DNA of 64,000 bases. Origin: Macrostomum lignano (taxonomy: Eukaryota). Both the position numbers and the translations under genes were made by a program. The stretch lies in NCBI GenBank assembly GCA_002269645.1, contig NIVC01000491.1, positions 372,001 to 436,000 on the forward strand, read 5' to 3'. Shown here one piece after another: positions 1 through 64,000 of this stretch; within the stretch, counting starts at the first letter, position 1; each line of letters starts with the position of its first letter. Below the pieces are notes generated by a model that searched no databases, had not been told where the DNA came from, and saw only the letters and a program-made list of their open reading frames with translations.

Positions 1-777
1 CTAGGGTGCTGATTTTTGACTTGCCAACGCATCTCGCATGCGTCAAGAGAAAAATAAAGTTTCGTAGCTCTGCGTTGAGTAGAAGTGTCTGTCAGCGAAT
101 GTCAAGCTGGACCCCCAAAATACACTACGGAGATAGGAACACAGTTTGCAGGTGAATAACTCGTACAGGCTTTAAGCTAGGGTGCTGATTTTTGACTTGC
201 CAACGCATCTCGCGTGCGTCAAGAGAAAATAATGTTTTGTAGCTCTGCGTTGAGTAGAAGTGTCTGTCAGCGAATGTCAAGCTGGACCCCCAAAATACAC
301 TACGGAGATAGGAACACAGTTTGCAGGTGAATAACTCGTACAGGCTTTAAGCTAGGGTGCTGATTTTTGACTTGCCAACGCATCTCGCATGCGTCAAGAG
401 AAAAATAAAGTTTCGTAGCTCTGCGTTGAGTAGAAGTGTCTGTCAGCGAATGTCAAGCTGGACCCCCAAAATACACTACGGAGATAGGAACACAGTTTGC
501 AGGTGAATAACTCGTACAGGCTTTAAGCTAGGGTGCTGATTTTTGACTTGCCAACGCATCTCGCATGCGTCAAGAGAAAAATAAAGTTTCGTAGCTCTGC
601 GTTGAGTAGAAGTGTCTGTCAGCGAATGTCAAGCTGGACCCCCAAAATACACTACGGAGATAGGAACACAGTTTGCAGGTGAATAACTCGTACAGGCTTT
701 AAGCTAGGGTGCTGATTTTTGACTTGCCAACGCATCTCGCATGCGTCAAGAGAAAAATAAAGTTTCGTAGCTCTGCG
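1..777. repeat. ~176-bp tandem satellite, about 4.4 near-identical copies (runs off the window start)
   Basis: Unit CTAGGGTGCTGATTTTTGAC...CAGGCTTTAAG restarts at 1, 177, 352, 528 and 704. A degenerate partial copy follows at ~811-850. Confidence 0.97.
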
Positions 778-1916
778 TGTATTTTAAGCCGTTTTGTTGA
801 GTTGCATAATAATACACTAAGGAGATAGGAACAAACTTTATATGTGAATAATTTTTACAGTCTATTTTTAAATGCCGAGATATTTTACGTAGTTTTTTTT
901 CTTGATTGCGTCAAAGTTTTTGTAAAATTTTAAAGCGTTTCGTTCAAGTAAAGAAAAGTTACAGCGGCTTTGTTAAAATTTGAATGTGAATCTGAATGTC
1001 AATCGGGAAATGAATACGTCGTGTGGGCCGATTGCGAAAAATTCTTTTTTTAGAAATAAGCTCTGTTGTCAGAATAACAAAGTGAATAATATAACTAGGA
1101 GTTATTATTAAAGTTTAGGCACCATGAAGATCAAAGTGGTAATCTTAAAAAAATTCATTACGATAACACTGCTAGATTTAGATTTCATGACACTGAAAAG
1201 ATTAGCGTTATACTTCTATCACGCCAAAACTGCACCAAAATTTCACATTGGCAGAAAACTTCAAGCATTCAAACAAGGACGACTGAAGTGATCTATATAT
1301 TTAATTGATTAGTCCTTGTATTCAAATCTAGGAAACTTTCAGAAGATGTGAAATTTATAATCTTGAATAAAATTTTGCTTATTTGATTTTTGACACCGTC
1401 ATCGAAATTCAGATCTGGCGTGTGACGGTGTGGTTCGTAGAAGGCATGTATCATACGGTATTTCATTATTTCGCACACATATCGTACTACTTGTAATCCT
1501 TCATTCATTTTAACAATATTCTATACGTATTAATCGTACGCTTATGTTACTTTTGTACATGATCATAGTTATTTGTCGCCTCGTGTATTTTCACGTGCAT
1601 GCGCATTATTAGTATTTCATGCATATCGTGTTACTTCTCGTAGAGTAGTTTCTGTCTATGTACATGTATTTACTTTGTAATATTCTAGCACGATGTTTTA
1701 TCGATTTGTTTATTGTACATTGCACCTGGGGGGTTGTCTTATTAGGCTTTCTCTTGTTTTTGGGATTAGGCGATCTCAAGCTCAAAATCTCAAATTCTTG
1801 CCATTAAAGATATTTTGTGAGGGCAATTTCCTACTTATCAGTTGGTTTCCAAGACACTTCCTTTGCAATCTAGCCTTCTTTGATAGTGGCCAATTTGCTG
1901 GACGGCTTCCCCATTA

Positions 1917-3460
1917 GCTTCATTCATCTTAACTTAAGCTCCCACCATCCCAACCACAACATGCATGTAGTGCCAAAAATTCTGTTTGAGTCCCTTACCC
2001 CAGGGACGTAATTAGAGCTACCTTTTACAAGAAAGTGAAAACATGTCCTAACTTTAGCCCCCTCTATTTCAACACCAATAGAAAGATAGTGCACGGCTTG
2101 CAAGTGCAACAACGCCTAGGACCACGAGTGCGCGTAGCGCACGAGTGTCTATGGCGTTGTTGCACGCGCAAGCCGTGCTTCTATCACATTATCATATAGA
2201 CTAGCCAACAGTGGCTATTCATTTTTGTCTATGGCAATTTGCAAAGAACAGAGTTGAGGGAGGCAAGGAATATCTTTCTCTCCACTACAGCGCGATATTT
2301 GTTCGTCTCAGTGTGCGTTCATTTGAGAACATGATTCATCTGTCTCAATTCCCGGACAATTGCATAACCGGCTTGACTACGGCGGAAATCGAGAAGCATG
2401 TAGAGCTCATGGACAGAAATTCGTTGATCGAGCGGACGATGTTCGATGATGAGCCGCTCCTACCTACTTTGGAAGAACTGTTCAATCTGATTCCCTGTCA
2501 GCATCGCTGTATGGAGCCAGTACGTCTTCTGCGACCAACGATAAGTCTGTGGCTATCGTCGGACCATCTGGCGATATGAATTCGGCGGGGGATGCTACGT
2601 CTATCTCCGAGGTCCCAAAGCGGGTGGCAAGTGTTGGAATGACGACGTCAGTCCAAAATGTCAAGGTTGACGTTCAAGCATCTTCGGCCGATACTGTTCG
2701 ACCGGAGCTACATATTCATCTGAGTGGTAGTTTCAGCAATTGCAGCTTCAAATTCGGTGATCAGTGAGTCACTGATGAGTACTGAGTGAGTTACTGAGTT
2801 TTCGAGCTACTACTAGAGCACTGACTACTAGACAAAGAGCTCGTTAAAAATGTTCAACTATTTTCTACGTTTGCTTTTCGTAAAATATAAGGTTTGTGTT
2901 GTTGCATTATTGCACGCTGAAAGCCGCCAGCGTGCATTTTTGGCGCATTATTGCACCCTGATTGTCAATTGTCTATGGTAAAATCTCCATTATTTTGACT
3001 CACTTGTTGGCTAGACTATATGATAATGTGCATGTAGTGTCTGTTGCTTGAGTCCCCGATTCTAGGGACTTAAGAGCTTCCTCAAATTCATCTCAAATTT
3101 AGCCCCACGATTCCAACCCCAGAGACGTAAGAGCTCCCCTTAAAAGTGATTCATCTTAACTTTAGCCCCACCACACCCAACCCCAAAGTCCATGTGGTGT
3201 CAAAACTGTTGTTTAAGTACCAAACCCCCAGGGACTTAAGAGCTCCAGCCCCTGCATTGAAAAGTGAAAACATTCATCCTAACATTAGCCCCCACCACCC
3301 AGCCACAACGTGCTCTCTGTTGCTTAAGTCTCCAAATCCTTGCATGGATACGAGCTCTTTAAAAATGATAAAATATTCATATAAACTTTAGCCCCTACCA
3401 CCCAACCACAACGTGGACATGGCATGGAAAATCTATGTTGATGCTTGAGTCCTAAATTTC
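1917..3460. repeat. Degenerate minisatellite interrupted by a ~950-bp insertion
   Basis: Motifs TTCATCTTAACTTTAGCCCC, CCCAACCACAAC, GCTTGAGTCC and AGGGACTTAAGAGCT recur on both sides of 2078-3030. Confidence 0.7.
2078..3030 (+). mobile_element. Putative non-autonomous Crypton-like (tyrosine recombinase family) element
   Basis: Left ~100-bp hairpin (2085-2185) with core CACGAGTGCGCGTAGCGCACGAGTG. A ~30-bp inverted repeat pair lies at 2185-2213 and 3001-3030. A perfect 9-8-9 palindrome is at 2911-2936. The residual ORF ends LHIHLSGSFSNCSFKF, like Crypton/DUF3504 C-termini. Confidence 0.5.
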
Positions 3461-4059
3461 AGGTGGCCGTATGAATAAAGTGAGTAGTTGCTCACACTCG
3501 ACGAGATTCTCAAATAAGTATGAATAAAATGAGTGCGTCCTCCTGAGCAAGTGCTCAAAATCAATTTCCAAAGAGTTTGTGCTCTTTCCGTGAGCAAATG
3601 CTCAGTGACTGAGTAGTGACTCGCTTCAGTATGAATAAACTCTGGTCATAGACAAATTGTCTTGAGATCTTGCTCAGCAAAAGTTGAGTCTCCTCTGTAG
3701 TAGACTCACTGGTTGAGCAGCATCCAGCCACTGCTTTGAAAGTGAATTTTCCAGCCACTGCCTGCCACTGGCTACTTGTGTTATTCCAGATGGCCGAATT
3801 CATTCCAGACAGAGTGCCTGCGGAGCGAAAACTATATACTGTATGAAGCGACACAGTATGGACGTGTATCGCGACGATGAGTATAAGCGGCTCTTTCGTT
3901 TCTCTAGTGAAAGTGTTGGATTTCTGGGATCTTGTCGTCGTCAGTTTCTAACGGTCCCATCTCTGTTGAATTCCTGTTGAAATCAAACTGACGCAAAGCT
4001 AAGCTAAGTCAGTTTCTACTTCGAGACAGACGCTAGGACGAAAGATAAGGAGATTTATA

Positions 4060-5817
4060 TACCTTTTTGCAATCAATTTCGTCGTTTTTGCGTTCAATTT
4101 CGGCGCGAGCGATAGTGTGCAGTCCAAACAACTGAGCCATAGACACTGGGCAACTTTTGCGTTCAAATTCGGCCTTTTTGCGTCCCGGCAGCGCAATCGG
4201 CAGCGCAATCACATGGGTACTGTGGGCACAGTTCTAATGTTTTTGCCATAGACACTTTCTCACTCGATCGCGTTCAGTGAGGGTGGGATGAAAAATTTGT
4301 CTCCTAAAGCAGGCCTATAGTCGTCTCCGCAAGTATGTTTCGGTGTTTTTACTTTCTGCTCCCGGCTAGAATGCCTCCAAGAGGACAATACACGCGCGTC
4401 ACGACAGTTGATCGACAGAGACTGATCGCAGCTTACGACTCCAATGCAGACTGGCGAGCGCTCGCTCGTGTGCTGGGCTTTGCGCGCCAAACTGCGGCAA
4501 GCATTATCAAAGCCTACGCTGACCAGGGCAGAGCGGACCCTCTTCCAAAAGGCGGAGCAAAGAGGCGTCGCTTGACAGATGAGATGGCGAATGCGATCAC
4601 CGAATTCCTGGAGACACAACCTGGCGCAACACTGGCGCAGATGAGGAACCACATCCTGCAGGGATTCCCCAATCTAGTGAATGTGTCACTGTCTGCCATC
4701 AGCCGTGCACTGGATGGAAGACTCATCACTCTCAAGCTCATGAGAGGGAATCCAGTGGATTGGAACACTCCCGTGACCAAGGAGGCCCGCCGCATGCATG
4801 CTGAGTGGATGCTGGCCGAAGGCGTCCATCGCCACACGATCTGGCTTGACGAGTTCGGTGTCAATCTGTGGACACTCCGCAGTCAGGGCTGGGCTCCACG
4901 AGGCCAGCGTGCCGTCTCGGTTTTGAATGGCCAGCGAGGGCAGAACCTAACCATCTGCCTGGTCATCTCGCCTGTGTACGGCCTGATTCACCTGACCACT
5001 ATACAGGGAGGCTTCACCAACGCCCATTTCGCAGACTTTCTAACCGAGTTGGATGTCCTGTTAGAGGAGGAATTCGTGCTCATGGTTGATGGCGCTCGTG
5101 CGCACCTGAACGTGCCAGGATTGGGTGAAGGTCATGAGTGCCGGTTTCTGCCCCCGTATTCACCATTCCTAAATGCCGCTGAGCAGGCAGGCTCATGCCT
5201 GAAGGCAGCGCTGAAGCGCGCTCTCTCGTCGCCTGCGGTGCAGCGGGAGGCCGGCGATCAGACCGCTGCACAAGCAGCGGGTATCTCTTTGCAGCAAAAT
5301 CGACTCCGGCTGCTGCAACGCTTGGTGCGCATTGCAGCGCAGGACATTACACCGTTCAAGTGTCTGCAATGGGTGAACCACGGCCAGACGTACGTGCAGC
5401 GTTGCCTGGATGCCGAGGATATTTTGGCTTAAGTGATGCGACCCAACGAAACTCTGTATACTCTGTGGACTAAAATCTGTTTCTAATAGACTGTTTGTTT
5501 TAACTGTTTTAATAGTCTAGTTGTTTCTTATTTGTATTGTCCTTTATTGTCTCCTACACTGTTTAAGTCTAGTTGTTTCTTATTTGTATTGTCCTTTATT
5601 GTTCATGCGTATCCATGGTTATTTTGTGGCGGCGAGGCTAGTTTCTGTAATTTCAAATGGAGAATGTATGATGCCGTAAGCTGCCGAAATAGGACGCAAA
5701 ACGGCCGAATTTGAACGCAAAAGTTGCCCAGTGTCTATGGCTCAGTTGTTTGGACTGCACACTAGCGCTCGCGCCGAAATTGAACGCAAAAACGACGAAA
5801 TTGATTGCAAAAAGGTA
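4060..5817 (+). mobile_element. Full-length IS630/Tc1/mariner-superfamily transposon with ~125-bp TIRs and TA(TA) target duplication
   Basis: TIRs at 4062-4186 and 5692-5815 are near-perfect inverted copies, each flanked by TATA (4058-4061, 5816-5819). The boundary is ambiguous by 2 nt. One intact transposase ORF lies inside. Confidence 0.93.
4371..5432 (+). CDS. IS630/Tc1-like DDE transposase, intact, DD30E triad
   Basis: N-terminal HTH region, then IWLDE, LMVDGARAH and LPPYSPFLNAAE, with 30 residues between the second D and the E. First ATG at 4371; the ORF track opens at 4335. Confidence 0.93.
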   Translation: MPPRGQYTRVTTVDRQRLIAAYDSNADWRALARVLGFARQTAASIIKAYADQGRADPLPKGGAKRRRLTDEMANAITEFLETQPGATLAQMRNHILQGFPNLVNVSLSAISRALDGRLITLKLMRGNPVDWNTPVTKEARRMHAEWMLAEGVHRHTIWLDEFGVNLWTLRSQGWAPRGQRAVSVLNGQRGQNLTICLVISPVYGLIHLTTIQGGFTNAHFADFLTELDVLLEEEFVLMVDGARAHLNVPGLGEGHECRFLPPYSPFLNAAEQAGSCLKAALKRALSSPAVQREAGDQTAAQAAGISLQQNRLRLLQRLVRIAAQDITPFKCLQWVNHGQTYVQRCLDAEDILA

Positions 5818-6299
5818 TACTATACGACACACGAGAGACGCCGGGGACCGCTTTCTCTTCGTCTATGGCCAAGAGGTGCCAAGCAGTTACTCAAAATGAG
5901 GAGCAAAGCATCGAGAAATTTCTTTATTCATATGAACATTGAGCAACTGCTCCAGATCAGAGCAGTTGCTCGAGTTCGAGCTCTTGCACAATCTCAGAGT
6001 TTGAGGTTAAACTCGCCAGTTATTGCTCACTTTATTGATATGGCCAAGTGAAATACTTTTAAATGTGGGTTTCGGCTCTCTGTCGGATCTGCGTCCGAAT
6101 GCTCTAAGCTGAGGCAATAAGCGGCAAGTCCTACTCAGTGTTTTCCTGCGGTGTTATACCCTCTCTTCTAATGTTACTCGTATATTTCAATCTAAGCCAC
6201 TGATGACAATTCGCTGTATCATCTATCGTTTTGATCTATTATACGAGCTACCCCCGCAATCCGAAACTTTAGTACCAAGTCGGGTTTTAGACAATGCTC

Positions 6300-8640
6300 C
6301 AAATTGTCAAGGAATCATTTAATGCAAAATCTTCAACACCGACACCGAGTGCCTAGTAGCCCGCTCTGTCGACATGGCAAACCAGTCAAACCATGTGCTG
6401 GTCCGATTACTTAACAGTAGTGACCGACCAACCCAGATTGAGCGAGGACAGGAAATAGCATCGTTCCAGGAACTAGGCCAAGACACGGTAGTAGTACAAA
6501 CAACACTTAACGAACAAGACTTTTCTATTGACAACGTTGACAATTTAAATAGCAAGATAGCTAAACTACCACATCCAGATCGGGGTATTACAGCATGGTT
6601 AACAAAACAATTTCGCTTAGACCAGGCAAAATTCACAACAAAGCAGCTGGGTCAAACTCTCCGGTTATTGAATTATTTTATGGGACAAATCTCACAGAAT
6701 GACACTGATCTGGGGCGAACTCGTCTTCACGAGATGCCTATTGAGCTCATCGACAGGGACACTCGTCCAGTGGCTCTGCCATCAAGACGTACTACACCAG
6801 CTCAGAAAGAATTTCTAGACCAACATGTGGCACAGATGTTAGATCAGGGTATCATCGAGGAGTGTGACTCCGATTGGGCTTCGCCCATCGTGTTGGTGAA
6901 AAAAAGGATGGCTCCCAGCGCCTGTGCGTTGACTATCGCGCAGTGAATAAACTAATCAGACCATGCAGTTTCCCTCTGCCTCTCATCGAGGAATCTTTCG
7001 ATAGCTTGGCGGGGTCAACAGCATTTAGTAGCTTAGACCTCACATCTGCCTATTGGCAAGTAGACAACCGGGAGGCAGATCGCGACTACACGGCATTCAC
7101 ATTGTCCCCAAGGCACCTTCCGCTGGACGGTATTGCCATTCAGCATTAAGACAGCCCCAGCAAACTTTGCGAAACTCATGCATAAAGTCTTTAGACCACT
7201 ACTAATGAAAGTTAGTCTTGTATATTTAGACGACATAATCGTGAAGGCTTGCAGTAACGAGTAGATGATCGTTCACCTTGCTCTGGTTTTGTGGCAATTG
7301 CGAAAGGCTAATCTTAAAGTAAAGCCCACTAAGTGCTAACTTTTTCGGGAGAAAGTAAAGTTCCTAGGATTTATCGTGTCTGCCAGCGGTATCGAGGCTG
7401 ACCCAGAAAAGACACAGGCAGTGCAAGCGTGGTGTACACCAACAGACAAGAGACAACTACTGTCGTTTCTAGGCTTTGCGAATTACTATCGCAAGTTTGT
7501 ACCCCGCTTCTCAATAATCGCTATGCCTCTTTACGCATTGGCCAAGGGCTCAGAAAAATTTATCTGGCTGGAAGGTCACGAGAAGGCTTTCCAGGAACTT
7601 AAACAGAGCCTGTGCTCTCCTCCAACTCTGGTATACCCCCCTTCTTTCACCCACGGGGCGCGAATTCATTCATCCTAGACTGTGACAGCTCACTTGATGG
7701 CGCCGTGCTGTCGCAGATCGGGGTTGATGGTGCCGAGCATGTTATAGCCTACGCATCAAAAAAATTCTCGACAAGCCAGCGCATCTATTGCGCTACGATG
7801 CGTGAACTCTTAGCCTTAGTCCTGATGCTCGAGCACTTCCGCGTTTACTTACTCGACAAGCCGTTTATAGTGAGGGTAGATGCAGCAGCCCTGAAATGGT
7901 TACATTCGAAAAAACAAGCGACAGGAATGCTTGCGCAATGGTTAGCGACGATTGAACTGTATGAATTCGAACTTGATCAGTCAACACTAGAGAGAATTGC
8001 CGAATACGACTTCGAGGTCGAATACACGCCTGGGAAGGAGCATGTTGTGGCCGACGCGTTGAGTCGCAATCCAAAATTTCGGTCGGATCACTTCGACTGC
8101 CCAACTTGTTCCAAGGTTCCGGCGTTCCAACAAAAGTATAGGGCAAATCAAAAGCAGCAGGTAGAGCGCAGTGACATTTCCGAAACAGTCAGCTGCCCTT
8201 GCTTGTCAGGTGCATGTAAGGCCACTCACGGTTGAAGCTAATTGTCAGACAGAAGCTGATGAGGCTGCAGCTGTGCAATATTTGACACAAGCGGTTCAGG
8301 TAGACACATTGGTGACGGAAGAAACACCCCAGAGGGCGGAGCGGCCAGGGTTAGTCCCTCTCGAAACACCTGCAGCCGTGGGCACAGAATCGCCAGGGGT
8401 CGACAAAGACGGTGGGGATGACAACTTCCAGAGGAATCACGAGTAGGCCAGAGAAGCTCAAGAATCGTGCATGGACATAGTCCGACTGATCTCTAGTGTT
8501 GAAGGGAAAGCAATTAAACTAACTAAGGCTGAGTTGCAAGATTGTAGTAGGGAAATCAGAACGTCATGGGATCAGTTTGAGAAACTTTCGGTCGAAATGG
8601 TCTGTTATACCCACCAAGACCGGTTAAATCTAAGGTTAAT
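6300..8640 (+). pseudogene. Degenerate Gypsy/Ty3 pol fragment (RT, RNase H; integrase largely missing)
   Basis: Motifs SDWASPIVLVKK, RLCVDYR, FSSLDLTSAYWQ, VYLDDII (~7220), LLSFLGFANYYRKFV, YCATMRELLA and EHVVADALSR, spread over several frames with stops. Confidence 0.93.
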
Positions 8641-8827
8641 TCTAGTAGTCACAATCTCCCAATCCCTTTTAATCACACCCTCCTAATCAAATTTATTTCA
8701 AAATACAAAATTTACGCATAGTTTGCTTTATTATATCATTGTTTGTTGTACCTGTACACATATTTCATATCTATTTACGCCATTCTCAATTTTTTAATGT
8801 ATCTATCGTCACTTTTGTTAAATAAAC

Positions 8828-11036
8828 TGATGTAACCACGCTCTGGTCGCGGGATAGGGCATGGGAACTTTTTCGAAAGTGCCTCCTATCCCGTGCACCC
8901 CCTGCACAGAGCTGTCGAGACTCGGCCAGGTCTCCGACCAGGCCTGGAGACTCCCGCTCTGCTGCACCCCTCCTGCTGCCTTGGTTCCGTCTCCCCTGCT
9001 GCCACACCTGCCTTTCCGGAGCTCCCTACCCCTTTCTGTACCTCCCCCTCTACCCTATCTCTTCTGTTTTCCGCCCTATTCTTCCTGTACTTTCCCTATC
9101 CCCCCTCTTTTAGTCTCCCTCTGCACTCTTTTCCTGCGCTGTCCCCTCTTTCCCTGTGTCTACTTACAGTATTTTGTGTGCTCACCGTCTCCCCATCCCC
9201 TCCCAAACTCCCAAACGGTGACGCAAGTCGTGTGACCCCTTCTCCCCCTCGGTGACTCATCGATGACTCATCCCCCTCTCTTGCGCAATCTTTTCTGACG
9301 CCATTGTTCTCCTTCCCAAATTTCTCATGCGACACCCACCCCACCTCCGCTTCTATTGCTCTCGTTTTTGATTCTTTTGTTCTCTCGACCCCCACCAATT
9401 ATCACATTTTCTCCGATTTTCTCTTTCTTTTGTTCTCGTTTTCGCACCTAATTATCACCTTTTCCCCAATGTTTACTTTTCCATTGTTCTCAGTTCTCCC
9501 CAATTATCCCCAATTTCCAATTCCTTTGTTCTCGACCCCAGCCCTATTGTTCTCAATGTTTGCTTGCGCAACACTTTCGCGACCACCCGCTGCGCCAATT
9601 ATCCCCCCACCCCACCTCCGGATTGCGCAATTTCCCGATTTCTCATGTTGCTATGCCGGTCTCATGCTTCTCATCATGACTCATTCTGACGTCATTCTGC
9701 CGGCAGCCAATCAGAGAGAGGGAGCCATGGTAACGACCTTGAGGAGGCGGCTGTGAGGTCTATAAAAGGAAGCGATTTCGGCATGAGAATTCTCAACCTT
9801 TCGGCTCCTCGTCCTTCTTTGGACTTGCTGTCAGACTGAGTTCTGACCCATTCGTCTATAAGAGGAATCCCTGCCGGTCCGCGGTCTGTTACCGCCAAGT
9901 TATCCTTAGCTCCCCAAGTGAGCTCGCCTATCGGCCAGCGGTCTGAAACCGCCCAGCATCATCAGCATCGCCTGATCTACATCAGCGCCTCGTCGCTCCA
10001 GCGCATCGCCGCTTCACCGTCTGCTTGACTGCAGCCTACAGCCGCCCTCGGTCACTCCGCCTCTCTCTCTCTCTCTCTGTGCAGCTGCCGGTAAGTTCCT
10101 ATTACTAATTTGTGCTCTAATTGCCTCTGCTTATCCGGGGTTTGCCTATTTTCCATTGTCTGATTAGAGAGCTGAGCCAATTGTGATACCGTACTTTTTT
10201 CTGTATTTTACTCAATAGTGAAGCCGCCTAATTGCCTGATTATTCGCCTAAGGGCCTAATTATTAACTATTAACTAACTCCATCATTATTCACTCTTTAA
10301 CCATCATTTCACTCATGGCTTGCTAAGCCTTTCTCCCGGGGTGGCAAATCATAAGGAAGTTGGGTAAGCTAATGGCCTCTCCCCGTGCAAAGCCCGCCTG
10401 TGAGTGCGTGCTGCGGGGCCGTGTGTGCGTGCAGTAGAGGGACTAGCTAGTCTTGGCACAGAATGGCATTAGGAAGGTTGCAACCCCATGCTGACGCGTC
10501 CCTTCGCCCTGAGCAATCTAAACTATAGACAGTACATGTTCGCCTCATACTACTCTTAGTAATCGAAGTCGCAAGTTAGCCTCGCTCACAGCCACAAAGG
10601 ATCCCCTGCTGAGAAATCCTCCAGATTGAGCCCAGAGTTCCCGATCATGCCCCAAGCAGAGTCCCTGTACTCGGCTGCATGTGTCTCCCCTGTTAGCCTA
10701 AATCTCCTGGTAACCATCCCAGGCGGGGCTCTAGCCTCGAGAGGTCTGGTAGAAAGATCCAGGTGCGCCAGGTCACATAGAGTGGTGGCAGCCACTCGGT
10801 CATACTATGACCGAGTGACCAACTATTGCACCTTGGCTACAGGTGGGGTCCATGTGGGTCCTTGGCCCTCTGGTCACGAAGCGCTACCAAAGCTAACAAT
10901 CATGTGGGCGGGACAGTCTGGTGCTGGAGGTCCGTCAAGCCATTGCCCGGTCATAGGCAGCCTACGGTCATTGCCCCCTCTAGTCATGCGTTCGTCTCTC
11001 CAACGGAGCGGACAGGCGACAAGGGCGGTTACATCA
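8828..11036 (+). mobile_element. Solo LTR (2.2 kb) of an LTR retrotransposon
   Basis: Termini TGATGTAACC and GGTTACATCA form a 10-bp inverted repeat (TG..CA). A 4-bp TSD AAAC is at 8824-8827 and 11037-11040. CT-rich U3-like part, TATA-like CTATAAAAGG at ~9760 and donor-like GGTAAGT at ~10090. Confidence 0.8.
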
Positions 11037-11513
11037 AAACTGTTAACTGATTATTCAGCAAGTTTTTTATATGGTTGAAATTCGCTTTGGAAGCCTGAAA
11101 TAATGGCGTTTTTTGGACAATCATTAAGACTCGGGTGGCCCATAGAACAATTATCTCTATCTCATCTAGTGCAATAATCTATGTCTCAGCTAGTGCTGTC
11201 GGATTTCCATCCTCCAAATATTTGTACTTTCTGTTTTGCAATTCAGCCTCGGTACTTTTCAGTTAGCCATACTAACCATACTCTTCCCAACAGACAATCT
11301 AAACCATGGATGATTAAAACCATGGTTTGATCGTCTGCCTTAAATTTAGGGGTGCAATTTTGCCTCGCAAAGCCCCAGTTCGCACCGATTGGCTACTGAA
11401 GATTTCTTAGTTGTCTATGGTAAAAACGTAAGCTGCAGTGCTGATTCATAACCCTTCCTGAGAGCTGTCGAATTCTCGAGTCCGTATTTCCTCAGTCAAG
11501 CAGTGGTCTGCAG

Positions 11514-11891
11514 ATGGCTGCAAGGATTAAAAGAAGCTGTTCAGCCAAATCGTGCACATCAAGTTCGAAAACTTTCAACAACTGCGATGGCCTGTCTTTA
11601 TTTGCATATCCGATCAAAGATGCACAGAGGCTGGCTGTTTGGCTCGACAACGTTGAAAGAGATCGAGGATTCGCACCGACATCTAACAGGTACCTGTGTG
11701 AGCTCCATTTCAAGAACGAATATTTTTTTACTTTGCCACAGGGTAGCCAAGCTCCCGGTAAGAGTAGAAAAAGATTGAGACCGGGAGCGGTTCCGAAATA
11801 CGATGTCCCGATCCTCCAGTCCTGCAGCGCTTTGATGCTGAAGACCCAGTTGAACCAACACGGAGATCTCGCATTGGCAAACAAAGCTTGA
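11514..11891 (+). CDS. THAP (C2CH) DNA-binding domain ORF, probably the truncated N-terminus of a THAP-type transposase
   Basis: CSAKSC...LFAYP...W...YLCELHF...RLRPGAVP matches the THAP signature. No catalytic domain follows in frame. Confidence 0.8.
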   Translation: MAARIKRSCSAKSCTSSSKTFNNCDGLSLFAYPIKDAQRLAVWLDNVERDRGFAPTSNRYLCELHFKNEYFFTLPQGSQAPGKSRKRLRPGAVPKYDVPILQSCSALMLKTQLNQHGDLALANKA

Positions 11892-12929
11892 AACCTGATT
11901 CAAGCAAAAGAAGCCTTATTCTATCCAGATAGCGATGCCGTAGGTTCTACACAAGATTTATAAAGGCCAAGTCTAAGGCATTTGCCTCTTCATTAGTAAT
12001 CAAACAACTGAAGAGAACTGGACAACTGAATTTGAAAGTTTCAGAGAAAATCCATCGAATGCCTGGCACGCATTTGCGAGGGCCAGATTCGAGGTTCGCA
12101 GCAGCGCATTTCCCTTGTCTATACTTTGCCTTCAATTCCCTTCATGCAGCCTTGGCTTCAATTGTTGTTTACTTTATCTCAGTTTTTTATTACTCTGTCT
12201 CAATTGTTAATTAATTGCAAGAATTCCTTGCTTCAATCGTCTTTTAAATCATTTCATTAATAGTTTCCCTCAATTGTAAATTTCATCTACGCATTCTTTG
12301 CTTCACTTGAAACATTTTTTCATGCATGCCTTCAATCTTCATCATTTTTTTCTGGCCAAATTCGAATATTTTAGCTATTCTTACAGATTTATAGTTTCTT
12401 GTAATGAGTTTATCGCTATGGTATGCTCGTATAATGTACTTCAACAAGTACTTACAAACAAATACTCATGAATAGTAATTACACACAAGTGTGTAGTTAA
12501 TCTAATACATGTAAAATTAAAAAATGAACTCTGTCTGTCTGTGTACAAATTTGTTCGCTACGGGCTCTATACTATAGTGTGCTTTTTCTAGTATTGAGCC
12601 GCTCTCACTCATTCATTTCCCCAAATCAAGAGGATAAGGCCAATGTACATAGCATGTATAGTGCTTTGGAATAACTTCGACTCTATTGGCGCCCCAGTAA
12701 AGAGGCTTGGTTAAAATGTCTCAACCAAACTTTTCTAGCTACCCGACAAGACTGTACTAACATATGGGCCTACCCATCCCCCCAGAACAAGGGGGCACGC
12801 CCGTGTACTTAGCAATGTAAGGTGTAAGAATAACTTCACTTCAAATGGAGATTGGACGTCACCTGATGGACAAGCAACGTATTGGTCTCCTGTCAAAGTT
12901 TTACTTAGAGAAAGAAGTGTAGCTGAAAT

Positions 12930-13385
12930 GAGTATCGAAATTCAGGTCTCCCGGCGTGCCATCTTACTCTGTCAAGAACAAAAAGTAGCAAGGAGAAATA
13001 TCTGCCCCGAAAATGGGGACTTGAACATACCGTGTTCATCGATGCGCTGCTTGATGCCACTAACGGCCAAGTTTCAGCTCAAGACTTGTGCAATAGGGTG
13101 AGATTTAAGTTTGGTTTGCGTTTTTCTATCTGCACAATGAAGAGAATTCGGCGACTGTTGGGTTAGGTTCGAACAACAACGCAGTATTGCCAGATGATCA
13201 AGTTGAAAAATCAACTCATTCGGCTATTATGGAGCGCACTGAAGCTGCAAGAGAACGACAATTTTGAGGATGCCATCTTCACCGACGAATGCAGCGTGGC
13301 TTTATCCCGCAAGACACATCAGACAGTTTTCGTCGGGTCAACTCCTCGCGACCAAAGTTTGCAACTCTGAAGCATTCACTAAAAG
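12930..13385 (+). pseudogene. Degenerate Tc1/IS630-like transposase fragment (second copy ~39953-40408)
   Basis: YCQMIKLKNQ.IRLLW...NFEDAIFTDECSV, with stops upstream. Confidence 0.7.
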
Positions 13386-13589
13386 TAAGCATCCCCTCTG
13401 ATTCGTGAACATATAAACTGCCTATATGCTGCCTATTTCAGATGGCCACGTAGGTGAAGAGAAAGAGAACAGGAGAGATGTTGCTACTAAATGCCATCAA
13501 GGATACTAGTTCCAGCTCTCATGACGAAGAGGAGGGCATTTGTATGAAAACATCATCCTTGCCCAGTGGAGCAGGTTGTTCTTAATGAA

Positions 13590-15800
13590 CATTGGGTAGT
13601 CGACCTGAGGAAGGAGTTAATCATCAGGAGGATAATAATAACAATTTGCCATCTGAATCCGTCTCCGATTCAGAGACTGATGACTATGACGACCATGAAT
13701 CTGATGTAGATCTGAGTGAGGCCTTGAAACACTGGGTAATATACGATAACATCCCACAAGCCTCTGCGACGTCTCCTGGCTGTTCTGCGCAAGAAAGATA
13801 TCCCTTCCTATTTACTTAAGAACACTACTTGACTCTACCCAGGTTGTATCAGGAATCAAACACATTGATCCAGGTAGCTACTATCATTTTGGGCTCCTGA
13901 ATGGGATAAAAAGGCTACTTGATGATGTCGGCTTTCAGAATAATGTAATCTACTAATGTATCCCACTAGTCACAGGCAACATCAACGAAATGTAAAAAAC
14001 CGATAAAAAATAACTAAAAAAAGAAAATAATAATTCCTAAGAACAACCTAATATTGCAAGTAAGGTACCCATTGAGTTTGAGACATCTGCAAATGAATCA
14101 AAATCATTAAGCCCATTGTCAGACAAATCAAGCTCTGAAAATGAGAATCAATGTTCAGGTATTTCTACTAGTAGTTTATTGATTGATGCTTTGCCAGAAA
14201 TGAGGTCTACAACTAGTGAAGTTAATGCAAATGATGATGATGATAATATCAAAGAATTTCTTCGACAATGGGTGATAGAATTCAACATCCCAGTTTATAG
14301 CCTTGATAAACTGCTTCCATGTCTAAAAAAGCAATTTCCTAATTTACCTATGCGTGGTACACTCTCATGAAAACCAACGTTTCATTGCCAATGGTATCTA
14401 TCAACTGTTTCAAATGGTCAAATTGCATACTTTGGTCTAAAAAATATTATTTAGAGAAATTGCCTTTCTACAAATCAGGCTCATTTAGTAATTTTAGTTG
14501 ATGGCCTTTCATTTGCTAAATCATCTACATCTTCATGCTGAGCAATCCTTGGACAACTTGGATCTAGTGAAACACCTTTTGTTATTGCTATTTACCAAGG
14601 AAATGTGAAACCAACAGCATCAGAGTTTATGTCTCCTGTTGAAAATGAAATTAATGAACTCATAAAGGAGCAAACCTAAATTTGAAGTATATTCTAGCTG
14701 AGACACCTACTCGATAATTATTTAAATGTACTAAAGTACATACTGCATACTATTCTTGTGACTGTTGTTTGATCCGAGGCCAAAGAGTAGAAGGCCGAAT
14801 TTTCTTTGATGAGTTTTCCATGCAGCCTTGTAGAAGTGATCAATCTTTCCGAGAAAAGGCTGATGCTCACCATCATGCTGGAAAATCTCCACTGTCACCT
14901 CTTGCTAGATTCAACATGATCATACAGCTACCTTATGACTTTATGCATCTACTTTGCCTTGGCATAATGAAGCGCATGATTGCTTTCTGGAATTGTGGCC
15001 TTCTTGGTGTATCTAGACTTACTGTAAGAGGACGTGCATCAATTTCAGAAAAATTGGAGTTAATACGGCCTTTGATACCATTTGAATTCAATAAAAAAAC
15101 AAGGCCAGTCTCCCAGTACAAACTGTGGAAGGCAACTGAATTCCGGACTTTCCTATTGTATACAGGGATATGTGAATAAAGGATCACTCATTACATTCAC
15201 GCATTTCCCGTAACTTTTGTCTGCTTTTTATTATTGCACGAGTCGTGTTCCAATACGCTCGTAATGTCCAGGGTCAAAAAAGGAAGTACCCGTTCGTTTC
15301 ATTCGAGTGTTTTTACGGAATTGCAAGCGTACTTATTCTCGAATCTTTCTGGCTTACAACCTGCATGTATTGCTTCACCTTCCAGATGACTGTGAATTAT
15401 ATGGTGCTCTGGATTCATTTAGTGCTTTTCTATTTGAAAATACATTGGGTTTCTTAAGGCGCCGTGTTAGGAGTGATAACCAAACATTTATGCAACTTGT
15501 CAACCGAATCAAAGAAGTTTCACAAATTACTACAGTAAATCTGCAAGGCACCAAGCAGAAGGGTATTGAGTTTTTCAAAGAAATTCGTGACAGCCTTCCT
15601 GATAGCATTGCATGCCAAATAACTTCAAGCCATGTTTCTTTGCCAAAGCAGTCTTCAGAAATAAGCAGCTATCCACCAAACATCAAAGGGATGCCTATGA
15701 AGGTTGCAATGGAATGATTGTGAAAATTTCAAAGATTTTTCTCCAGCTGACCATTCGACTCTTTAAGTTGTCGCTCAATGCTTCAAAAGACGGGAAAACA
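13590..15800 (+). pseudogene. Degenerate animal EnSpm/CACTA(CMC)-like transposase, copy 1, 3'-truncated
   Basis: PYDFMHLLCLGIMKRMI, WKATEFRTFLLYTG and LHVLLHLPDDCELYGALDSFSAFLFEN, broken by stops and frameshifts. Confidence 0.75.
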
Positions 15801-15806
15801 ATTTTG

Positions 15807-15926
15807 CGACGTGTAAATTCGGGCATACACTGTGTATCTGCGGGCTGCAATAGACGCATATTGACTCCGACTCGGGATAAGGAGCAGTCGTGTATTAGCG
15901 GGCATCTGTGTATTAGCGGGCAGTTG
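15807..15926 (+). repeat. ~120-bp segment homologous to 23573-23690
   Basis: CGACGTGT(A/G)AATTCGGGCATACACTGTG...TGTATTAGCGGGCAGTTG is shared, with 3 substitutions and an extra 18-bp unit. Confidence 0.9.
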
Positions 15927-15934
15927 AGTTAGGG

Positions 15935-17763
15935 CCATAGACTACTCAGCATATAGCACTATGCCAGTAGAGTGTTTAGGTATACATTCTCCTCCTTTTC
16001 CCAGTGTGGCTATGGAAAAGTAAGTCCGAGGATGCATTTCTCAGGCCGAGGCGAAGCCGAGGCCTTGAGAATATCATCCGAGGACTTTCTTTTCCATAGA
16101 CATATTTGGAAAAAGGAGGAGAAAATATTTAACCTACTGAAAGCAAAATACGCATCAATATCCAGTACAGTTAGTCTATGGCACAAGCTATGTGACTGAC
16201 TGGCTAAAGTGTTATAAATCGTCTACCTAGATGGAGCACTGAGCAGTCCATCCATTTGCATATATAATAGAACCATGGAAGACGACTTAGATCTAGTGCT
16301 ACGATATTTTGAAAGTAAAGAATCCGCTGCAACGAATCCTGCTGCTGGTAGTGATCGATTCGCTACGCTCTCGACTGACGAAATACAAGGGAAGCTGGAC
16401 GCTGCTATCCCACCAAATACGCGAAGGAAGGAACTATGGGCTGTAAGAATTTTTGACCAGTGGTTTGAGCAGCGACACAATCGAATTCTACATGGTGATA
16501 CAACTGGCCTTCTCGTGTTGAAGGAGCGTCATGAATGGAACGCTTGCGATTGGAACTATCTATTAAAGATGTTCATTCTCGAGGTGCGAAAAGTCGATGG
16601 CACTAAATACAATGCTACGACCCTTAGGGACATATTTTCCATGATGCAACACTATCTGCAGTACACGCTCAAGAAAGAACTGAATCTCTGGAAGGACGCT
16701 GCGTGCAGGGGTGCAAGAATGGCATTGGATGCTGCCATGAAAGAAGCTACTAGAGAGGGCCTAGTTCCGGGGACAAATGCGTCTAGCCCAATTCCCGCAA
16801 CTCTGGAGGAGGAGTTGTGGCAGAAGGGACGTCTTGCAACAACGTCGCCGAAATTACTGCTGTTTACGCTTGTGTTCTACCTTGGCAAGCAGTTCGCTTT
16901 GCGTGGAGGCACGGAGCTGCATGGTCTGAGATATAGCTGTGAGATCCAGTTGCAGCATGAAGACGGTCAAGAACTTCTAGTTTACTGTGAGAACAGAGCC
17001 ACGAAGACCAACAACGCTGGCATAAAGCGACGTTTTGTTCCATTGAAAACCGTTAAAGCATCTCATACTGCTGATCATGATAGATGTCTACCCTGCATCT
17101 ACAAGCTGTATGTGGACAAAAGACCGGAAAACTGTACGGTTCAGAATTTGTTCCTGGCTTGGATGCGTAGCGATGCCAGCATCCAGCAAGGCAGGTGGTA
17201 CCAAAACGCACCCGTCGGCCGGCACAGCTTGGACGGTATTGTTCGTGAATTAACGGCTCCCCTAACTGGAGTGACTGAAAGGTACACTAATCAGTCTCTA
17301 CGCAAGACTTGCGCAAGTACTCTACACCGTGCTGGCTTTGCTAGAGAGGACATCGCTCGTGTTACAGGACACTCTTCGACAGCTATTGAGCGCTATATTC
17401 AGTTTGACGTACAAGACCATGTTAAAGTATCGCATGCTCTTCAATCTGGTGGTCAGTCATCAAGTCTGTCTATTGACACCGAGCCTAAACGCTCTGTTGA
17501 AGCTATGGAACAAAGTAACGTAGTGACTGCTAATCCTGCAAAGAAAATGAGGCTTAACATCAATGGTAACACCAACACCGTTGAAATCGTTTTTGAGTGA
17601 GTGCTTACAAGACGCTTCTAAATCTTACTATTTGAACTTCCTGTTGTTGGTTTACATTTGTTAAATACAAGTGTTTATAGCAGGACTGAGAACTATTTCT
17701 CAGGCCTCGTTTGGGGACTGAGAAATGGTTCTCAGTCCTCCTACAACCGATAAATTACCATAG
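15935..17763 (+). mobile_element. Crypton-type tyrosine recombinase DNA transposon
   Basis: CCATAG direct repeats at 15935 and 17758; an alternative right end is the 10-bp GGGCCATAGA repeat at 15932/17888. Left ~150-bp imperfect hairpin (15981-16130) around GAGGCGAAGCCGAG. Right hairpin 17682-17739 with 22-bp arms matching 21/22. Single YR ORF inside. Confidence 0.75.
16275..17600 (+). CDS. Crypton (DUF3504/ZMYM-KCTD1-related) tyrosine recombinase, 441 aa, intact ORF
   Basis: FILEVRKVDGTKY, QFALRGGTE (R), TKTNNAG (K), YTNQSLRKT (HxxR position, H replaced by Q), VTGHSS (H) and IERY (Y). Confidence 0.92.
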   Translation: MEDDLDLVLRYFESKESAATNPAAGSDRFATLSTDEIQGKLDAAIPPNTRRKELWAVRIFDQWFEQRHNRILHGDTTGLLVLKERHEWNACDWNYLLKMFILEVRKVDGTKYNATTLRDIFSMMQHYLQYTLKKELNLWKDAACRGARMALDAAMKEATREGLVPGTNASSPIPATLEEELWQKGRLATTSPKLLLFTLVFYLGKQFALRGGTELHGLRYSCEIQLQHEDGQELLVYCENRATKTNNAGIKRRFVPLKTVKASHTADHDRCLPCIYKLYVDKRPENCTVQNLFLAWMRSDASIQQGRWYQNAPVGRHSLDGIVRELTAPLTGVTERYTNQSLRKTCASTLHRAGFAREDIARVTGHSSTAIERYIQFDVQDHVKVSHALQSGGQSSSLSIDTEPKRSVEAMEQSNVVTANPAKKMRLNINGNTNTVEIVFE

Positions 17764-18147
17764 AAGTTGTTGTTCCTCGGGAAAAGGATGAGACTGCGAA
17801 AGAGGCGAGAAATGCACTTTCTGTAGGTTAACACTTTTCCTTATAAAAATATACATATTAACAACCTGATGATTGACTGCAGCATTTGGGCCATAGAAAC
17901 TTAATGGGATAGCGCATTTCATATTAGGGACTATATATAAACTTAAGCTTCCCCCTTCTAGTAGAAGCAGAGCAGCAGTCTTTATGGTTAGATCGCAGAA
18001 GAATAGCGCATCGTCTCACACAGTTCCAGCAGCAGCATCGTGAGCATGTTCGACGACGACGACGACGAGATAATGTTAAGTGTGGAAGAGCAGCTCGAGC
18101 TCGAAGAACAAGTTGCTGCTGAAGAGCGGCAGGCGGAGCAACTGCAG

Positions 18148-18350
18148 ATGGAAGCTGCCGCTGCTGTTGCTACTTGTCATGAGGAGGAGTTGGAAGCTGC
18201 CGCTGCTGTTGCTACTTGTCATGAGGAGGAGTTGGAAGCTGCCGCTGCTGTTGCTACTTGTCATGAGGAGGAGTTGGAAGCTGCCGCTGCTGTTGCTACT
18301 TGTCATGAGGAGGAGTTGGAAACTGCCGCTGCTGTTACTGCTTTTCATGA
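18148..18350 (+). repeat. 42-bp coding tandem repeat (EEELEAAAAVATCH), about 4.5 copies
   Basis: Direct inspection; the repeat is in frame in ORF 18040. Confidence 0.95.
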
Positions 18351-19978
18351 GGAGCAGCAACCCAGTCGCCGGCGGAGGCTATTAGAAGATGTCAGCACGC
18401 CGCAGACGAGCAGCGCAACGCCCTCTCGGTGCATCATAGCCAATGAGACGCCGGAACCAAGGCAGCAGCGCGGCTTGCCTAACAAGCTGCCGCGATTAAT
18501 TGTCTACAGCAGCGGTAGCGACGAGGAACAGCAGCAGCATCCTGCTGACCACGTCGCCGGCTGCGGCGACCAGCCGCCGACTCTGCAGTTTATTCCGAAG
18601 GCGTCGCCCTCATTCCATACTACTGCCTCTGCTGCCGCTGCTGCTCAAGCGTCACCGAAGCCACACCTTCTACGGCAGCCTAGGATCGGCCCGTGCGGCA
18701 TCGGCGCGCCCTGGCGCTTCACCACTCGCCCTGCTGCTCCTACTGCTGCCTTCCGGTTCATGACGCCACCAGCCTCACCGAGACCTCGGTCAAGCCGCCC
18801 GCCGACGACGTTCTACCCGAGAGGTGGGTTACGTGCATTTCGCGCTCACACCTTTGCTCATGTTACATTCTCTCATATTACAGTAGTATCATTTTCACAT
18901 TTTTGTTTCCCGACGACACAGGAGCCACCGCCGCCGCCGTACCGCAGTCGAGTGCTACGCAGCGCGAGCGGGCTTTGGCCTCTGGCTACGAGCTGGCGGC
19001 CAGGGCGATGGAGGCGACAGCTGAATATAACCTCGCAGAGACGACCTGCCCGGCCGGCGAAATCCCACTGTTCCACGAAGAGGGGGAGGAACGGCAGCAG
19101 CAGCCGGCTAGCACCTCGCCGAAGGGAACGAGCTCGCGCCTTCTGGCATCGTCCGTGCCGCTGCATCCCAGCGACACCGTACCAAACGACATAATGGTTT
19201 CGGCTAATGCGAGCCGGCGTTCGCATCGTGCAATGTCGGTGATTCAGCTGTACTACGTCAAGAACGCACCCCAGATGAAGCTGGTGATCAACGGGACCTG
19301 GAGCGGCGACTTCACGACACAGTTAGCCATAGGTGAGTGAGTGAGTGTTTGCGTCGTTTCACAAGTGTCTGGAAAACTCATAACAATTATCTTCTACGTA
19401 GAACATGCGATTTGAAGAAACTCTTTAACCCATCCCCCAACGCCACCACAACAACCAACAACTACTACTACTGTATGTAATAAGGCCTGGCAGATAACGA
19501 ATTTATGCTGACTCCCGCGCACATGACTGACGCGTACGCCCCGACTCCATCTTGCCCTGTGGACAAGACACGATCGCTGTTGATATTTTTGCGATCCAAT
19601 GCCATGCACAATTCCTTAGAATTAATTGATCGCCTGCGAAATTTCTTCGCGTCTGGCTCCAGCCTGCACACCTTTGCGGTGCAGGGATGGACATGCGCCG
19701 AGATCAGGAGCGTGCGCTCAGCAGCTGCCGAATTACGACGGGTGACCATGCACGACCCACAGCCGCTATCACCGAAATCGACGACGCTTGTCTGTCCCGC
19801 GTTGTCCAACTGTACAGATGGGCTATGTCATATCCGCTGGGGAGTATGGCACCGCGACCAGACGACCCCCATCTCGTCTGCGGTAATCCACTGCTTTTGA
19901 AGCAGACCATGGATTTCTTTACAACGGTGCAACAGATGCGCAGAATTCGTGCCGAAGAGCACGTGTCACTGCTCCCCA

Positions 19979-20575
19979 ACAACAACAACAAAATACGCTG
20001 TCATGATGGTAAAAGTCAGCGTCACAGGGCGCGCTTCATGGCTTGGGCGCGAACAAAGACCGCGCCACCGGCAGTGTCCGGGGCGCCGGCGTCAGCCAGC
20101 AGACAGTCGACATAACGCCGAGTTCGCGCTTGACCTCGCCGGTAGGGTGCCTGCAGCGTGAGCAGCAGCACCTCCTGCACCGGCTGTGGGCAGTACGACT
20201 CGGCGCGGATGAGATGGCCTGCGAGCTGGAGTCGCCGACGGCGCAGTAGATCACTTGGACGTGGCAGGCCAGCGCGGCGATAGAGTGCCGCGTTGGTGAC
20301 TCGCTCGACGCCGATGTTGAAGGCGGCGCGCAGCAGACCAGCGTGCGCCGCATCGACTTGCTGTTCGAGTGAGTCCGTCAGCGTCCAGGTCTCGGCGTTG
20401 TACAGCAGGACGGTCTCGATTACCGCCTGGAACAGCGCCGCCCTCTGGCGGTCCGGTAGGGCCTCGGACTGCAGGACTGCCCTCACAGAACGAAAGGCAG
20501 CCCAGGCAAGCCCGCGGCGGCGTCGCAGGTCCTCGCGAGCGTCTGGAACCAGACCGCCGAGGTAGACGCTCCCCA
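19979..20575 (-). mobile_element. 5'-truncated RTE-clade non-LTR retrotransposon
   Basis: C-terminal RT/thumb peptide (YLG...AFR...LFQAVIETVLLYNAETWTL...RRRLQLAGHLIR), a 3' (TGT)n tail at ~19979-19992 and an 8-bp TSD GCTCCCCA at 19971-19978 and 20568-20575. Confidence 0.88.
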
Positions 20576-21549
20576 GCACCATTGTCCGGCCGAGTATGTG
20601 CGGGGCATGTCACCGCCTGCCTGTACAATGCATGCAGGTGCCTCCACGCGGCGACACAGCCGCTTCAAATACGGATCAGCCGGGGTGCAGCAATGTGGCA
20701 ACACACCGCATCGCGCTAGGTGGAAGCTGCGCGATTCAGCAGGCAATCTGCACAGCGATGCGGCAGACTGTAGTTGTGCCCTCAATCCTGTACCTATGGG
20801 GTGCCAGTGGAGTGGGCAAATCAGCAATGGTGGGCCTGTATTTTGGTCGTGAGACCGTATTCACTCCGAACCTTGACGAGAGTTTTGCCTTCGACGGTCT
20901 GCGCCTGGGCATTCATAGGTGTCTGTTCTTTGATGAGCTAAGCGTCTCGCAGGCCTCCTCGCAGCAGCTGCTTCTGCTGCTCAATCGCGATAAATTTACC
21001 ATCAACGCCAAGCACAAGGCCCACATTCTGACTGAATGGAGCGGCCCGGTGATGCTCGCTGGCCATTTCCCTCCCGCCGACCTGCCCATAGACTTTGTCA
21101 GGCGGGTCAACTCCGGCGGCCAGTGTATTCACGTGAAGCACGACATATTCCGGTGCACCGGCTGCCAGCTGCAGGATGATGCTCGCGCAGAGTCTGATTA
21201 GAGCTTGATTAGCTGGATTGACGAACAACAGGGCAGATAAACGATGACGCACTGCTTTCCCTACCCTTGAATATTCCCAAATCCCGATTCCCCTCCTAGC
21301 AATCAAGCCGGCCTTATATGCATTAGTAGTGGATTTTGTTGTTGTTGCTAGGCTGCTCACATAGTGCAGGATGCGCCGTAGAACGCAGGTAAAAACAAAA
21401 CTAGGTAATATTACTCGTCGGTCAGCAACGCAGCAAAGTTCACGTTTGGCCGTTCAAGTTCCAACAATTTCGTGTTACAGCTATTATACGAGCCACTGCA
21501 GGGACAATAAAAATTCAACTATTCTGCAGCTTTATGTGCACCTTTTGCT

Positions 21550-22481
21550 GCTTTAGCAGGCGCGAGCATTAGAGCCTCAACGCTACTGTAACTTAAGGAT
21601 AAAGTGCCAGACAAAACGTCGGAAAAGTGCTACATTCATTTTCATACATTTCCGTAAGGCGTGTTGGCACAGTAGCACTATCGCGAAATTGTGCTTAGCA
21701 ACATTCCCATAAAAAGATAATGGCACATACAAGCCATGCAGAGGCGATTAGTAGCTGTAACAGTTATACTTTCCGTTTGTTTTTGTCTGTTTTTTAGTTA
21801 TCGCTTTTAAAGGAAGGAATAGCACCAGTTCGTCTTGTTTCATACTTGAAGGGGTATTTTTGGGGCATTTCCATTGTCGTGGGTTTCTTTATTGCAATAT
21901 TGTTGTTGTCTGCAGTTTTGTTGTGGCTAACGTGCCGCGTATATACAATTTTACAGTCTCAATACCGGCGGTAGTAAGTATTAATCTCGTTGCGATTTTC
22001 GACACCATCTCTTTGAAATATATGAAACAAGCAATCTACATCTCCTTTTGAAAACCACCCTTTGGAACTACTAAACTGTATACTTTGAGTATCGATTCAA
22101 TACTTCGTTGTAGACTCACTCAGCTAGCGTACTGCTTTTAGGGGGGGGTTTAACCATAGACTATAGACCCCGGACCGTCCCTCTTCTCTACTTCGTTAGA
22201 CACACTCAGTGTACTGTTTTTAGTAGGGGGGGGTTTCAACCATAGACTATGCATCGATCGCAGACTCTAGACCCGGACCGTTCCCCTCCTCAACCACTGC
22301 AGTTCATTCTTAAAGAGGTCCAGCATTTCTGTACCCCGCCCGCTGCAAGCAACCAACAACTCGTATAATCCAGATAATTTCTGCGGCTTTAGCAGGCGCG
22401 AACATTAGAGCCATTGCCTTAACTTAACTTAACTTTAACTTAAGGATAAAGTGCCACATTCATATCCATACATTTCCGCAA
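21550..22481 (+). promoter_or_regulatory. Intergenic region with two pairs of imperfect direct repeats
   Basis: GCTTTAGCAGGCGCGA.CATTAGAGCC...AACTTAAGGATAAAGTGCCA...CATACATTTCCG.AA at 21550-21657 and 22386-22481; the second copy abuts ATG 22482. A second pair at ~22115-22187 and ~22201-22290 contains G-run-AACCATAGACTAT and CCCGGACCG. Function is inferred. Confidence 0.55.
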
Positions 22482-24801
22482 ATGTTCAGCTTTCTGCGCC
22501 TCCTCTTTGGCGACGACGCCGCAGCTGATCCAGCAGCAGCAGCAGGAGCAGCAGCAGCAGCAGCATCAGCAGCAGCAGCAACATCCACCAGCGAGCACGA
22601 GTCTGAAGCAGCTGCTCCACCAATCGCCGCCGCCGCTGAACAGGTATATTCGGCTAGTTTCTGTTGGCCACCAATTCCAGCTGCTGGCGTGCCTTGTAGC
22701 CAGCGTAACAGCCCGCTGATTTCGCCGCCGAACCGGTCGGCGGTAATAATGATTCCAACAACAGGTGAGCACGCCTTTGCCTGGAAATAATTGTGCGTGC
22801 GTGCGTGTGCGGGACAATTTTATATTCGTGCGCTCTTTCCACGTATCAGAAACTATATATATTGTTTCCTCGTCTAATAAACTCAACAATAGGCAAAACA
22901 GCAGTGCCTGCTGCTACGGATGCTGCCTCCTCGGCTACAGCTGCTGCAGGTGCATCCGCCGCCAGCGCCGATGCCAGCAACAGCAGCAGCAGCAGCAGCA
23001 AGAAGCGGTATGCAGCCTGGGAGAGCTGTCCCCCAACGTTGGGTTGGCGGTGGATGGCGGTTTTTACAGCGTAAGTCGGTCTGCGGAGGAGCCCTGCGCA
23101 CCGGGACTCGGGTCCCCACGCTCTCTGGCCACCCGCCGCAGGCCGCAAATTGGATTCCGCCGTCTACTGCCCGCCAGCGCAGGGTCAGCGCCCCGGCTGC
23201 ATGGGGCTACGCCCCCGGTCCTATTAGCTACGTCTAGCTACAATGTCCGTGACCCGAAAAAGAAAGAAAGAAAGAAAGCAAGAAGCGAGTGTGTCCTGCA
23301 GATGGATGTTCCGTTATCATGCGAATGGATGCACTTAAACGCCACTTTACGGCGAAGCATGTTGCCTGGTGCCTGGCTCGCCCCGTGAGCGCCAATGTAA
23401 AGGACACGGCTGCCGGCTGGTCTACAAAGCAGCGCGTGGACTGGCACTGGCGCGGCCTGATCCTTAGAAGTGAGCAGACCATCAGCTCGAAGAAGCATGA
23501 AAGAACCGAAACGTATTGCGAGCAATGCGCGTGCTGGTTTAGGGATAGCGACAAGCACCAGGTGAGCAGTTGCGACGTGTGAATTCGGGCATACACTGTG
23601 TATCTGCGGGCTGCCATAGACGCATATTGACTCGGACTCGGGATAAGGAGCAGTCGTGTATTAGCGGGCAGTTGTGTATTAGCAGCCAAAGCAACACCAG
23701 CGTCTGCCGACCCGCCGCCAAACGAGGCGTCCGCTATCTCCGCCGCCACTGGCATCGACGCTGCCACCGCTGCTGCCGAAAAGAAAAAGAAACGCGGCTC
23801 CCTGTCCGCGCGATTCAGACCCGATTCGCCAGCCGTGCTGCAGCTAAGAGTGCTGAGATCGCTATACTACGACCTTTCGACAGGTGTTCGCGATCCAAAC
23901 ATCGACGGCTTTGAGAAGTTGAAAGCAATCGCCGACCTGGTACTATCAAGCTTTGAGAAGATGGCGAAAGTACCATATTCGGCCTCCACAGCCGTGGACG
24001 GTGAAAATTACGACTGCAGCGATGACCAAGATGCCGCAGCAACTCTTCCGCAACCGCCGCCGCCGCCGCCGCCACCGCCGCCGCCGAAGCTGAGGCTTCT
24101 GCATGCTCGGAGTCGTCGACTACTCAGCCGCAGCCTCCAAGAGACTTTCTATTCTGTCTGGCCGACCCAAATTCCGCCGCAGACGCTCTACGCCAGACTA
24201 GTAGCAGCAGGAGCGCCCGTCACAAGTAGGAGGCGGCCCTCAGGGGCGCCCAGGAGGCGCGGACGCACCGCAGCCCTGTGGCGATCCAGAGGCCCGTCCT
24301 CTGGCCCGTCGCCGAGGACGACGAGCAGGCCGCTTCCGTGGCCCAGCTGGGCGGGAGCTGTTTTTAAGCCTGCGCCAGGCTGCTGCCCGGGTAGCCACCG
24401 CCACGCCGCTTTATGCGCGGAATACGAGGCCTCCTGGCCTCCGTCCGCCGCCTGGATTGCGAGCTCCGCCGTCGACGCCGGTCAGCCGCGGCACGACCAC
24501 CGATGGTCTCATGGCGTGGACAAGGCAGAGACAGGCCCAGGCCATAGCTGACCTGATTGTGCTGGCTGGCATCCGGCTGCACTTGTTCGCCGGGCTGCCG
24601 CCAGACCTACAGGCCCAGCTCAGGCAAGAGAGCCTGCAGTCCCGGCAAACACTTTTTGAATGGGCGGCGAACTTGGCAGCCAGGACGCTGGCCGACCAAG
24701 AGTTCAGCCGCCAACATACCGAACTGGTAGCGCGGCGATTCGCCGCGGAGCTCGGCCATGTGGACCTGCCACCGCCACTCAAGGCCGTCCTGCGAGAGTG
24801 A
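22482..24801 (+). pseudogene. Multi-exon gene of unknown function with a C2H2/BED-like zinc finger, disrupted
   Basis: ATG 22482 and a phase-compatible intron 22765-22901. CPADGC-x11-HFTAKH and CEQC motifs at 23289-23560. Further frames run to the stop at 24801, with AATAAA at ~24812. Frameshifts are needed, so the exon model is uncertain. Confidence 0.45.
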
Positions 24802-25169
24802 ACAATGCGAAAATAAACTAGATCCTTGGGATCCCAATTTTTACTTCCGTTCTAGCTGTCTGGACTCGATCTGATGGTGCGACAGGCCAATCCGGCCTCT
24901 ATTAAGCATTTCTTTTTTTTCAAAATTTTTCACCCCCCCCCCTTTTTCTCTCTCAACGCATTAAGGATGTTGCAATTTCATTGAATCAGGTCAAACTCTA
25001 CTTTGTCCTTAGGTTATTTTGTACACCGTTGCTATAACTAGTCCTTGAACTTATTTTATTCTGCATTTCTCAGCCAAATAATGACGCCTGTAATTCGCCT
25101 TCTCTTCGCCAATACTCGTACTGCATGTAACACCTTTTTGAATAAATCATCATCAACTTACCTTTTTCA

Positions 25170-25420
25170 AATAAACGCTGAAGCCGTCAGCTTCTTCCGG
25201 CTCATCTTTTAGCTGGAGGAGAGTGATGTGGCCGCAGCCTTCTGCTGCAAGCATAGGGCCGCAGTCACATCTTAGGCACTCTGTCCGCTGCTAGTATCTG
25301 GAATAGGAATTGCTCTGCTGCCTCCATGCACTCTAAGCAGCCTTCGTTGGCGCTCAGAAGTTGCACAATATGGCGCAATTGTGTCGTCAATATCATAGGA
25401 AATTAGGAAGTTTTGCCTAG
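25170..25420 (-). pseudogene. Possible hAT C-terminal dimerisation-domain remnant
   Basis: Weak peptide similarity only (DTIAPYCATSER...DVTAALCLQ versus the LAIPATSxxSER...VEALxCLQ pattern). Confidence 0.22.
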
Positions 25421-25580
25421 CCTAGGGTTAGTTAGTGGAAGCCGCCAAATTTGGCGCTTGCCTGTACTGTTGTTGCCTGGCCTGCCGCGTACGATCGCTC
25501 AGTGTACGCAAGTCTAGTTAGCCGCACTCCTCCCCTTGTGCGCTTGCTGGACCCTCTCCCCTTCTGCTCTCTCACCTAAC

Positions 25581-25679
25581 GGCCCGCCGCTAGCGGAGCC
25601 CATCCCACGCTAAAAATAGCCCGTTAACGGGACCCAGCCCACGGTGGGATGGGCTCCCTTAGCGGGGGCCAGCCCACGA
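25581..25679 (+). repeat. ~100-bp GC-rich inverted repeat, left copy (mate at 36962-37059)
   Basis: GGCCCGCCGCTAGCGGAGCCCATCCCACGCTAAAAATAGCCCG...GGGCCAGCCCAC aligns with the reverse complement of 36962-37059 at roughly 85% identity. Confidence 0.9.
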
Positions 25680-27314
25680 GCGGAGAGGGAGAGGTGGGGT
25701 GGGTGTTGGGTGAGTGTGGAACGCCAGTGCGCACTAGCGTACTAGCACTGTACTAGCAATGAAGCTAGCTGAAAACACTGCACATCCGTGACTCATTTCT
25801 CGTATATTAATGTATGCTGGATGAAGACGGCTCTTTGTCTTTCCCAACTCTCCCAAAATTAAAAAACTCCTAGAACGCATTTCGTTTTAAGCTGCAAGGA
25901 ATTGTATTCTTTAAAGAAACGCGTTTCATTCAACGTATAGTTTCTACTTTTTAATACATATCATTTATCAAACTATTTGACTCAGTTGAATCTTTAAGAT
26001 CTTGAGATTTATTCTTAATACGCTCGTAAGGCTTTCGTTATTTCTTTATTCCAAAGGTAAGCAAACGTTGGTTCTTAATTTGCATTGTACTCATTGTATT
26101 TTCTTTTATGTCTAGCTTATAATTGCAATATGCTAGGAATCTTATATTCTTCCAAAACCTTAAAGGTGGAAATATGGTCAAAGAAAAATAGTACAGGCGC
26201 AAGAAGTGAGGACGACTAGCCATCCATTTCGTTTCAAACGTAAAAGATTTAAAAAAAAACAAACTTAGCAAAGTAAGGTACTAAGCGAGATATTCTAAAA
26301 TTGACAGACAGGCTAATTTCCTAATTCGCAGAATCGCTGAGTCCCAGTTTTCTAATTTCTATAGATTGGACTTGTCCTTTAGCAGTTATCTTTATTTTCA
26401 GAATACTCGTATACTGAATCCGTTTGTAAATATTGTCAAAAAAGGCGGAAAAATAAATTTTGAATTTCCGCACAAAGTTAAAAAAATTAGGAATTTGAAC
26501 AAAATTTAAATTCACGCGGATATTCAAAATCTCACGTTCGTTAAATTCTGGCAATCTGGCGCCCCCTTTGGCACTTCATTGGCCCTGAAATACTTGAATT
26601 GTGGTTGCTGTATGATCTTATTTCCTTTTCTAGTTTAGGAAGTCAAATAAAGAGTAAAGTAGTCAAATAAATTGATCTTATGCTGGAGTACAAATAGATA
26701 CTGAATGTTAGCATTTTAAGCAAAGCGATAATATTGTTTGGAATTCTGTTTACACTAGAGCAAACTGATCTTTCGGACCCGCTCGTATTTAAGATAAAAC
26801 TTTGAAAATAAAACAAAAATGGTAGAAAAGAAACAATTAAAAAGGGATAATAATTACCCAGTGTTGGGCACGATACTCAGAAAAAGTATCGGTTAAAAGC
26901 GATACTCTGATACCCTGTCTGAAAAAATATCGCCCTTCGATACATATCGGCTGTTTTGTGATTTTAATTTACAGTTGCTCAGGTTGCACTGAAGTCGCAA
27001 TCCGCCGCAATCAACCCGCAGGTGACAGAATCCGCTGCCAGCAGACCTCATGGCTGGCTAGCCGTGGTTTGGCTACTCGGGACGCTGTTCACCTCCCCTG
27101 CTGAACGAGGCCATCGCTGATTTTGTCCGCTAAGATGGCGTTCCGCAACGATGGCCGGCCGGCGGCCACGTTCTGATGCTTGGCGGCGCCGCCTAGTGAG
27201 TCATTGCATCCTACCACAACAGATGAGCACATTCCATCCATAATTGACTCGTCTAAAACAAATAGCCCCAGTCGGAATCCATAAATCCTTATCTGATTAC
27301 AACTGTATCGTAAA

Positions 27315-27375
27315 TTCTGAATTGTACTTCTGAATTGTACTTCTGAATTGTACTTCTGAATTGTACTTCTGAATT
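27315..27375. repeat. 13-bp tandem repeat (TTCTGAATTGTAC), about 4.7 copies
   Basis: Direct inspection. Confidence 0.95.
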
Positions 27376-27792
27376 AACACCCCTCGTAAATTGAATTGCG
27401 AAGTATAAAAGTTCAGTAAAACAGAAATACTGAAGTATACTGAACTGACTAAAAATGACACTTTTAAAATATTTCGCAACAGCTGTAGCCAGGGGCGCGG
27501 ATTTAGGGGTCTGGTGGGAGCGCCACTCCTCCCAGCGCTCCCTAGGAACTTTTATTACCTGGATACCTAGGTACTTCTTCCTAGGTACTAGAATTTACCT
27601 TGGCTAGTAATCGACATACTGATTTACTTTGCTAAAATTCTAGAGTTTTTGACGCAAGCAAGGCTGGGCCGTTAAATCATTGATGAAACAAGTTACAACC
27701 TTAGAAACTGTAAATTAATATCACAAAACAGCCGACATGTATCGAAGCAATGAAACTAACCAGTCAAAAACACATTTTGCACTCTCATCCAG

Positions 27793-27985
27793 ATTCTGCC
27801 CGATCGCTACGAGGGCTTCTAGCGCGCTCTGCCGTTGCCGGAGTGCAGAGGGCGAGATTGCCGCCTGGCCACTCGGCTGCCGGCATTCTTTGTCCAGCCG
27901 GACCTGGAGCCCAGGATGTACAACGCCTATGGCCTGGCCGCTGCGATGTCATAGGGGCACCACAAACCTGCACTTGGATATCGCC
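27793..27985 (+). pseudogene. KDM3: Decayed KDM3/JMJD1-family JmjC-domain exon
   Basis: After acceptor CTCATCCAG the frame reads ILPDRYEGF*RALPLPE...[25 protein letters not shown], then after a frameshift GTTNLHLDIA. This matches the KDM3 pattern LPLPEY..R...LASRLP..FVRPDLGPKMYNAYG...GTTNLHLD. In-frame stop and frameshift present. Confidence 0.85.
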
Positions 27986-28403
27986 TGGATACTTTGGTCA
28001 CCATAGCAACATTAATAGAAAATGAGAAGCAGATGAATGTTTATTTAAAACCAGTTTGATTACTTTTATCCCAGATTTAGACTATGAAACACCCGATGGC
28101 CGATATGATACGAACTAAGTTTTGTTATTTTTCAGTTTCAACTGCTCCTGTCTTTTCGTGGTTCATATTTTCAGAATTTAACTAGCAATCAGCGCCCCCC
28201 TTGGGGAGCCAAAAATGCAGTACGAGTTTTTTTAATAAACTACATGTAGATTGTAGTGTCTCTTTGCAATAACCTCAGCAATCGCTTGTAAGCGTTGACA
28301 TCTCAGCAATTCCTCCCCCCACAAGTCTTAACATATCAAACCCCCCCCCTTGAAATCTGAGCGATGACCCCCATAAGCCTTGAAATCTTAAAAAATCTGT
28401 CAA

Positions 28404-28433
28404 CCCTAACCCTAACCCTAACCCTAACCCTAA
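28404..28433 (-). repeat. Interstitial telomeric repeat (TTAGGG)5
   Basis: Five perfect CCCTAA units on the + strand. Confidence 0.9.
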
Positions 28434-28929
28434 AGCATTGCCATTTTAGTAATTCTCCCCAAGAGTCATTATAACATTACAGCATTATAGCAATTCCTCC
28501 AAGCCTTGACATCGTAGCGATTCCCAAATGAATCTCCTAACTTCGACATGACTCTTCTTTTATATCTACTTTCATCTGTTTAAAATGACGCTTCTTCTAT
28601 TAGCGCCCCTCGTGGGGAACTAACAAAGAATGTAATAAAAAAGTGAATAAACTACATGTAGCTTCTGAATTTTACCTAGACATCTCAAAAATCCCTCATA
28701 AGCATTTACGAGTACATCTCAGTTATTCCCCGTGAGCCTTAACATCTTAGTAATTCTCCTCAAGAGTCACAGCACAGTTTCACGTGACTCTTTTTTTATT
28801 TTGAAATGACGCTACTTTTTGACATGACGCTTCTTTTTACATGATGCTTATTGATTTTTACGTAATGCTTCTATTTTTTTACATTTTTTTACTTTTTTCA
28901 TTTTTACATAAAGCTCATTTTCTTTTCTA

Positions 28930-29600
28930 CATGACGCCTCTGTTATTTTTACCGGACGCTTTTATGATTGTTTACATGACGCTTCTATGATTGTTTACAT
29001 GACGCTTATATGATTGTTTACATGACGCTTCTATGATTTTTTACATGACGCTTCTATGATTGTTTACATGACGCTTCTATGATTTTTACATGACGCTTCT
29101 ATGATTTTTACATGACGCTTCTATGATTTTTTACATGACGCTTGTATGATTTTTTACATGATGCTTCTATGACTTTTACATGACGCTTCTATGATTTTTT
29201 ACATGACGCTTCTATGATTTTTACATGACGCTTCTATGATTTTTACATGACGCTTCTATGATTGTTTACATGACGCTTCTATGATTGTTTACATGACGCT
29301 TCTATGATTTTTTACATGACGCTTCTATGATTGTTTACATGACGCTTCTATGATTTTTACATGACGCTTCTATGATTTTTTACATGACGCTTCTATGATT
29401 TTTTTACATGACGCCTATATGATTGTTTACAGGACGCTTCTATGATTTATTACATTATGCTTGTATGATTTTTTACCGGACGCTTCTATGCTTTTTTACA
29501 TGACGCTTCCATGATTGTTGACATGACGCTTCTATGATCGTTTACATGACGCTTCTATGATTGTTTGCATGACGCTTCTTTCATTTATACATGACGCTTC
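28930..29600. repeat. ~22-24-bp minisatellite (TACATGACGCTTCTATGATT(G/T)TT)
   Basis: Roughly 28 copies with variable T-run length. Confidence 0.95.
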
Positions 29601-29929
29601 TTTTTTTGCTTTTATTAGCTGTGTTTTGATATTAGAATACACATACAGGCGCAGTCCCAAGGCTTTTTGCCGAATTTTGCGGACACGTTTGTGGACAAGT
29701 CTGGCTTGAGTTTATGGTTTGACAGCCACTTTGACTTGTCATTTTCTTCTACCAAAAACCGATTAAAGGCTTTCAAACCTTTCGATAAAAGGTGCCATAA
29801 ATATTTATGCGAAGACTACATCTATATTTACTTGTATAGCTAAAGAAACTAGAACGTCAGAAGCTTCCCCTCACCATTCCCCTCTGAGGGATATAAACAA
29901 GTGCATCTTATCAGGGATAAGTAATTAGA

Positions 29930-31480
29930 AATCGTGGATTCGGATTCCAACATGAGGAACCAGGGATATAAATTTAGAAATCGTGGATTCGGATTCCGAA
30001 ATGAGGAATCAGGGATATGGAATTAAGAATCGTGGATTCAGATTCCAACATGAGGAATCAGGGATATGGATTTAGGAATTGTGGATTCGGATTCCAACAT
30101 GAGGAATCAGGGATATGGATTTAGGAATTGTGGATTCGGGTTCCAAAACGAGGAATAAGGGATAGGGATTCGGAATCGGGGATTGAGATAAAAAAATGAG
30201 CTTCTCACCGTTCTATGATAGCTGGCAGTCTTTCAAACATTTAGAAAAAGGTGCCATAAGCTCCTCTCTGCCTTATGAATTATGATATCTGACCCAGTCT
30301 TTCAAGTTTCTTGCAAAAGGTGACATATGCTTTTCTGGGAAAGGGAACTAAAAATCGTGGATTCGGATTCCAAAATGAGGAATCGGAATATGGAATTAGA
30401 AATTGTGGATTCGGGTTCCAAAATGAGGAATCAGGGATATGGAATTAAGAATCGTGGATTCGGATTCCAAAATGAGGAATCGGGGATATGGAATTAGAAA
30501 TTGTGGATTCGGGTTCCAACATGGGGAATCAGGGATATGGAATTAAGAATCGTGGATTCGGATTCCAAAATGAGGAATCGGGGATAGGGATTCGGAATCG
30601 GGGATTGAGATTAAAAAATGAGCTTCTCACGGTTCTATGATAGCTGGCAGTCTTTCAAACATTTAGAAAAAGGTGCCATAAGCTCCTCTCTGCCTTATGA
30701 ATTATGATAGACGATCCAGTCTTTCAAGTTTCTTGCAAAAGGTGCCATATGCCCTTCTGGAAAGGGAATTAAGAATCGTGGATTCGGATTCCAACATGAG
30801 GAATCAGGGATATTGAATTAGGAATCGTGGATTCGGATTCCAACATGAGGAATCAGGGATATGGATTTAGGAATTGTGGATTCGGATTCCAACATGAGGA
30901 ATCAGGGATAGGGATTTAGGAATTGTGGATTCGGATTCCAAAATGAGGAATCAGGGATATGGAATTAGGAATCGTGGATTCGGATTCCAACATGAGGAAT
31001 CAGGGATATGGAATTAGGAATCGTGGATTCAGATTCCAACATGAGGAATCAGGGATATGGAATTAGAAATTGTGGATTCGGGTTCCAAAATGAGGAATCA
31101 GGGATATGGAATTAGAAATTGTGGATTCGGATTCCAACATGAGGAATCAGGGATATGGATTTAGGAATCGTGGATTCGGGTTCCAAAACGAGGAATAAGG
31201 GATAGGGATTCGGAATCGGGGATTGAAATTAAAAAATGAGCTTCTCACGGTTCTATGATAGCTGACAGTCTTTCAAACATTTAGAAAAAGGTGCCATAAC
31301 AAGCTCCTCTCTGCCTTATGAATTATGATAGATGATCCAGTCTTTCAAACGTTTAGAAAAAGGTGCCATAAGCTCCTCTCTGCCTTATGAATTATGATAT
31401 CTGACCCAGTCTTTCAAGTTTCTCGCAAAAGGTGCCATATGCCCTTCTGGGAAAGGGAATTAAGAATCGTGGATTGAGAT
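29930..31480. repeat. 49-bp satellite with a recurring ~185-bp spacer (higher-order repeat)
   Basis: Unit AATCGTGGATTCGGATTCCAACATGAGGAATCAGGGATATGGAATTAGG. The spacer containing ATGAGCTTCTCAC...AAAAGGTGCCATA recurs at ~30165, ~30585 and ~31200. Confidence 0.95.
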
Positions 31481-32188
31481 TAAAAATGAGCTTTTCTAGG
31501 TTCTATGATTTCTGGCAGTCTTTCAAACATTTAGACATTCAAACATTAAACATCAAATATTGTTTCATACATTATATATACTACACCTTGTGGGATTACA
31601 CGCAGGTGCGGTTTTAGTTGGGGGGGGGGGTTAAAGGCCTATTCAAAGGCTTAATAAACTTCATTAGGAAGATTTCCGTCTGCGAAAACTCTGATTCCCG
31701 CCCTCATGCGCCCTATCTCCCCCCTCCCCCCCTACTCCTGTAGGTTAGGGTGATGAAAGATCAGAAGAGTGATATACTGTAAAGGAGAGGATCGCGAGAT
31801 AGGACAATAGGTAGAGATACAGACTACCTATAGGGTAGGACGAGAGTAGCATGACTGAATGGCCTGGAGGAAGGTGATAAAAAGCGATAAAAGCGATATG
31901 GGCGATTCTGTGTGGCAACATAACTCATCACTAACAGTGCATCGAGTGGGTTAAAGATTAGGACAAAGGCATTACACAATTAAGTAGTAAAAGTAAATCA
32001 TAACTCAATTATAATAACTTCGTAAATCTCAGCAACATCGAAAAGTCGCCATCACAGAAGTCTGTGGTCGTCACTTTTGAAAGTGCAGGTGAAGTCTCTC
32101 AATCTTTGCGAGTGACGCAACGCCACGCGGCAGACGTGAGTTGAGGAATGAAGTGGGGAGCGGTGTGCGAGGGTTGAACGGATTAAAG

Positions 32189-32386
32189 CAGCGGTTCTCA
32201 ACCTTTTTTCAGGCGACCCCAATTTATTCACTTGCATCATTTTTAATGTTCGCGACCCCTTTTAAAATTAATATACATGTAATGCATTATTATGTATGAC
32301 AACTCACACATTTCTTCGTGCTGCGACCCCCAGAAAATGGTCACGCAACCCCACTGGGGTCGCGACCCATAGATTGAGAACCACTG
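32189..32386. mobile_element. hAT (Charlie-like) MITE, 198 bp
   Basis: TIRs CAGCGGTTCTCAACC and GATTGAGAACCACTG, with a perfect 8-bp TSD GATTAAAG at 32181-32188 and 32387-32394. Confidence 0.92.
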
Positions 32387-32694
32387 GATTAAAGCTACCT
32401 TGATTAGTTTATATCATATCTTTTATTTATAATATTTTAACTCACTCACTAATAATATATTACTCTCTGGCGCATAGAGTGGCGACTTTTCAATGTTGCT
32501 GAGTAACGATATTTAGTAGATCCTGAACTCTCAGCAAACAGTGATCTAGATGGAGTATACCTAATTGAAAAATAATCAATAACAAAACAATCAACAATAA
32601 CAAGTCCGAAAATGACACTTTTGATTTTTATAGTGCCAAATAGATATAAATCTGCGCTGATCCCTGAAGCCATGCCTTAAAGCCCAAAAACGCT

Positions 32695-35600
32695 CGGAAA
32701 GCTCAAATCGGCGCTGGAAAGCTCAAATCGGCGCTGGAAAGCTCAAATCGGCGCTGGAAAGCTCAAATCGGCGCTGGAAAGCTCAAATCGGCGCGGGAAA
32801 GCTCAAATTGGCGCCGGAAGTCAAATTTGGCGCCAGGATCACCAAATCTACGCCAGGGATCGCCGAATCAGCGCCGGAATGCTGAAATCCGCTCGAGAAA
32901 ACCTAAACCAGCGCTAGAGAGCTGAAACCAGCGCTAGAAAGCTCAAATCGGCGCGGGATAGCTCAAATTGGCGCCGGAAGTCAAATTTGGCGCCAGGATC
33001 ACCGAATCAGCGCCGGAATGCTAAAATCAGCGCCAAAAAGCCCGGACCAGCGCTAGAAAGGTCAAATCGGCGCAGGATAGCTCAAATTGGCGCTGGAAGT
33101 CAAATTTGGCGCCAGGATCACCAAATCGGCGCCAGGATCGCTGAATAAGAGCCGGAATGCTGAAAACAGCGCCAAAAAGCCCGGATCCAGCGTTGGAAAG
33201 CTCAAATCGGCGCAAGATAGCTAAAATTGGCGCGTGAAAGCTCAAATTGGCGCCGAAAGTCAAATTTGGCGCCAGGATCGCCGAATCGGCGCCAGGATCA
33301 TCAAATCAGCGCCAGGATCGCTGAATCAGCGCCGGAATGCTGAAATCAGCTCAAGAAAACCTAAACCAGCGCTAGAAAGCTCAAATCGGCGCAAGATAGC
33401 TCAAATAGGCGCGGGAAAGCTCAAATTGGCGCCGGAAGTCAAATTTGGAGCCAGGATCACCAAATCTACGCCAGGGATCGCCGAATCAGCGCCGGAATGC
33501 TGAAATCCGCTCGAGAAAACCTAAACCAGCGCTAGAGAGCTGAAACCAGCGCTAGAAAGCTCAAATCGGCGCGGGATAGCTCAAATTGGCGCAGGATAGC
33601 TCAAATTGGCGCAGGATAGCTCAAATTGGCGCAGGATAGCTCAAATTGGCGCAGGATAGCTCAAATTGGCGCCGGTCGGCGCCAGGATCACCGAATCAGC
33701 GTCGGAATTCTAAAATCAGCGCCAAAAAGCCCGGACCAGCGCTAGAAAGCTCAAATCGGCGCAAGATAGCTCAAATTGGCGCGGGAAAGCTCAATTTGGC
33801 GCCGAAAGTCAAATTTGGCGCCAGGATCACTAAATCGGCGCGAGGATCGCCAAATCAGCGTTGGAATGCTGAAATCAGCGCCATAAAGCTTGGACCAGCG
33901 CTGGAAAGCTTAACTTGGTGCGGTAAAGCTCAAATTGGCGCCAAAAGTCAAATTTGGCGCCAGGATCGCCGAATCGGCGCCAGGATCATCAAATCGGCGC
34001 CAGGATCGCTGAATCAGCGCTGAAATGCTGAAATCAGCTCAAGAAAACCTAAACCAGCGCTAGAAAGCTCAAATCGGCGCAAGATAGCTCAAATAGGCGC
34101 GGGAAAGCTCAAATTGGCGCCGGAAGTCAAATTTGGAGCCAGGATCACCAAATCTACGCCAGGGATCGCCGAATCAGCGCCGGAATGCTGAAATCCGCTC
34201 GAGAAAACCTAAACCAGCGCTAGAGAGCTGAAACCAGCGCTAGAAAGCTCAAATCGGCGCGGGATAGCTCAAATTGGCGCAGGATAGCTCAAATTGGCGC
34301 AGGATAGCTCAAATTGGCGCAGGATAGCTCAAATTGGCGCAGGATAGCTCAAATTGGCGCCGGTCGGCGCCAGGATCACCGAATCAGCGTCGGAATTCTA
34401 AAATCAGCGCCAAAAAGCCCGGACCAGCGCTAGAAAGCTCAAATCGGCGCAAGATAGCTCAAATTGGCGCGGGAAAGCTCAATTTGGCGCCGAAAGTCAA
34501 ATTTGGCGCCAGGATCACTAAATCGGCGCGAGGATCGCCAAATCAGCGTTGGAATGCTGAAATCAGCGCCATAAAGCTTGGACCAGCGCTGGAAAGCTTA
34601 ACTTGGTGCGGTAAAGCTCAAATTGGCGCCAAAAGTCAAATTTGGCGCCAGGATCGCCGAATCGGCGCCAGGATCATCAAATCGGCGCCAGGATCGCTGA
34701 ATCAGCGCTGAAATGCTGAAATCAGCTCAAGAAAACCTAAACCAGCGCTAGAAAGCTCAAATCGGCGCAGGATAGCTCAAATCGGCGCGGGAAAGCTCAA
34801 ATTGGCGCCGGAAGTCAAATTTGGCGCTAGGATCACCAAATCGGCGCCAGGATCGCTGAATCAGCGCCGGAATGCTGAAATCAGCTCAAGAAAACCTAAA
34901 CCAGCGCTAGAAAGCTCAAATCGGCGCAGGATAGCGCAAATCGACGCGGGAAAGCTCAAATTGGCGCTGGAAGTCAAATTTGGCGCCAGGATCACCAAAT
35001 CGGCGCCAGGATCGCCGAATTAGCGCCGGAATGCTGAAATCAGCTTGAGAAGACCTTAACTAGCGCTGGAAAGCTCAAATTGGCGCTAAAAAGCCCGGAC
35101 CAGCGCTGGAAAGCTCAAATCGGCGCGGGAAAGCTCAAATTGGCGCCGGAAGTCAAATTTGGCGCCAGGATCACCGAATCAGCGCCGGAATGCTAAAATC
35201 AGCGCCAAAAAGCCCGGACCAGCGCTAGAAAGGTCAAATCGGCGCAGGATAGCTCAAATTGGCGCTGGAAGTCAAATTTGGCGCCAGGATCACCAAATCG
35301 GCGCCAGGATCGCTGAATAAGAGCCGGAATGCTGAAAACAGCGCCAAAAAGCCCGGATCCAGCGTTGGAAAGCTCAAATCGGCGCAAGATAGCTAAAATT
35401 GGCGCGTGAAAGCTCAAATTGGCGCCGAAAGTCAAATTTGGCGCCAGGATCGCCGAATCGGCGCCAGGATCATCAAATCGGCCCCAGGATCGCTGAATCA
35501 GCGCCGGAATGCTGAAATCAGCTCAAGAAAACCTAAACCAGCGCTAGAAAGCTCAAATCGGCGCAGGATAGCTCAAATAGGCGCGGGAAAGCTCAAATTG

Positions 35601-36700
35601 GCGCCGAAAGTCAAATTGGGCGCCAGGATCACCAAATCGGCGCCGGAATGCTAAAATCAGCGCCAAAAAGCCCGGACCAGCGCTAGAAAGCTCAAATCGG
35701 CGCAGGATAGCTCAAATTGGCGCGGGAAGTCAAATTTGGCGCCAGGATCACCAAATCGGCGCCAGGATCGCTGAATAAGAGCCGGAATGCTGAAAACAGC
35801 GCCAAAAATCCCGGACCAGCGTTGGAAAGCTCAAATCGGCGCGGGAAAGCTCAAATTGGCGCCGGAAGTCAAATTTGGCGCCAGGATCACCAAATCGGCG
35901 CCAGGATCGCTGAATAAGAGCCGGAATGCTGAAAACAGCGCCAAAAAGCCCGGACCAGCGTTGGAAAGCTCAAATCGGCGCAAGATAGCTAAAATTGGCG
36001 CGTGAAAGCTCAAATTGGCGCCGGAAGTCAAATTTGGCGTCAGGATCACCAAATCGGCGCCAGTATCGCCAAATCAGCGCTAAAAAGCCCGGACCAGCGC
36101 TGGAAAGCTCAAATAGGCGCGGGAAAGCTCAAATTGGCGCCGGAAGTCAAATTTGGCGCCAGGATCACCAAATCGGCGCCAGGATCGCTGAATCAGCGCC
36201 GGAATGCTGAAATCAGCTCAAGCAAACCTAAAACAGCGCTAGAAAGCTCAAATCAGCGCTAGAAAGCTCAAATCGGCGCAGGATAGCTCAAATCGGCGCG
36301 GGAAAGCTCAATTTGGCGCCGAAAGTCAAATTTGGCGCCAGGATCACTAAATCGGCGCGAGGATCGCCAAATCAGCGTTGGAATGCTGAAATCAGCGCCA
36401 TAAAGCCCGGACCAGCGCTGGAAAGCTTAACTTGGCGCGGTAAAGCTCAAATTGGCGCCGAAAGTCAAATTTGGCGCCAGGATCGCCGAATCGGCGCCAG
36501 GATCATCAAATCGGCGCCAGGATCGCTGAATCAGCGCCGAAATGCTGAAATCAGCTCAAGAAAACCTAAACCAGCGCTAGAAAGCTCAAATCGGCGCAGG
36601 ATAGCGCAAATCGGCGCGGGAAAGCTCAAATTGGCGCCGGAAGTCAAATTTGGCGCCAGGATCACCAAATCGGCGCCAGGATCCCCAAATTAGCGCTGGA
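32695..36700. repeat. 4-kb complex satellite built from AAAT(C/T)GGCGC subunits with higher-order duplications
   Basis: Subunits GAAAGCTCAAATCGGCGC, GTCAAATTTGGCGCCAGGATC and CCAGCGCTAG. A 688-bp block is duplicated (33341 versus 34029; identical ORFs 33646/34334), and ORFs 33027/35199 are identical at offset 2172. Confidence 0.97.
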
Positions 36701-36961
36701 ATGTGCCAACGAGCGTAGAAGTGGCAGCATATATCAGCTTGCTACTTCTGGGCGCCAAGTTTAATATACCGGCGCCAATTTCAGCCTTTGGGCGCCAATT
36801 TTAGCGCCCTGGCAAGGTCAATGCATTTAGTTCTCACTCAATGGAGCCGAAAAAAAAGTTTTTTTTCTATTTTGAATTAGTGCCATGTATCTTGACAACC
36901 AATGCGAGTCAAGTTCTGGCGTCTGCTTCTCCACAGCCCCGCAATGACATATCCTAACCAT

Positions 36962-37059
36962 TGTGGGCTGGCCCGCGCTAAGGGAGCCCACCCCACCGTG
37001 GGGCGGACCCCGCTAACGGGCTATTTTTAGCGTGGGATGGGCTCCGCTAACGGGCGGCC
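36962..37059 (-). repeat. ~100-bp GC-rich inverted repeat, right copy (mate at 25581-25679)
   Basis: Reverse complement aligns to 25581-25679. Confidence 0.9.
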
Positions 37060-39504
37060 ATAAACTGGCTCTCTCGTTCCTCCTGCGTCCGAGCCTCTCC
37101 CCATGCGTCATTCTATTTTTAGACTGAGGGTTTCGCGGACCCCGTGTCCCGAGCTGAACCCTCCCTCACGTGCAGCCTTGTGCGCACAAGCCCAAATTTG
37201 GCATGCTATTTTCACTAGTGGCTTGAGGCGACTGTCGGCGCTTTGACCAAGCTACTCTCTCCCCCCATGTTTAATCAATATCTGTTGTGCATCATTATCC
37301 GCACTTTTCGGGCTGCAGTTCCATGGGCAAGCCACGGAATGCCCAAACGCTCCACCCTCCGCGTTCTATATTAACGAATGCAGGCCCGTTTGTCTGATTT
37401 TCTCCTCAGAACCGTTTTGACCGCTGGTCAATCTCGTTGAGAATCTTCTCCGAGAAAGCGCTCTAGCGCCGGTTAACAGCGAAGCAAAAGCTCCTGAGCA
37501 GGTCTTGGTAGAGCATTGCGGCGCTCAAGCAGAAAGCACGCTCCTGAGCAGGTCTTGGTAGAGCATTGCTAGTGCTATAGCTCTGGTTTTCCAGCCTACC
37601 CTATTGGCAGGAAATCAGTTGGCTAAAGCCATTCTGGTATTGTCCATTCGCGACACAGGCGCGAATAAGAGTGAGAGTGAGTGTGCAGTCGCAGCACTCG
37701 TGCGCGATTCTAAGAGTAGCTGATAGCTTAGTTAGTGTGAGTCTATTGCTGCTTCAGGCGCATAGACCTATTCCTCGCCGCCCATCTGCGCGAGACGTAG
37801 CTATTAGGATAGTAGGAGTTAGGGGTCCTCTGAGAGCTAAACTCAGACACGCTCAAGCGCGGACATTGTCAGTGCCAGGACTGCGCCGCTCAGGCCATTT
37901 GCTACCATTGAGTCCTGTCACTTGGACATTGAAATATCTGAGACTAGTTGTTCCAGCGTTATTTATTTGCGTGGAACCCAATCAGACCCCTTCATTGCGG
38001 ATCCTACGGTTCCCACGCTGGTGGCAGCATTACCCTTAATCTTAGATTTCTCTCCAGTCTCAGCCCCCACAAAGGTGTTCGCTAAGGTTGTCCGGGACGA
38101 CAGCAGTCCACCTAGCTCGAGCAAGCAAAAGCTTAAGTATAACACTGGTGGCAACGGTGGGATTCCAGGGCCTACCGAACCACCTCTCCTCTCCCAAGGC
38201 AACTAAGCAAAACCGAAACACCTCACTGGTGGCAGCGGTGGGATTTCAAAACCTGCCGAACCACCCCAGCAAGAGCAGAAACACCTCAATTGGAATGAAA
38301 ACTCTGCAATTGTTTCTATGATATGACTGGCTGCTGCCGCCGCCGCCGCCGTCCGTGTTTTATCTTTTAGGGAAAAGTGCCTAACATAATTTCGAAATAG
38401 TGCTACCTGTGTCAATCATATTTATATATATTTATTATTAATGTTTCCGCTTCGCTAGTTCAAGTATATAAAATGATTTCATTATCTACTAGCTAACCAA
38501 TCGTTGTTTTATCTGTTGTTGTTTTCTGCATCCCTATTTTTACAATTTACTATTCTTTAGGATTAATGTCAGAAGCTAAACAGGCCAGTATATTTATCTT
38601 ACCCTCTCTATACACCTTTATATATACACTGCCCGCTTATACACACTGTTTATTGTTTTTAATGAATAGCCAGCACAGTTGCCTAACTCCGCAAATACAC
38701 TGTGTCTGTCCGATTATACACGGCTTTAACAATTGTGTTTGGACAAATGCCAAATGCAGAACATTTTTAATTAAAAGCGAGACATGTCGAAATCAACTAG
38801 ATTTCTACAGCCGTTACTTAACTACAAAGCTCTGCCAACGGATGAGATTAGTGGCGTCACTGATAATGAGTTGGACGTCATTAAGAGACTGTCTTCGAAC
38901 GGCGATGAATGTCGCGAGCTTATCGACGACTTCATGAACTTCCTGGCGAACTAGACCGAACAACTTGACGATTTACAGGTGTTGTAAAAATAACAATTAT
39001 GCTCTGAGACTCTGAGATTCTGTCGTTCAAACAACTAAGAAAGAGCAAGGTGCTCGGGCCAGTGGCCTCCTGACTGATATATATTTGCTGTCTAGCTTAA
39101 TATTTGAAATTTAGAGTTCTAAAATCTAACTAGAAATTTAGAGTTTTTACTTTTGTACTTTTATTTGCGACTCAATTTGCCATTATTTTTCTATAGACTA
39201 ATTTCCTTTTACAGTTCGTTCTCGCAATTCCTATGTGCCCCAACTCTTTTCATCTTCATTAATTCAAAGGCTAAATACGAGCTAAAGCACAATTCAAATT
39301 TCACTTACTGAACTCTAGAAACTTGTAGCTTTGCTACAAGATTTCATTCAAGTTATTTAATTTACGATTTTGGTTTGACCCCCTTTGCAATCACGCAACC
39401 TTGAATTACAATTGACTCATTCAGGTGAACTGATTCGGGATTTCTGTGCTGAATTCGTCATCCACATCTCCAATTCCTCATTGATTAATTTTTTTAACTG
39501 CGGG

Positions 39505-42500
39505 CACACAAGTGTGTGGTTAATCTAATACATGTAAAATTAAAAAATGAACTCTGTCTGTCTGTGTACAAATTTGTTCGCTACGGGCTCTATACTATAG
39601 TGTGCTTTTTCTAGTATTGAGCCGCTCTCACTCATTCATTTCCCCAAATCAAGAGGATAAGGCCAATGTACATAGCATGTACAGTGCTTTGGAATAACTT
39701 CGACTTTATTGGCGCCCCAGTAAAGAGGCTTGGTTAAAATGTCTCAACCAAACTTTTCTAGCTACCCGACAAGACTGTACTAACATATGGGCCTACCCAT
39801 CCCCCCAGAACAAGGGGGCACGCCCGTGTACTTAGCAATGTAAGGTGTAAGAATAACTTCACTTCAAATGGAGATTGGACGTCACCTGATGGACAAGCAA
39901 CGTATTGGTCTCCTGTCAAAGTTTTACTTAGAGAAAGAAGTGTAGCTGAAATGAGTATCGAAATTCAGGTCTCCCGGCGTGCCATCTTACTCTGTCAAGA
40001 ACAAAAAGTAGCAAGGAGAAATATCTGCCCCGAAAATGGGGACTTGAACATACCGTGTTCATCGACGCGCTGCTTGACGTCACTAATGACCAAGTTTCAG
40101 CTCAAGACTTGTGCAATAGGGTGAGATTTAAGTTTGGTTTGCGTCTTTCTATCTGCACAATGAAGAGAATTCGGCGACTGTTGGGTTAGGTTCGAACAAC
40201 AACGCAGTATTGCCAGATGATCAAGTTGAAAAATCAAGCCATTCGGCTATTATGGAGCGCACTGAAGCTGCAAGAGAACGACAATTTTGAGGATGCCATC
40301 TTCACCGACGAATGCAGCGTGGCTTTATCCCGCAAGACACATCAGACAGTTTTCGTCGGGTCAACTCCTCGCGACCAAAGTTCGCAACTCCGAAGCATTC
40401 ACTAAAAGTAAGCATCCCCTCTGATTCGTGAACATATAAACTGCCTATATGCTGCCTATTTCAGATGGCCACGTAGGTGAAGAGAAAGAGAACAGGAGAG
40501 ATGTTGCTACTAAATGCCATCAAGGATACTAGTTCCAGCTCTCATGACGAAGAGGAGGGCATTTGTATGAAAACATCATCCTTGCCCAGTGGAGCAGGTT
40601 GTTCTTAATGAACATTGGGTAGTCGACCTGAGGAAGGAGTTAATCATCAGGAGGATAATAATAACAATTTGCCATCTGAATCCGTCTCCGATTCAGAGAC
40701 TGATGACTATGACGACCATGAATCTGATGTAGATCTGAGTGAGGCCTTGAAACACTGGGTAATATACGATAACATCCCACAAGCCTCTGCGACGTCTCCT
40801 GGCTGTTCTGCGCAAGAAAGATATCCCTTCCTATTTACTTAAGAACACTACTTGACTCTACCCAGGTTGTATCAGGAATCAAACACATTGATCCAGGTAG
40901 CTACTATCATTTTGGGCTCCTGAATGGGATAAAAAGGCTACTTGATGATGTCGGCTTTCAGAATAATGTAATCTACTAATGTATCCCACTAGTCACAGGC
41001 AACATCAACGAAATGTAAAAAACCGATAAAAAATAACTAAAAAAAGAAAATAATAATTCCTAAGAACAACCTAATATTGCAAGTAAGGTACCCATTGAGT
41101 TTGAGACATCTGCAAATGAATCAAAATCATTAAGCCCATTGTCAGACAAATCAAGCTCTGAAAATGAGAATCAATGTTCAGGTATTTCTACTAGTAGTTT
41201 ATTGATTGATGCTTTGCCAGAAATGAGGTCTACAACTAGTGAAGTTAATGCAAATGATGATGATGATAATATCAAAGAATTTCTTCGACAATGGGTGATA
41301 GAATTCAACATCCCAGTTTATAGCCTTGATAAACTGCTTCCATGTCTAAAAAAGCAATTTCCTAATTTACCTATGCGTGGTACACTCTCATGAAAACCAA
41401 CGTTTCATTGCCAATGGTATCTATCAACTGTTTCAAATGGTCAAATTGCATACTTTGGTCTAAAAAATATTATTTAGAGAAATTGCCTTTCTACAAATCA
41501 GGCTCATTTAGTAATTTTAGTTGATGGCCTTTCATTTGCTAAATCATCTACATCTTCATGCTGAGCAATCCTTGGACAACTTGGATCTAGTGAAACACCT
41601 TTTGTTATTGCTATTTACCAAGGAAATGTGAAACCAACAGCATCAGAGTTTATGTCTCCTGTTGAAAATGAAATTAATGAACTCATAAAGGAGCAAACCT
41701 AAATTTGAAGTATATTCTAGCTGAGACACCTACTCGATAATTATTTAAATGTACTAAAGTACATACTGCATACTATTCTTGTGACTGTTGTTTGATCCGA
41801 GACCAAAGAGTAGAAGGCCGAATTTTCTTTGATGAGTTTTCCATGCAGCCTTGTAGAAGTGATCAATCTTTCCGAGAAAAGGCTGATGCTCACCATCATG
41901 CTGGAAAATCTCCACTGTCACCTCTTGCTAGATTCAACATGATCATACAGCTACCTTATGACTTTATGCATCTACTTTGCCTTGGCATAATGAAGCGCAT
42001 GATTGCTTTCTGGAATTGTGGCCTTCTTGGTGTATCTAGACTTACTGTAAGAGGACGTGCATCAATTTCAGAAAAATTGGAGTTAATACGGCCTTTGATA
42101 CCATTTGAATTCAATAAAAAAACAAGGCCAGTCTCCCAGTACAAACTGTGGAAGGCAACTGAATTCCGGACTTTCCTATTGTATACAGGGATATGTGAAT
42201 AAAGGATCACTCATTACATTCACGCATTTCCCGTAACTTTTGTCTGCTTTTTATTATTGCACGAGTCGTGTTCCAATACGCTCGTAATGTCCAGGGTCAA
42301 AAAAGGAAGTACCCGTTCGTTTCATTCGAGTGTTTTTACGGAATTGCAAGCGTACTTATTCTCGAATCTTTCTGGCTTACAACCTGCATGTATTGCTTCA
42401 CCTTCCAGATGACTGTGAATTATATGGTGCTCTGGATTCATTTAGTGCTTTTCTATTTGAAAATACATTGGGTTTCTTAAGGCGCCGTGTTAGGAGTGGT

Positions 42501-42830
42501 AACCAAACATTTATGCAACTTGTCAACCGAATCAAAGAAGAGTCACAAATTACTAAAGTAAATCTGCAAGGCACCAAGCAGAAGGGTATTGAGTTTTTCA
42601 AAGAAATTCGTGACAGCCTTCCTGATAACATTGCATGTCAAATAACTTCAAGCCATGTTTCTTTGCCAAAGCAGTCTTCAGAAAAAAGCAGCTATCCACC
42701 AAACATCAAAGGGATGCCTATGAAATTTGCAATGGAATGATTGTGAAAATTTCAAAGATTTTTACTCCAGCTGACCATTCGACTCTTTAAGTTGTCGCTC
42801 AATGCTTCAAAAGACGGGAAAATTATTTTG
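39505..42830 (+). repeat. 3.3-kb dispersed duplication, copy 2
   Basis: Near-identical to 12482-15806. This copy continues into further EnSpm-like sequence. Confidence 0.97.
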
Positions 42831-42950
42831 AATTCCCATGTGACAGCAAGTCTCTTGGAAATCGCATTGCATCCAAGCTTTCAGAAACTCATGTTTGGGG
42901 TGCCTAAGTCAACCACAAAGCTGTTTGCTAAGCCTCTTGGTTAGGATTAC
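40613..42950 (+). pseudogene. Degenerate EnSpm/CACTA(CMC)-like transposase, copy 2
   Basis: Same motifs and same lesions as copy 1. Confidence 0.75.
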
Positions 42951-43185
42951 GAAGATGGCGCTGTTCTTGTTGTTCCAATGATTTAGCGGCCAAATATACT
43001 ATGGTTACTATTTTCAACTTCACTATATACTAAAAACTTTTTTGTTAGAAAATAGAGAAAGTTTGTTAAATGTTCATTTAATTTTAACTGTAAAATTTAC
43101 ATTTACTTATGCATACAAATTAAATTTTCCAATTTATATTAGCTCGTACTCAAAATATTACTCCACTGATTCTCTACCTTTTCAA

Positions 43186-43560
43186 ATGGCTTCCAGTGAC
43201 AAGAACTTCATAATTGTTGAATTCCAGGAGGACAACTCAAGAGATTATGTGCCTGCTATTTGGTTCCTGGGAGAAAGTCATGTTGCTTATCCCACCGCCA
43301 GATCCACAAGTCGAGTTTCCGTGTTACGTTTGAGACTGGAAAAGCCCCCAGCTACGCTTGAACCTTCATGGAAATCGTTATTAGTCAAGGTTTTAGGCAA
43401 AGCTTTGACTGAGAAGCAGGCACGTTCCAAGCTAAAAAAAACTAGATCAAGCCGCTGCTGCAGGAGAGCAAACACCTGCCTTGGATACGACGGATGCGGA
43501 CGACGGACTTGTTGAGCTACAGCAGCCACCGTCGAAGCGCGCTCGTAAATATATATCTAG
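43186..43560 (+). pseudogene. Probable accessory (second) ORF of the EnSpm-like element
   Basis: MASSDKNFIIVEFQEDNSRDYVPAIW...VAYP...W..LLVKVLG...QARSKLKK resembles the VEF..VP..W..WP N-terminus of accessory ORFs that follow such transposases (recalled pattern). Confidence 0.5.
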
Positions 43561-43671
43561 CGAAGAATCATTCTCTTGATCCTGCCTCCAGTGAATCGGA
43601 ATCAGACATACTGCAACCGGAGGTGAGTCATCTTCAATCACTATTTACACCACTCTGCAACGGCAGCAGTG

Positions 43672-43940
43672 TTGGACAGTCTGGACGCGCCGGCAGCTCG
43701 ATTCAGGCCGCCGCTGATGAGAGAAGTTACTCAAGTCGCCCGGGCCATTCGGCATTTGGACAGTCTGGATGCGCCGGCAGCTCGATCCAGGCCGCTGCTG
43801 ATGCGGACTCTGCTGATGTAAGAAGCTAATCAAGTCGCCCGGGCCATTCGGCATTTGGACAGTCTGGACGCGCCGGCAGCTCGATCCAGGACGCCGGTGA
43901 TGCGGACCTGCTGATGAGAGAAGCCAATCAAGTCGCCCGG
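43672..43940 (+). repeat. ~83-99-bp GC-rich tandem repeat, about 3 copies
   Basis: TTGGACAGTCTGGA(C/T)GCGCCGGCAGCTCGAT restarts at ~43672, ~43755 and ~43855. Confidence 0.9.
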
Positions 43941-45439
43941 TGTAAGTGTAACGGAGCCATAATGCTAATAACTGGGGCAGAGTGTCTATTCAATGGGTTT
44001 AAATTCCATTCATTTTAATCTCATATTATACTTTAGTTCAGTAAGTACTGCTTATATCTTGAATTTCTAACTTGCTAAGTTATAACCGAATTTTCAGACC
44101 TTCACCAGTTCACCCGGCAGCTAGACGGCAGCAGAACACCGGAAGCTCAATGCGACACGCTGCCGATGCCGATGCATCAAATGCAGACGATATCCCTCGA
44201 CGGGAGGCTACATGTCAACTCCAAGCTTGACTTAACGGTCAGAGTCTGCTCGAATGGGTGTAACTTTATGGCGCAAAATGTAGAGTTTAGAAACACCGTT
44301 TTTTGCTAAATTTAGTATCAGTTTAAATGGTCGATTGGCTTGTAAAATGGGCTTAGTTTTCGCTGCTCTGTATTGGTCGATGGCAAGGTCATTTATATTC
44401 TGTCTGGGGGCATCCCCCGTTTATATTTGGCTCGCTAATACAGAAATAGTCGCGCGCAAACAAAGCCCATAAACTGAATTTAAAAAATCAGATCCAAGCA
44501 AAGACGTAGTTAGCAATTCAAAGCATCAATTAATAAATAGTCTATGGTTAGAAGTTGCATTCGTGTTGTTGAGTGAAGCATTTCCCGTTTTCCGTGTCGG
44601 TTATTTCGATTGTTTCTAAGTTTGAAGAGACTAAGATTTTCGATTGAGTTAGGATTGTCGTTGCTTTATCAATATAGTCGATTTGGAGTTATTCTGGATC
44701 CTTTATTTCTTTCGCATTTATTTTGGGATATGTCGCCATGCTGATTTACTTGATTCACAATGTATGATTATCAAGAGGTCACGCTTCACACACAACTGCC
44801 ATAGCGTCGAGGCCGGTAGGCCGGTAGAAATTGGTTTTTGGGAGGCCGGTAGGAATTGATTTTTGGACGAAACTAGACACAATTCCACTATCAAGAGGTC
44901 ACGCTTCACACACAACTGCCATAGCGTCGAGGCCTACCCGTCTCTCGACACACAACTCACACACAACCGGATTCGAGGAATAAAGGAGGCGCGGGCGGAG
45001 GCGGCAGTAGAGACAGGGACTGTGCTGCGCACAGTCACGGTCCGGCCACCCTCCGCCCGCTGCCGCCGCCTCTCAATGAATGTAAAATAGGAGTGTTAGT
45101 TCATGTATTAATGCTCCTTGACCTGCAAAAATTATACGGTTGCTAGGCAGTGTCGTAACACAGGACATGCGTTTTTCTGTAAAGTAATTGAAGTACAGGT
45201 GTCTTGCCTGTGGTTGTCTAGAGGCCTTCAATAGGAACGCTGCCCCGGTGAAGTACAGTTGCTTGAGCTCCTCTGGGAAGTCTCCGGGTTGATCTAGTAG
45301 CGTTGGTAGTGCTGCCACCAGCTTCGCAGAGTCGCAGCCTTCGGTGAGGTGCTGAGCTCGTAGAAGCAAATAACTAAGACGAGAGAAAGAGACTCGCACT
45401 TCGTGCAGATTTAGCAGTTCTCGCGCAGAGGTGCCCACC

Positions 45440-46348
45440 GTCAGCAGTCCCTGCCGGGCTGGTGCGGGGTGAGAGCGAAAGTGCTAGCTTCGGGCGATCT
45501 GAGCTGGCCTGCTAGCTGATAGCAGGAACAATCAGAGCCAGAGGCAGTCACGCGCAAAGTCGGGAGTCTTGGAGTTCAACTTAAGCGTCAACTTGGCACA
45601 CAACTTAGAGTTCGCTAGAAACGAAACGGAAGGAACGCTAGGAAAGCTTGGAAAGCTAGGAACGCGAGGAACGGTTGGAAAGCTAGGAACGCGAGGAACG
45701 GTAGGAACGCTGAAAACGCAGAAACGAGAGGCTGAAACGGAAGGGCCGGTTAACGGAAGGAAAGAAAGGCTTGTCTGAGCCAAGCCAGGAGAGGGGCTGC
45801 ATTTATAGGGAGGATCGATTGCACCATAGCACGAAAGGCCCCCGCTGAGAGTCATAAGTGACTCTGTTGCTATTTTTAGCAACAAACAAGCGGGCCCTGC
45901 CTCAGAGGAGGCAAGGGGGGGTCCGGGCGCACGTGATCTCCCCATAAACACGAGCCCAGCGTACAATGATGAAATCATTGCACTTTGGACTAAAGAAGGA
46001 AGAGGGCCTTGTCATGTGACTGACTCACATGACAAGGGGAAAAGGCCCACAAGTGAAGGCACTCGTGACCGTGGGACCGGAAAACAGGAAGGCACTCCAA
46101 ATTTGGAGATGCCTGACAGAGAACGAAACAGAGGCAGGCCAGACCAAGCTGTCTGGGCACTGCAAAAAGGGAAAGCGAGACAAAAGGGGCAAACGAGGAC
46201 AAACAGACAGACAGACAAACGGGCAGAGGACAGGCCAGGGACAGGCGGGAGGGACAGGCAACTGCCCAGCGGCAGACAGAAACCTGGGGAGAAGGCGAGG
46301 GCAACAGCTGACTAGTGCGGCGCCTAACTAAACTAGCGACTCACTACA
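45440..46348 (-). mobile_element. Possible LTR/promoter-like segment of a retroelement
   Basis: The minus strand begins TGTAGTGAG, followed by a CT-rich tract and CCTATAAAT at ~45800, the same layout as the LTR at 8828. No matching end or TSD was found. Confidence 0.28.
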
Positions 46349-47019
46349 TAATAATAACCCCACCATTAATATAGACAGTTGGTCGTGTAAACGAATGATT
46401 TGAAAGTTTAGTCTATGTTTTACAAAATGTCTCTATGAAAACTCATCTTCCTACTGACAGTAGAGTTTGCAAAAATCAGTTCTTTGAATAATGCGACATT
46501 TTCGTGAAAATATTTAAACTGCTATATTGGGCCTATGACAGATTTTTATTGAGAAACTATCGTCATTTCCACAGAGAAAGATAAACATGTGAAGCTTTCG
46601 TGAAGATTTCATCTTCATACTACGGGTGTCAAATTTTCCTGTATTTGACTGAACGTACGTGCATTTAGTCATAGTCGGGGGAGTGCTTCAACCATTTCTC
46701 AGGTTTAAATCGGCTGCCGCTTGCATATGTACATCACATGTAAATGAACATGTGGTAAATCTGATGAGGAACTATGCACAAATGCGCGAGTTGCCCCGGA
46801 AAGAGCTGAGATTGATAGATAATGAAAAATCAGTAGGAAAGAGAGAATGAGGCTGCGTGACCACCCACCCCATTATCCTGTCTTTCCGTTGCATGGCAGC
46901 ACGTAATTAAATGTGTCAAGTGTACAATTGATTCAATCGATTACTCGTTTATACGCAAAGCATCGAGAGAGTTTTTAATTGCATCCAAACTTTCTGACTA
47001 ATGCCTTCGTGTGTTCCAA

Positions 47020-49880
47020 AGAAGGAGACACTGATTCATAGGGTGTGTACATTGACAAATGCAATTACAGCACGCAGGGTAGGGTTGGCTTTGGTAGACG
47101 CGCGGATTTGCTTGGTTCGCATTGTTCATATATGCGCATCGAAATTTTTTTTCTTGCTAACTGCTTCTATGGGGATGTATAGATGACGTAATCAGAGATA
47201 GGGCTTTGGTTGGGGGAGGCTGGGTCCGTGCTGTGAAAAGATCTGCTTGCTTCGTCAAAATGTACATTGGGATTGAGAGAGAGGCCGGTCGAATTTCGTT
47301 GACAACTAGAAATGGAAAGGTTTGGTCAGAGAATAGGGGTGTATGTGTGTTTTGGCTTTATTCAAAATGGTCTGTGCTGCGAAGACGAGTCCATTGACCA
47401 TTGGGTGTTTGCTGTTTTGCCAATTCAGTATACTGAACCTGTTAAACTGATTGCCTCATGAGTCACTTTTCTGGGGTATGTGTAGGAGAGAGAGGCCTGA
47501 GAGAGACAAGGGCTCGATTTGGGTGAGTCCTCTGGCCCCATTCGTATTGGCTAATTTGGCGAATTGGCAAATCTACTTGCATGGGTTAAATTATTGAATA
47601 TGGTCAGAGTTGAAGAATTTGGAGGATGAATCAAGATGTAAAGTTGGCAAAAACAACACTGATTCACCACATCTAAAAGATGACTGCTAGGAGCTTCGGA
47701 AATAAGACTACTGTACACAGCAGCATCAACAAAAGGTATTAAATTGTCAATCAAAATCGACCCGTAGATGTGCTATTTTGCATGGTTCACAGTGTTCATA
47801 TGTGCATCGAAAAATTTTGTTTCTTGCTAACTGCTTCTATGGGGGAGGTGGATGACGTAATCGAGATAGGGTTTTGGTTGGAGGAGGCTCAATATATGAG
47901 TCTGTGCTGTGAAAATATCTGTTTGTACACTGAAACTGGAGAGGGAGGGTCGGAATTCCTTGACAGTTAGAAATGGTAAGGTCAGAGAGACAGGGACGAG
48001 TGGTTCTGTTCTACATGGGTCTGTGCTGTGAAGACGAGTCTAATGAACATTGTGTGTTGGCTGTTTTGCCAATTCAGTAATATACTAAACCTGTCAAACT
48101 GATTGCCGCATGAGTCACTTTTCTCGGTGGGTGCAGAAGGAGAGAGAGAGAGAGGTCTGGGAGGGACAGTTTAAATGTCAATCGAAATCAACGGGCCGCT
48201 TCGCCGACTGTATATGTTAAATTATTATAGCTATGTTTATAGCAAACTGTACGTTTTAACCCAATATTCAAGAATAATCCCTTCCCTGACTTCTTGAGGG
48301 GTATTACACGTACCAAATACATACATTTGAATGATGAAACAGCATTAAGTTGTAAAAATTATGGTTTCTGCTGATGAAGTGATTAATTTTGTTCAATAAA
48401 GTCTGCATTTTAACGTTAAAAAGAGTAAAAACTATGAAAATTGACCTTTTTAAAACGAAAATGTGCAATTTCTAGTAATTTAGCTTTCAATGAAAATGTC
48501 TTGGGTGGAATTCCAACTTGGGCCGGGGTGTGCATATGGAGATCAGTGTGTGACTCATTCCTGCTCGAAAGCTGTCTCTTGACAACTTTGAAATCAGCAT
48601 TTGGACAAATTAGCGGTTGAAATTATGGCTTTTGGGATGAAACTACTAAGTTTGACCAATACATTTCGCATTTTAACGTTAGAAAATAATAAAACTGTGA
48701 AAATTGTCATTTATTAAACGAAAGAATGAGCAATTCTAACAATTCAGCTTTAAAAAAACCCTGGCTTCAGTGGAATATTGGACTGGCTCGGGTAATCCGT
48801 GTGCGATTATAATTCCTGCTCAAAGCTGTCTCAGAGTTCCAGAAGTAGCATTTGTGATAATTTTGTGTTAAAATTGTGGTTTTTAGTGATGAATTACTGA
48901 TTTTGATCAATAAAGTCTGCATTTTAACGAAAAAATGCGTAAAAACTGTGAAAATTTGTGTTTTCTTATGAAAAAATGCTCATTTCTAGCAATTTAGTCT
49001 TCAACAGCCGTCTTTGGATGATTTTGGGCTGGCTTGTGTATGTTCGTGGGGGGTTCATTCCTGCTTAAAAGCGGTCTAAGGTCAAGTTGAAAGCGACATT
49101 TGGACAAATTAGCTGTTGAAAGTATAGTTTCTAGTGATGAAACCACTGATTTTGATCAACAAAGTCAGCATTTTAAGGTTAAAATCGTAAAAAAACTGCG
49201 AAAAGCTGCATTTTAATGAAAAAATGTGCATTTCTAGTCATTTAGCTTTCAAAATAACCAAATTTCTTGTTTGAAATTCCAACTTTACTTTGTATGGAGA
49301 GGTCAGTGCATGATTCATTCCTGCTTCTAACAGATTAAACCGTCTCAAAGACCAAGTCTGAAAGCTTGAAGTGAGAAGGCTGGGGAGGTGGAGAGGCAGA
49401 ATTGAATAGCCTCACGTATTTAAATTTGTGGACTTCACTACTTCTAGTATAACGCAAGGGTGACTTATACAATTTACAAAGTTTAGAATCAAGTAAATCA
49501 GAATTGCATGCGGTGGAGACACTGATTCATAGGCTGTGTACATTTACAAATGCAGCTGGGGTTTGTCAATGCAGGTAGAGGTTGGCGGACTCGGATTTGC
49601 TCGCGGGGTTGATGTGTGCATTAAAAGTTGGTTTCTTGCTAACTGGGGCGGCATGGATGACGTAATCGGAGAAGAGAGGGGTTTTGAAGTTTAATATATG
49701 GTCTGTGCTGTGGAAAGATCTGTCTGTACACTGAAAATGGAGAGAGGGTCGAAATTCCTTGGCATTTAGAAGGGGGGACAGAGAAAACAGGGGCGAGTGT
49801 TAAAATTTAGCTCGATTTGTTATGGGGTCTGCGCTGTGTCTGGTAAACATCGGAGGGGTGGCTGTTTTCGAACAGGGTTG
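47020..49880. repeat. Three diverged copies of a ~400-500-bp unit (~47020, ~47760, ~49515), flanking a ~260-bp degenerate tandem array (~48330-49330)
   Basis: Shared TTCTTGCTAACTG...GATGACGTAATC...GTCTGTGCTGTG motifs. In the inner array GCATTTTAACG...AAAACTGTGAAAATT recurs about 4 times. Confidence 0.6.
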
Positions 49881-51364
49881 AATTTGACTATGGTCCGAGT
49901 TAAAGGGTGATTCAACATTCAGTATAGGGGCTTCGAGGGGTGAGGATATACCGTAAAGCAGTAGCAGTTGATAATTACCAATTAAAGGTCTTGTATCATC
50001 CACACTGTCAATATAGAAATATAAAGCACTGCTTCAACACAGTCCTGCATTTGGGGTCTGACTTGGGGAGAGGCTTGGATGACGCAACCTCCACCCCATC
50101 GCTTGGCGAGAGTTTGTACAGGCCCGCCTCTATATGAAAGTATGTGTATTTTATAAGTGATTTCGAATAAATTATCAGCATATTCAAACCTACATTCTCC
50201 GAGGGTGAAAATGTACACACCTAATTTTTGGGGTATGTAGCGGATATGAGTATAGAGGCTATCGATGTACATATAGACTCCGACCCGTATTATTCAAATC
50301 TGTCTCTGAGAATGTACATTGGAAATATACATTACGATGTGAGCTATACAATTAGTTGACTCATTTGGATGAGATTGTACATGTAGTAGGGTTTCGAGTT
50401 GTAATTTTGGTGCGCGCGTGGGACGTCTGGGGATGACACTGTAGATTAATGTGAGTGTAGATATAGAATTGGAGATAGACATGGACATTTGAGATATGGA
50501 TTAATGTACATGGAATTAATGTACATATCCAATTTGAGATAGATGGGGATTAATGTACATGGAATTAATGTACATATATGAACACATGGATTATTACAAC
50601 TACATATTGCCATATCACGCTTAGGATAGCGTTTTTGTATACTACTTACTTCATTTTCAGATAGTAGTATAATTTGCGTTTTTGCGTCAGAATTCTGAAA
50701 ATCAACCACAATCTGCACGATACGTAGTGTTATCTTATATTTTCATAATGAGTTACTTTATGAATTACTTTATGTTACTTTAGTAACTGTAGCGTATGCG
50801 TTTGTTCTACGTGTTTATATGCCTTTTATAAATTAATTATGCAAAGTACCAGTGTCTACCCTTGGTGCGTACCAAGCAGCAGCTTTACGAGTTCGCCTGG
50901 TGGCCGTGGATTAATTCCGGGGGAGGGTAAGAAAGCGGTTTGTAGAATCTTCGTTGGGGTTACTTGTGTCCAAACGGTCTCTTTAGACACCGAAGTATAT
51001 AATTAATTCTGCAAGTCGATAAACCAATGATAATAGCGTGAAGCTGCCACGCCCTGCATGCACGGTACTGCAGGTATAAAAACATACTCAGGGGTGTCGG
51101 AACCGAAGGGGCATGGGGGGGGGGCTGGAGCCCCCCCACCACTTTTAGCATGATCCTGCAAGTGCCCTTTTTGAATTTTAAACAAGTGTTGGCCGGTTTT
51201 GGGCTTTAGCTTTTCTCGAGTTTCGGGAGCAAGGGTACAAGCAGGAGCGAGAGGGCACCGTTGCTATCCACACACTAGAGGAGATCAATGTAAATGTAAG
51301 AATAAAGAATGTACATTCCATTACAGTTTTTTTCTAAATGTGCCTAAGCCTAGTGCTTTTAGTG

Positions 51365-52040
51365 CAGGGGTGGGCAAACTTTTAACCTCAAGGGCCAGAT
51401 TGAGAACCAAGCTCATGATGCCCTTCTGGGTCCGCTTCGCTGCCATGCAGCCGCTGCATGGGCCCCATAAGAAGCGGACCCAGGAGTCCTGATGACTGCG
51501 GGCCAGAGGAGGGAGAGAGGGTAAGGAATAGAAAAGAGAAATACGAGCATTTAGGAGAAAGGAGAGGCGAATGAATAAAGGAGAAGAGAGTGTATGAGAG
51601 GAGAGATGAAAAGGAGAGACAGGAGAAGGGAGATAAATGAGGAGAGGAGAGAGGAGGGAAGGGAGAAGAGAATGGAGAGGAAAAGGGAGATGAGAGGAGA
51701 CGAAAGAGGTGAGCAGCTAAGAGAGGTGAGGAGATGAGAGGAGAAAGGTATAGAGTTAGAGAGAGAAGAGAGGTCACGGCGTGTTAAATTTTTTTGAATA
51801 AAGGCTACCGCGGTTTCAAGCCTCTAGGCTCTTCATCAGGCCAAAAAATTCCAAATTTGTCAGGAGAGAGGAGAGGAGAGGAGAGGACAAGAGAGAATAT
51901 GAGAAGAGAGATGTGAGAGAGAAGAGATCTAAGAAGAGACACAAACATAGAGTGGGCTGGATTGCTATTGTGAAGATTCAAAGGACCCAAGGGCCCGATA
52001 GAGAGACTTGCGGGCCGACCTGGAAGTTTGCCGACCCCTA
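51365..52040. mobile_element. hAT (Charlie-like) MITE filled with GA-rich simple sequence
   Basis: TIRs CAGGGGTGGGCAAACT and AGTTTGCCGACCCCTA match 14/16. No TSD recognised. Confidence 0.65.
51801..51845 (-). ncRNA. Minimal type I hammerhead ribozyme motif
   Basis: Minus strand GGC-CTGATGA-A-GAGCC(TAGA)GGCTT-GAAA-CCGCGG-TA-GCC: conserved core, stem II, palindromic stem III (ACCGCGGT), GUA cleavage triplet and a 3-bp stem I. Confidence 0.72.
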
Positions 52041-52454
52041 TAGTTTAGTATTTAGCTTTTTTTAATTTGGCGTCTCTGATCGAAATCCCAAGCTGAATTA
52101 AACCGCTGCTGGCGCTGCAACCAAAATCACTAAAATGCTGTCAGCTAAAACAATAGAGAAACTGAAGGAGGCAGCCAAGAGATCCAGAAAATTACTGATC
52201 TTGCCCTTGCAAATTTCATTCATTGAGATATTTACTAAATTATAAATTAATTGATTAGTTCAGTACAGTAGCGCATGTTTGAATCAGTTGAAAATTCGTG
52301 CATTTTCAGACTTTAGCTATACTCAGCAACAGTTAAAAGTTCCACCCTCCAAATTTCGAAAACTTCACTCACAATTCAACCCTCAAGTTACGCAACTAAG
52401 CCGCCGCGAGGAAGGGAAAGTTGATTGACTATCAATACTCGTAGTAAAATCGTA

Positions 52455-52880
52455 CATTTTTTATGCAATATTCAGTTAGAATCGCGATGCGTGTGGGATC
52501 CCCTCACACGCAGAAGTGCGACGACTCTGCGGGGCATCCCAAGGATGAGGCAGCGCAGAAAGTCCTGAGGGAGCTGCTCCGAAGCGTTTTCAATGGCATG
52601 ACGTAGAGCTCTCCGCAACATTGTCGGCTGATTTTCCATGCAGGAATGGCATTCTTGCACTCTTTTGCGTGCAGAAATGGATGTCTATGGTAAAATCTCA
52701 CTGAAAAAGCATTAGGCGCAAAAAGTATTCTCTTTTCGAATGCTACGTTTTAGGAAGTCCCAGACATGCTCGATGGGATTCATGTCTGGGGACCGGGAAG
52801 GCCAGCGCAGAGTGCGCAGCTGTAGCTGTTCCTTCAGTTGACTAACAGCATCGGCTTGGTGTGGCGGGGCGTTGTTCCTG
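52455..52880 (-). pseudogene. Tc1 transposase C-terminal fragment
   Basis: NNAPPHQ...WPSRSPDMNPIEHVWDFLKR, then in another frame GMPRRVVALLRVRGSHT. Confidence 0.85.
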
Positions 52881-54642
52881 GGCTTGGGTCTGCTTAATGT
52901 CCAGGCCTGGACCATTAAGCAGACCCAAGCCACCCCCAAGCGGCAATAAGCTTTGCGTCACTCGCAATAAGTGAAAAAATCATCTCGCTTAGTGGGGTGG
53001 AACATTTGACTGTTGCTGAGTATACTTCCAACACATGGCTTATAGAATATTGGCCTGGTTGTCAGAATGTCACAAATTGACATAACAACAGGAGTTGGGG
53101 TGCCCTCAGATTAAAAAAAAAATTATGTGCAATGTGCCCTCTCACAATAGCCCCCCCCCACTTTGAAATATGTTTCGACACCGCTTGCACATACACGGGG
53201 ATCGCCTCCTAAAACTTTCCAATAACGTAATTTCCCATTCTTCTATTTTAGTAGTCCTTGATCATTGAATAATAGCGTCGGAACTTCGAGACGTCTCTTC
53301 GATTTGATTTTCGATTGAGTGGGCGGTGCGTGCGAGACGAACCAAAACCGCAGAAAAGGAATAATTACAATTATAACTTAACCTTAATGCAAATACATGT
53401 ATAGTATATAACATGTAATTGGCCCGTAAATACTGCAGGGTTATTGTAGCATTAAAAGGGGGGATTAGTATAGTTCCATGATCTAGACCAACGGCTGGTC
53501 CAGATTCTGTAAGAGGCCAAAATGACACGATTTATCCGGGACCATCCGCTGGACAACAAGGAGCACAATTAAAACACGAAATTCCAACGGGTGGACCCCA
53601 CCCTTTAACAAAAATCAAGTTGACAGTGTTAGTCCCCACTAACGCTTTTTTAGTTTCCCACTAATTTGCAAATTGAAGAAGAAAAAATCTACGAAAAATA
53701 CGAACTCAGTATCAAGTATGGACTTTGGCTACACATGGCCAGCGTACAGCAATTCAACGTCGGCAATATCGGCCGACGTTTCCGATGCACCAACGACGTC
53801 GGTAAATTGATGTACTGTAAAAGTATTACTACATACTAGCAAACTATCTTGGACCCGTTGACCTTATTCTTTCTAACAATTAAACAATTAGGTAAATCTG
53901 GCTGTCTGTTTAATGGCAAGAAATCCCAGTTGTACATATGTAGCCATAGCAACTCTGGGGATCCCATCGTTAAACACCGCTAGTCCCTTAAAAGTGGGCC
54001 GGATCACCATGGGGGTTATTCCGAATACCCTAAATCGACGACCCCCTCCGTTATTCACTAAATATATCTCGACATCTAGAGGTCGAAAAATAACATTTGA
54101 AAGGTCTTCTTTTGAGTGGCTTTAAGGCATAAATCCGCATGCATAGTGTTATAGGTAAGTTACATCCGGAATATTGAAGAGCAGCTCTTCGTGGATTACT
54201 GCACCTGCACCTGTTCAATTCATTTTCTGTGCGTGCTGAATCCACAAGAGGAAGCTTTGCTAGTCGGTTCATTTTTTACTGAATAATTGGCTCCCTTTCT
54301 GCAGCCAAAAAGCAGTTCTCAAAAGACACAATAGACCAATGGCTTATATGTGCCACTTAAGATGAAATCGGATATTGCCGATTTACGCACACTTCAGCAA
54401 TGGACCAATATATTTTGATCGAAGGTCAGTCCTACCTGACAACTGAGTGAGCACTGCTGCACCTTCAACTGTGCTAATTGATGCATGAACCCTATGATTG
54501 ACTGACTGGTGCCACCGTGAATTCAATGCTTTAGACTTAAAACTGGTCGTCCTAAGTGAATGATATAGAGTTTTTCCCATAATACCAACTTTTGCCACCT
54601 CCTGACCCGACAAAGAGACGGGGAAGGGCCGCTAATAACTCG

Positions 54643-55993
<1,351 letters not shown>

Positions 55994-56525
55994 GGTATCT
56001 AATTTAACGCACTTATTCTTCCCAGATTCTAAAGTGTTTGCTAAAGTCTGCTTTCTATGTTGTGAAATTTAGACATGGTGGAGAAAATGATTATTATTAA
56101 ATTGTAAACTGTAGCAAGTTTTTAGTCTGTGGACTACCAACCCACAAACAACCCATTTTTAGTATATAGGAAGTGCTTGTTTTCCTACGTGAACTGTCTA
56201 GTCTTTAGACTTAAAGCCATATTGACACTCATACATCAAATCACAGCCCCCCTCTCTCTGGATTGACGCAAACTAAATAACATTCAGCAAAAATCATGCC
56301 TGGCATGAATTGCCTATCTATGCATAGTCTGCATAGATTTTGTAAGGAAAATAACTGGAGCGAGCGCACGTTGATTTTTATTACCAGCCGATGGAATACG
56401 CGATCTGTAGAGCGGGGAGCTTGCCCATAGTCGTTGGGAATAGTTGTTCACACAAAAACAAGTTCAACCGAAACAATGCTGTTTTGTTAAAATTCTGAAT
56501 GTAGACCAGCTGCAGAGCGTGAGAG

Positions 56526-56742
<217 letters not shown>

Positions 56743-57557
56743 GTTTCTCCACTTAGTGAATACAGTAGCAGACATGTGGAGACTCTCAACAGTGCAAGAT
56801 ATTTTGCAAAAGGACGCTTTTATCTCTCATGGTTTATGCCCGTATTATCCCATAGGTTTAATTGTGCCCACTAGGAAATCAATAGCAGCTTCAGTATATG
56901 AGCTTGAGTAGCAATGCATTGAATTCGCAGTTACTTGTATAACCTAAACTATAATTTTACCATTGCTCCAATTTGAAGCCTGGAAGCATTCAGCAATCGC
57001 GAGTAGGGGAAGAGCAGAAGACGAATTCAGAGTAAAAGTAAATACACCCGATGATCTGGCAGTGACAGCGAGAGTGAGTTGTTACTGGCTATAGATACGG
57101 GCTTACTCCTGGCATAGCAGTGCCTGTGCAGGCTTCCATTTCCTTCTCTCTAAATAAACGATTCCGTATCTTTAGCAGCGGATAATGAGAAACTGTAACC
57201 CGGGCCCTCGGCCTTTAGGATAGGTGATGAAGCCTGAACGACTAGCCCCAATGCAGTTAGGGAAACTGGATCGAGCTTTGGGCGATCCCGTCTAGAGCAG
57301 TCGAAATGAAATTAAATTTTGCTTAGCCTGGACTATCGCATTTCGAACTCCTTCACCATTCGCGGGTCCAAGAGATCGTGTTTTACTCGTACTACGACTA
57401 CATTAGTACTCGCGTACTTGAGTGTGCTCACGGACATTGGTTTGTGTGAGCTGTTATAATTCGGGCGACCTTGTTTTCCCTGCCCTGAAGTTTGCTGATC
57501 CCAGCTCCGAAGCGCATTTAACCTTGCCAAGAGTCCTTTGCTCTTAGATGTGGCTAC

Positions 57558-58327
57558 CCCTGCCTGAAGTGTCTACCATTACCCTGAAGTGCCTACCTCT
57601 GCACTAAAGTGTCTGTCCTTGCCGTTTAATGTCTTTCCTTGCCCTGAAGTGCAGGCCCTTGCCCTGAAGTGTCTCTCTTTGCCCTGAAGGGTCTCTCTTT
57701 GCCCTGAAGTGTCTCTCTTTGTCCTGAAGTTCCTTTCCTTGGCCTGAAGTGTCTCTCTTTGTCCTGAATTGTCTTCCTTTTCCCTGAAGTGTCTCTCTTC
57801 GCCCTGAAGTGTCTCTCATTGCCCTGGAGTGTCTCTTTGCCTTGAAGTGTCTACTCTTTGCCCTGAAGTGTCTATACAATTACCCTGAAGTGTCTATACA
57901 ATTACCCTGAAGTGTCTATACAATTACCCTGAAGTGTCTATACAATTACCCTGAAGTGTCTACTCTTTGCCTTGAAGTGTCTATACAATTACCCTGAAGT
58001 GTCTATACAATTACCCTGAAGTGTCTATACAATTACCCTGAAGTGTCTATACAATTACCCTGAAGTGTCTACTCTTTGCCTTGAAGTGTCTATACAATTA
58101 CCCTGAAGTGTCTACTCTTTGCCTTGAAGTGTCTATACAATTACCCTGAAGTGTCTATACAATTACCCTGAAGTGTCTATACAATTACCCTGAAGTGTCT
58201 ATACAATTACCCTGAAGTGTCTACTCTTTGCCTTGAAGTGTCTATACAATTACCCTGAAGTGTCTACTCTTTGCCTTGAAGTGTCTATACAATTACCCTG
58301 AAGTGTCTACCCTTGCCCTGAAGTCTC
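57558..58327. repeat. 21/22-bp minisatellite (CCCTGAAGTGTCT-CTCTTTG / -ATACAATTA)
   Basis: Variable 21-bp units on the left grade into homogeneous 22-bp units alternating with 21-bp units. Confidence 0.97.
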
Positions 58328-59670
58328 TACGGATACATTTGATCATTGCATTTCTGAAGCAAACATTTGTGAGTCATGGCACTCAAATAAACAAATATTC
58401 CAAAGTTCCGAAGGGATTTACTTTATTGCACAAAACAGAAAAATACACACAAATATATTTTATATTCTTTCGGGGCAAAAGGCGCAAAATACAAACTTTA
58501 AATGGCGGCTATTCATGTGCAGAATATTGAATATTATTGAAGACAAATGTACAGTATTTTAGACTTTTTATTCAAAAAATTCATAAAGCTTCTAAAACAG
58601 GAAATTATACGAAAAATATCAGTTATTTCTTAGACAGAAATCCAAAGACAAAACGTAAATTAGGTGTTGCACAGGTGTAGCAGTATTGGTTCAATGACAA
58701 CACAAATGCACGAGAACAAGCCACTTTCAACATATTTTAATAGGAACAGTCAAAAATAGATTTTTTTGCAGTAAATTTTGTTAAATCGAAGCGATTCTTA
58801 TAAGATTCAACAACAACGGGGAAGAGAAAATATCTGTCAATCACTAAGTTCTCTGTAAACTGGCAAAAGATGCAACGGCAAGATTCGCCGTCAGTTTTCT
58901 GGTGAATGTAAAATCATCAGCCAAGTTGATCGTGAAGCCAAACAAAGTTGAGAATTGTTATTTGAAAGCTGTAGATTCGGTCTTGCCCAATAGACATCAG
59001 CACAAAGAAGAATGTCATAGCAAGATTCTCAACTTGGTTGGCCCACAGATTCTATATAGTTACGCTAAGATGGGCCACTCCCCCTTTCTGCATAAAGGCA
59101 CTTTGTCTATGGTTGGACTCGATTCTAGACAGTAAGCAAAGGGACAGCTTTTGGGTTGGTCTAACTTAGCTGGCAAAAGCAACACTTGTGCAAGACCATA
59201 GACAATTTAAAGTAGAAGGACGCCTCAAATAACATATTACCAACCGAATTTACGAAAAAAATACTTTTGCTGCTAATGGCAACCTACGGAGAGGTTTGGC
59301 TAACGGCGAATCCCCAAATTGATGCTTAATTAGGCCCGCCAACCGTAGATTGGAAAATACACCAGAAACACCTTTCAGGTAACAGCTAGTGAGAAACTGC
59401 TCACTAGTGGGGTGACGTCCATTCTCCGGCTACCCGCGTGGCTCCTGATCCTCAGGCAGTGAGGCATCTTCTAATGGTTCTAATGTTTCCAGGTGTAATC
59501 TTTCTATTAAAATAATTGTCTTGAAGAAACTTGCGATGACAACCTTCTTATGCATGTAATCACGCTAATGCATTGTTGCCGCAGAAATCAGGACTTTCTT
59601 GAGAGTGTAAATATAGCGTCCAGTTCTAGCGAGTACTTTAGCTGTTGTCACCTTCCTGTCTACTCACTCT

Positions 59671-61726
59671 CTATCTGGGCTGCTCGCGCATGACAGTCAG
59701 GTAGTGACCGGTCGAACTGGGTGGCAATCTGAGGTAGCCACGAGAGCTGGTCGGTGGTTGCTGCTGATGAGCCCACTGCTGCTGCTGCTGATGCTGATAG
59801 TACAGCTGCTGAGACGGCGGAGTGTCAACGTTGTAGCTGCGACTTCGCTGACTCATCGGAGAAGCCCGACCACCCGACGGTGGCCGGTAGTCCGTGCGGT
59901 CTGTCTCAAATCTCTTCAACCGACCGTGCAGATGTTGCTGCGTCTGCAACTGCGGTTGCTCATCCTGCTCGTCCACTTTCAAGAACTCGTTGAAAATAGC
60001 ATTGGTGCGCTCGTCAATGCTGTAGTCGCGTTGAAGACGCGGACTTTGACGCCGCTGCGGCTGCTGCTGGTGCATTTCACCTTGGTTGAAAAATTTATCA
60101 AAGACCGCAGCCTTGCTGTCACCGCCATCGTCTAGATGTGCTTCGATTTCCATTCGGAGCTGCTCTTCTTCGTTGTCAAGCTCCAGAGGATGATGGCGCG
60201 GCTGCGGCTGCGGCGGCGGCTGCGGCTGCGGGCTGAACCGGCGTCGGTCCTCGCTGAACTTCCGTCGTCTGGCTGACGCTCTGGAATCCGGCGACACTGC
60301 CGGGTCAGCCTGGGTCACGATTAGCGTTGGCGACCTCTGGCACTGCTGCTGCCGCTTGGCCTGCTGCTGGCTTTTCACCAAGGCGGGCTTCGCTGGCAGG
60401 GACCTCTGCCGCTGCTGCTGCTGCAGGTGCTGCGGTGACAGCGAGACGGCTCCTGGCGGCAACAGTGGCGAGTTCTGCTTCTCAACCAGCGGATGCTGGC
60501 ACAACTGGCTTTGCTGGGGGGTCTGCCTAGGCGACGACGGTAGTCGAAGAGAATGCTGGCCGATCAAAACGGTTGGCAGGGTTTTTCCGGCTCCGATGAC
60601 GCCGCTAGCGCCTTGAGACTCCACGCTCTTGTAGCCGGAGTCCCGCTGCATCTGCTGCAGCTTCCGGCTGCCGCTGCTGGAACCGCCGCCGCCTCCGCCG
60701 CCGCCTGCGCCGCCTCCAGTTGAATCCGTGTGCGAGTCGGCGCCAGTTGATGACTCAAAACTAGTCGTAGTGTTGTGACCCGGCCCGCTAGAGTTGGACC
60801 GCGAGGTCGGCTCCACCTCCGGATCGGTTGTCGCCGTCTCGAAGCTGTCCAGACTCGTCTCGCCGCTTGCGTTGGCCTTCTGGCTGCGCCGAGCGAGGCC
60901 GGCCTGCCGAAAATGCTGACGTCGCGTCTCGGTCTCCGGTGCGATCGCGGCCTCCGCTGCTACAGCTGCTGGCTCGCCGCCGCCGGCCGCCGCTTCGAAG
61001 CTGCAGCGCAGGCGCCAGAGTTGTCGAGGATCGCGTCCTGTTGTGTCAGACACCGCAGCAACCAGTGGAAGCCGCATTCGATGGTGATGCAGCTGCTGCT
61101 GCTGCTGCTGCCAGCCGACGCCCAACGGCCCCGGAGGAGCCTCCTGGTAGTAAACTGGCAAGTAGCGCCGCTGCTGAGCAAAATAGCTGCCCGCTCCGAT
61201 GAGCTCGTCATCCGGGATCTCGTCCAGCATTAGCTGATTATCCTGGACCTCCTCCAGACTGCCAGTGTCGTTATATCGCACTACACTTGGCGGGCTGTCA
61301 CGCCGCTCCTTGGCTTTGGGATTCTCGATGCACTCAGCGTCGAAACTGAACGCCTTTCGGCTGTTTGGTGAATTACTGGGCGCGGCCAGCAGCGACGCAG
61401 AAGGATGACGGCCAGCTTGCTGCTGCTGCTGTGGAGAAGACAAAGACGCAGTTCGCTCCGAAGTGGCTCTCGGTACGCCAGCTCGACGACTTCGACCGAC
61501 GACGACGTTGTACTGCTCGGTCGATGGTCCGGGATGAAGCGGCAGCGGCGAAGTCGACGTCGACGACATGTTGGCGACCAGGGTTGGGGTCGGCGTCGGC
61601 GTCTGGGTAGGCGTCGGAGTCGATGTTGGACGTTGATGCGGCGCCGGAAGCTGCTCTGTGACGCCGCGCGACGGAAATCGAGGCGACAGCCGATAGCGCG
61701 GCTGCGACAACTGCTGGCGAGCGCTG
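59671..61726 (-). CDS. CBARP: Terminal coding exon of a CBARP/BARP-like gene (voltage-gated Ca channel beta subunit-associated regulatory protein)
   Basis: ~685-codon open frame after a CCTTGCAG acceptor. Three motifs occur in the same order as vertebrate CBARP as recalled: RQLWRLRCSFE (YRDLWSLRASLE), QMQRDSGYKSVE (LQMDSGYASIE) and RDYSIDERTNAIFNEFLK (RDYSIDEKTDALFHEFLR). Upstream exons were not found in the window. Confidence 0.78.
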
Positions 61727-61791
61727 CTGCAAGGGTTCGAAAATGTCAAATAAATGATTTATTCGTTTACATGTATACTATTTTAGTCGGG

Positions 61792-62105
61792 AGCACCAGA
61801 GGCGCCAGCACCAGAGGCGCCAGCACCAGAGGCGCCAGCACCAGAGGCGCCAGCACCAGAGGCGCCAGCACCAGAGGCGCCAGCACCAGAGGCGCCAGCA
61901 CCAGAGGCGCCAGCACCAGAGGCGCCAGCACCAGAGGCGCCAGCACCAGAGGCGCCAGCACCAGAGGCGCCAGCACCAGAGGCGCCAGCACCAGAGGCGC
62001 CAGCACCAGAGGCGCCAGCACCAGAGGCGCCAGCACCAGAGGCGCCAGCACCAGAGGCGCCAGCACCAGAGGCGCCAGCACCAGAGGCGCCAGCACCAGA
62101 GGCGC
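61792..62105. repeat. Perfect 15-bp tandem repeat (AGCACCAGAGGCGCC), about 21 copies, intronic
   Basis: Direct inspection. Confidence 0.99.
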
Positions 62106-62539
62106 TATAACTATAAAGTTATAAAGTTATAACTAAAGTACAGAATGTATGGAATTAGCCGCAACACTTTTGGCTGATGAAGACTCGCAGGTTTTGTTTG
62201 AGCTTTGCTGCCTGTTTACCTTTGACAGAAAACTTCTGTCAGTTTGTACGGAGAAAACAGAATGAAAGTGCAAATATAAAAGTGAGAATGAAGTCTGAAA
62301 TAGGCGGGGAAGCTTGGCATCTGAGCGGAATTATGCCCTCTGTTTGTTCAGATTGCGTTGGGAAATTTCCTTTGACAAAACTTTTCCGCGTGTTTACTGT
62401 GACACGCAATGCCAGTTGGGAAGCAGGAATTGCTACAGGAGGAAGTGGCGGATGTGATTGAGAAATAGTCGAGTGAGTTAAAACAAAGGCGGAATAAACA
62501 ATGAGCTTCCTGCTTAAAGTTTTGAACGATGCCTAAGAG

Positions 62540-62995
62540 GGTGAGCTAATCTGAGAGATAGAGGGTGAGATAAGGTGAGAGATAGCGGGTGAGATAGACT
62601 GAAAGATAAGGGTGAGATAAGATGAGAGATAGAGGGTGAGATAAGGTGAGAGATAGCGGGTGAGATAGACTGAAAGATAAGGATGAGATAAGATGAGTGA
62701 TAAAGGTGAGATAAGGTGAGAGATAGCGGGTGAGATAGACTGAAAGATAAGGATGAGATAAGATGAGTGATAAAGGTGAGATAAGGTGAGATATAGCGGG
62801 TGAGACAAGATGAGAGACAGGGTGAGATAAGGTGAGAGATGGAGAGAGATAAAGGGTCAGATATCGTAGAGGGTGGGATAAGGTAAGAGATAGATGGTGA
62901 GATAGAGAGAAAGGTAGTGGGTAAGAGAGCGAGAGATAAGGGTGAGATAAGATGAGATAGAGGGTGAGATAAGGTGAGAGAGTGAGAGATATAGA
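62540..62995. repeat. GA-rich degenerate tandem repeat (GAGATAAGGTGAGAGATAGCGGGT...)
   Basis: Direct inspection. Confidence 0.9.
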
Positions 62996-63674
62996 GTTTG
63001 AGCTAGGGTAGGAGAGAGGGTCGGAAATGTGTTGAGAGACAGATGAATAGAATCCGAGCTCCAATACATTTTATTCGATATTGTACTCAACGCTAGGCCA
63101 TAATGAAGTAGAAGAACAGAGAGAATCGAAGACTCAAAGGAGACTAAAACGCACATTAAAGGTCAAATAATAACTGCACTAAAAGCCAATGCATCTGGCT
63201 ATGCTAAAAGGTTTTTCGAAAAAAGGCGCTGCATTTAGTCAGTCCATATGCAGCATTGCAAATGCGCTCACTCTGATGCAGAAGTGCTGGCTAAAGAGTT
63301 CTCCATCAGGGAGGCTGTTAACTCCATGGCAACGGCAGTTTGATGATGATGCTGTTTTTTCGATTCTAAAAAAATTGGCAATGAATAATTGCAGATAAAT
63401 AATGCAATTTCTATGCAAAAGCGTGGAGTAGATCATTAGATTGAATAGGGTTGGTTCGAAATAAAGATGAGATGCATTAGCAGTTCATGGCTCATTCAGT
63501 GATGCCAATATCTGACAATTGCACTATGATCTGGGGTGAGATTTTTCATAATATGGGGTGAGAAATTTCATGATTCGAGGTGAGATTTTTCAAGATTTGG
63601 GGTGAAATTTAACATAATTTACATACTGATACTGTTGCTTGGCGAGCTTTTGCTGGCAGGAGGTGACCTTTAAC

Positions 63675-64000
63675 TGGGGAGAGATAGAATGAGAAAGAAT
63701 CAGATAGAATCAGATCAGAATCAGATAGAATCAGATTGGGTGAGATAGAATGGGGAGAGATAGAATGAAGAGAGATAGAATGGGGAGAGATAGAATGAGG
63801 AGAGATAGAATGGGGAGAGATAGAATGGGGGAGATAGAATGGGAGAGATAGAACAGGAGAGATAAAAAGGGGAGAGAAATAATTAAGAGAGATAGAATGG
63901 GGAGAAATAGAATGGGAAGAGATTGAATGGGGAGAGATAGAAAAGGGAGAGATAGAATGGGAGAGATAAAATGAGAAGAGATAGAATGGGGAGCGATAGA
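63675..64000. repeat. GA-rich minisatellite (GAGAGATAGAATGGG-type), runs off the window end
   Basis: Direct inspection. Confidence 0.9.

Follow-up and report, generated by a model that had tools for sequence, protein, structure and literature searches.

The 64,000-nucleotide stretch of Macrostomum lignano contig NIVC01000491.1 analysed here (the window) carries, within 15935-24820, a Crypton tyrosine recombinase (YR), an SF3-type helicase gene and a zinc-finger gene, and the reported co-orientation of these genes on the + strand was confirmed. The locus raises the question of whether the three travel as one unit, as an earlier note on this DNA had proposed, or whether an independent Crypton landed beside a Rep element. 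We found that a two-gene mobile element is represented in the window by a dead copy that starts at 15804, ends at about 38732 and has an unrelated Crypton in its left end. The layout is as follows.

12482-15806, + strand: left flank; its duplicate (99.2%) lies to the right, at 39505-42830, and runs on uninterrupted
15804-15979, + strand: left terminus, which starts with TTG, mirrors the right end as an imperfect inverted copy and has short subterminal repeats
15980-17831, + strand: nested Crypton, 1.85 kb, self-contained, 176 bp inside the host element's left end
17832-18045, + strand: remaining left region, containing a TATA-like site around 17934
18046-21201, + strand: SF3 helicase gene, spliced, Rep/E1-like, broken; predicted introns 18824-18921 and 19333-19484
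19985-20567, - strand: LINE-like 3' fragment (presumably RTE-type) inside the helicase gene; 8-bp target duplication, dispersed copies
21202-22481, no strand: intergenic spacer with CCATAGAC motifs, 97% conserved in close copies
22482-24209, + strand: 5' part of the zinc-finger/tyrosine-recombinase gene, spliced; catalytic part missing here
23008-23276, no strand: 269-bp dispersed repeat in a zinc-finger exon; 10-bp target duplication
23570-23683, + strand: second, partial left-terminus copy, intronic
24210-38287, no strand: unrelated nested inserts and satellites, including tandem arrays, replacing the 3' part of the recombinase
38288-38732, + strand: right terminal region, ending CAA, with a possible extension to 38746; 95% match to the right end of copies C2956 and C3789

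The Crypton is an independent insertion

The nested 1.85-kb element is a straightforward DUF3504-type Crypton, multi-copy and with discrete ends. Its recombinase frame (16218-17600; ATG at 16275) is intact, as the earlier note had stated, and matches PF12012 with an E value of 4.7e-21 (75.9 bits; cut-off, 29.7). A hairpin lies at each end. We recovered 19 further near-full copies, 96 to 99% identical; they occupy 15 distinct sites whose flanks are unrelated, and their junctions place the Crypton at 15980-17831 rather than from 15935 to 17763 or 17897 as first suggested. The right end is TTAA in 13 of the 15 copies in which it could be anchored, while the left targets are TTAA-like and variable. 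Neither DNA nor protein of the host element was present within 1.25 kb of any of the 19 other near-full copies, and the helicase copies closest to that of the window are without Crypton. Crypton copies have unrelated flanks and helicase copies occur without a Crypton, the observations that the earlier note had named as refuting its proposal. The proposal that the Crypton YR, the helicase and the zinc finger move as one unit is therefore wrong, and the alternative is borne out.

The window copy of the host element is damaged

The left edge seen near 15807 proved to be where the helicase-recombinase element truly begins, as judged from the terminus table and from the right end, which matches it in inverted orientation (82% over 34 nt, E 7.8e-7); the flanking gene is interrupted precisely at this terminus. 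The roughly 100-bp sequence reported at the left edge and again inside corresponds to a repeat pair, 15804-15922 and 23570-23688, that is 94% identical. Its second copy has only four matches genome-wide, all within the helicase-recombinase family. We rejected an LTR reading of the 119-bp repeat, because this inner copy sits in an intron and the element actually ends on the right at 38732. The CCATAG motif (CCATAGAC) is indeed enriched far above chance (19 occurrences in the window versus 1.13 expected). Of these occurrences, however, 12 fall outside 15935-24820, and the motif therefore does not mark the ends of this element. It is a motif found genome-wide, with 27 occurrences in 330 kb of control DNA and 0.4 to 1.1 per kb in these elements, and was discarded as a boundary marker.

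Both host genes were recognized correctly in kind, but neither is whole. The helicase gene has a spliced layout and an SF3-type frame at 20566-21201 but is broken by a frameshift and by the LINE-like piece, which is missing from three close copies; the helicase exon is open in relatives. Similarly, the zinc-finger exon (23253-23582) is real, but its gene is broken by the 269-bp repeat and by a deletion at 23683. The gene does not end at the AATAAA at 24812, as had been claimed: the part that it shares with other copies extends no further than 24209, and the signal lies in unrelated DNA (24210-24812). Within 24210-38300 we found no match to the element proteins or to the 3' region of C2956, and no recombinase remnant. 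Upstream of the helicase, 17901-17935, and the sequence from 17934 onward, are common to the copy represented by C2956, C3789 and C796. An intron of one relative was joined in two of four sequencing runs, both of which are only guessed to be RNA; among the runs containing the helicase, none is recorded as RNA.

Complete relatives pair the helicase with another recombinase

In C2956 and C3789, the zinc-finger gene runs on into a second tyrosine recombinase, unrelated to that of the Crypton. The idea that the helicase travels with a tyrosine recombinase thus stands, but the wrong enzyme had been paired with it: the true partner is the element's own downstream, zinc-finger-fused recombinase and not the Crypton YR. 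Helicase and recombinase occur together in the same stretch at 17 of the 27 helicase loci examined, in families that are only 20 to 50% identical, with the genes in tandem, convergent or distant (C2956, C3789 and C796, which have common flanks, are one locus in this count). The other 10 had no recombinase in the 10 to 20 kb examined; they include 2 truncated copies and 7 of the larger family D. Conversely, a helicase was absent from the stretches around 15 recombinase loci, among them C709 and C1567, for which 11 to 12 kb upstream was examined; recombinase-only forms therefore exist. Over seven loci, the pairwise identities of the two proteins correlate (rho 0.80; 60 of 5040 permutations), while within the A/B group the helicase and recombinase distances disagree, and related copies share labels.

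Discrete mobile units were evident from close pairs with differing flanks: C957 and C1267 are 98.1% identical across 8.2 kb, and C150 and C283 are 96 to 98% identical across about 8 kb. Complete 8-kb copies have two genes and common ends, TTG...CAA. With terminus anchors set by eye to within about 6 nt, TTG was found at nine of nine left ends and CAA at eight of nine right ends, together with subterminal inverted motifs. No short target duplication was seen where both element ends are known. Run X6 contains a left flank distinct from those of the three assembled family-B sites. Copy numbers are low. The element genes are under purifying selection, with dN/dS values of 0.10 to 0.21 in three comparisons and dS saturated in a fourth (the set omits the row for the window versus C1024 because of a frame slip). 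Taken as a whole, we consider it very likely that this is a genuine helicase-plus-recombinase element.

The earlier note had recognized no capsid gene, and none is evident in the complete 8-kb copies either: those of families B and C leave no frame for major or minor capsid proteins or a packaging ATPase, and the only further non-overlapping long frame in such copies is a 149-aa spacer frame. Family D exceeds 20 kb and has extra, unassigned frames; eight frames of one copy gave no capsid match in Pfam, a search by which divergent capsids can be missed.

An E1-like helicase and a distinct tyrosine recombinase

The helicase alignment contains GxSGVGK (Walker A), FxDE (Walker B), INxK (motif B') and FxRR (arginine finger), and motif C reads AGH. 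Two weak structural models were obtained (pLDDT 52.7 and 47.7). The top Foldseek match of the helicase was papillomavirus E1 (2.8e-7), BFVD matches were CRESS Rep and parvovirus NS1, and Atlas Rep clusters were matched at 0.94, while a wide structure search placed generic AAA+ proteins above E1. By its motifs and structural matches, the helicase is of the SF3/AAA+ type, with an E1/CRESS-Rep-like fold. For the N-terminal domain (the model with pLDDT 47.7), the best match was to generic ferredoxin-like domains (Z 6.2, rmsd 2.4, 63 aligned); there was no viral match at E<=0.001, and an HUH fold was not singled out. Neither an HUH motif nor YxxK was found at the expected places in four families, with positions assigned by eye. 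Protein searches with the exon and the alignment, which were word-based and length-limited, returned no helicase relatives outside the genome. PDB sequence searches gave nothing significant and PHROGs nothing informative, and scanning metagenomes and viral contigs for such loci with three single proteins was likewise negative.

In the recombinase, the catalytic R, K, R and Y are invariant in 13 of 13 aligned sequences. Both catalytic His positions carry other residues in the recombinases of this genome, whereas six of seven outside relatives retain the second His. Atlas clusters were matched at 0.97 to 0.98, one set having PF00589 on 15% of its members, and profile match P0011 carries PF00589 at 1.1e-7. 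We found no match to DUF3504 or to a Pfam captain domain, and hhalign against the Crypton recombinase gave a probability of 0.1. As judged from its sequence, the element's own enzyme would be a tyrosine recombinase with an N-terminal zinc finger, unrelated to that of the Crypton.

How the element may move and multiply

The best overall explanation, and in our view a probable one, is a capsid-less YR transposon amplified as a circle by its own helicase. The zinc-finger tyrosine recombinase would bind the subterminal repeats and exchange strands beside TTG/CAA, likely excising the element as a circle and later reinserting it. Amplification of the excised circle would likely fall to host polymerases, enabled by the E1/Rep-like SF3 helicase, whose N-terminal domain would bind an origin and, as with E1 and large T, not nick it. 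This cycle of excision, amplification and reinsertion seems to us slightly better than an even prospect. More tentatively, and with the balance somewhat against so broad a statement, these elements could form a new group of animal DNA transposons: capsid-less, integrating, self-amplifying plasmids that combine a zinc-finger YR with a nuclease-dead E1-like SF3 helicase and whose ends serve as Crypton landing sites.

Alternatively, the element could be the integrated replication-integration module of a polinton-like or other small DNA virus, or a helper-packaged satellite, its capsid lost or supplied in trans. A tyrosine recombinase and an SF3 helicase are common in the gene sets of polinton-like viruses (PMC5499653), and end modules of this kind look mobile (PMC11296320). 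The fold of the helicase is viral, and the size and extra frames of family D would suit such an origin. We nevertheless hold it unlikely: apart from the spacer frame the complete copies have no further long frame that does not overlap the two genes, spliceosomal-type introns interrupt these genes, neither a primase nor a polymerase domain was seen, the family D frames lack a Pfam capsid match (though divergent capsids can escape), and the scans of viral contigs and metagenomes were empty.

Slightly less probable still is that the helicase acts in transposition itself, unwinding DNA for copy-out or target capture instead of replicating a free circle, with long flanking duplications as its products. 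Long direct duplications do flank two copies (126 bp at C1024 and 3.3 kb in the window), and catalytic HUH residues are not visible. However, the ends of C957 and C150 are without short duplication and junction reads contained no long one, about 770 bp of other repeats separate the element's right end in the window from the right-hand flank duplicate, and the proteins nearest to the helicase in structure are replicative helicases that load at origins.

Crypton-like sequences do occur in or near helicase-recombinase elements more often than expected, at 7 sites in approximately 717 kb, window excluded, versus the 0.34 that follow from at least 362 DUF3504 candidates per 764 Mb. When the comparison is made only with the 33 control stretches, which were hand-picked positions, many on contigs of earlier match lists, the enrichment by length is not significant (0 in 330 kb versus 7 in 717 kb, p 0.07). 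That the Crypton recombinase mobilizes the helicase and zinc-finger genes as cargo is nonetheless very improbable and is refuted by left ends without a Crypton (C150 versus C283, C1651 versus C1024). Also against it, the Cryptons neighbouring other copies are of different families (29 to 54% identical to the window's) at different positions, the 1.25 kb around each of the 19 other copies is empty of the element, and the element has a recombinase of its own.

Comparison with known systems

We favour the self-amplifying transposon, and it differs from each system that it resembles. Starships are YR-mobilized elements with other genes on board; the present element is about 8 kb, with a fixed two-gene content in which the recombinase is not the first gene and has no captain Pfam match. 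CRESS-virus Rep, parvovirus NS1 and papillomavirus E1 likewise have an SF3 fold after an alpha/beta domain. The absence of a visible HUH or catalytic Tyr motif sets the host helicase apart from CRESS Rep and is E1-like, not Rep-like; unlike its viral counterparts, its gene is stably linked to a recombinase in a bounded chromosomal element.

Cryptons are also eukaryotic tyrosine-recombinase DNA elements, for which circular excision is proposed (Kojima and Jurka 2011, PMC3212892); the word "helicase" has no occurrence in that paper. The host element differs by a YR with an N-terminal zinc finger and no DUF3504 match, by imperfect inverted ends and by a second conserved gene, the SF3 helicase, so that the YR is not its sole core gene. 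Polinton-like viruses and transpovirons similarly pair a replication with an integration module between inverted ends (PMC5499653, PMC11296320, bioRxiv 10.64898/2026.10.13.758929 and 10.64898/2026.06.19.733378). Transpovirons are about 7 kb and capsid-less with an SF1 (Tlr1-like) helicase, as opposed to SF3/AAA+ here, and polinton-like viruses pair the YR with PolA and AEP replicases, whereas the host element has an E1/Rep-like helicase and spliced genes, and neither a primase or PolA domain nor a capsid or packaging ATPase was seen in it. Helitrons and Replitrons (Replitron: PMC9977147, PMC10288648) are eukaryotic DNA elements with Rep-related proteins too, but they transpose by an active HUH nuclease instead of a recombinase with an SF3 helicase, and Replitrons are without a helicase according to PMC9977147. 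We found no description of a recombinase paired with an SF3 helicase in the literature searched, which did not extend to Repbase Reports (cited for CryptonV) or subscription journals.

Significance

Recombinase transposons excise conservatively, and how their copies increase is an open question; active Cryptons were observed to excise and also to gain copies (PMC9977147). If our reading is true, an element with its own replicative helicase would answer this question directly, and testably, in one lineage. The combination of a recombinase with an SF3 helicase would be a further design beside the eukaryotic transposon groups in Repbase as of 2018, and it would link animal transposons to the E1, large-T and Rep replicons of small DNA viruses. 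The element would be a counterpart, without a capsid, to the replicons of small DNA tumour viruses. Related zinc-finger recombinases are present in other data sets, and the group may therefore extend beyond this genome.

A self-contained Crypton nested in the host element

The earlier note had read 15935..24820 as a candidate composite unit of a Crypton tyrosine recombinase (YR), a Rep-helicase and a zinc-finger gene. The components it named are present, namely a DUF3504 recombinase of 460 codons, a helicase frame whose Walker-motif exon spans 20566-21201, an exon encoding a zinc finger, and a repeat of 119 bp at 15804 and 23570. However, the helicase had been paired with the wrong recombinase. 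Searching the genome with window 15700-18100, we found at least 19 near-full Crypton copies elsewhere (96-99% identity), with homology stopping at 15976-15980 and 17831. The flanks of the other copies represented 15 distinct sites, none resembling those in the window, and no element DNA or protein was found within 1.25 kb of the other near-full copies. With these copies at unrelated flanks, and with the closest copies of the helicase region (contigs C2956, C3789 and C796, judged to be one locus by their common flanks) lacking the Crypton, the Crypton is independent of the helicase element, in agreement with the alternative of a self-contained transposon that the same note had offered. It is an ordinary member of the Cryptons as these are described in PMC3212892.

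The motif CCATAGAC is indeed over-represented (19 in the window versus 1.13 expected), but the excess spans the whole window, with 12 sites outside 15935-24820. It is enriched genome-wide, with a density 5-13x that of control DNA in both kinds of YR element, and is possibly a host-factor site.

Extent and decay of the window copy

The C2956/C3789/C796 locus matched the window from 17934 to 24209, minus two insertions, and the match resumed at 38288-38746. Because the right end seen at this locus recurs, inverted and imperfectly, at window 15804-15979 and a flanking gene is interrupted at 15803, we place the limits of the element at 15804 and about 38732; the Crypton lies 176 bp in from the left end. 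No trace of the remainder of the element was found in 24210-38287. The helicase gene is disrupted by a LINE-like piece and a frameshift, the second (zinc-finger) gene by a 269-bp repeat and a deletion; this copy is dead. An intron contains part of a second left end. Large satellite and microsatellite arrays (periods 23, 49, 20 and 4 bp) occupy 28799-36703, within the element, and 54644-58329. The element's target consists of decayed transposase-like frames (weak DUF4218 match) at 14041-15803, duplicated near 41000-42830. Long direct duplications surround two element copies:

Window 12482-15806 and 39505-42830: 3.3-kb direct duplication
C1024 126154 and 137063 (loci L042/L043): 126-bp direct duplication, directly adjoining both element termini

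The helicase and recombinase genes form one mobile unit

In C2956/C3789, and at divergent loci too, the zinc-finger gene runs on into a recombinase domain that has no relation to the enzyme of the Crypton, and it is predicted to be the element's own recombinase gene. A profile built from nine recombinase frames picked out 12 of 1.84 billion proteins; the architecture of zinc finger plus recombinase recurs in four of these, and one matched PF00589 (1.1e-7). R, H-K, R and Y were invariant in 13/13 aligned recombinases, and both His positions are substituted in the copies of this genome. The Atlas pointed to integrase-like clusters. Proteins P0003, P0004, P0005 and P0010, on short public contigs, are zinc-finger tyrosine recombinases that carry a complete R-K-R-H-Y set and match no integrase in Pfam. 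The gene opens with a short exon (window 22482 onward; L043 2842; L109 905), whose N-terminal F.FLRLLFG.D-like motif, kept across families, may be a targeting helix.

The helicase has Walker A, Walker B, B' and an arginine finger, with conserved cysteines ahead of the ATPase. A weak model of an open exon (pLDDT 52.7) gave papillomavirus E1 as top Foldseek match (2.8e-7); a viral library yielded CRESS Reps together with parvovirus NS1, and generic AAA+ proteins ranked first in a wide search. No HUH or catalytic Tyr was visible by eye in the aligned N-terminal domain. Since this domain, folded alone, matched only generic ferredoxin-like structures (Z up to 6.2), an HUH origin is no more than a possibility. 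Protein searches found no helicase relative outside this genome.

The two genes form a mobile unit, for which content, ends, dispersal and selection have been shown. C957 and C1267 have 8.2 kb in common at 98.1%, and C150 and C283 about 8 kb, with different flanks in each pair. Both complete element types contain two genes only, leaving aside frames that overlap and a single 149-aa frame in the spacer. Left ends begin TTG in 9/9 cases and right ends close with CAA in 8/9; inverted motifs lie in subterminal positions, and short duplications are absent. Sequencing run X6 shows a left flank not among the three assembled family B sites. A recombinase lay in the stretch covered at 17 of the 27 helicase loci examined; of the other 10, two were truncated and seven belonged to the larger family D, for which the stretches covered only 10-20 kb. 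Recombinase-only forms or fragments also exist, since a helicase was absent from the vicinity of 15 recombinase loci. Helicase and recombinase distances correlated (rho 0.80; 60 of 5040 permutations), driven mainly by one deep split, with swaps within the A/B group. dN/dS was 0.10-0.21 in three comparisons, with dS saturated in a fourth and a fifth excluded for a frame slip. One helicase intron was joined in contigs from two of four runs, the RNA nature of both being a guess.

Family D (L193-L199 on C157, L200-L202 on C2367, L117-L120 on C267) exceeds 20 kb and carries, in rearranged orders, the helicase, a zinc-finger recombinase encoded by a spliced gene, another zinc-finger gene and several unassigned frames. 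At L036-L039 (C2956 53900-82400), three related units (A', a recombinase-only unit and A) stand in tandem, with a piggyBac-like transposase (PF13843) and several retroelement insertions.

Cryptons recur in and near element ends

Different Cryptons lay inside two of nine other left ends examined (C283 and C1024). Cryptons were found in or near element ends at:

L115 (C283 522751-524583)
L042 (C1024 126364-127595)
L114, L110, L126, L220, L256

These families are only 29-54% identical to the window's Crypton. These are seven sites in about 717 kb, whereas 33 control stretches contained none (p 0.07 by length); a genome-wide lower bound would lead one to expect 0.34 (Poisson 8e-8, or 0.002 at five times higher true density). 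An eighth site, at C1938, is not included in this count. DUF3504 candidates number at least 362 genome-wide, often several on one contig. This recurrence would account for the Crypton beside the helicase gene in the window, and targeting of element ends or a common insertion niche would both explain it.

Relation to known systems

From general YR and SF3 biology, the recombinase would bring the two element ends into synapsis and free a circle, the helicase would load at an origin and unwind it for host polymerases without nicking, and circles would reinsert. The long flanking duplications could result from aberrant insertion or from the helicase taking part in the insertion step.

The host element falls outside the described Cryptons, transpovirons and HUH transposons, as do its complete 8-kb copies outside the PLVs. 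Its closest likeness is the PLV YR plus helicase module, as described in PMC5499653, PMC11296320 and two 2026 preprints, from which it differs in being without capsid, primase or polymerase. The literature searched gave no description of this element; Repbase Reports, outside that search, could hold one. The composite first proposed, wrong in its parts, led to a helicase-plus-recombinase element family that is real. This family belongs among the YR DNA transposons, and it is possible, if somewhat doubtful, that it merits a group of its own.

What the first reader, a model, noticed from the sequence alone, without database searches (positions are those of the whole stretch)
18046..21201. Hidden intron-containing Rep-like (SF3 helicase) gene that reassembles into one ~766-aa frame
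Seen: four separate ORF-track fragments join into one frame. Intron 18824-18921 (GAG|GTGGGT...ACACAG) and intron 19333-19493 (G|GTGAGT...TGGCAG) are both phase 1 and link frames 1, 3 and 2. Deleting the RTE plus one TSD copy joins ...HVSLLP to STIVRPSMCGACH... exactly in frame. Only one 1-nt indel near 19769 is needed (HDPQPL/ITEIDDACLSRVVQLYRWA). The C-terminus has Walker A GASGVGKS, Walker B LFFDE, a B'-like KFTINAKHK and RRV. Established: this is the SF3 helicase architecture of ssDNA-virus Rep/NS1 proteins, which are not normal animal genes. Inference: an endogenised virus-derived or virus-like mobile gene with spliceosomal introns and a long low-complexity N-terminus, possibly domesticated or part of an undescribed element.
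Basis: partly seen in the sequence, partly recalled or inferred. Interest (0 to 1): 0.9.

Follow-up and report, generated by a model that had tools for sequence, protein, structure and literature searches.

The report
Broken virus-derived Rep gene in flatworm
This stretch of Macrostomum lignano (flatworm) DNA holds a disrupted copy of an old host gene family that descends from the replication protein of small circular DNA viruses, has lost the DNA-cutting residues and kept the ATP-binding motor part; it is a fossil of a known kind with some unusual features.

Summary
At 18046-21201 (+), pieces in three frames form one collinear gene through two GT-AG, phase-1 introns. The gene is broken once by a frame change and once by a nested retroelement-like insertion.

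The C-terminal part is an SF3 NTPase. It matches a profile of Rep relatives at E=1.5e-24. Profile hits in PDB are parvovirus NS1, AAV Rep40/68, E1 and CRESS Rep, and Foldseek gives the same list.

Its distant relatives are HUH+SF3 Reps on circular ~2.7-kb contigs. Its close relatives are a second, transcript-supported M. lignano paralog and four eukaryote-like contigs.

In all five close-family members where these positions could be read, the catalytic tyrosine is missing and the HUH histidines are missing or incomplete. The three nearest also lack the motif C asparagine. Walker A, Walker B, B' and the arginine finger persist. Non-synonymous divergence (0.35-0.45) lies far below saturated synonymous divergence.

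Intron sites differ between the paralogs. The upstream Crypton is an unrelated insertion.

Verdict: this is a pseudogenised member of an anciently endogenised, nuclease-dead, Rep-derived gene family. It is a new variant of a known kind and of moderate interest.

The parts
18046..21201 (+). Rep-derived gene. It is a broken copy with 1 frame change, 1 nested retroelement-like insertion and 0 premature stops inside the pieces. It comprises a low-complexity N-terminus, a nuclease-like remnant, a linker and an SF3 NTPase domain.
   Evidence: Searches give the frames and the splice model. One search shows collinear mapping of three pieces on L007. One search gives the best relative at 1.1e-20. One search gives E=1.5e-24 against the Rep profile.
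18104..18355 (+). A 42-nt tandem repeat (five overlapping 84-nt copies at 42-nt spacing, i.e. about six units; 14-aa unit) inside exon 1, within the acidic, low-complexity N-terminal extension.
   Evidence: (family D1; the later copies are 93-99% identical to the reference, the first 67%) and the translation.
18824..18921 (+). Predicted intron 1: 98 nt, GT-AG, phase 1, 42% GC. It lies in the low-complexity region and is not verified by any homolog.
   Evidence: The spliced N-terminal extension is about as long as the continuous one in paralog L002.
19333..19493 (+). Predicted intron 2: 161 nt, GTGAGT...CAG, phase 1, 43% GC. It lies inside the nuclease-like remnant.
   Evidence: After splicing, the spacing between alignable anchors is 33 residues, against 35 in the continuous relative L007. 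This is my own count on the sequences, using the alignments. L002 and L007 are continuous at this site.
19240..19755 (+). Approximate bounds of the nuclease-like (HUH-derived) domain remnant, at the end of exon 2 and in exon 3. The positions of the HUH histidines and of the catalytic Tyr and Lys carry other residues.
   Evidence: E=2e-3 to L007; L007 and P0038 against the Rep profile, 5.5e-15 and 3.2e-14; columns. The structure model is of low confidence and the fold match is unspecific.
20728..21138 (+). SF3 NTPase domain. Walker A, Walker B, the B' lysine and the arginine finger are present. The motif C asparagine is replaced by histidine.
   Evidence: columns; E=1.5e-24; PDB profile hits to NS1, Rep40/68, E1 and CRESS Rep; pLDDT >90 over residues 50-190; Foldseek.

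Best explanation
The window is Macrostomum lignano DNA, and 18046-21201 (+) is a pseudogenised member of a small, old gene family.

**Origin of the family (inferred).** The family arose when the Rep gene of a circular Rep-encoding ssDNA (CRESS-type) virus entered a flatworm-lineage germline. After capture the gene lost the HUH and tyrosine nicking site and gained a long acidic, low-complexity N-terminal extension. It gained Cys/His positions around the NTPase domain and, in different lineages, different spliceosomal introns. It then evolved under purifying selection as a host gene that binds nucleotide but cannot start rolling-circle replication. Full helicase activity is doubtful, because the motif C asparagine is lost in the M. 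lignano clade.

**This copy.** The window copy later suffered one frame change and one retroelement-like insertion, and it is most likely non-functional.

**Shown.** Homology, domain identity, motif states, gene structure, the breaks, and the chromosomal, TE-rich context.

**Inferred.** A single ancient endogenisation, past selection acting on a host gene, and present inactivity of this copy.
For: **Host identity**
- The neighbouring ORF is 99-100% identical to M. lignano proteins.

**SF3 identity**
- A profile of 10 Rep relatives hits the C-terminal piece at E=1.5e-24.
- The PDB profile search is led by parvovirus NS1 (1e-7), AAV Rep40/68 (1e-6), E1 (6e-5) and CRESS Rep (1e-4), each matching over the whole domain.
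- The AF2 model has pLDDT 80. Foldseek gives E1, Rep40/68, PCV2 Rep ATPase and B19 NS1 in PDB, and NS1 and 'ATP-dependent helicase Rep' in BFVD.

**Viral relatives**
- P0039, P0045 and P0047 lie on 2.67-2.73-kb contigs with 26-30-nt terminal overlaps, so the contigs are circular. They are 38-42% GC.
- Their Reps carry a Gemini_AL1 nuclease domain plus SF3. One comes from a bat-saliva metagenome.

**Host-gene phase**
- The paralog P0023 (L002) sits next to COG7 and EME1 host genes. It comes from a transcript-based annotation that excluded transcripts overlapping repeat annotations.
- L007, L008, L003 and L009 are relatives on eukaryote-like contigs, and L009 has GTAAGT...TTTCAG introns.
- P0038 and L007 align to the Rep profile from the nuclease motifs to motif C at 3e-14 and 5.5e-15.
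- The motif III tyrosine and lysine are present in 9/9 circular relatives and 0/5 close-family members. The HUH histidine pair is present in 9/9 against none complete.
- For the NTPase halves, pN is 0.35-0.45 against pS of 0.81-0.84.
- The gene is 54-63% GC, like the paralog, against 38-42% in the circular genomes.
- No other ORF of the circular relatives is present nearby.

**This copy is broken**
- It has one frame change and one insertion. L002, L007 and P0038 are continuous at the insertion point.
- No protein of this locus is in the protein collection.
Against: - Synonymous sites are saturated, so no dN/dS value could be given. Part of the constraint could date from a viral phase before capture.
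- The taxa behind L003 and L007-L009 are unknown.
- The nuclease-like domain of the window copy itself is only weakly supported: E=2e-3 to L007, hhalign to the Rep profile not significant, structure pLDDT 58, and only generic ferredoxin-like fold matches.
- The frame change could be an assembly indel in a PacBio/Pilon assembly.
- No expression data for the window copy were available.
- The class of the nested insert is unconfirmed.
Confidence: 0.8

Rival explanations
1. The locus is a functional, merely hidden gene. On this view the frame change is an assembly error, and the nested insert is removed from the transcript or tolerated.
For: - There are no premature stops inside any piece.
- The assembly is PacBio-based and polished with Pilon.
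- The paralog L002 is transcribed.
- The NTPase motifs of this copy are as well kept as in L002 and L007.
Against: - An insertion of about 0.6 kb that interrupts a segment continuous in L002, L007 and P0038 is not an assembly artefact.
- No gene model or protein from this locus exists in the collection, although the flanking Crypton ORF is annotated.
Confidence: 0.07
2. The M. lignano copies and their relatives are separate, fairly recent integrations of exogenous viruses, with no long history as a host gene.
For: - Rep EVEs are commonly independent integrations (PMC3198968).
- The paralogs share no flanks and no intron sites.
Against: - All five close-family members whose nuclease-like region could be read lack the catalytic tyrosine, and none has a complete HUH pair. 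That is incompatible with a replicating rolling-circle virus.
- They share derived traits that are absent from the circular relatives: the C-terminal His/Cys motif, the CxxC before Walker A and, in M. lignano, the N-terminal extension.
- Their GC content is host-like. Introns are present in several members.
- No capsid or other viral ORF is nearby.
Confidence: 0.06
3. The gene is cargo or machinery of a mobile element. Candidates are a Crypton-Rep composite or a unit of about 7.8 kb bounded by the 114-nt direct repeats.
For: - A Crypton tyrosine-recombinase ORF lies 450 bp upstream on the same strand.
- 114-nt direct repeats at 15804-15917 and 23570-23683 bracket both genes.
- ssDNA-virus-like transposons have been described.
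Against: - Another Crypton copy (L001, 99% identical) shares only about 15980-17829 and diverges before the Rep-derived gene.
- L002 has neither a Crypton nor shared flanks.
- There is no second copy in the window.
- The nuclease residues needed for Rep-driven mobility are absent.
Confidence: 0.05
4. It is a cellular P-loop/AAA+ gene with no viral ancestry, and the Rep likeness is convergent or reflects deep common descent.
For: - Pfam alone gives only weak generic P-loop hits for the window piece (AAA_16 at 0.002, RNA_helicase at 0.26).
- Some sigma-54 activator AAA+ structures appear lower in the Foldseek list.
Against: - Relatives align collinearly to HUH+SF3 Reps of circular genomes from the nuclease motifs through motif C.
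- The top sequence and structure hits are all viral SF3 proteins.
Confidence: 0.02

Closest known systems
Endogenous Rep sequences of circular ssDNA (CRESS) viruses in eukaryotic genomes (Liu et al. 2011, PMC3198968; Katzourakis & Gifford 2010, PMC2987831)
   Same: It is a chromosomal, Rep-only, virus-derived sequence in an animal genome. This copy is disrupted. Some members of such sets are conserved and expressed.
   Different: - It forms a multi-member family with shared derived traits: a dead nuclease site, Cys/His positions and an N-terminal low-complexity extension.
- It has lineage-specific spliceosomal introns. The Liu et al. text does not mention introns.
- No paper that my searches returned describes a Rep-derived gene in Macrostomum or in any flatworm genome.
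Captured Rep genes with an inactivated nuclease: avipoxvirus apvRep genes and HHV-6 U94 (Kinsella et al. 2023, PMC10193959)
   Same: - HUH is inactivated and the catalytic tyrosine is missing, while Walker A and B are conserved and the other helicase motifs only partly so.
- There is evidence of purifying selection and transcription.
- Helicase-only forms exist. apvRep-5 is one, and the annotated L002 product here is another.
   Different: - The recipient here is an animal nuclear genome, not a large DNA virus.
- The gene has introns and a long disordered N-terminus.
- dN/dS could not be quantified here because dS is saturated.
Rep of the unclassified circular ~2.7-kb genomes L004-L006 (P0039, P0045, P0047 and kin)
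   Same: These are the nearest sequences with an intact HUH+SF3 architecture. They share the linker and the NTPase motifs (21-25% identity to the window's C-terminal piece in alignment A1; profile E=1.5e-24).
   Different: - They are circular, 38-42% GC, and carry three ORFs on the same strand.
- They keep HUH, the Tyr/Lys of motif III and the motif C Ser-Asn in 9/9 sequences, and they have an acidic Ser-rich tail.
- They have no introns and no N-terminal extension.
- They were not found in IMG/VR.
SF3 helicases with solved structures: parvovirus NS1, AAV Rep40/68, papillomavirus E1, PCV2 Rep ATPase
   Same: The fold and the order of motifs A, B and B' and the arginine finger match.
   Different: - Sequence identity is only 10-18%.
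- The motif C asparagine is replaced.
- Pfam Parvo_NS1 and PPV_E1_C are not hit by the window piece.
Helitron RepHel
   Same: It is a eukaryotic genomic gene with a Rep-type ancestry.
   Different: Helitrons couple a two-tyrosine HUH domain to a Pif1-like SF1 helicase (from my own knowledge). Here the motor is SF3, and no Pif1 or SF1 hit appeared in Pfam, PDB or Foldseek.

Membership tests
SF3 helicase / NTPase | Walker A (GxxxxGK[ST]) | tested here: met
   GASGVGKS aligns with the invariant G, S, G and K columns of the relatives.
SF3 helicase / NTPase | Walker B acidic residues after a hydrophobic strand | tested here: met
   FFDE aligns with the invariant glutamate column.
SF3 helicase / NTPase | Motif B' (conserved lysine in the DNA-contacting hairpin) | tested here: met
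   The lysine of INAKHK aligns with the invariant K column of the circular relatives.
SF3 helicase / NTPase | Motif C (Ser/Thr-Asn, sensor 1) | tested here: not met
   The window, L002 and L007 have Gly-His where 9/9 circular relatives have Ser-Asn. By eye on alignment A1, most other close-family members also lack the Asn, with P0025 the possible exception.
SF3 helicase / NTPase | Arginine finger after motif C | tested here: met
   The Arg aligns with the invariant R column.
SF3 helicase / NTPase | SF3 fold | tested here: met
   The AF2 model has pLDDT 80 and pTM 0.74. The top Foldseek hits are E1, Rep40/68, PCV2 Rep and NS1, at E between 1e-7 and 1e-5 and TM about 0.5.
CRESS-DNA virus Rep (HUH endonuclease + SF3) | Sequence homology to Reps of circular ssDNA-type genomes | tested here: met
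   Profile E=1.5e-24 for the NTPase part. The close relatives P0038 and L007 align from the nuclease motifs to motif C at 3e-14 and 5.5e-15.
CRESS-DNA virus Rep (HUH endonuclease + SF3) | Motif II (HUH metal-binding histidines) | tested here: not met
   The window copy has no histidine at either column. The pair is complete in 9/9 circular relatives and in 0 of 5 close-family members, and P0038 keeps one.
CRESS-DNA virus Rep (HUH endonuclease + SF3) | Motif III (catalytic Tyr, YxxK) | tested here: not met
   Tyr and Lys are present in 9/9 circular relatives and 0/5 close-family members. The window has Arg at the Tyr column.
CRESS-DNA virus Rep (HUH endonuclease + SF3) | Motif I and the HUH nuclease fold | tested here: inconclusive
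   Two alignments place motif I on different strands. The model has pLDDT 58, a beta-alpha-beta-beta-alpha-beta-alpha order and only generic ferredoxin-like matches. A circovirus Rep domain ranks 37th at E=0.31.
CRESS-DNA virus Rep (HUH endonuclease + SF3) | Located on a small circular genome with a capsid gene and a stem-loop origin | tested here: not met
   The gene is chromosomal and lies among transposons. No homolog of the other ORFs of the circular relatives is present. A stem-loop origin was not searched for.
Non-retroviral endogenous viral element | A virus-derived sequence embedded in host chromosomal DNA | tested here: met
   It lies in a 64-kb M. lignano window with Crypton, Tc1-like and LTR-type elements. 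The paralog lies beside COG7 and EME1.
Exapted (domesticated) viral gene | An intact ORF, expression, and purifying selection among orthologs | tested here: inconclusive
   The window copy is broken. For the family, L007 has a 465-codon open segment, L002 is transcript-supported, and pN is far below pS, but dS is saturated and orthology is unknown.
Crypton (tyrosine-recombinase transposon) | The gene lies inside the repeated Crypton unit | tested here: not met
   Copy L001 matches the window only over about 15980-17829.
Helitron RepHel | A Pif1-like SF1 helicase fused to HUH | tested here: not met
   There are no SF1 or Pif1 hits, and all of the best hits are SF3.
Parvovirus NS1 | A Parvo_NS1-type nuclease and helicase | tested here: not met
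   PDB NS1 chains match only the generic SF3 core (1e-7). There is no Pfam Parvo_NS1 hit. The full-length relatives carry a Gemini_AL1-type nuclease on circular genomes.

The most novel reading that the evidence does not exclude
The close family may be a truly domesticated, nuclease-dead Rep-derived NTPase of macrostomid flatworms and perhaps other invertebrates. On this reading it is kept for a host function, such as binding DNA or poisoning the Rep hexamers of related circular viruses. The single frame change found in the same short linker stretch of both M. lignano paralogs would then not be decay. It would be a selected or recoded way of expressing the nuclease-like half and the NTPase half separately.
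Probability: 0.25. Interest if true: 0.65.

Novelty: new variant of a known kind. Interest (0 to 1): 0.42.

Why it matters
Rep fossils of circular ssDNA viruses are common, so finding one is not surprising in itself. This one adds a flatworm host lineage to the record and points to a rare, unclassified group of circular genomes as the nearest living relatives. It also shows the pattern seen in Rep genes captured by avipoxviruses and HHV-6, this time inside an animal genome: the nicking site is destroyed, the nucleotide-binding core is kept, and constraint is long-lasting. Here the gene has also gained introns and a disordered N-terminus. If the family proves to be expressed and conserved across Macrostomum, it would be a clean case for asking what a Rep motor without its nuclease is kept for.

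Tried and rejected
**Searches that found nothing or too little**
- The word-indexed protein search with the C-terminal piece found nothing. With alignment A1 it found only five circular-genome Reps.
- A single-sequence PDB search found nothing.
- Pfam on the raw pieces gave only weak P-loop hits.
- A scan of metagenome contigs and a scan of IMG/VR contigs found no relatives.
- The window has no second copy of the gene.

**Tests that were inconclusive**
- hhalign of the window's nuclease-like piece against the Rep profile was not significant. The link had to be made through L007 and P0038.
- The structure of the nuclease-like piece was of low confidence and its fold matches were unspecific.
- dN/dS could not be computed because dS is saturated.
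- The retroelement class of the nested insert was not confirmed.

**Ideas rejected**
- Crypton and the Rep-derived gene as one element.
- Synteny between the paralogs.
- My first impression that window intron 2 and the L002 intron share a site. Both are phase 1 with a G|GTGAG donor, but mapping on L007 puts them at different places.
- Canonical -1 frameshift signals. I saw no slippery heptamer by eye in either paralog.
- Helitron, parvovirus NS1 and RNA-virus 2C origins.
Full report
**Source and setting.** The window is Macrostomum lignano DNA.
- The ORF at 16275-17600 is 99-100% identical to a cluster of M. lignano proteins (BOX15_Mlig005367 and others).
- The window is rich in transposons. 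It holds a Crypton-type tyrosine recombinase, a Tc1-like DDE_3 transposase between 128-nt inverted repeats, an RT_RNaseH fragment, a 3.3-kb segment present twice at 99.2%, and several long tandem arrays.

**The observation.**
- Exon 1 (18046-18823) is 778 nt and exon 2 (18922-19332) is 411 nt, so both junctions are phase 1.
- Both intervals start with GT and end with AG. Both are 42-43% GC, against 54-63% in the flanking coding sequence.
- Joining the three exons as they stand gives 531 open codons.
- Further on, the reading moves into another frame once. A retroelement-like insert with a short flanking direct repeat interrupts the gene once. There are no premature stops inside the pieces.
- I did not close the gene across these two breaks. 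I compared the pieces apart instead.

**Collinearity.** The best bridge is L007, a metagenomic contig with a 465-codon open segment that spans both domains. A phmmer search of L007 against all stop-to-stop segments of the window finds three pieces in the right order.

| Window piece | L007 residues | E-value |
|---|---|---|
| Exon-3 piece | 142-227 | 2e-3 |
| Middle piece | 220-284 | 3e-5 |
| C-terminal piece | 307-459 | 1e-30 |

L002, L007 and P0038 are continuous where the window copy carries the insert.

**What the C-terminal part is.** Pfam alone is nearly blind to it (RNA_helicase E=0.26). The word-indexed search and the single-sequence PDB search also found nothing.
- A full HMMER scan of 1.84 billion representatives gave 22 hits at E<=1e-3, the best at 1.1e-20.
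- A profile of ten relatives hits the window piece at 1.5e-24.
- A PDB search with the family profile is led, over the whole domain, by parvovirus NS1 (1e-7), AAV Rep40/68 (about 1e-6), papillomavirus E1 (6e-5) and CRESS replication-associated proteins (about 1e-4). Dynein, ABC and GTPase chains match only the P-loop.
- The AlphaFold model has pLDDT 80 and pTM 0.74. Its best PDB matches are E1, Rep40/68, PCV2 Rep ATPase and B19 NS1. Its best BFVD matches are NS1 and 'ATP-dependent helicase Rep'.

**Two circles of relatives.**
- *Distant circle.* P0032, 33, 35, 36, 39, 41 and 45-47 are proteins of 368-491 residues with a Gemini_AL1-type HUH domain and an SF3 domain. P0039, P0045 and P0047 lie on contigs of 2712, 2726 and 2670 nt with 26-30-nt terminal overlaps, so the contigs are circular. 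They are 38-42% GC and carry three ORFs on one strand. One of the runs is a bat-saliva metagenome.
- *Close circle.* This contains a second M. lignano gene, P0023 (BOX15_Mlig013629g1 on NIVC01001938, locus L002, 37-42% identical). It also contains L007 (41% to the window, 52% to P0023), L008/P0025, L003/P0038 and L009/P0027.
- L002 lies near COG7 and EME1/MUS81 genes.
- The GenBank models of this assembly come from a transcriptome set that excluded transcripts overlapping repeat annotations (PMC5730564). The L002 gene is therefore transcript-supported. Its annotated product is the NTPase half alone.

**The nuclease half.** P0038 and L007 align to the profile of the circular-genome Reps from the nuclease motifs through motif C (hhalign 3.2e-14 and 5.5e-15, probability 98%).

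| Position | 9 circular relatives | 5 close-family members with this region |
|---|---|---|
| HUH histidine pair | 9/9 | none complete (P0038 keeps one) |
| Motif III tyrosine | 9/9 | 0/5 |
| Motif III lysine | 9/9 | 0/5 |

The window copy has no histidine at the HUH columns and an arginine at the tyrosine column.

For the window copy itself the evidence for this domain is modest. The match to L007 is E=2e-3, and direct profile comparison is not significant. The model has pLDDT 58 and the expected strand-helix order, but only generic ferredoxin-like matches.

**The NTPase motifs.** Walker A, Walker B, the B' lysine and the arginine finger are kept.
- The Ser-Asn of motif C is invariant in the circular relatives. 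It is Gly-His in the window, L002 and L007, and by eye on alignment A1 it is absent from most other close members.
- Nucleotide binding is plausible. Normal SF3 hydrolysis is doubtful.

**Signs of a long life as a host gene.**
- The close family shares derived traits that the circular relatives lack: a CxxC before Walker A and a His/Cys motif at the C-terminus. In both M. lignano paralogs there is also an acidic, low-complexity N-terminal extension of about 340-380 residues.
- Introns are present but are not shared.
  - L002 has one 78-nt GTGAGT...CAG intron. Its junction is confirmed by the continuous sequence of L007, and the window copy is continuous there.
  - The window's intron 2 lies at a site where L002 and L007 are continuous. 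After splicing, the spacing is collinear: 33 residues against 35, by my own count on the sequences.
  - L009 has AT-rich GTAAGT...TTTCAG introns inside the NTPase domain.
- For the NTPase halves of the window, L002 and L007, synonymous differences are saturated (pS 0.81-0.84) while pN is 0.35-0.45. This shows long constraint, though no dN/dS value can be given.
- A rolling-circle virus cannot replicate without its nicking tyrosine. This constraint, acting on a clade that lacks the tyrosine throughout, is best explained by evolution as a cellular gene after a single capture.

**What it is not.**
- The Crypton upstream is a separate insertion. Copy L001 (99% identical) shares only about 15980-17829.
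- The paralogs share no flanks.
- The window has no second copy of the gene.
- No other ORF of the circular relatives is nearby.

**How it compares with what is known.**
- Rep-derived sequences of circular ssDNA viruses are widespread in eukaryotic genomes, and some are conserved and expressed (PMC3198968; PMC2987831).
- The closest functional parallel is the set of Rep genes captured by avipoxviruses, together with HHV-6 U94. In these, HUH is inactivated and the tyrosine is mostly missing, while Walker A and B are kept. They are under purifying selection, and helicase-only forms exist (PMC10193959).
- The new features here are the recipient (an animal nuclear genome in flatworms), the introns, the N-terminal extension and the rare donor lineage.

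**Open point.** Each M. lignano paralog has exactly one frame change. The two changes go in the same direction and map to the same stretch of about 10 residues in the linker of L007.
- L007, L008 and P0038 are in frame there.
- L007 is closer to L002 than either is to the window copy, so the two changes look independent. For a gene of about 765 codons, that would happen by chance about 1% of the time.
- I saw no slippery heptamer.
- The possible explanations are assembly indels, a mutational hot spot, selection for uncoupling the two halves, or recoding. Raw reads and RNA-seq would decide between them.

**Verdict.** The copy in the window is a broken member of an old, nuclease-dead, Rep-derived gene family. 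It is a new variant of a known kind and of moderate interest.

Noticed in passing
window 15980-17829 (ORF 16275-17600, +): An intact Crypton-type tyrosine-recombinase unit of 441 aa (DUF3504 at 4.6e-21, plus QRICH1 and a weak Phage_integrase hit). M. lignano has at least 8 near-identical full-length annotated copies. Copy L001 shares only this unit and also carries a second, 31%-identical recombinase on the other strand.
   Followed up: partly
window 15804-15917 and 23570-23683: A 114-nt direct repeat (95.6% identical) brackets the Crypton, the Rep-derived gene and 2.4 kb more. The left copy abuts the end of a 3.3-kb segment that occurs twice (12482-15806 = 39505-42830, 99.2%). Its meaning is unknown.
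   Followed up: partly
window gene 18046-21201 and L002 (NIVC01001938): Both M. lignano paralogs have exactly one frame change, in the same direction, within the same stretch of about 10 residues of the inter-domain linker. Three other relatives are in frame there. The annotated L002 product is the NTPase half alone.
   Followed up: partly
window 4058-5819: A Tc1/mariner-type element: an intact 365-aa DDE_3 transposase ORF (4335-5432, 4.7e-17) between 128-nt inverted repeats that are 98% identical.
   Followed up: no
window 7612-8235: An RT_RNaseH fragment of an LTR-type retroelement (8.6e-25).
   Followed up: no
window 28777-29601, 29907-31535, 32674-36703, 57530-58330: Long tandem-repeat arrays. 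The largest is about 4 kb, with strong AT skew.
   Followed up: no
window 59671-61749 (-): A 692-codon open frame in a 63% GC stretch. It encodes a Gln/Ser/Pro-rich low-complexity protein with no Pfam hit.
   Followed up: no
window 23289-23582 (+): A short ORF with what looks by eye like a C2H2 zinc-finger pattern. It ends where the right copy of the 114-nt repeat begins. It has no Pfam hit.
   Followed up: no
close family: window 20596-21198, P0023-P0029, P0042: Conserved Cys/His positions (CxxC before Walker A, and His-x4-Cys-x2/3-Cys at the C-terminus) are absent from the circular-genome Reps. They may form a zinc site; this was not tested.
   Followed up: no
L004, L005, L006: Circular contigs of about 2.7 kb with Rep plus two ORFs on the same strand that have no Pfam family. 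This lineage was not found in IMG/VR by the pattern scan.
   Followed up: partly
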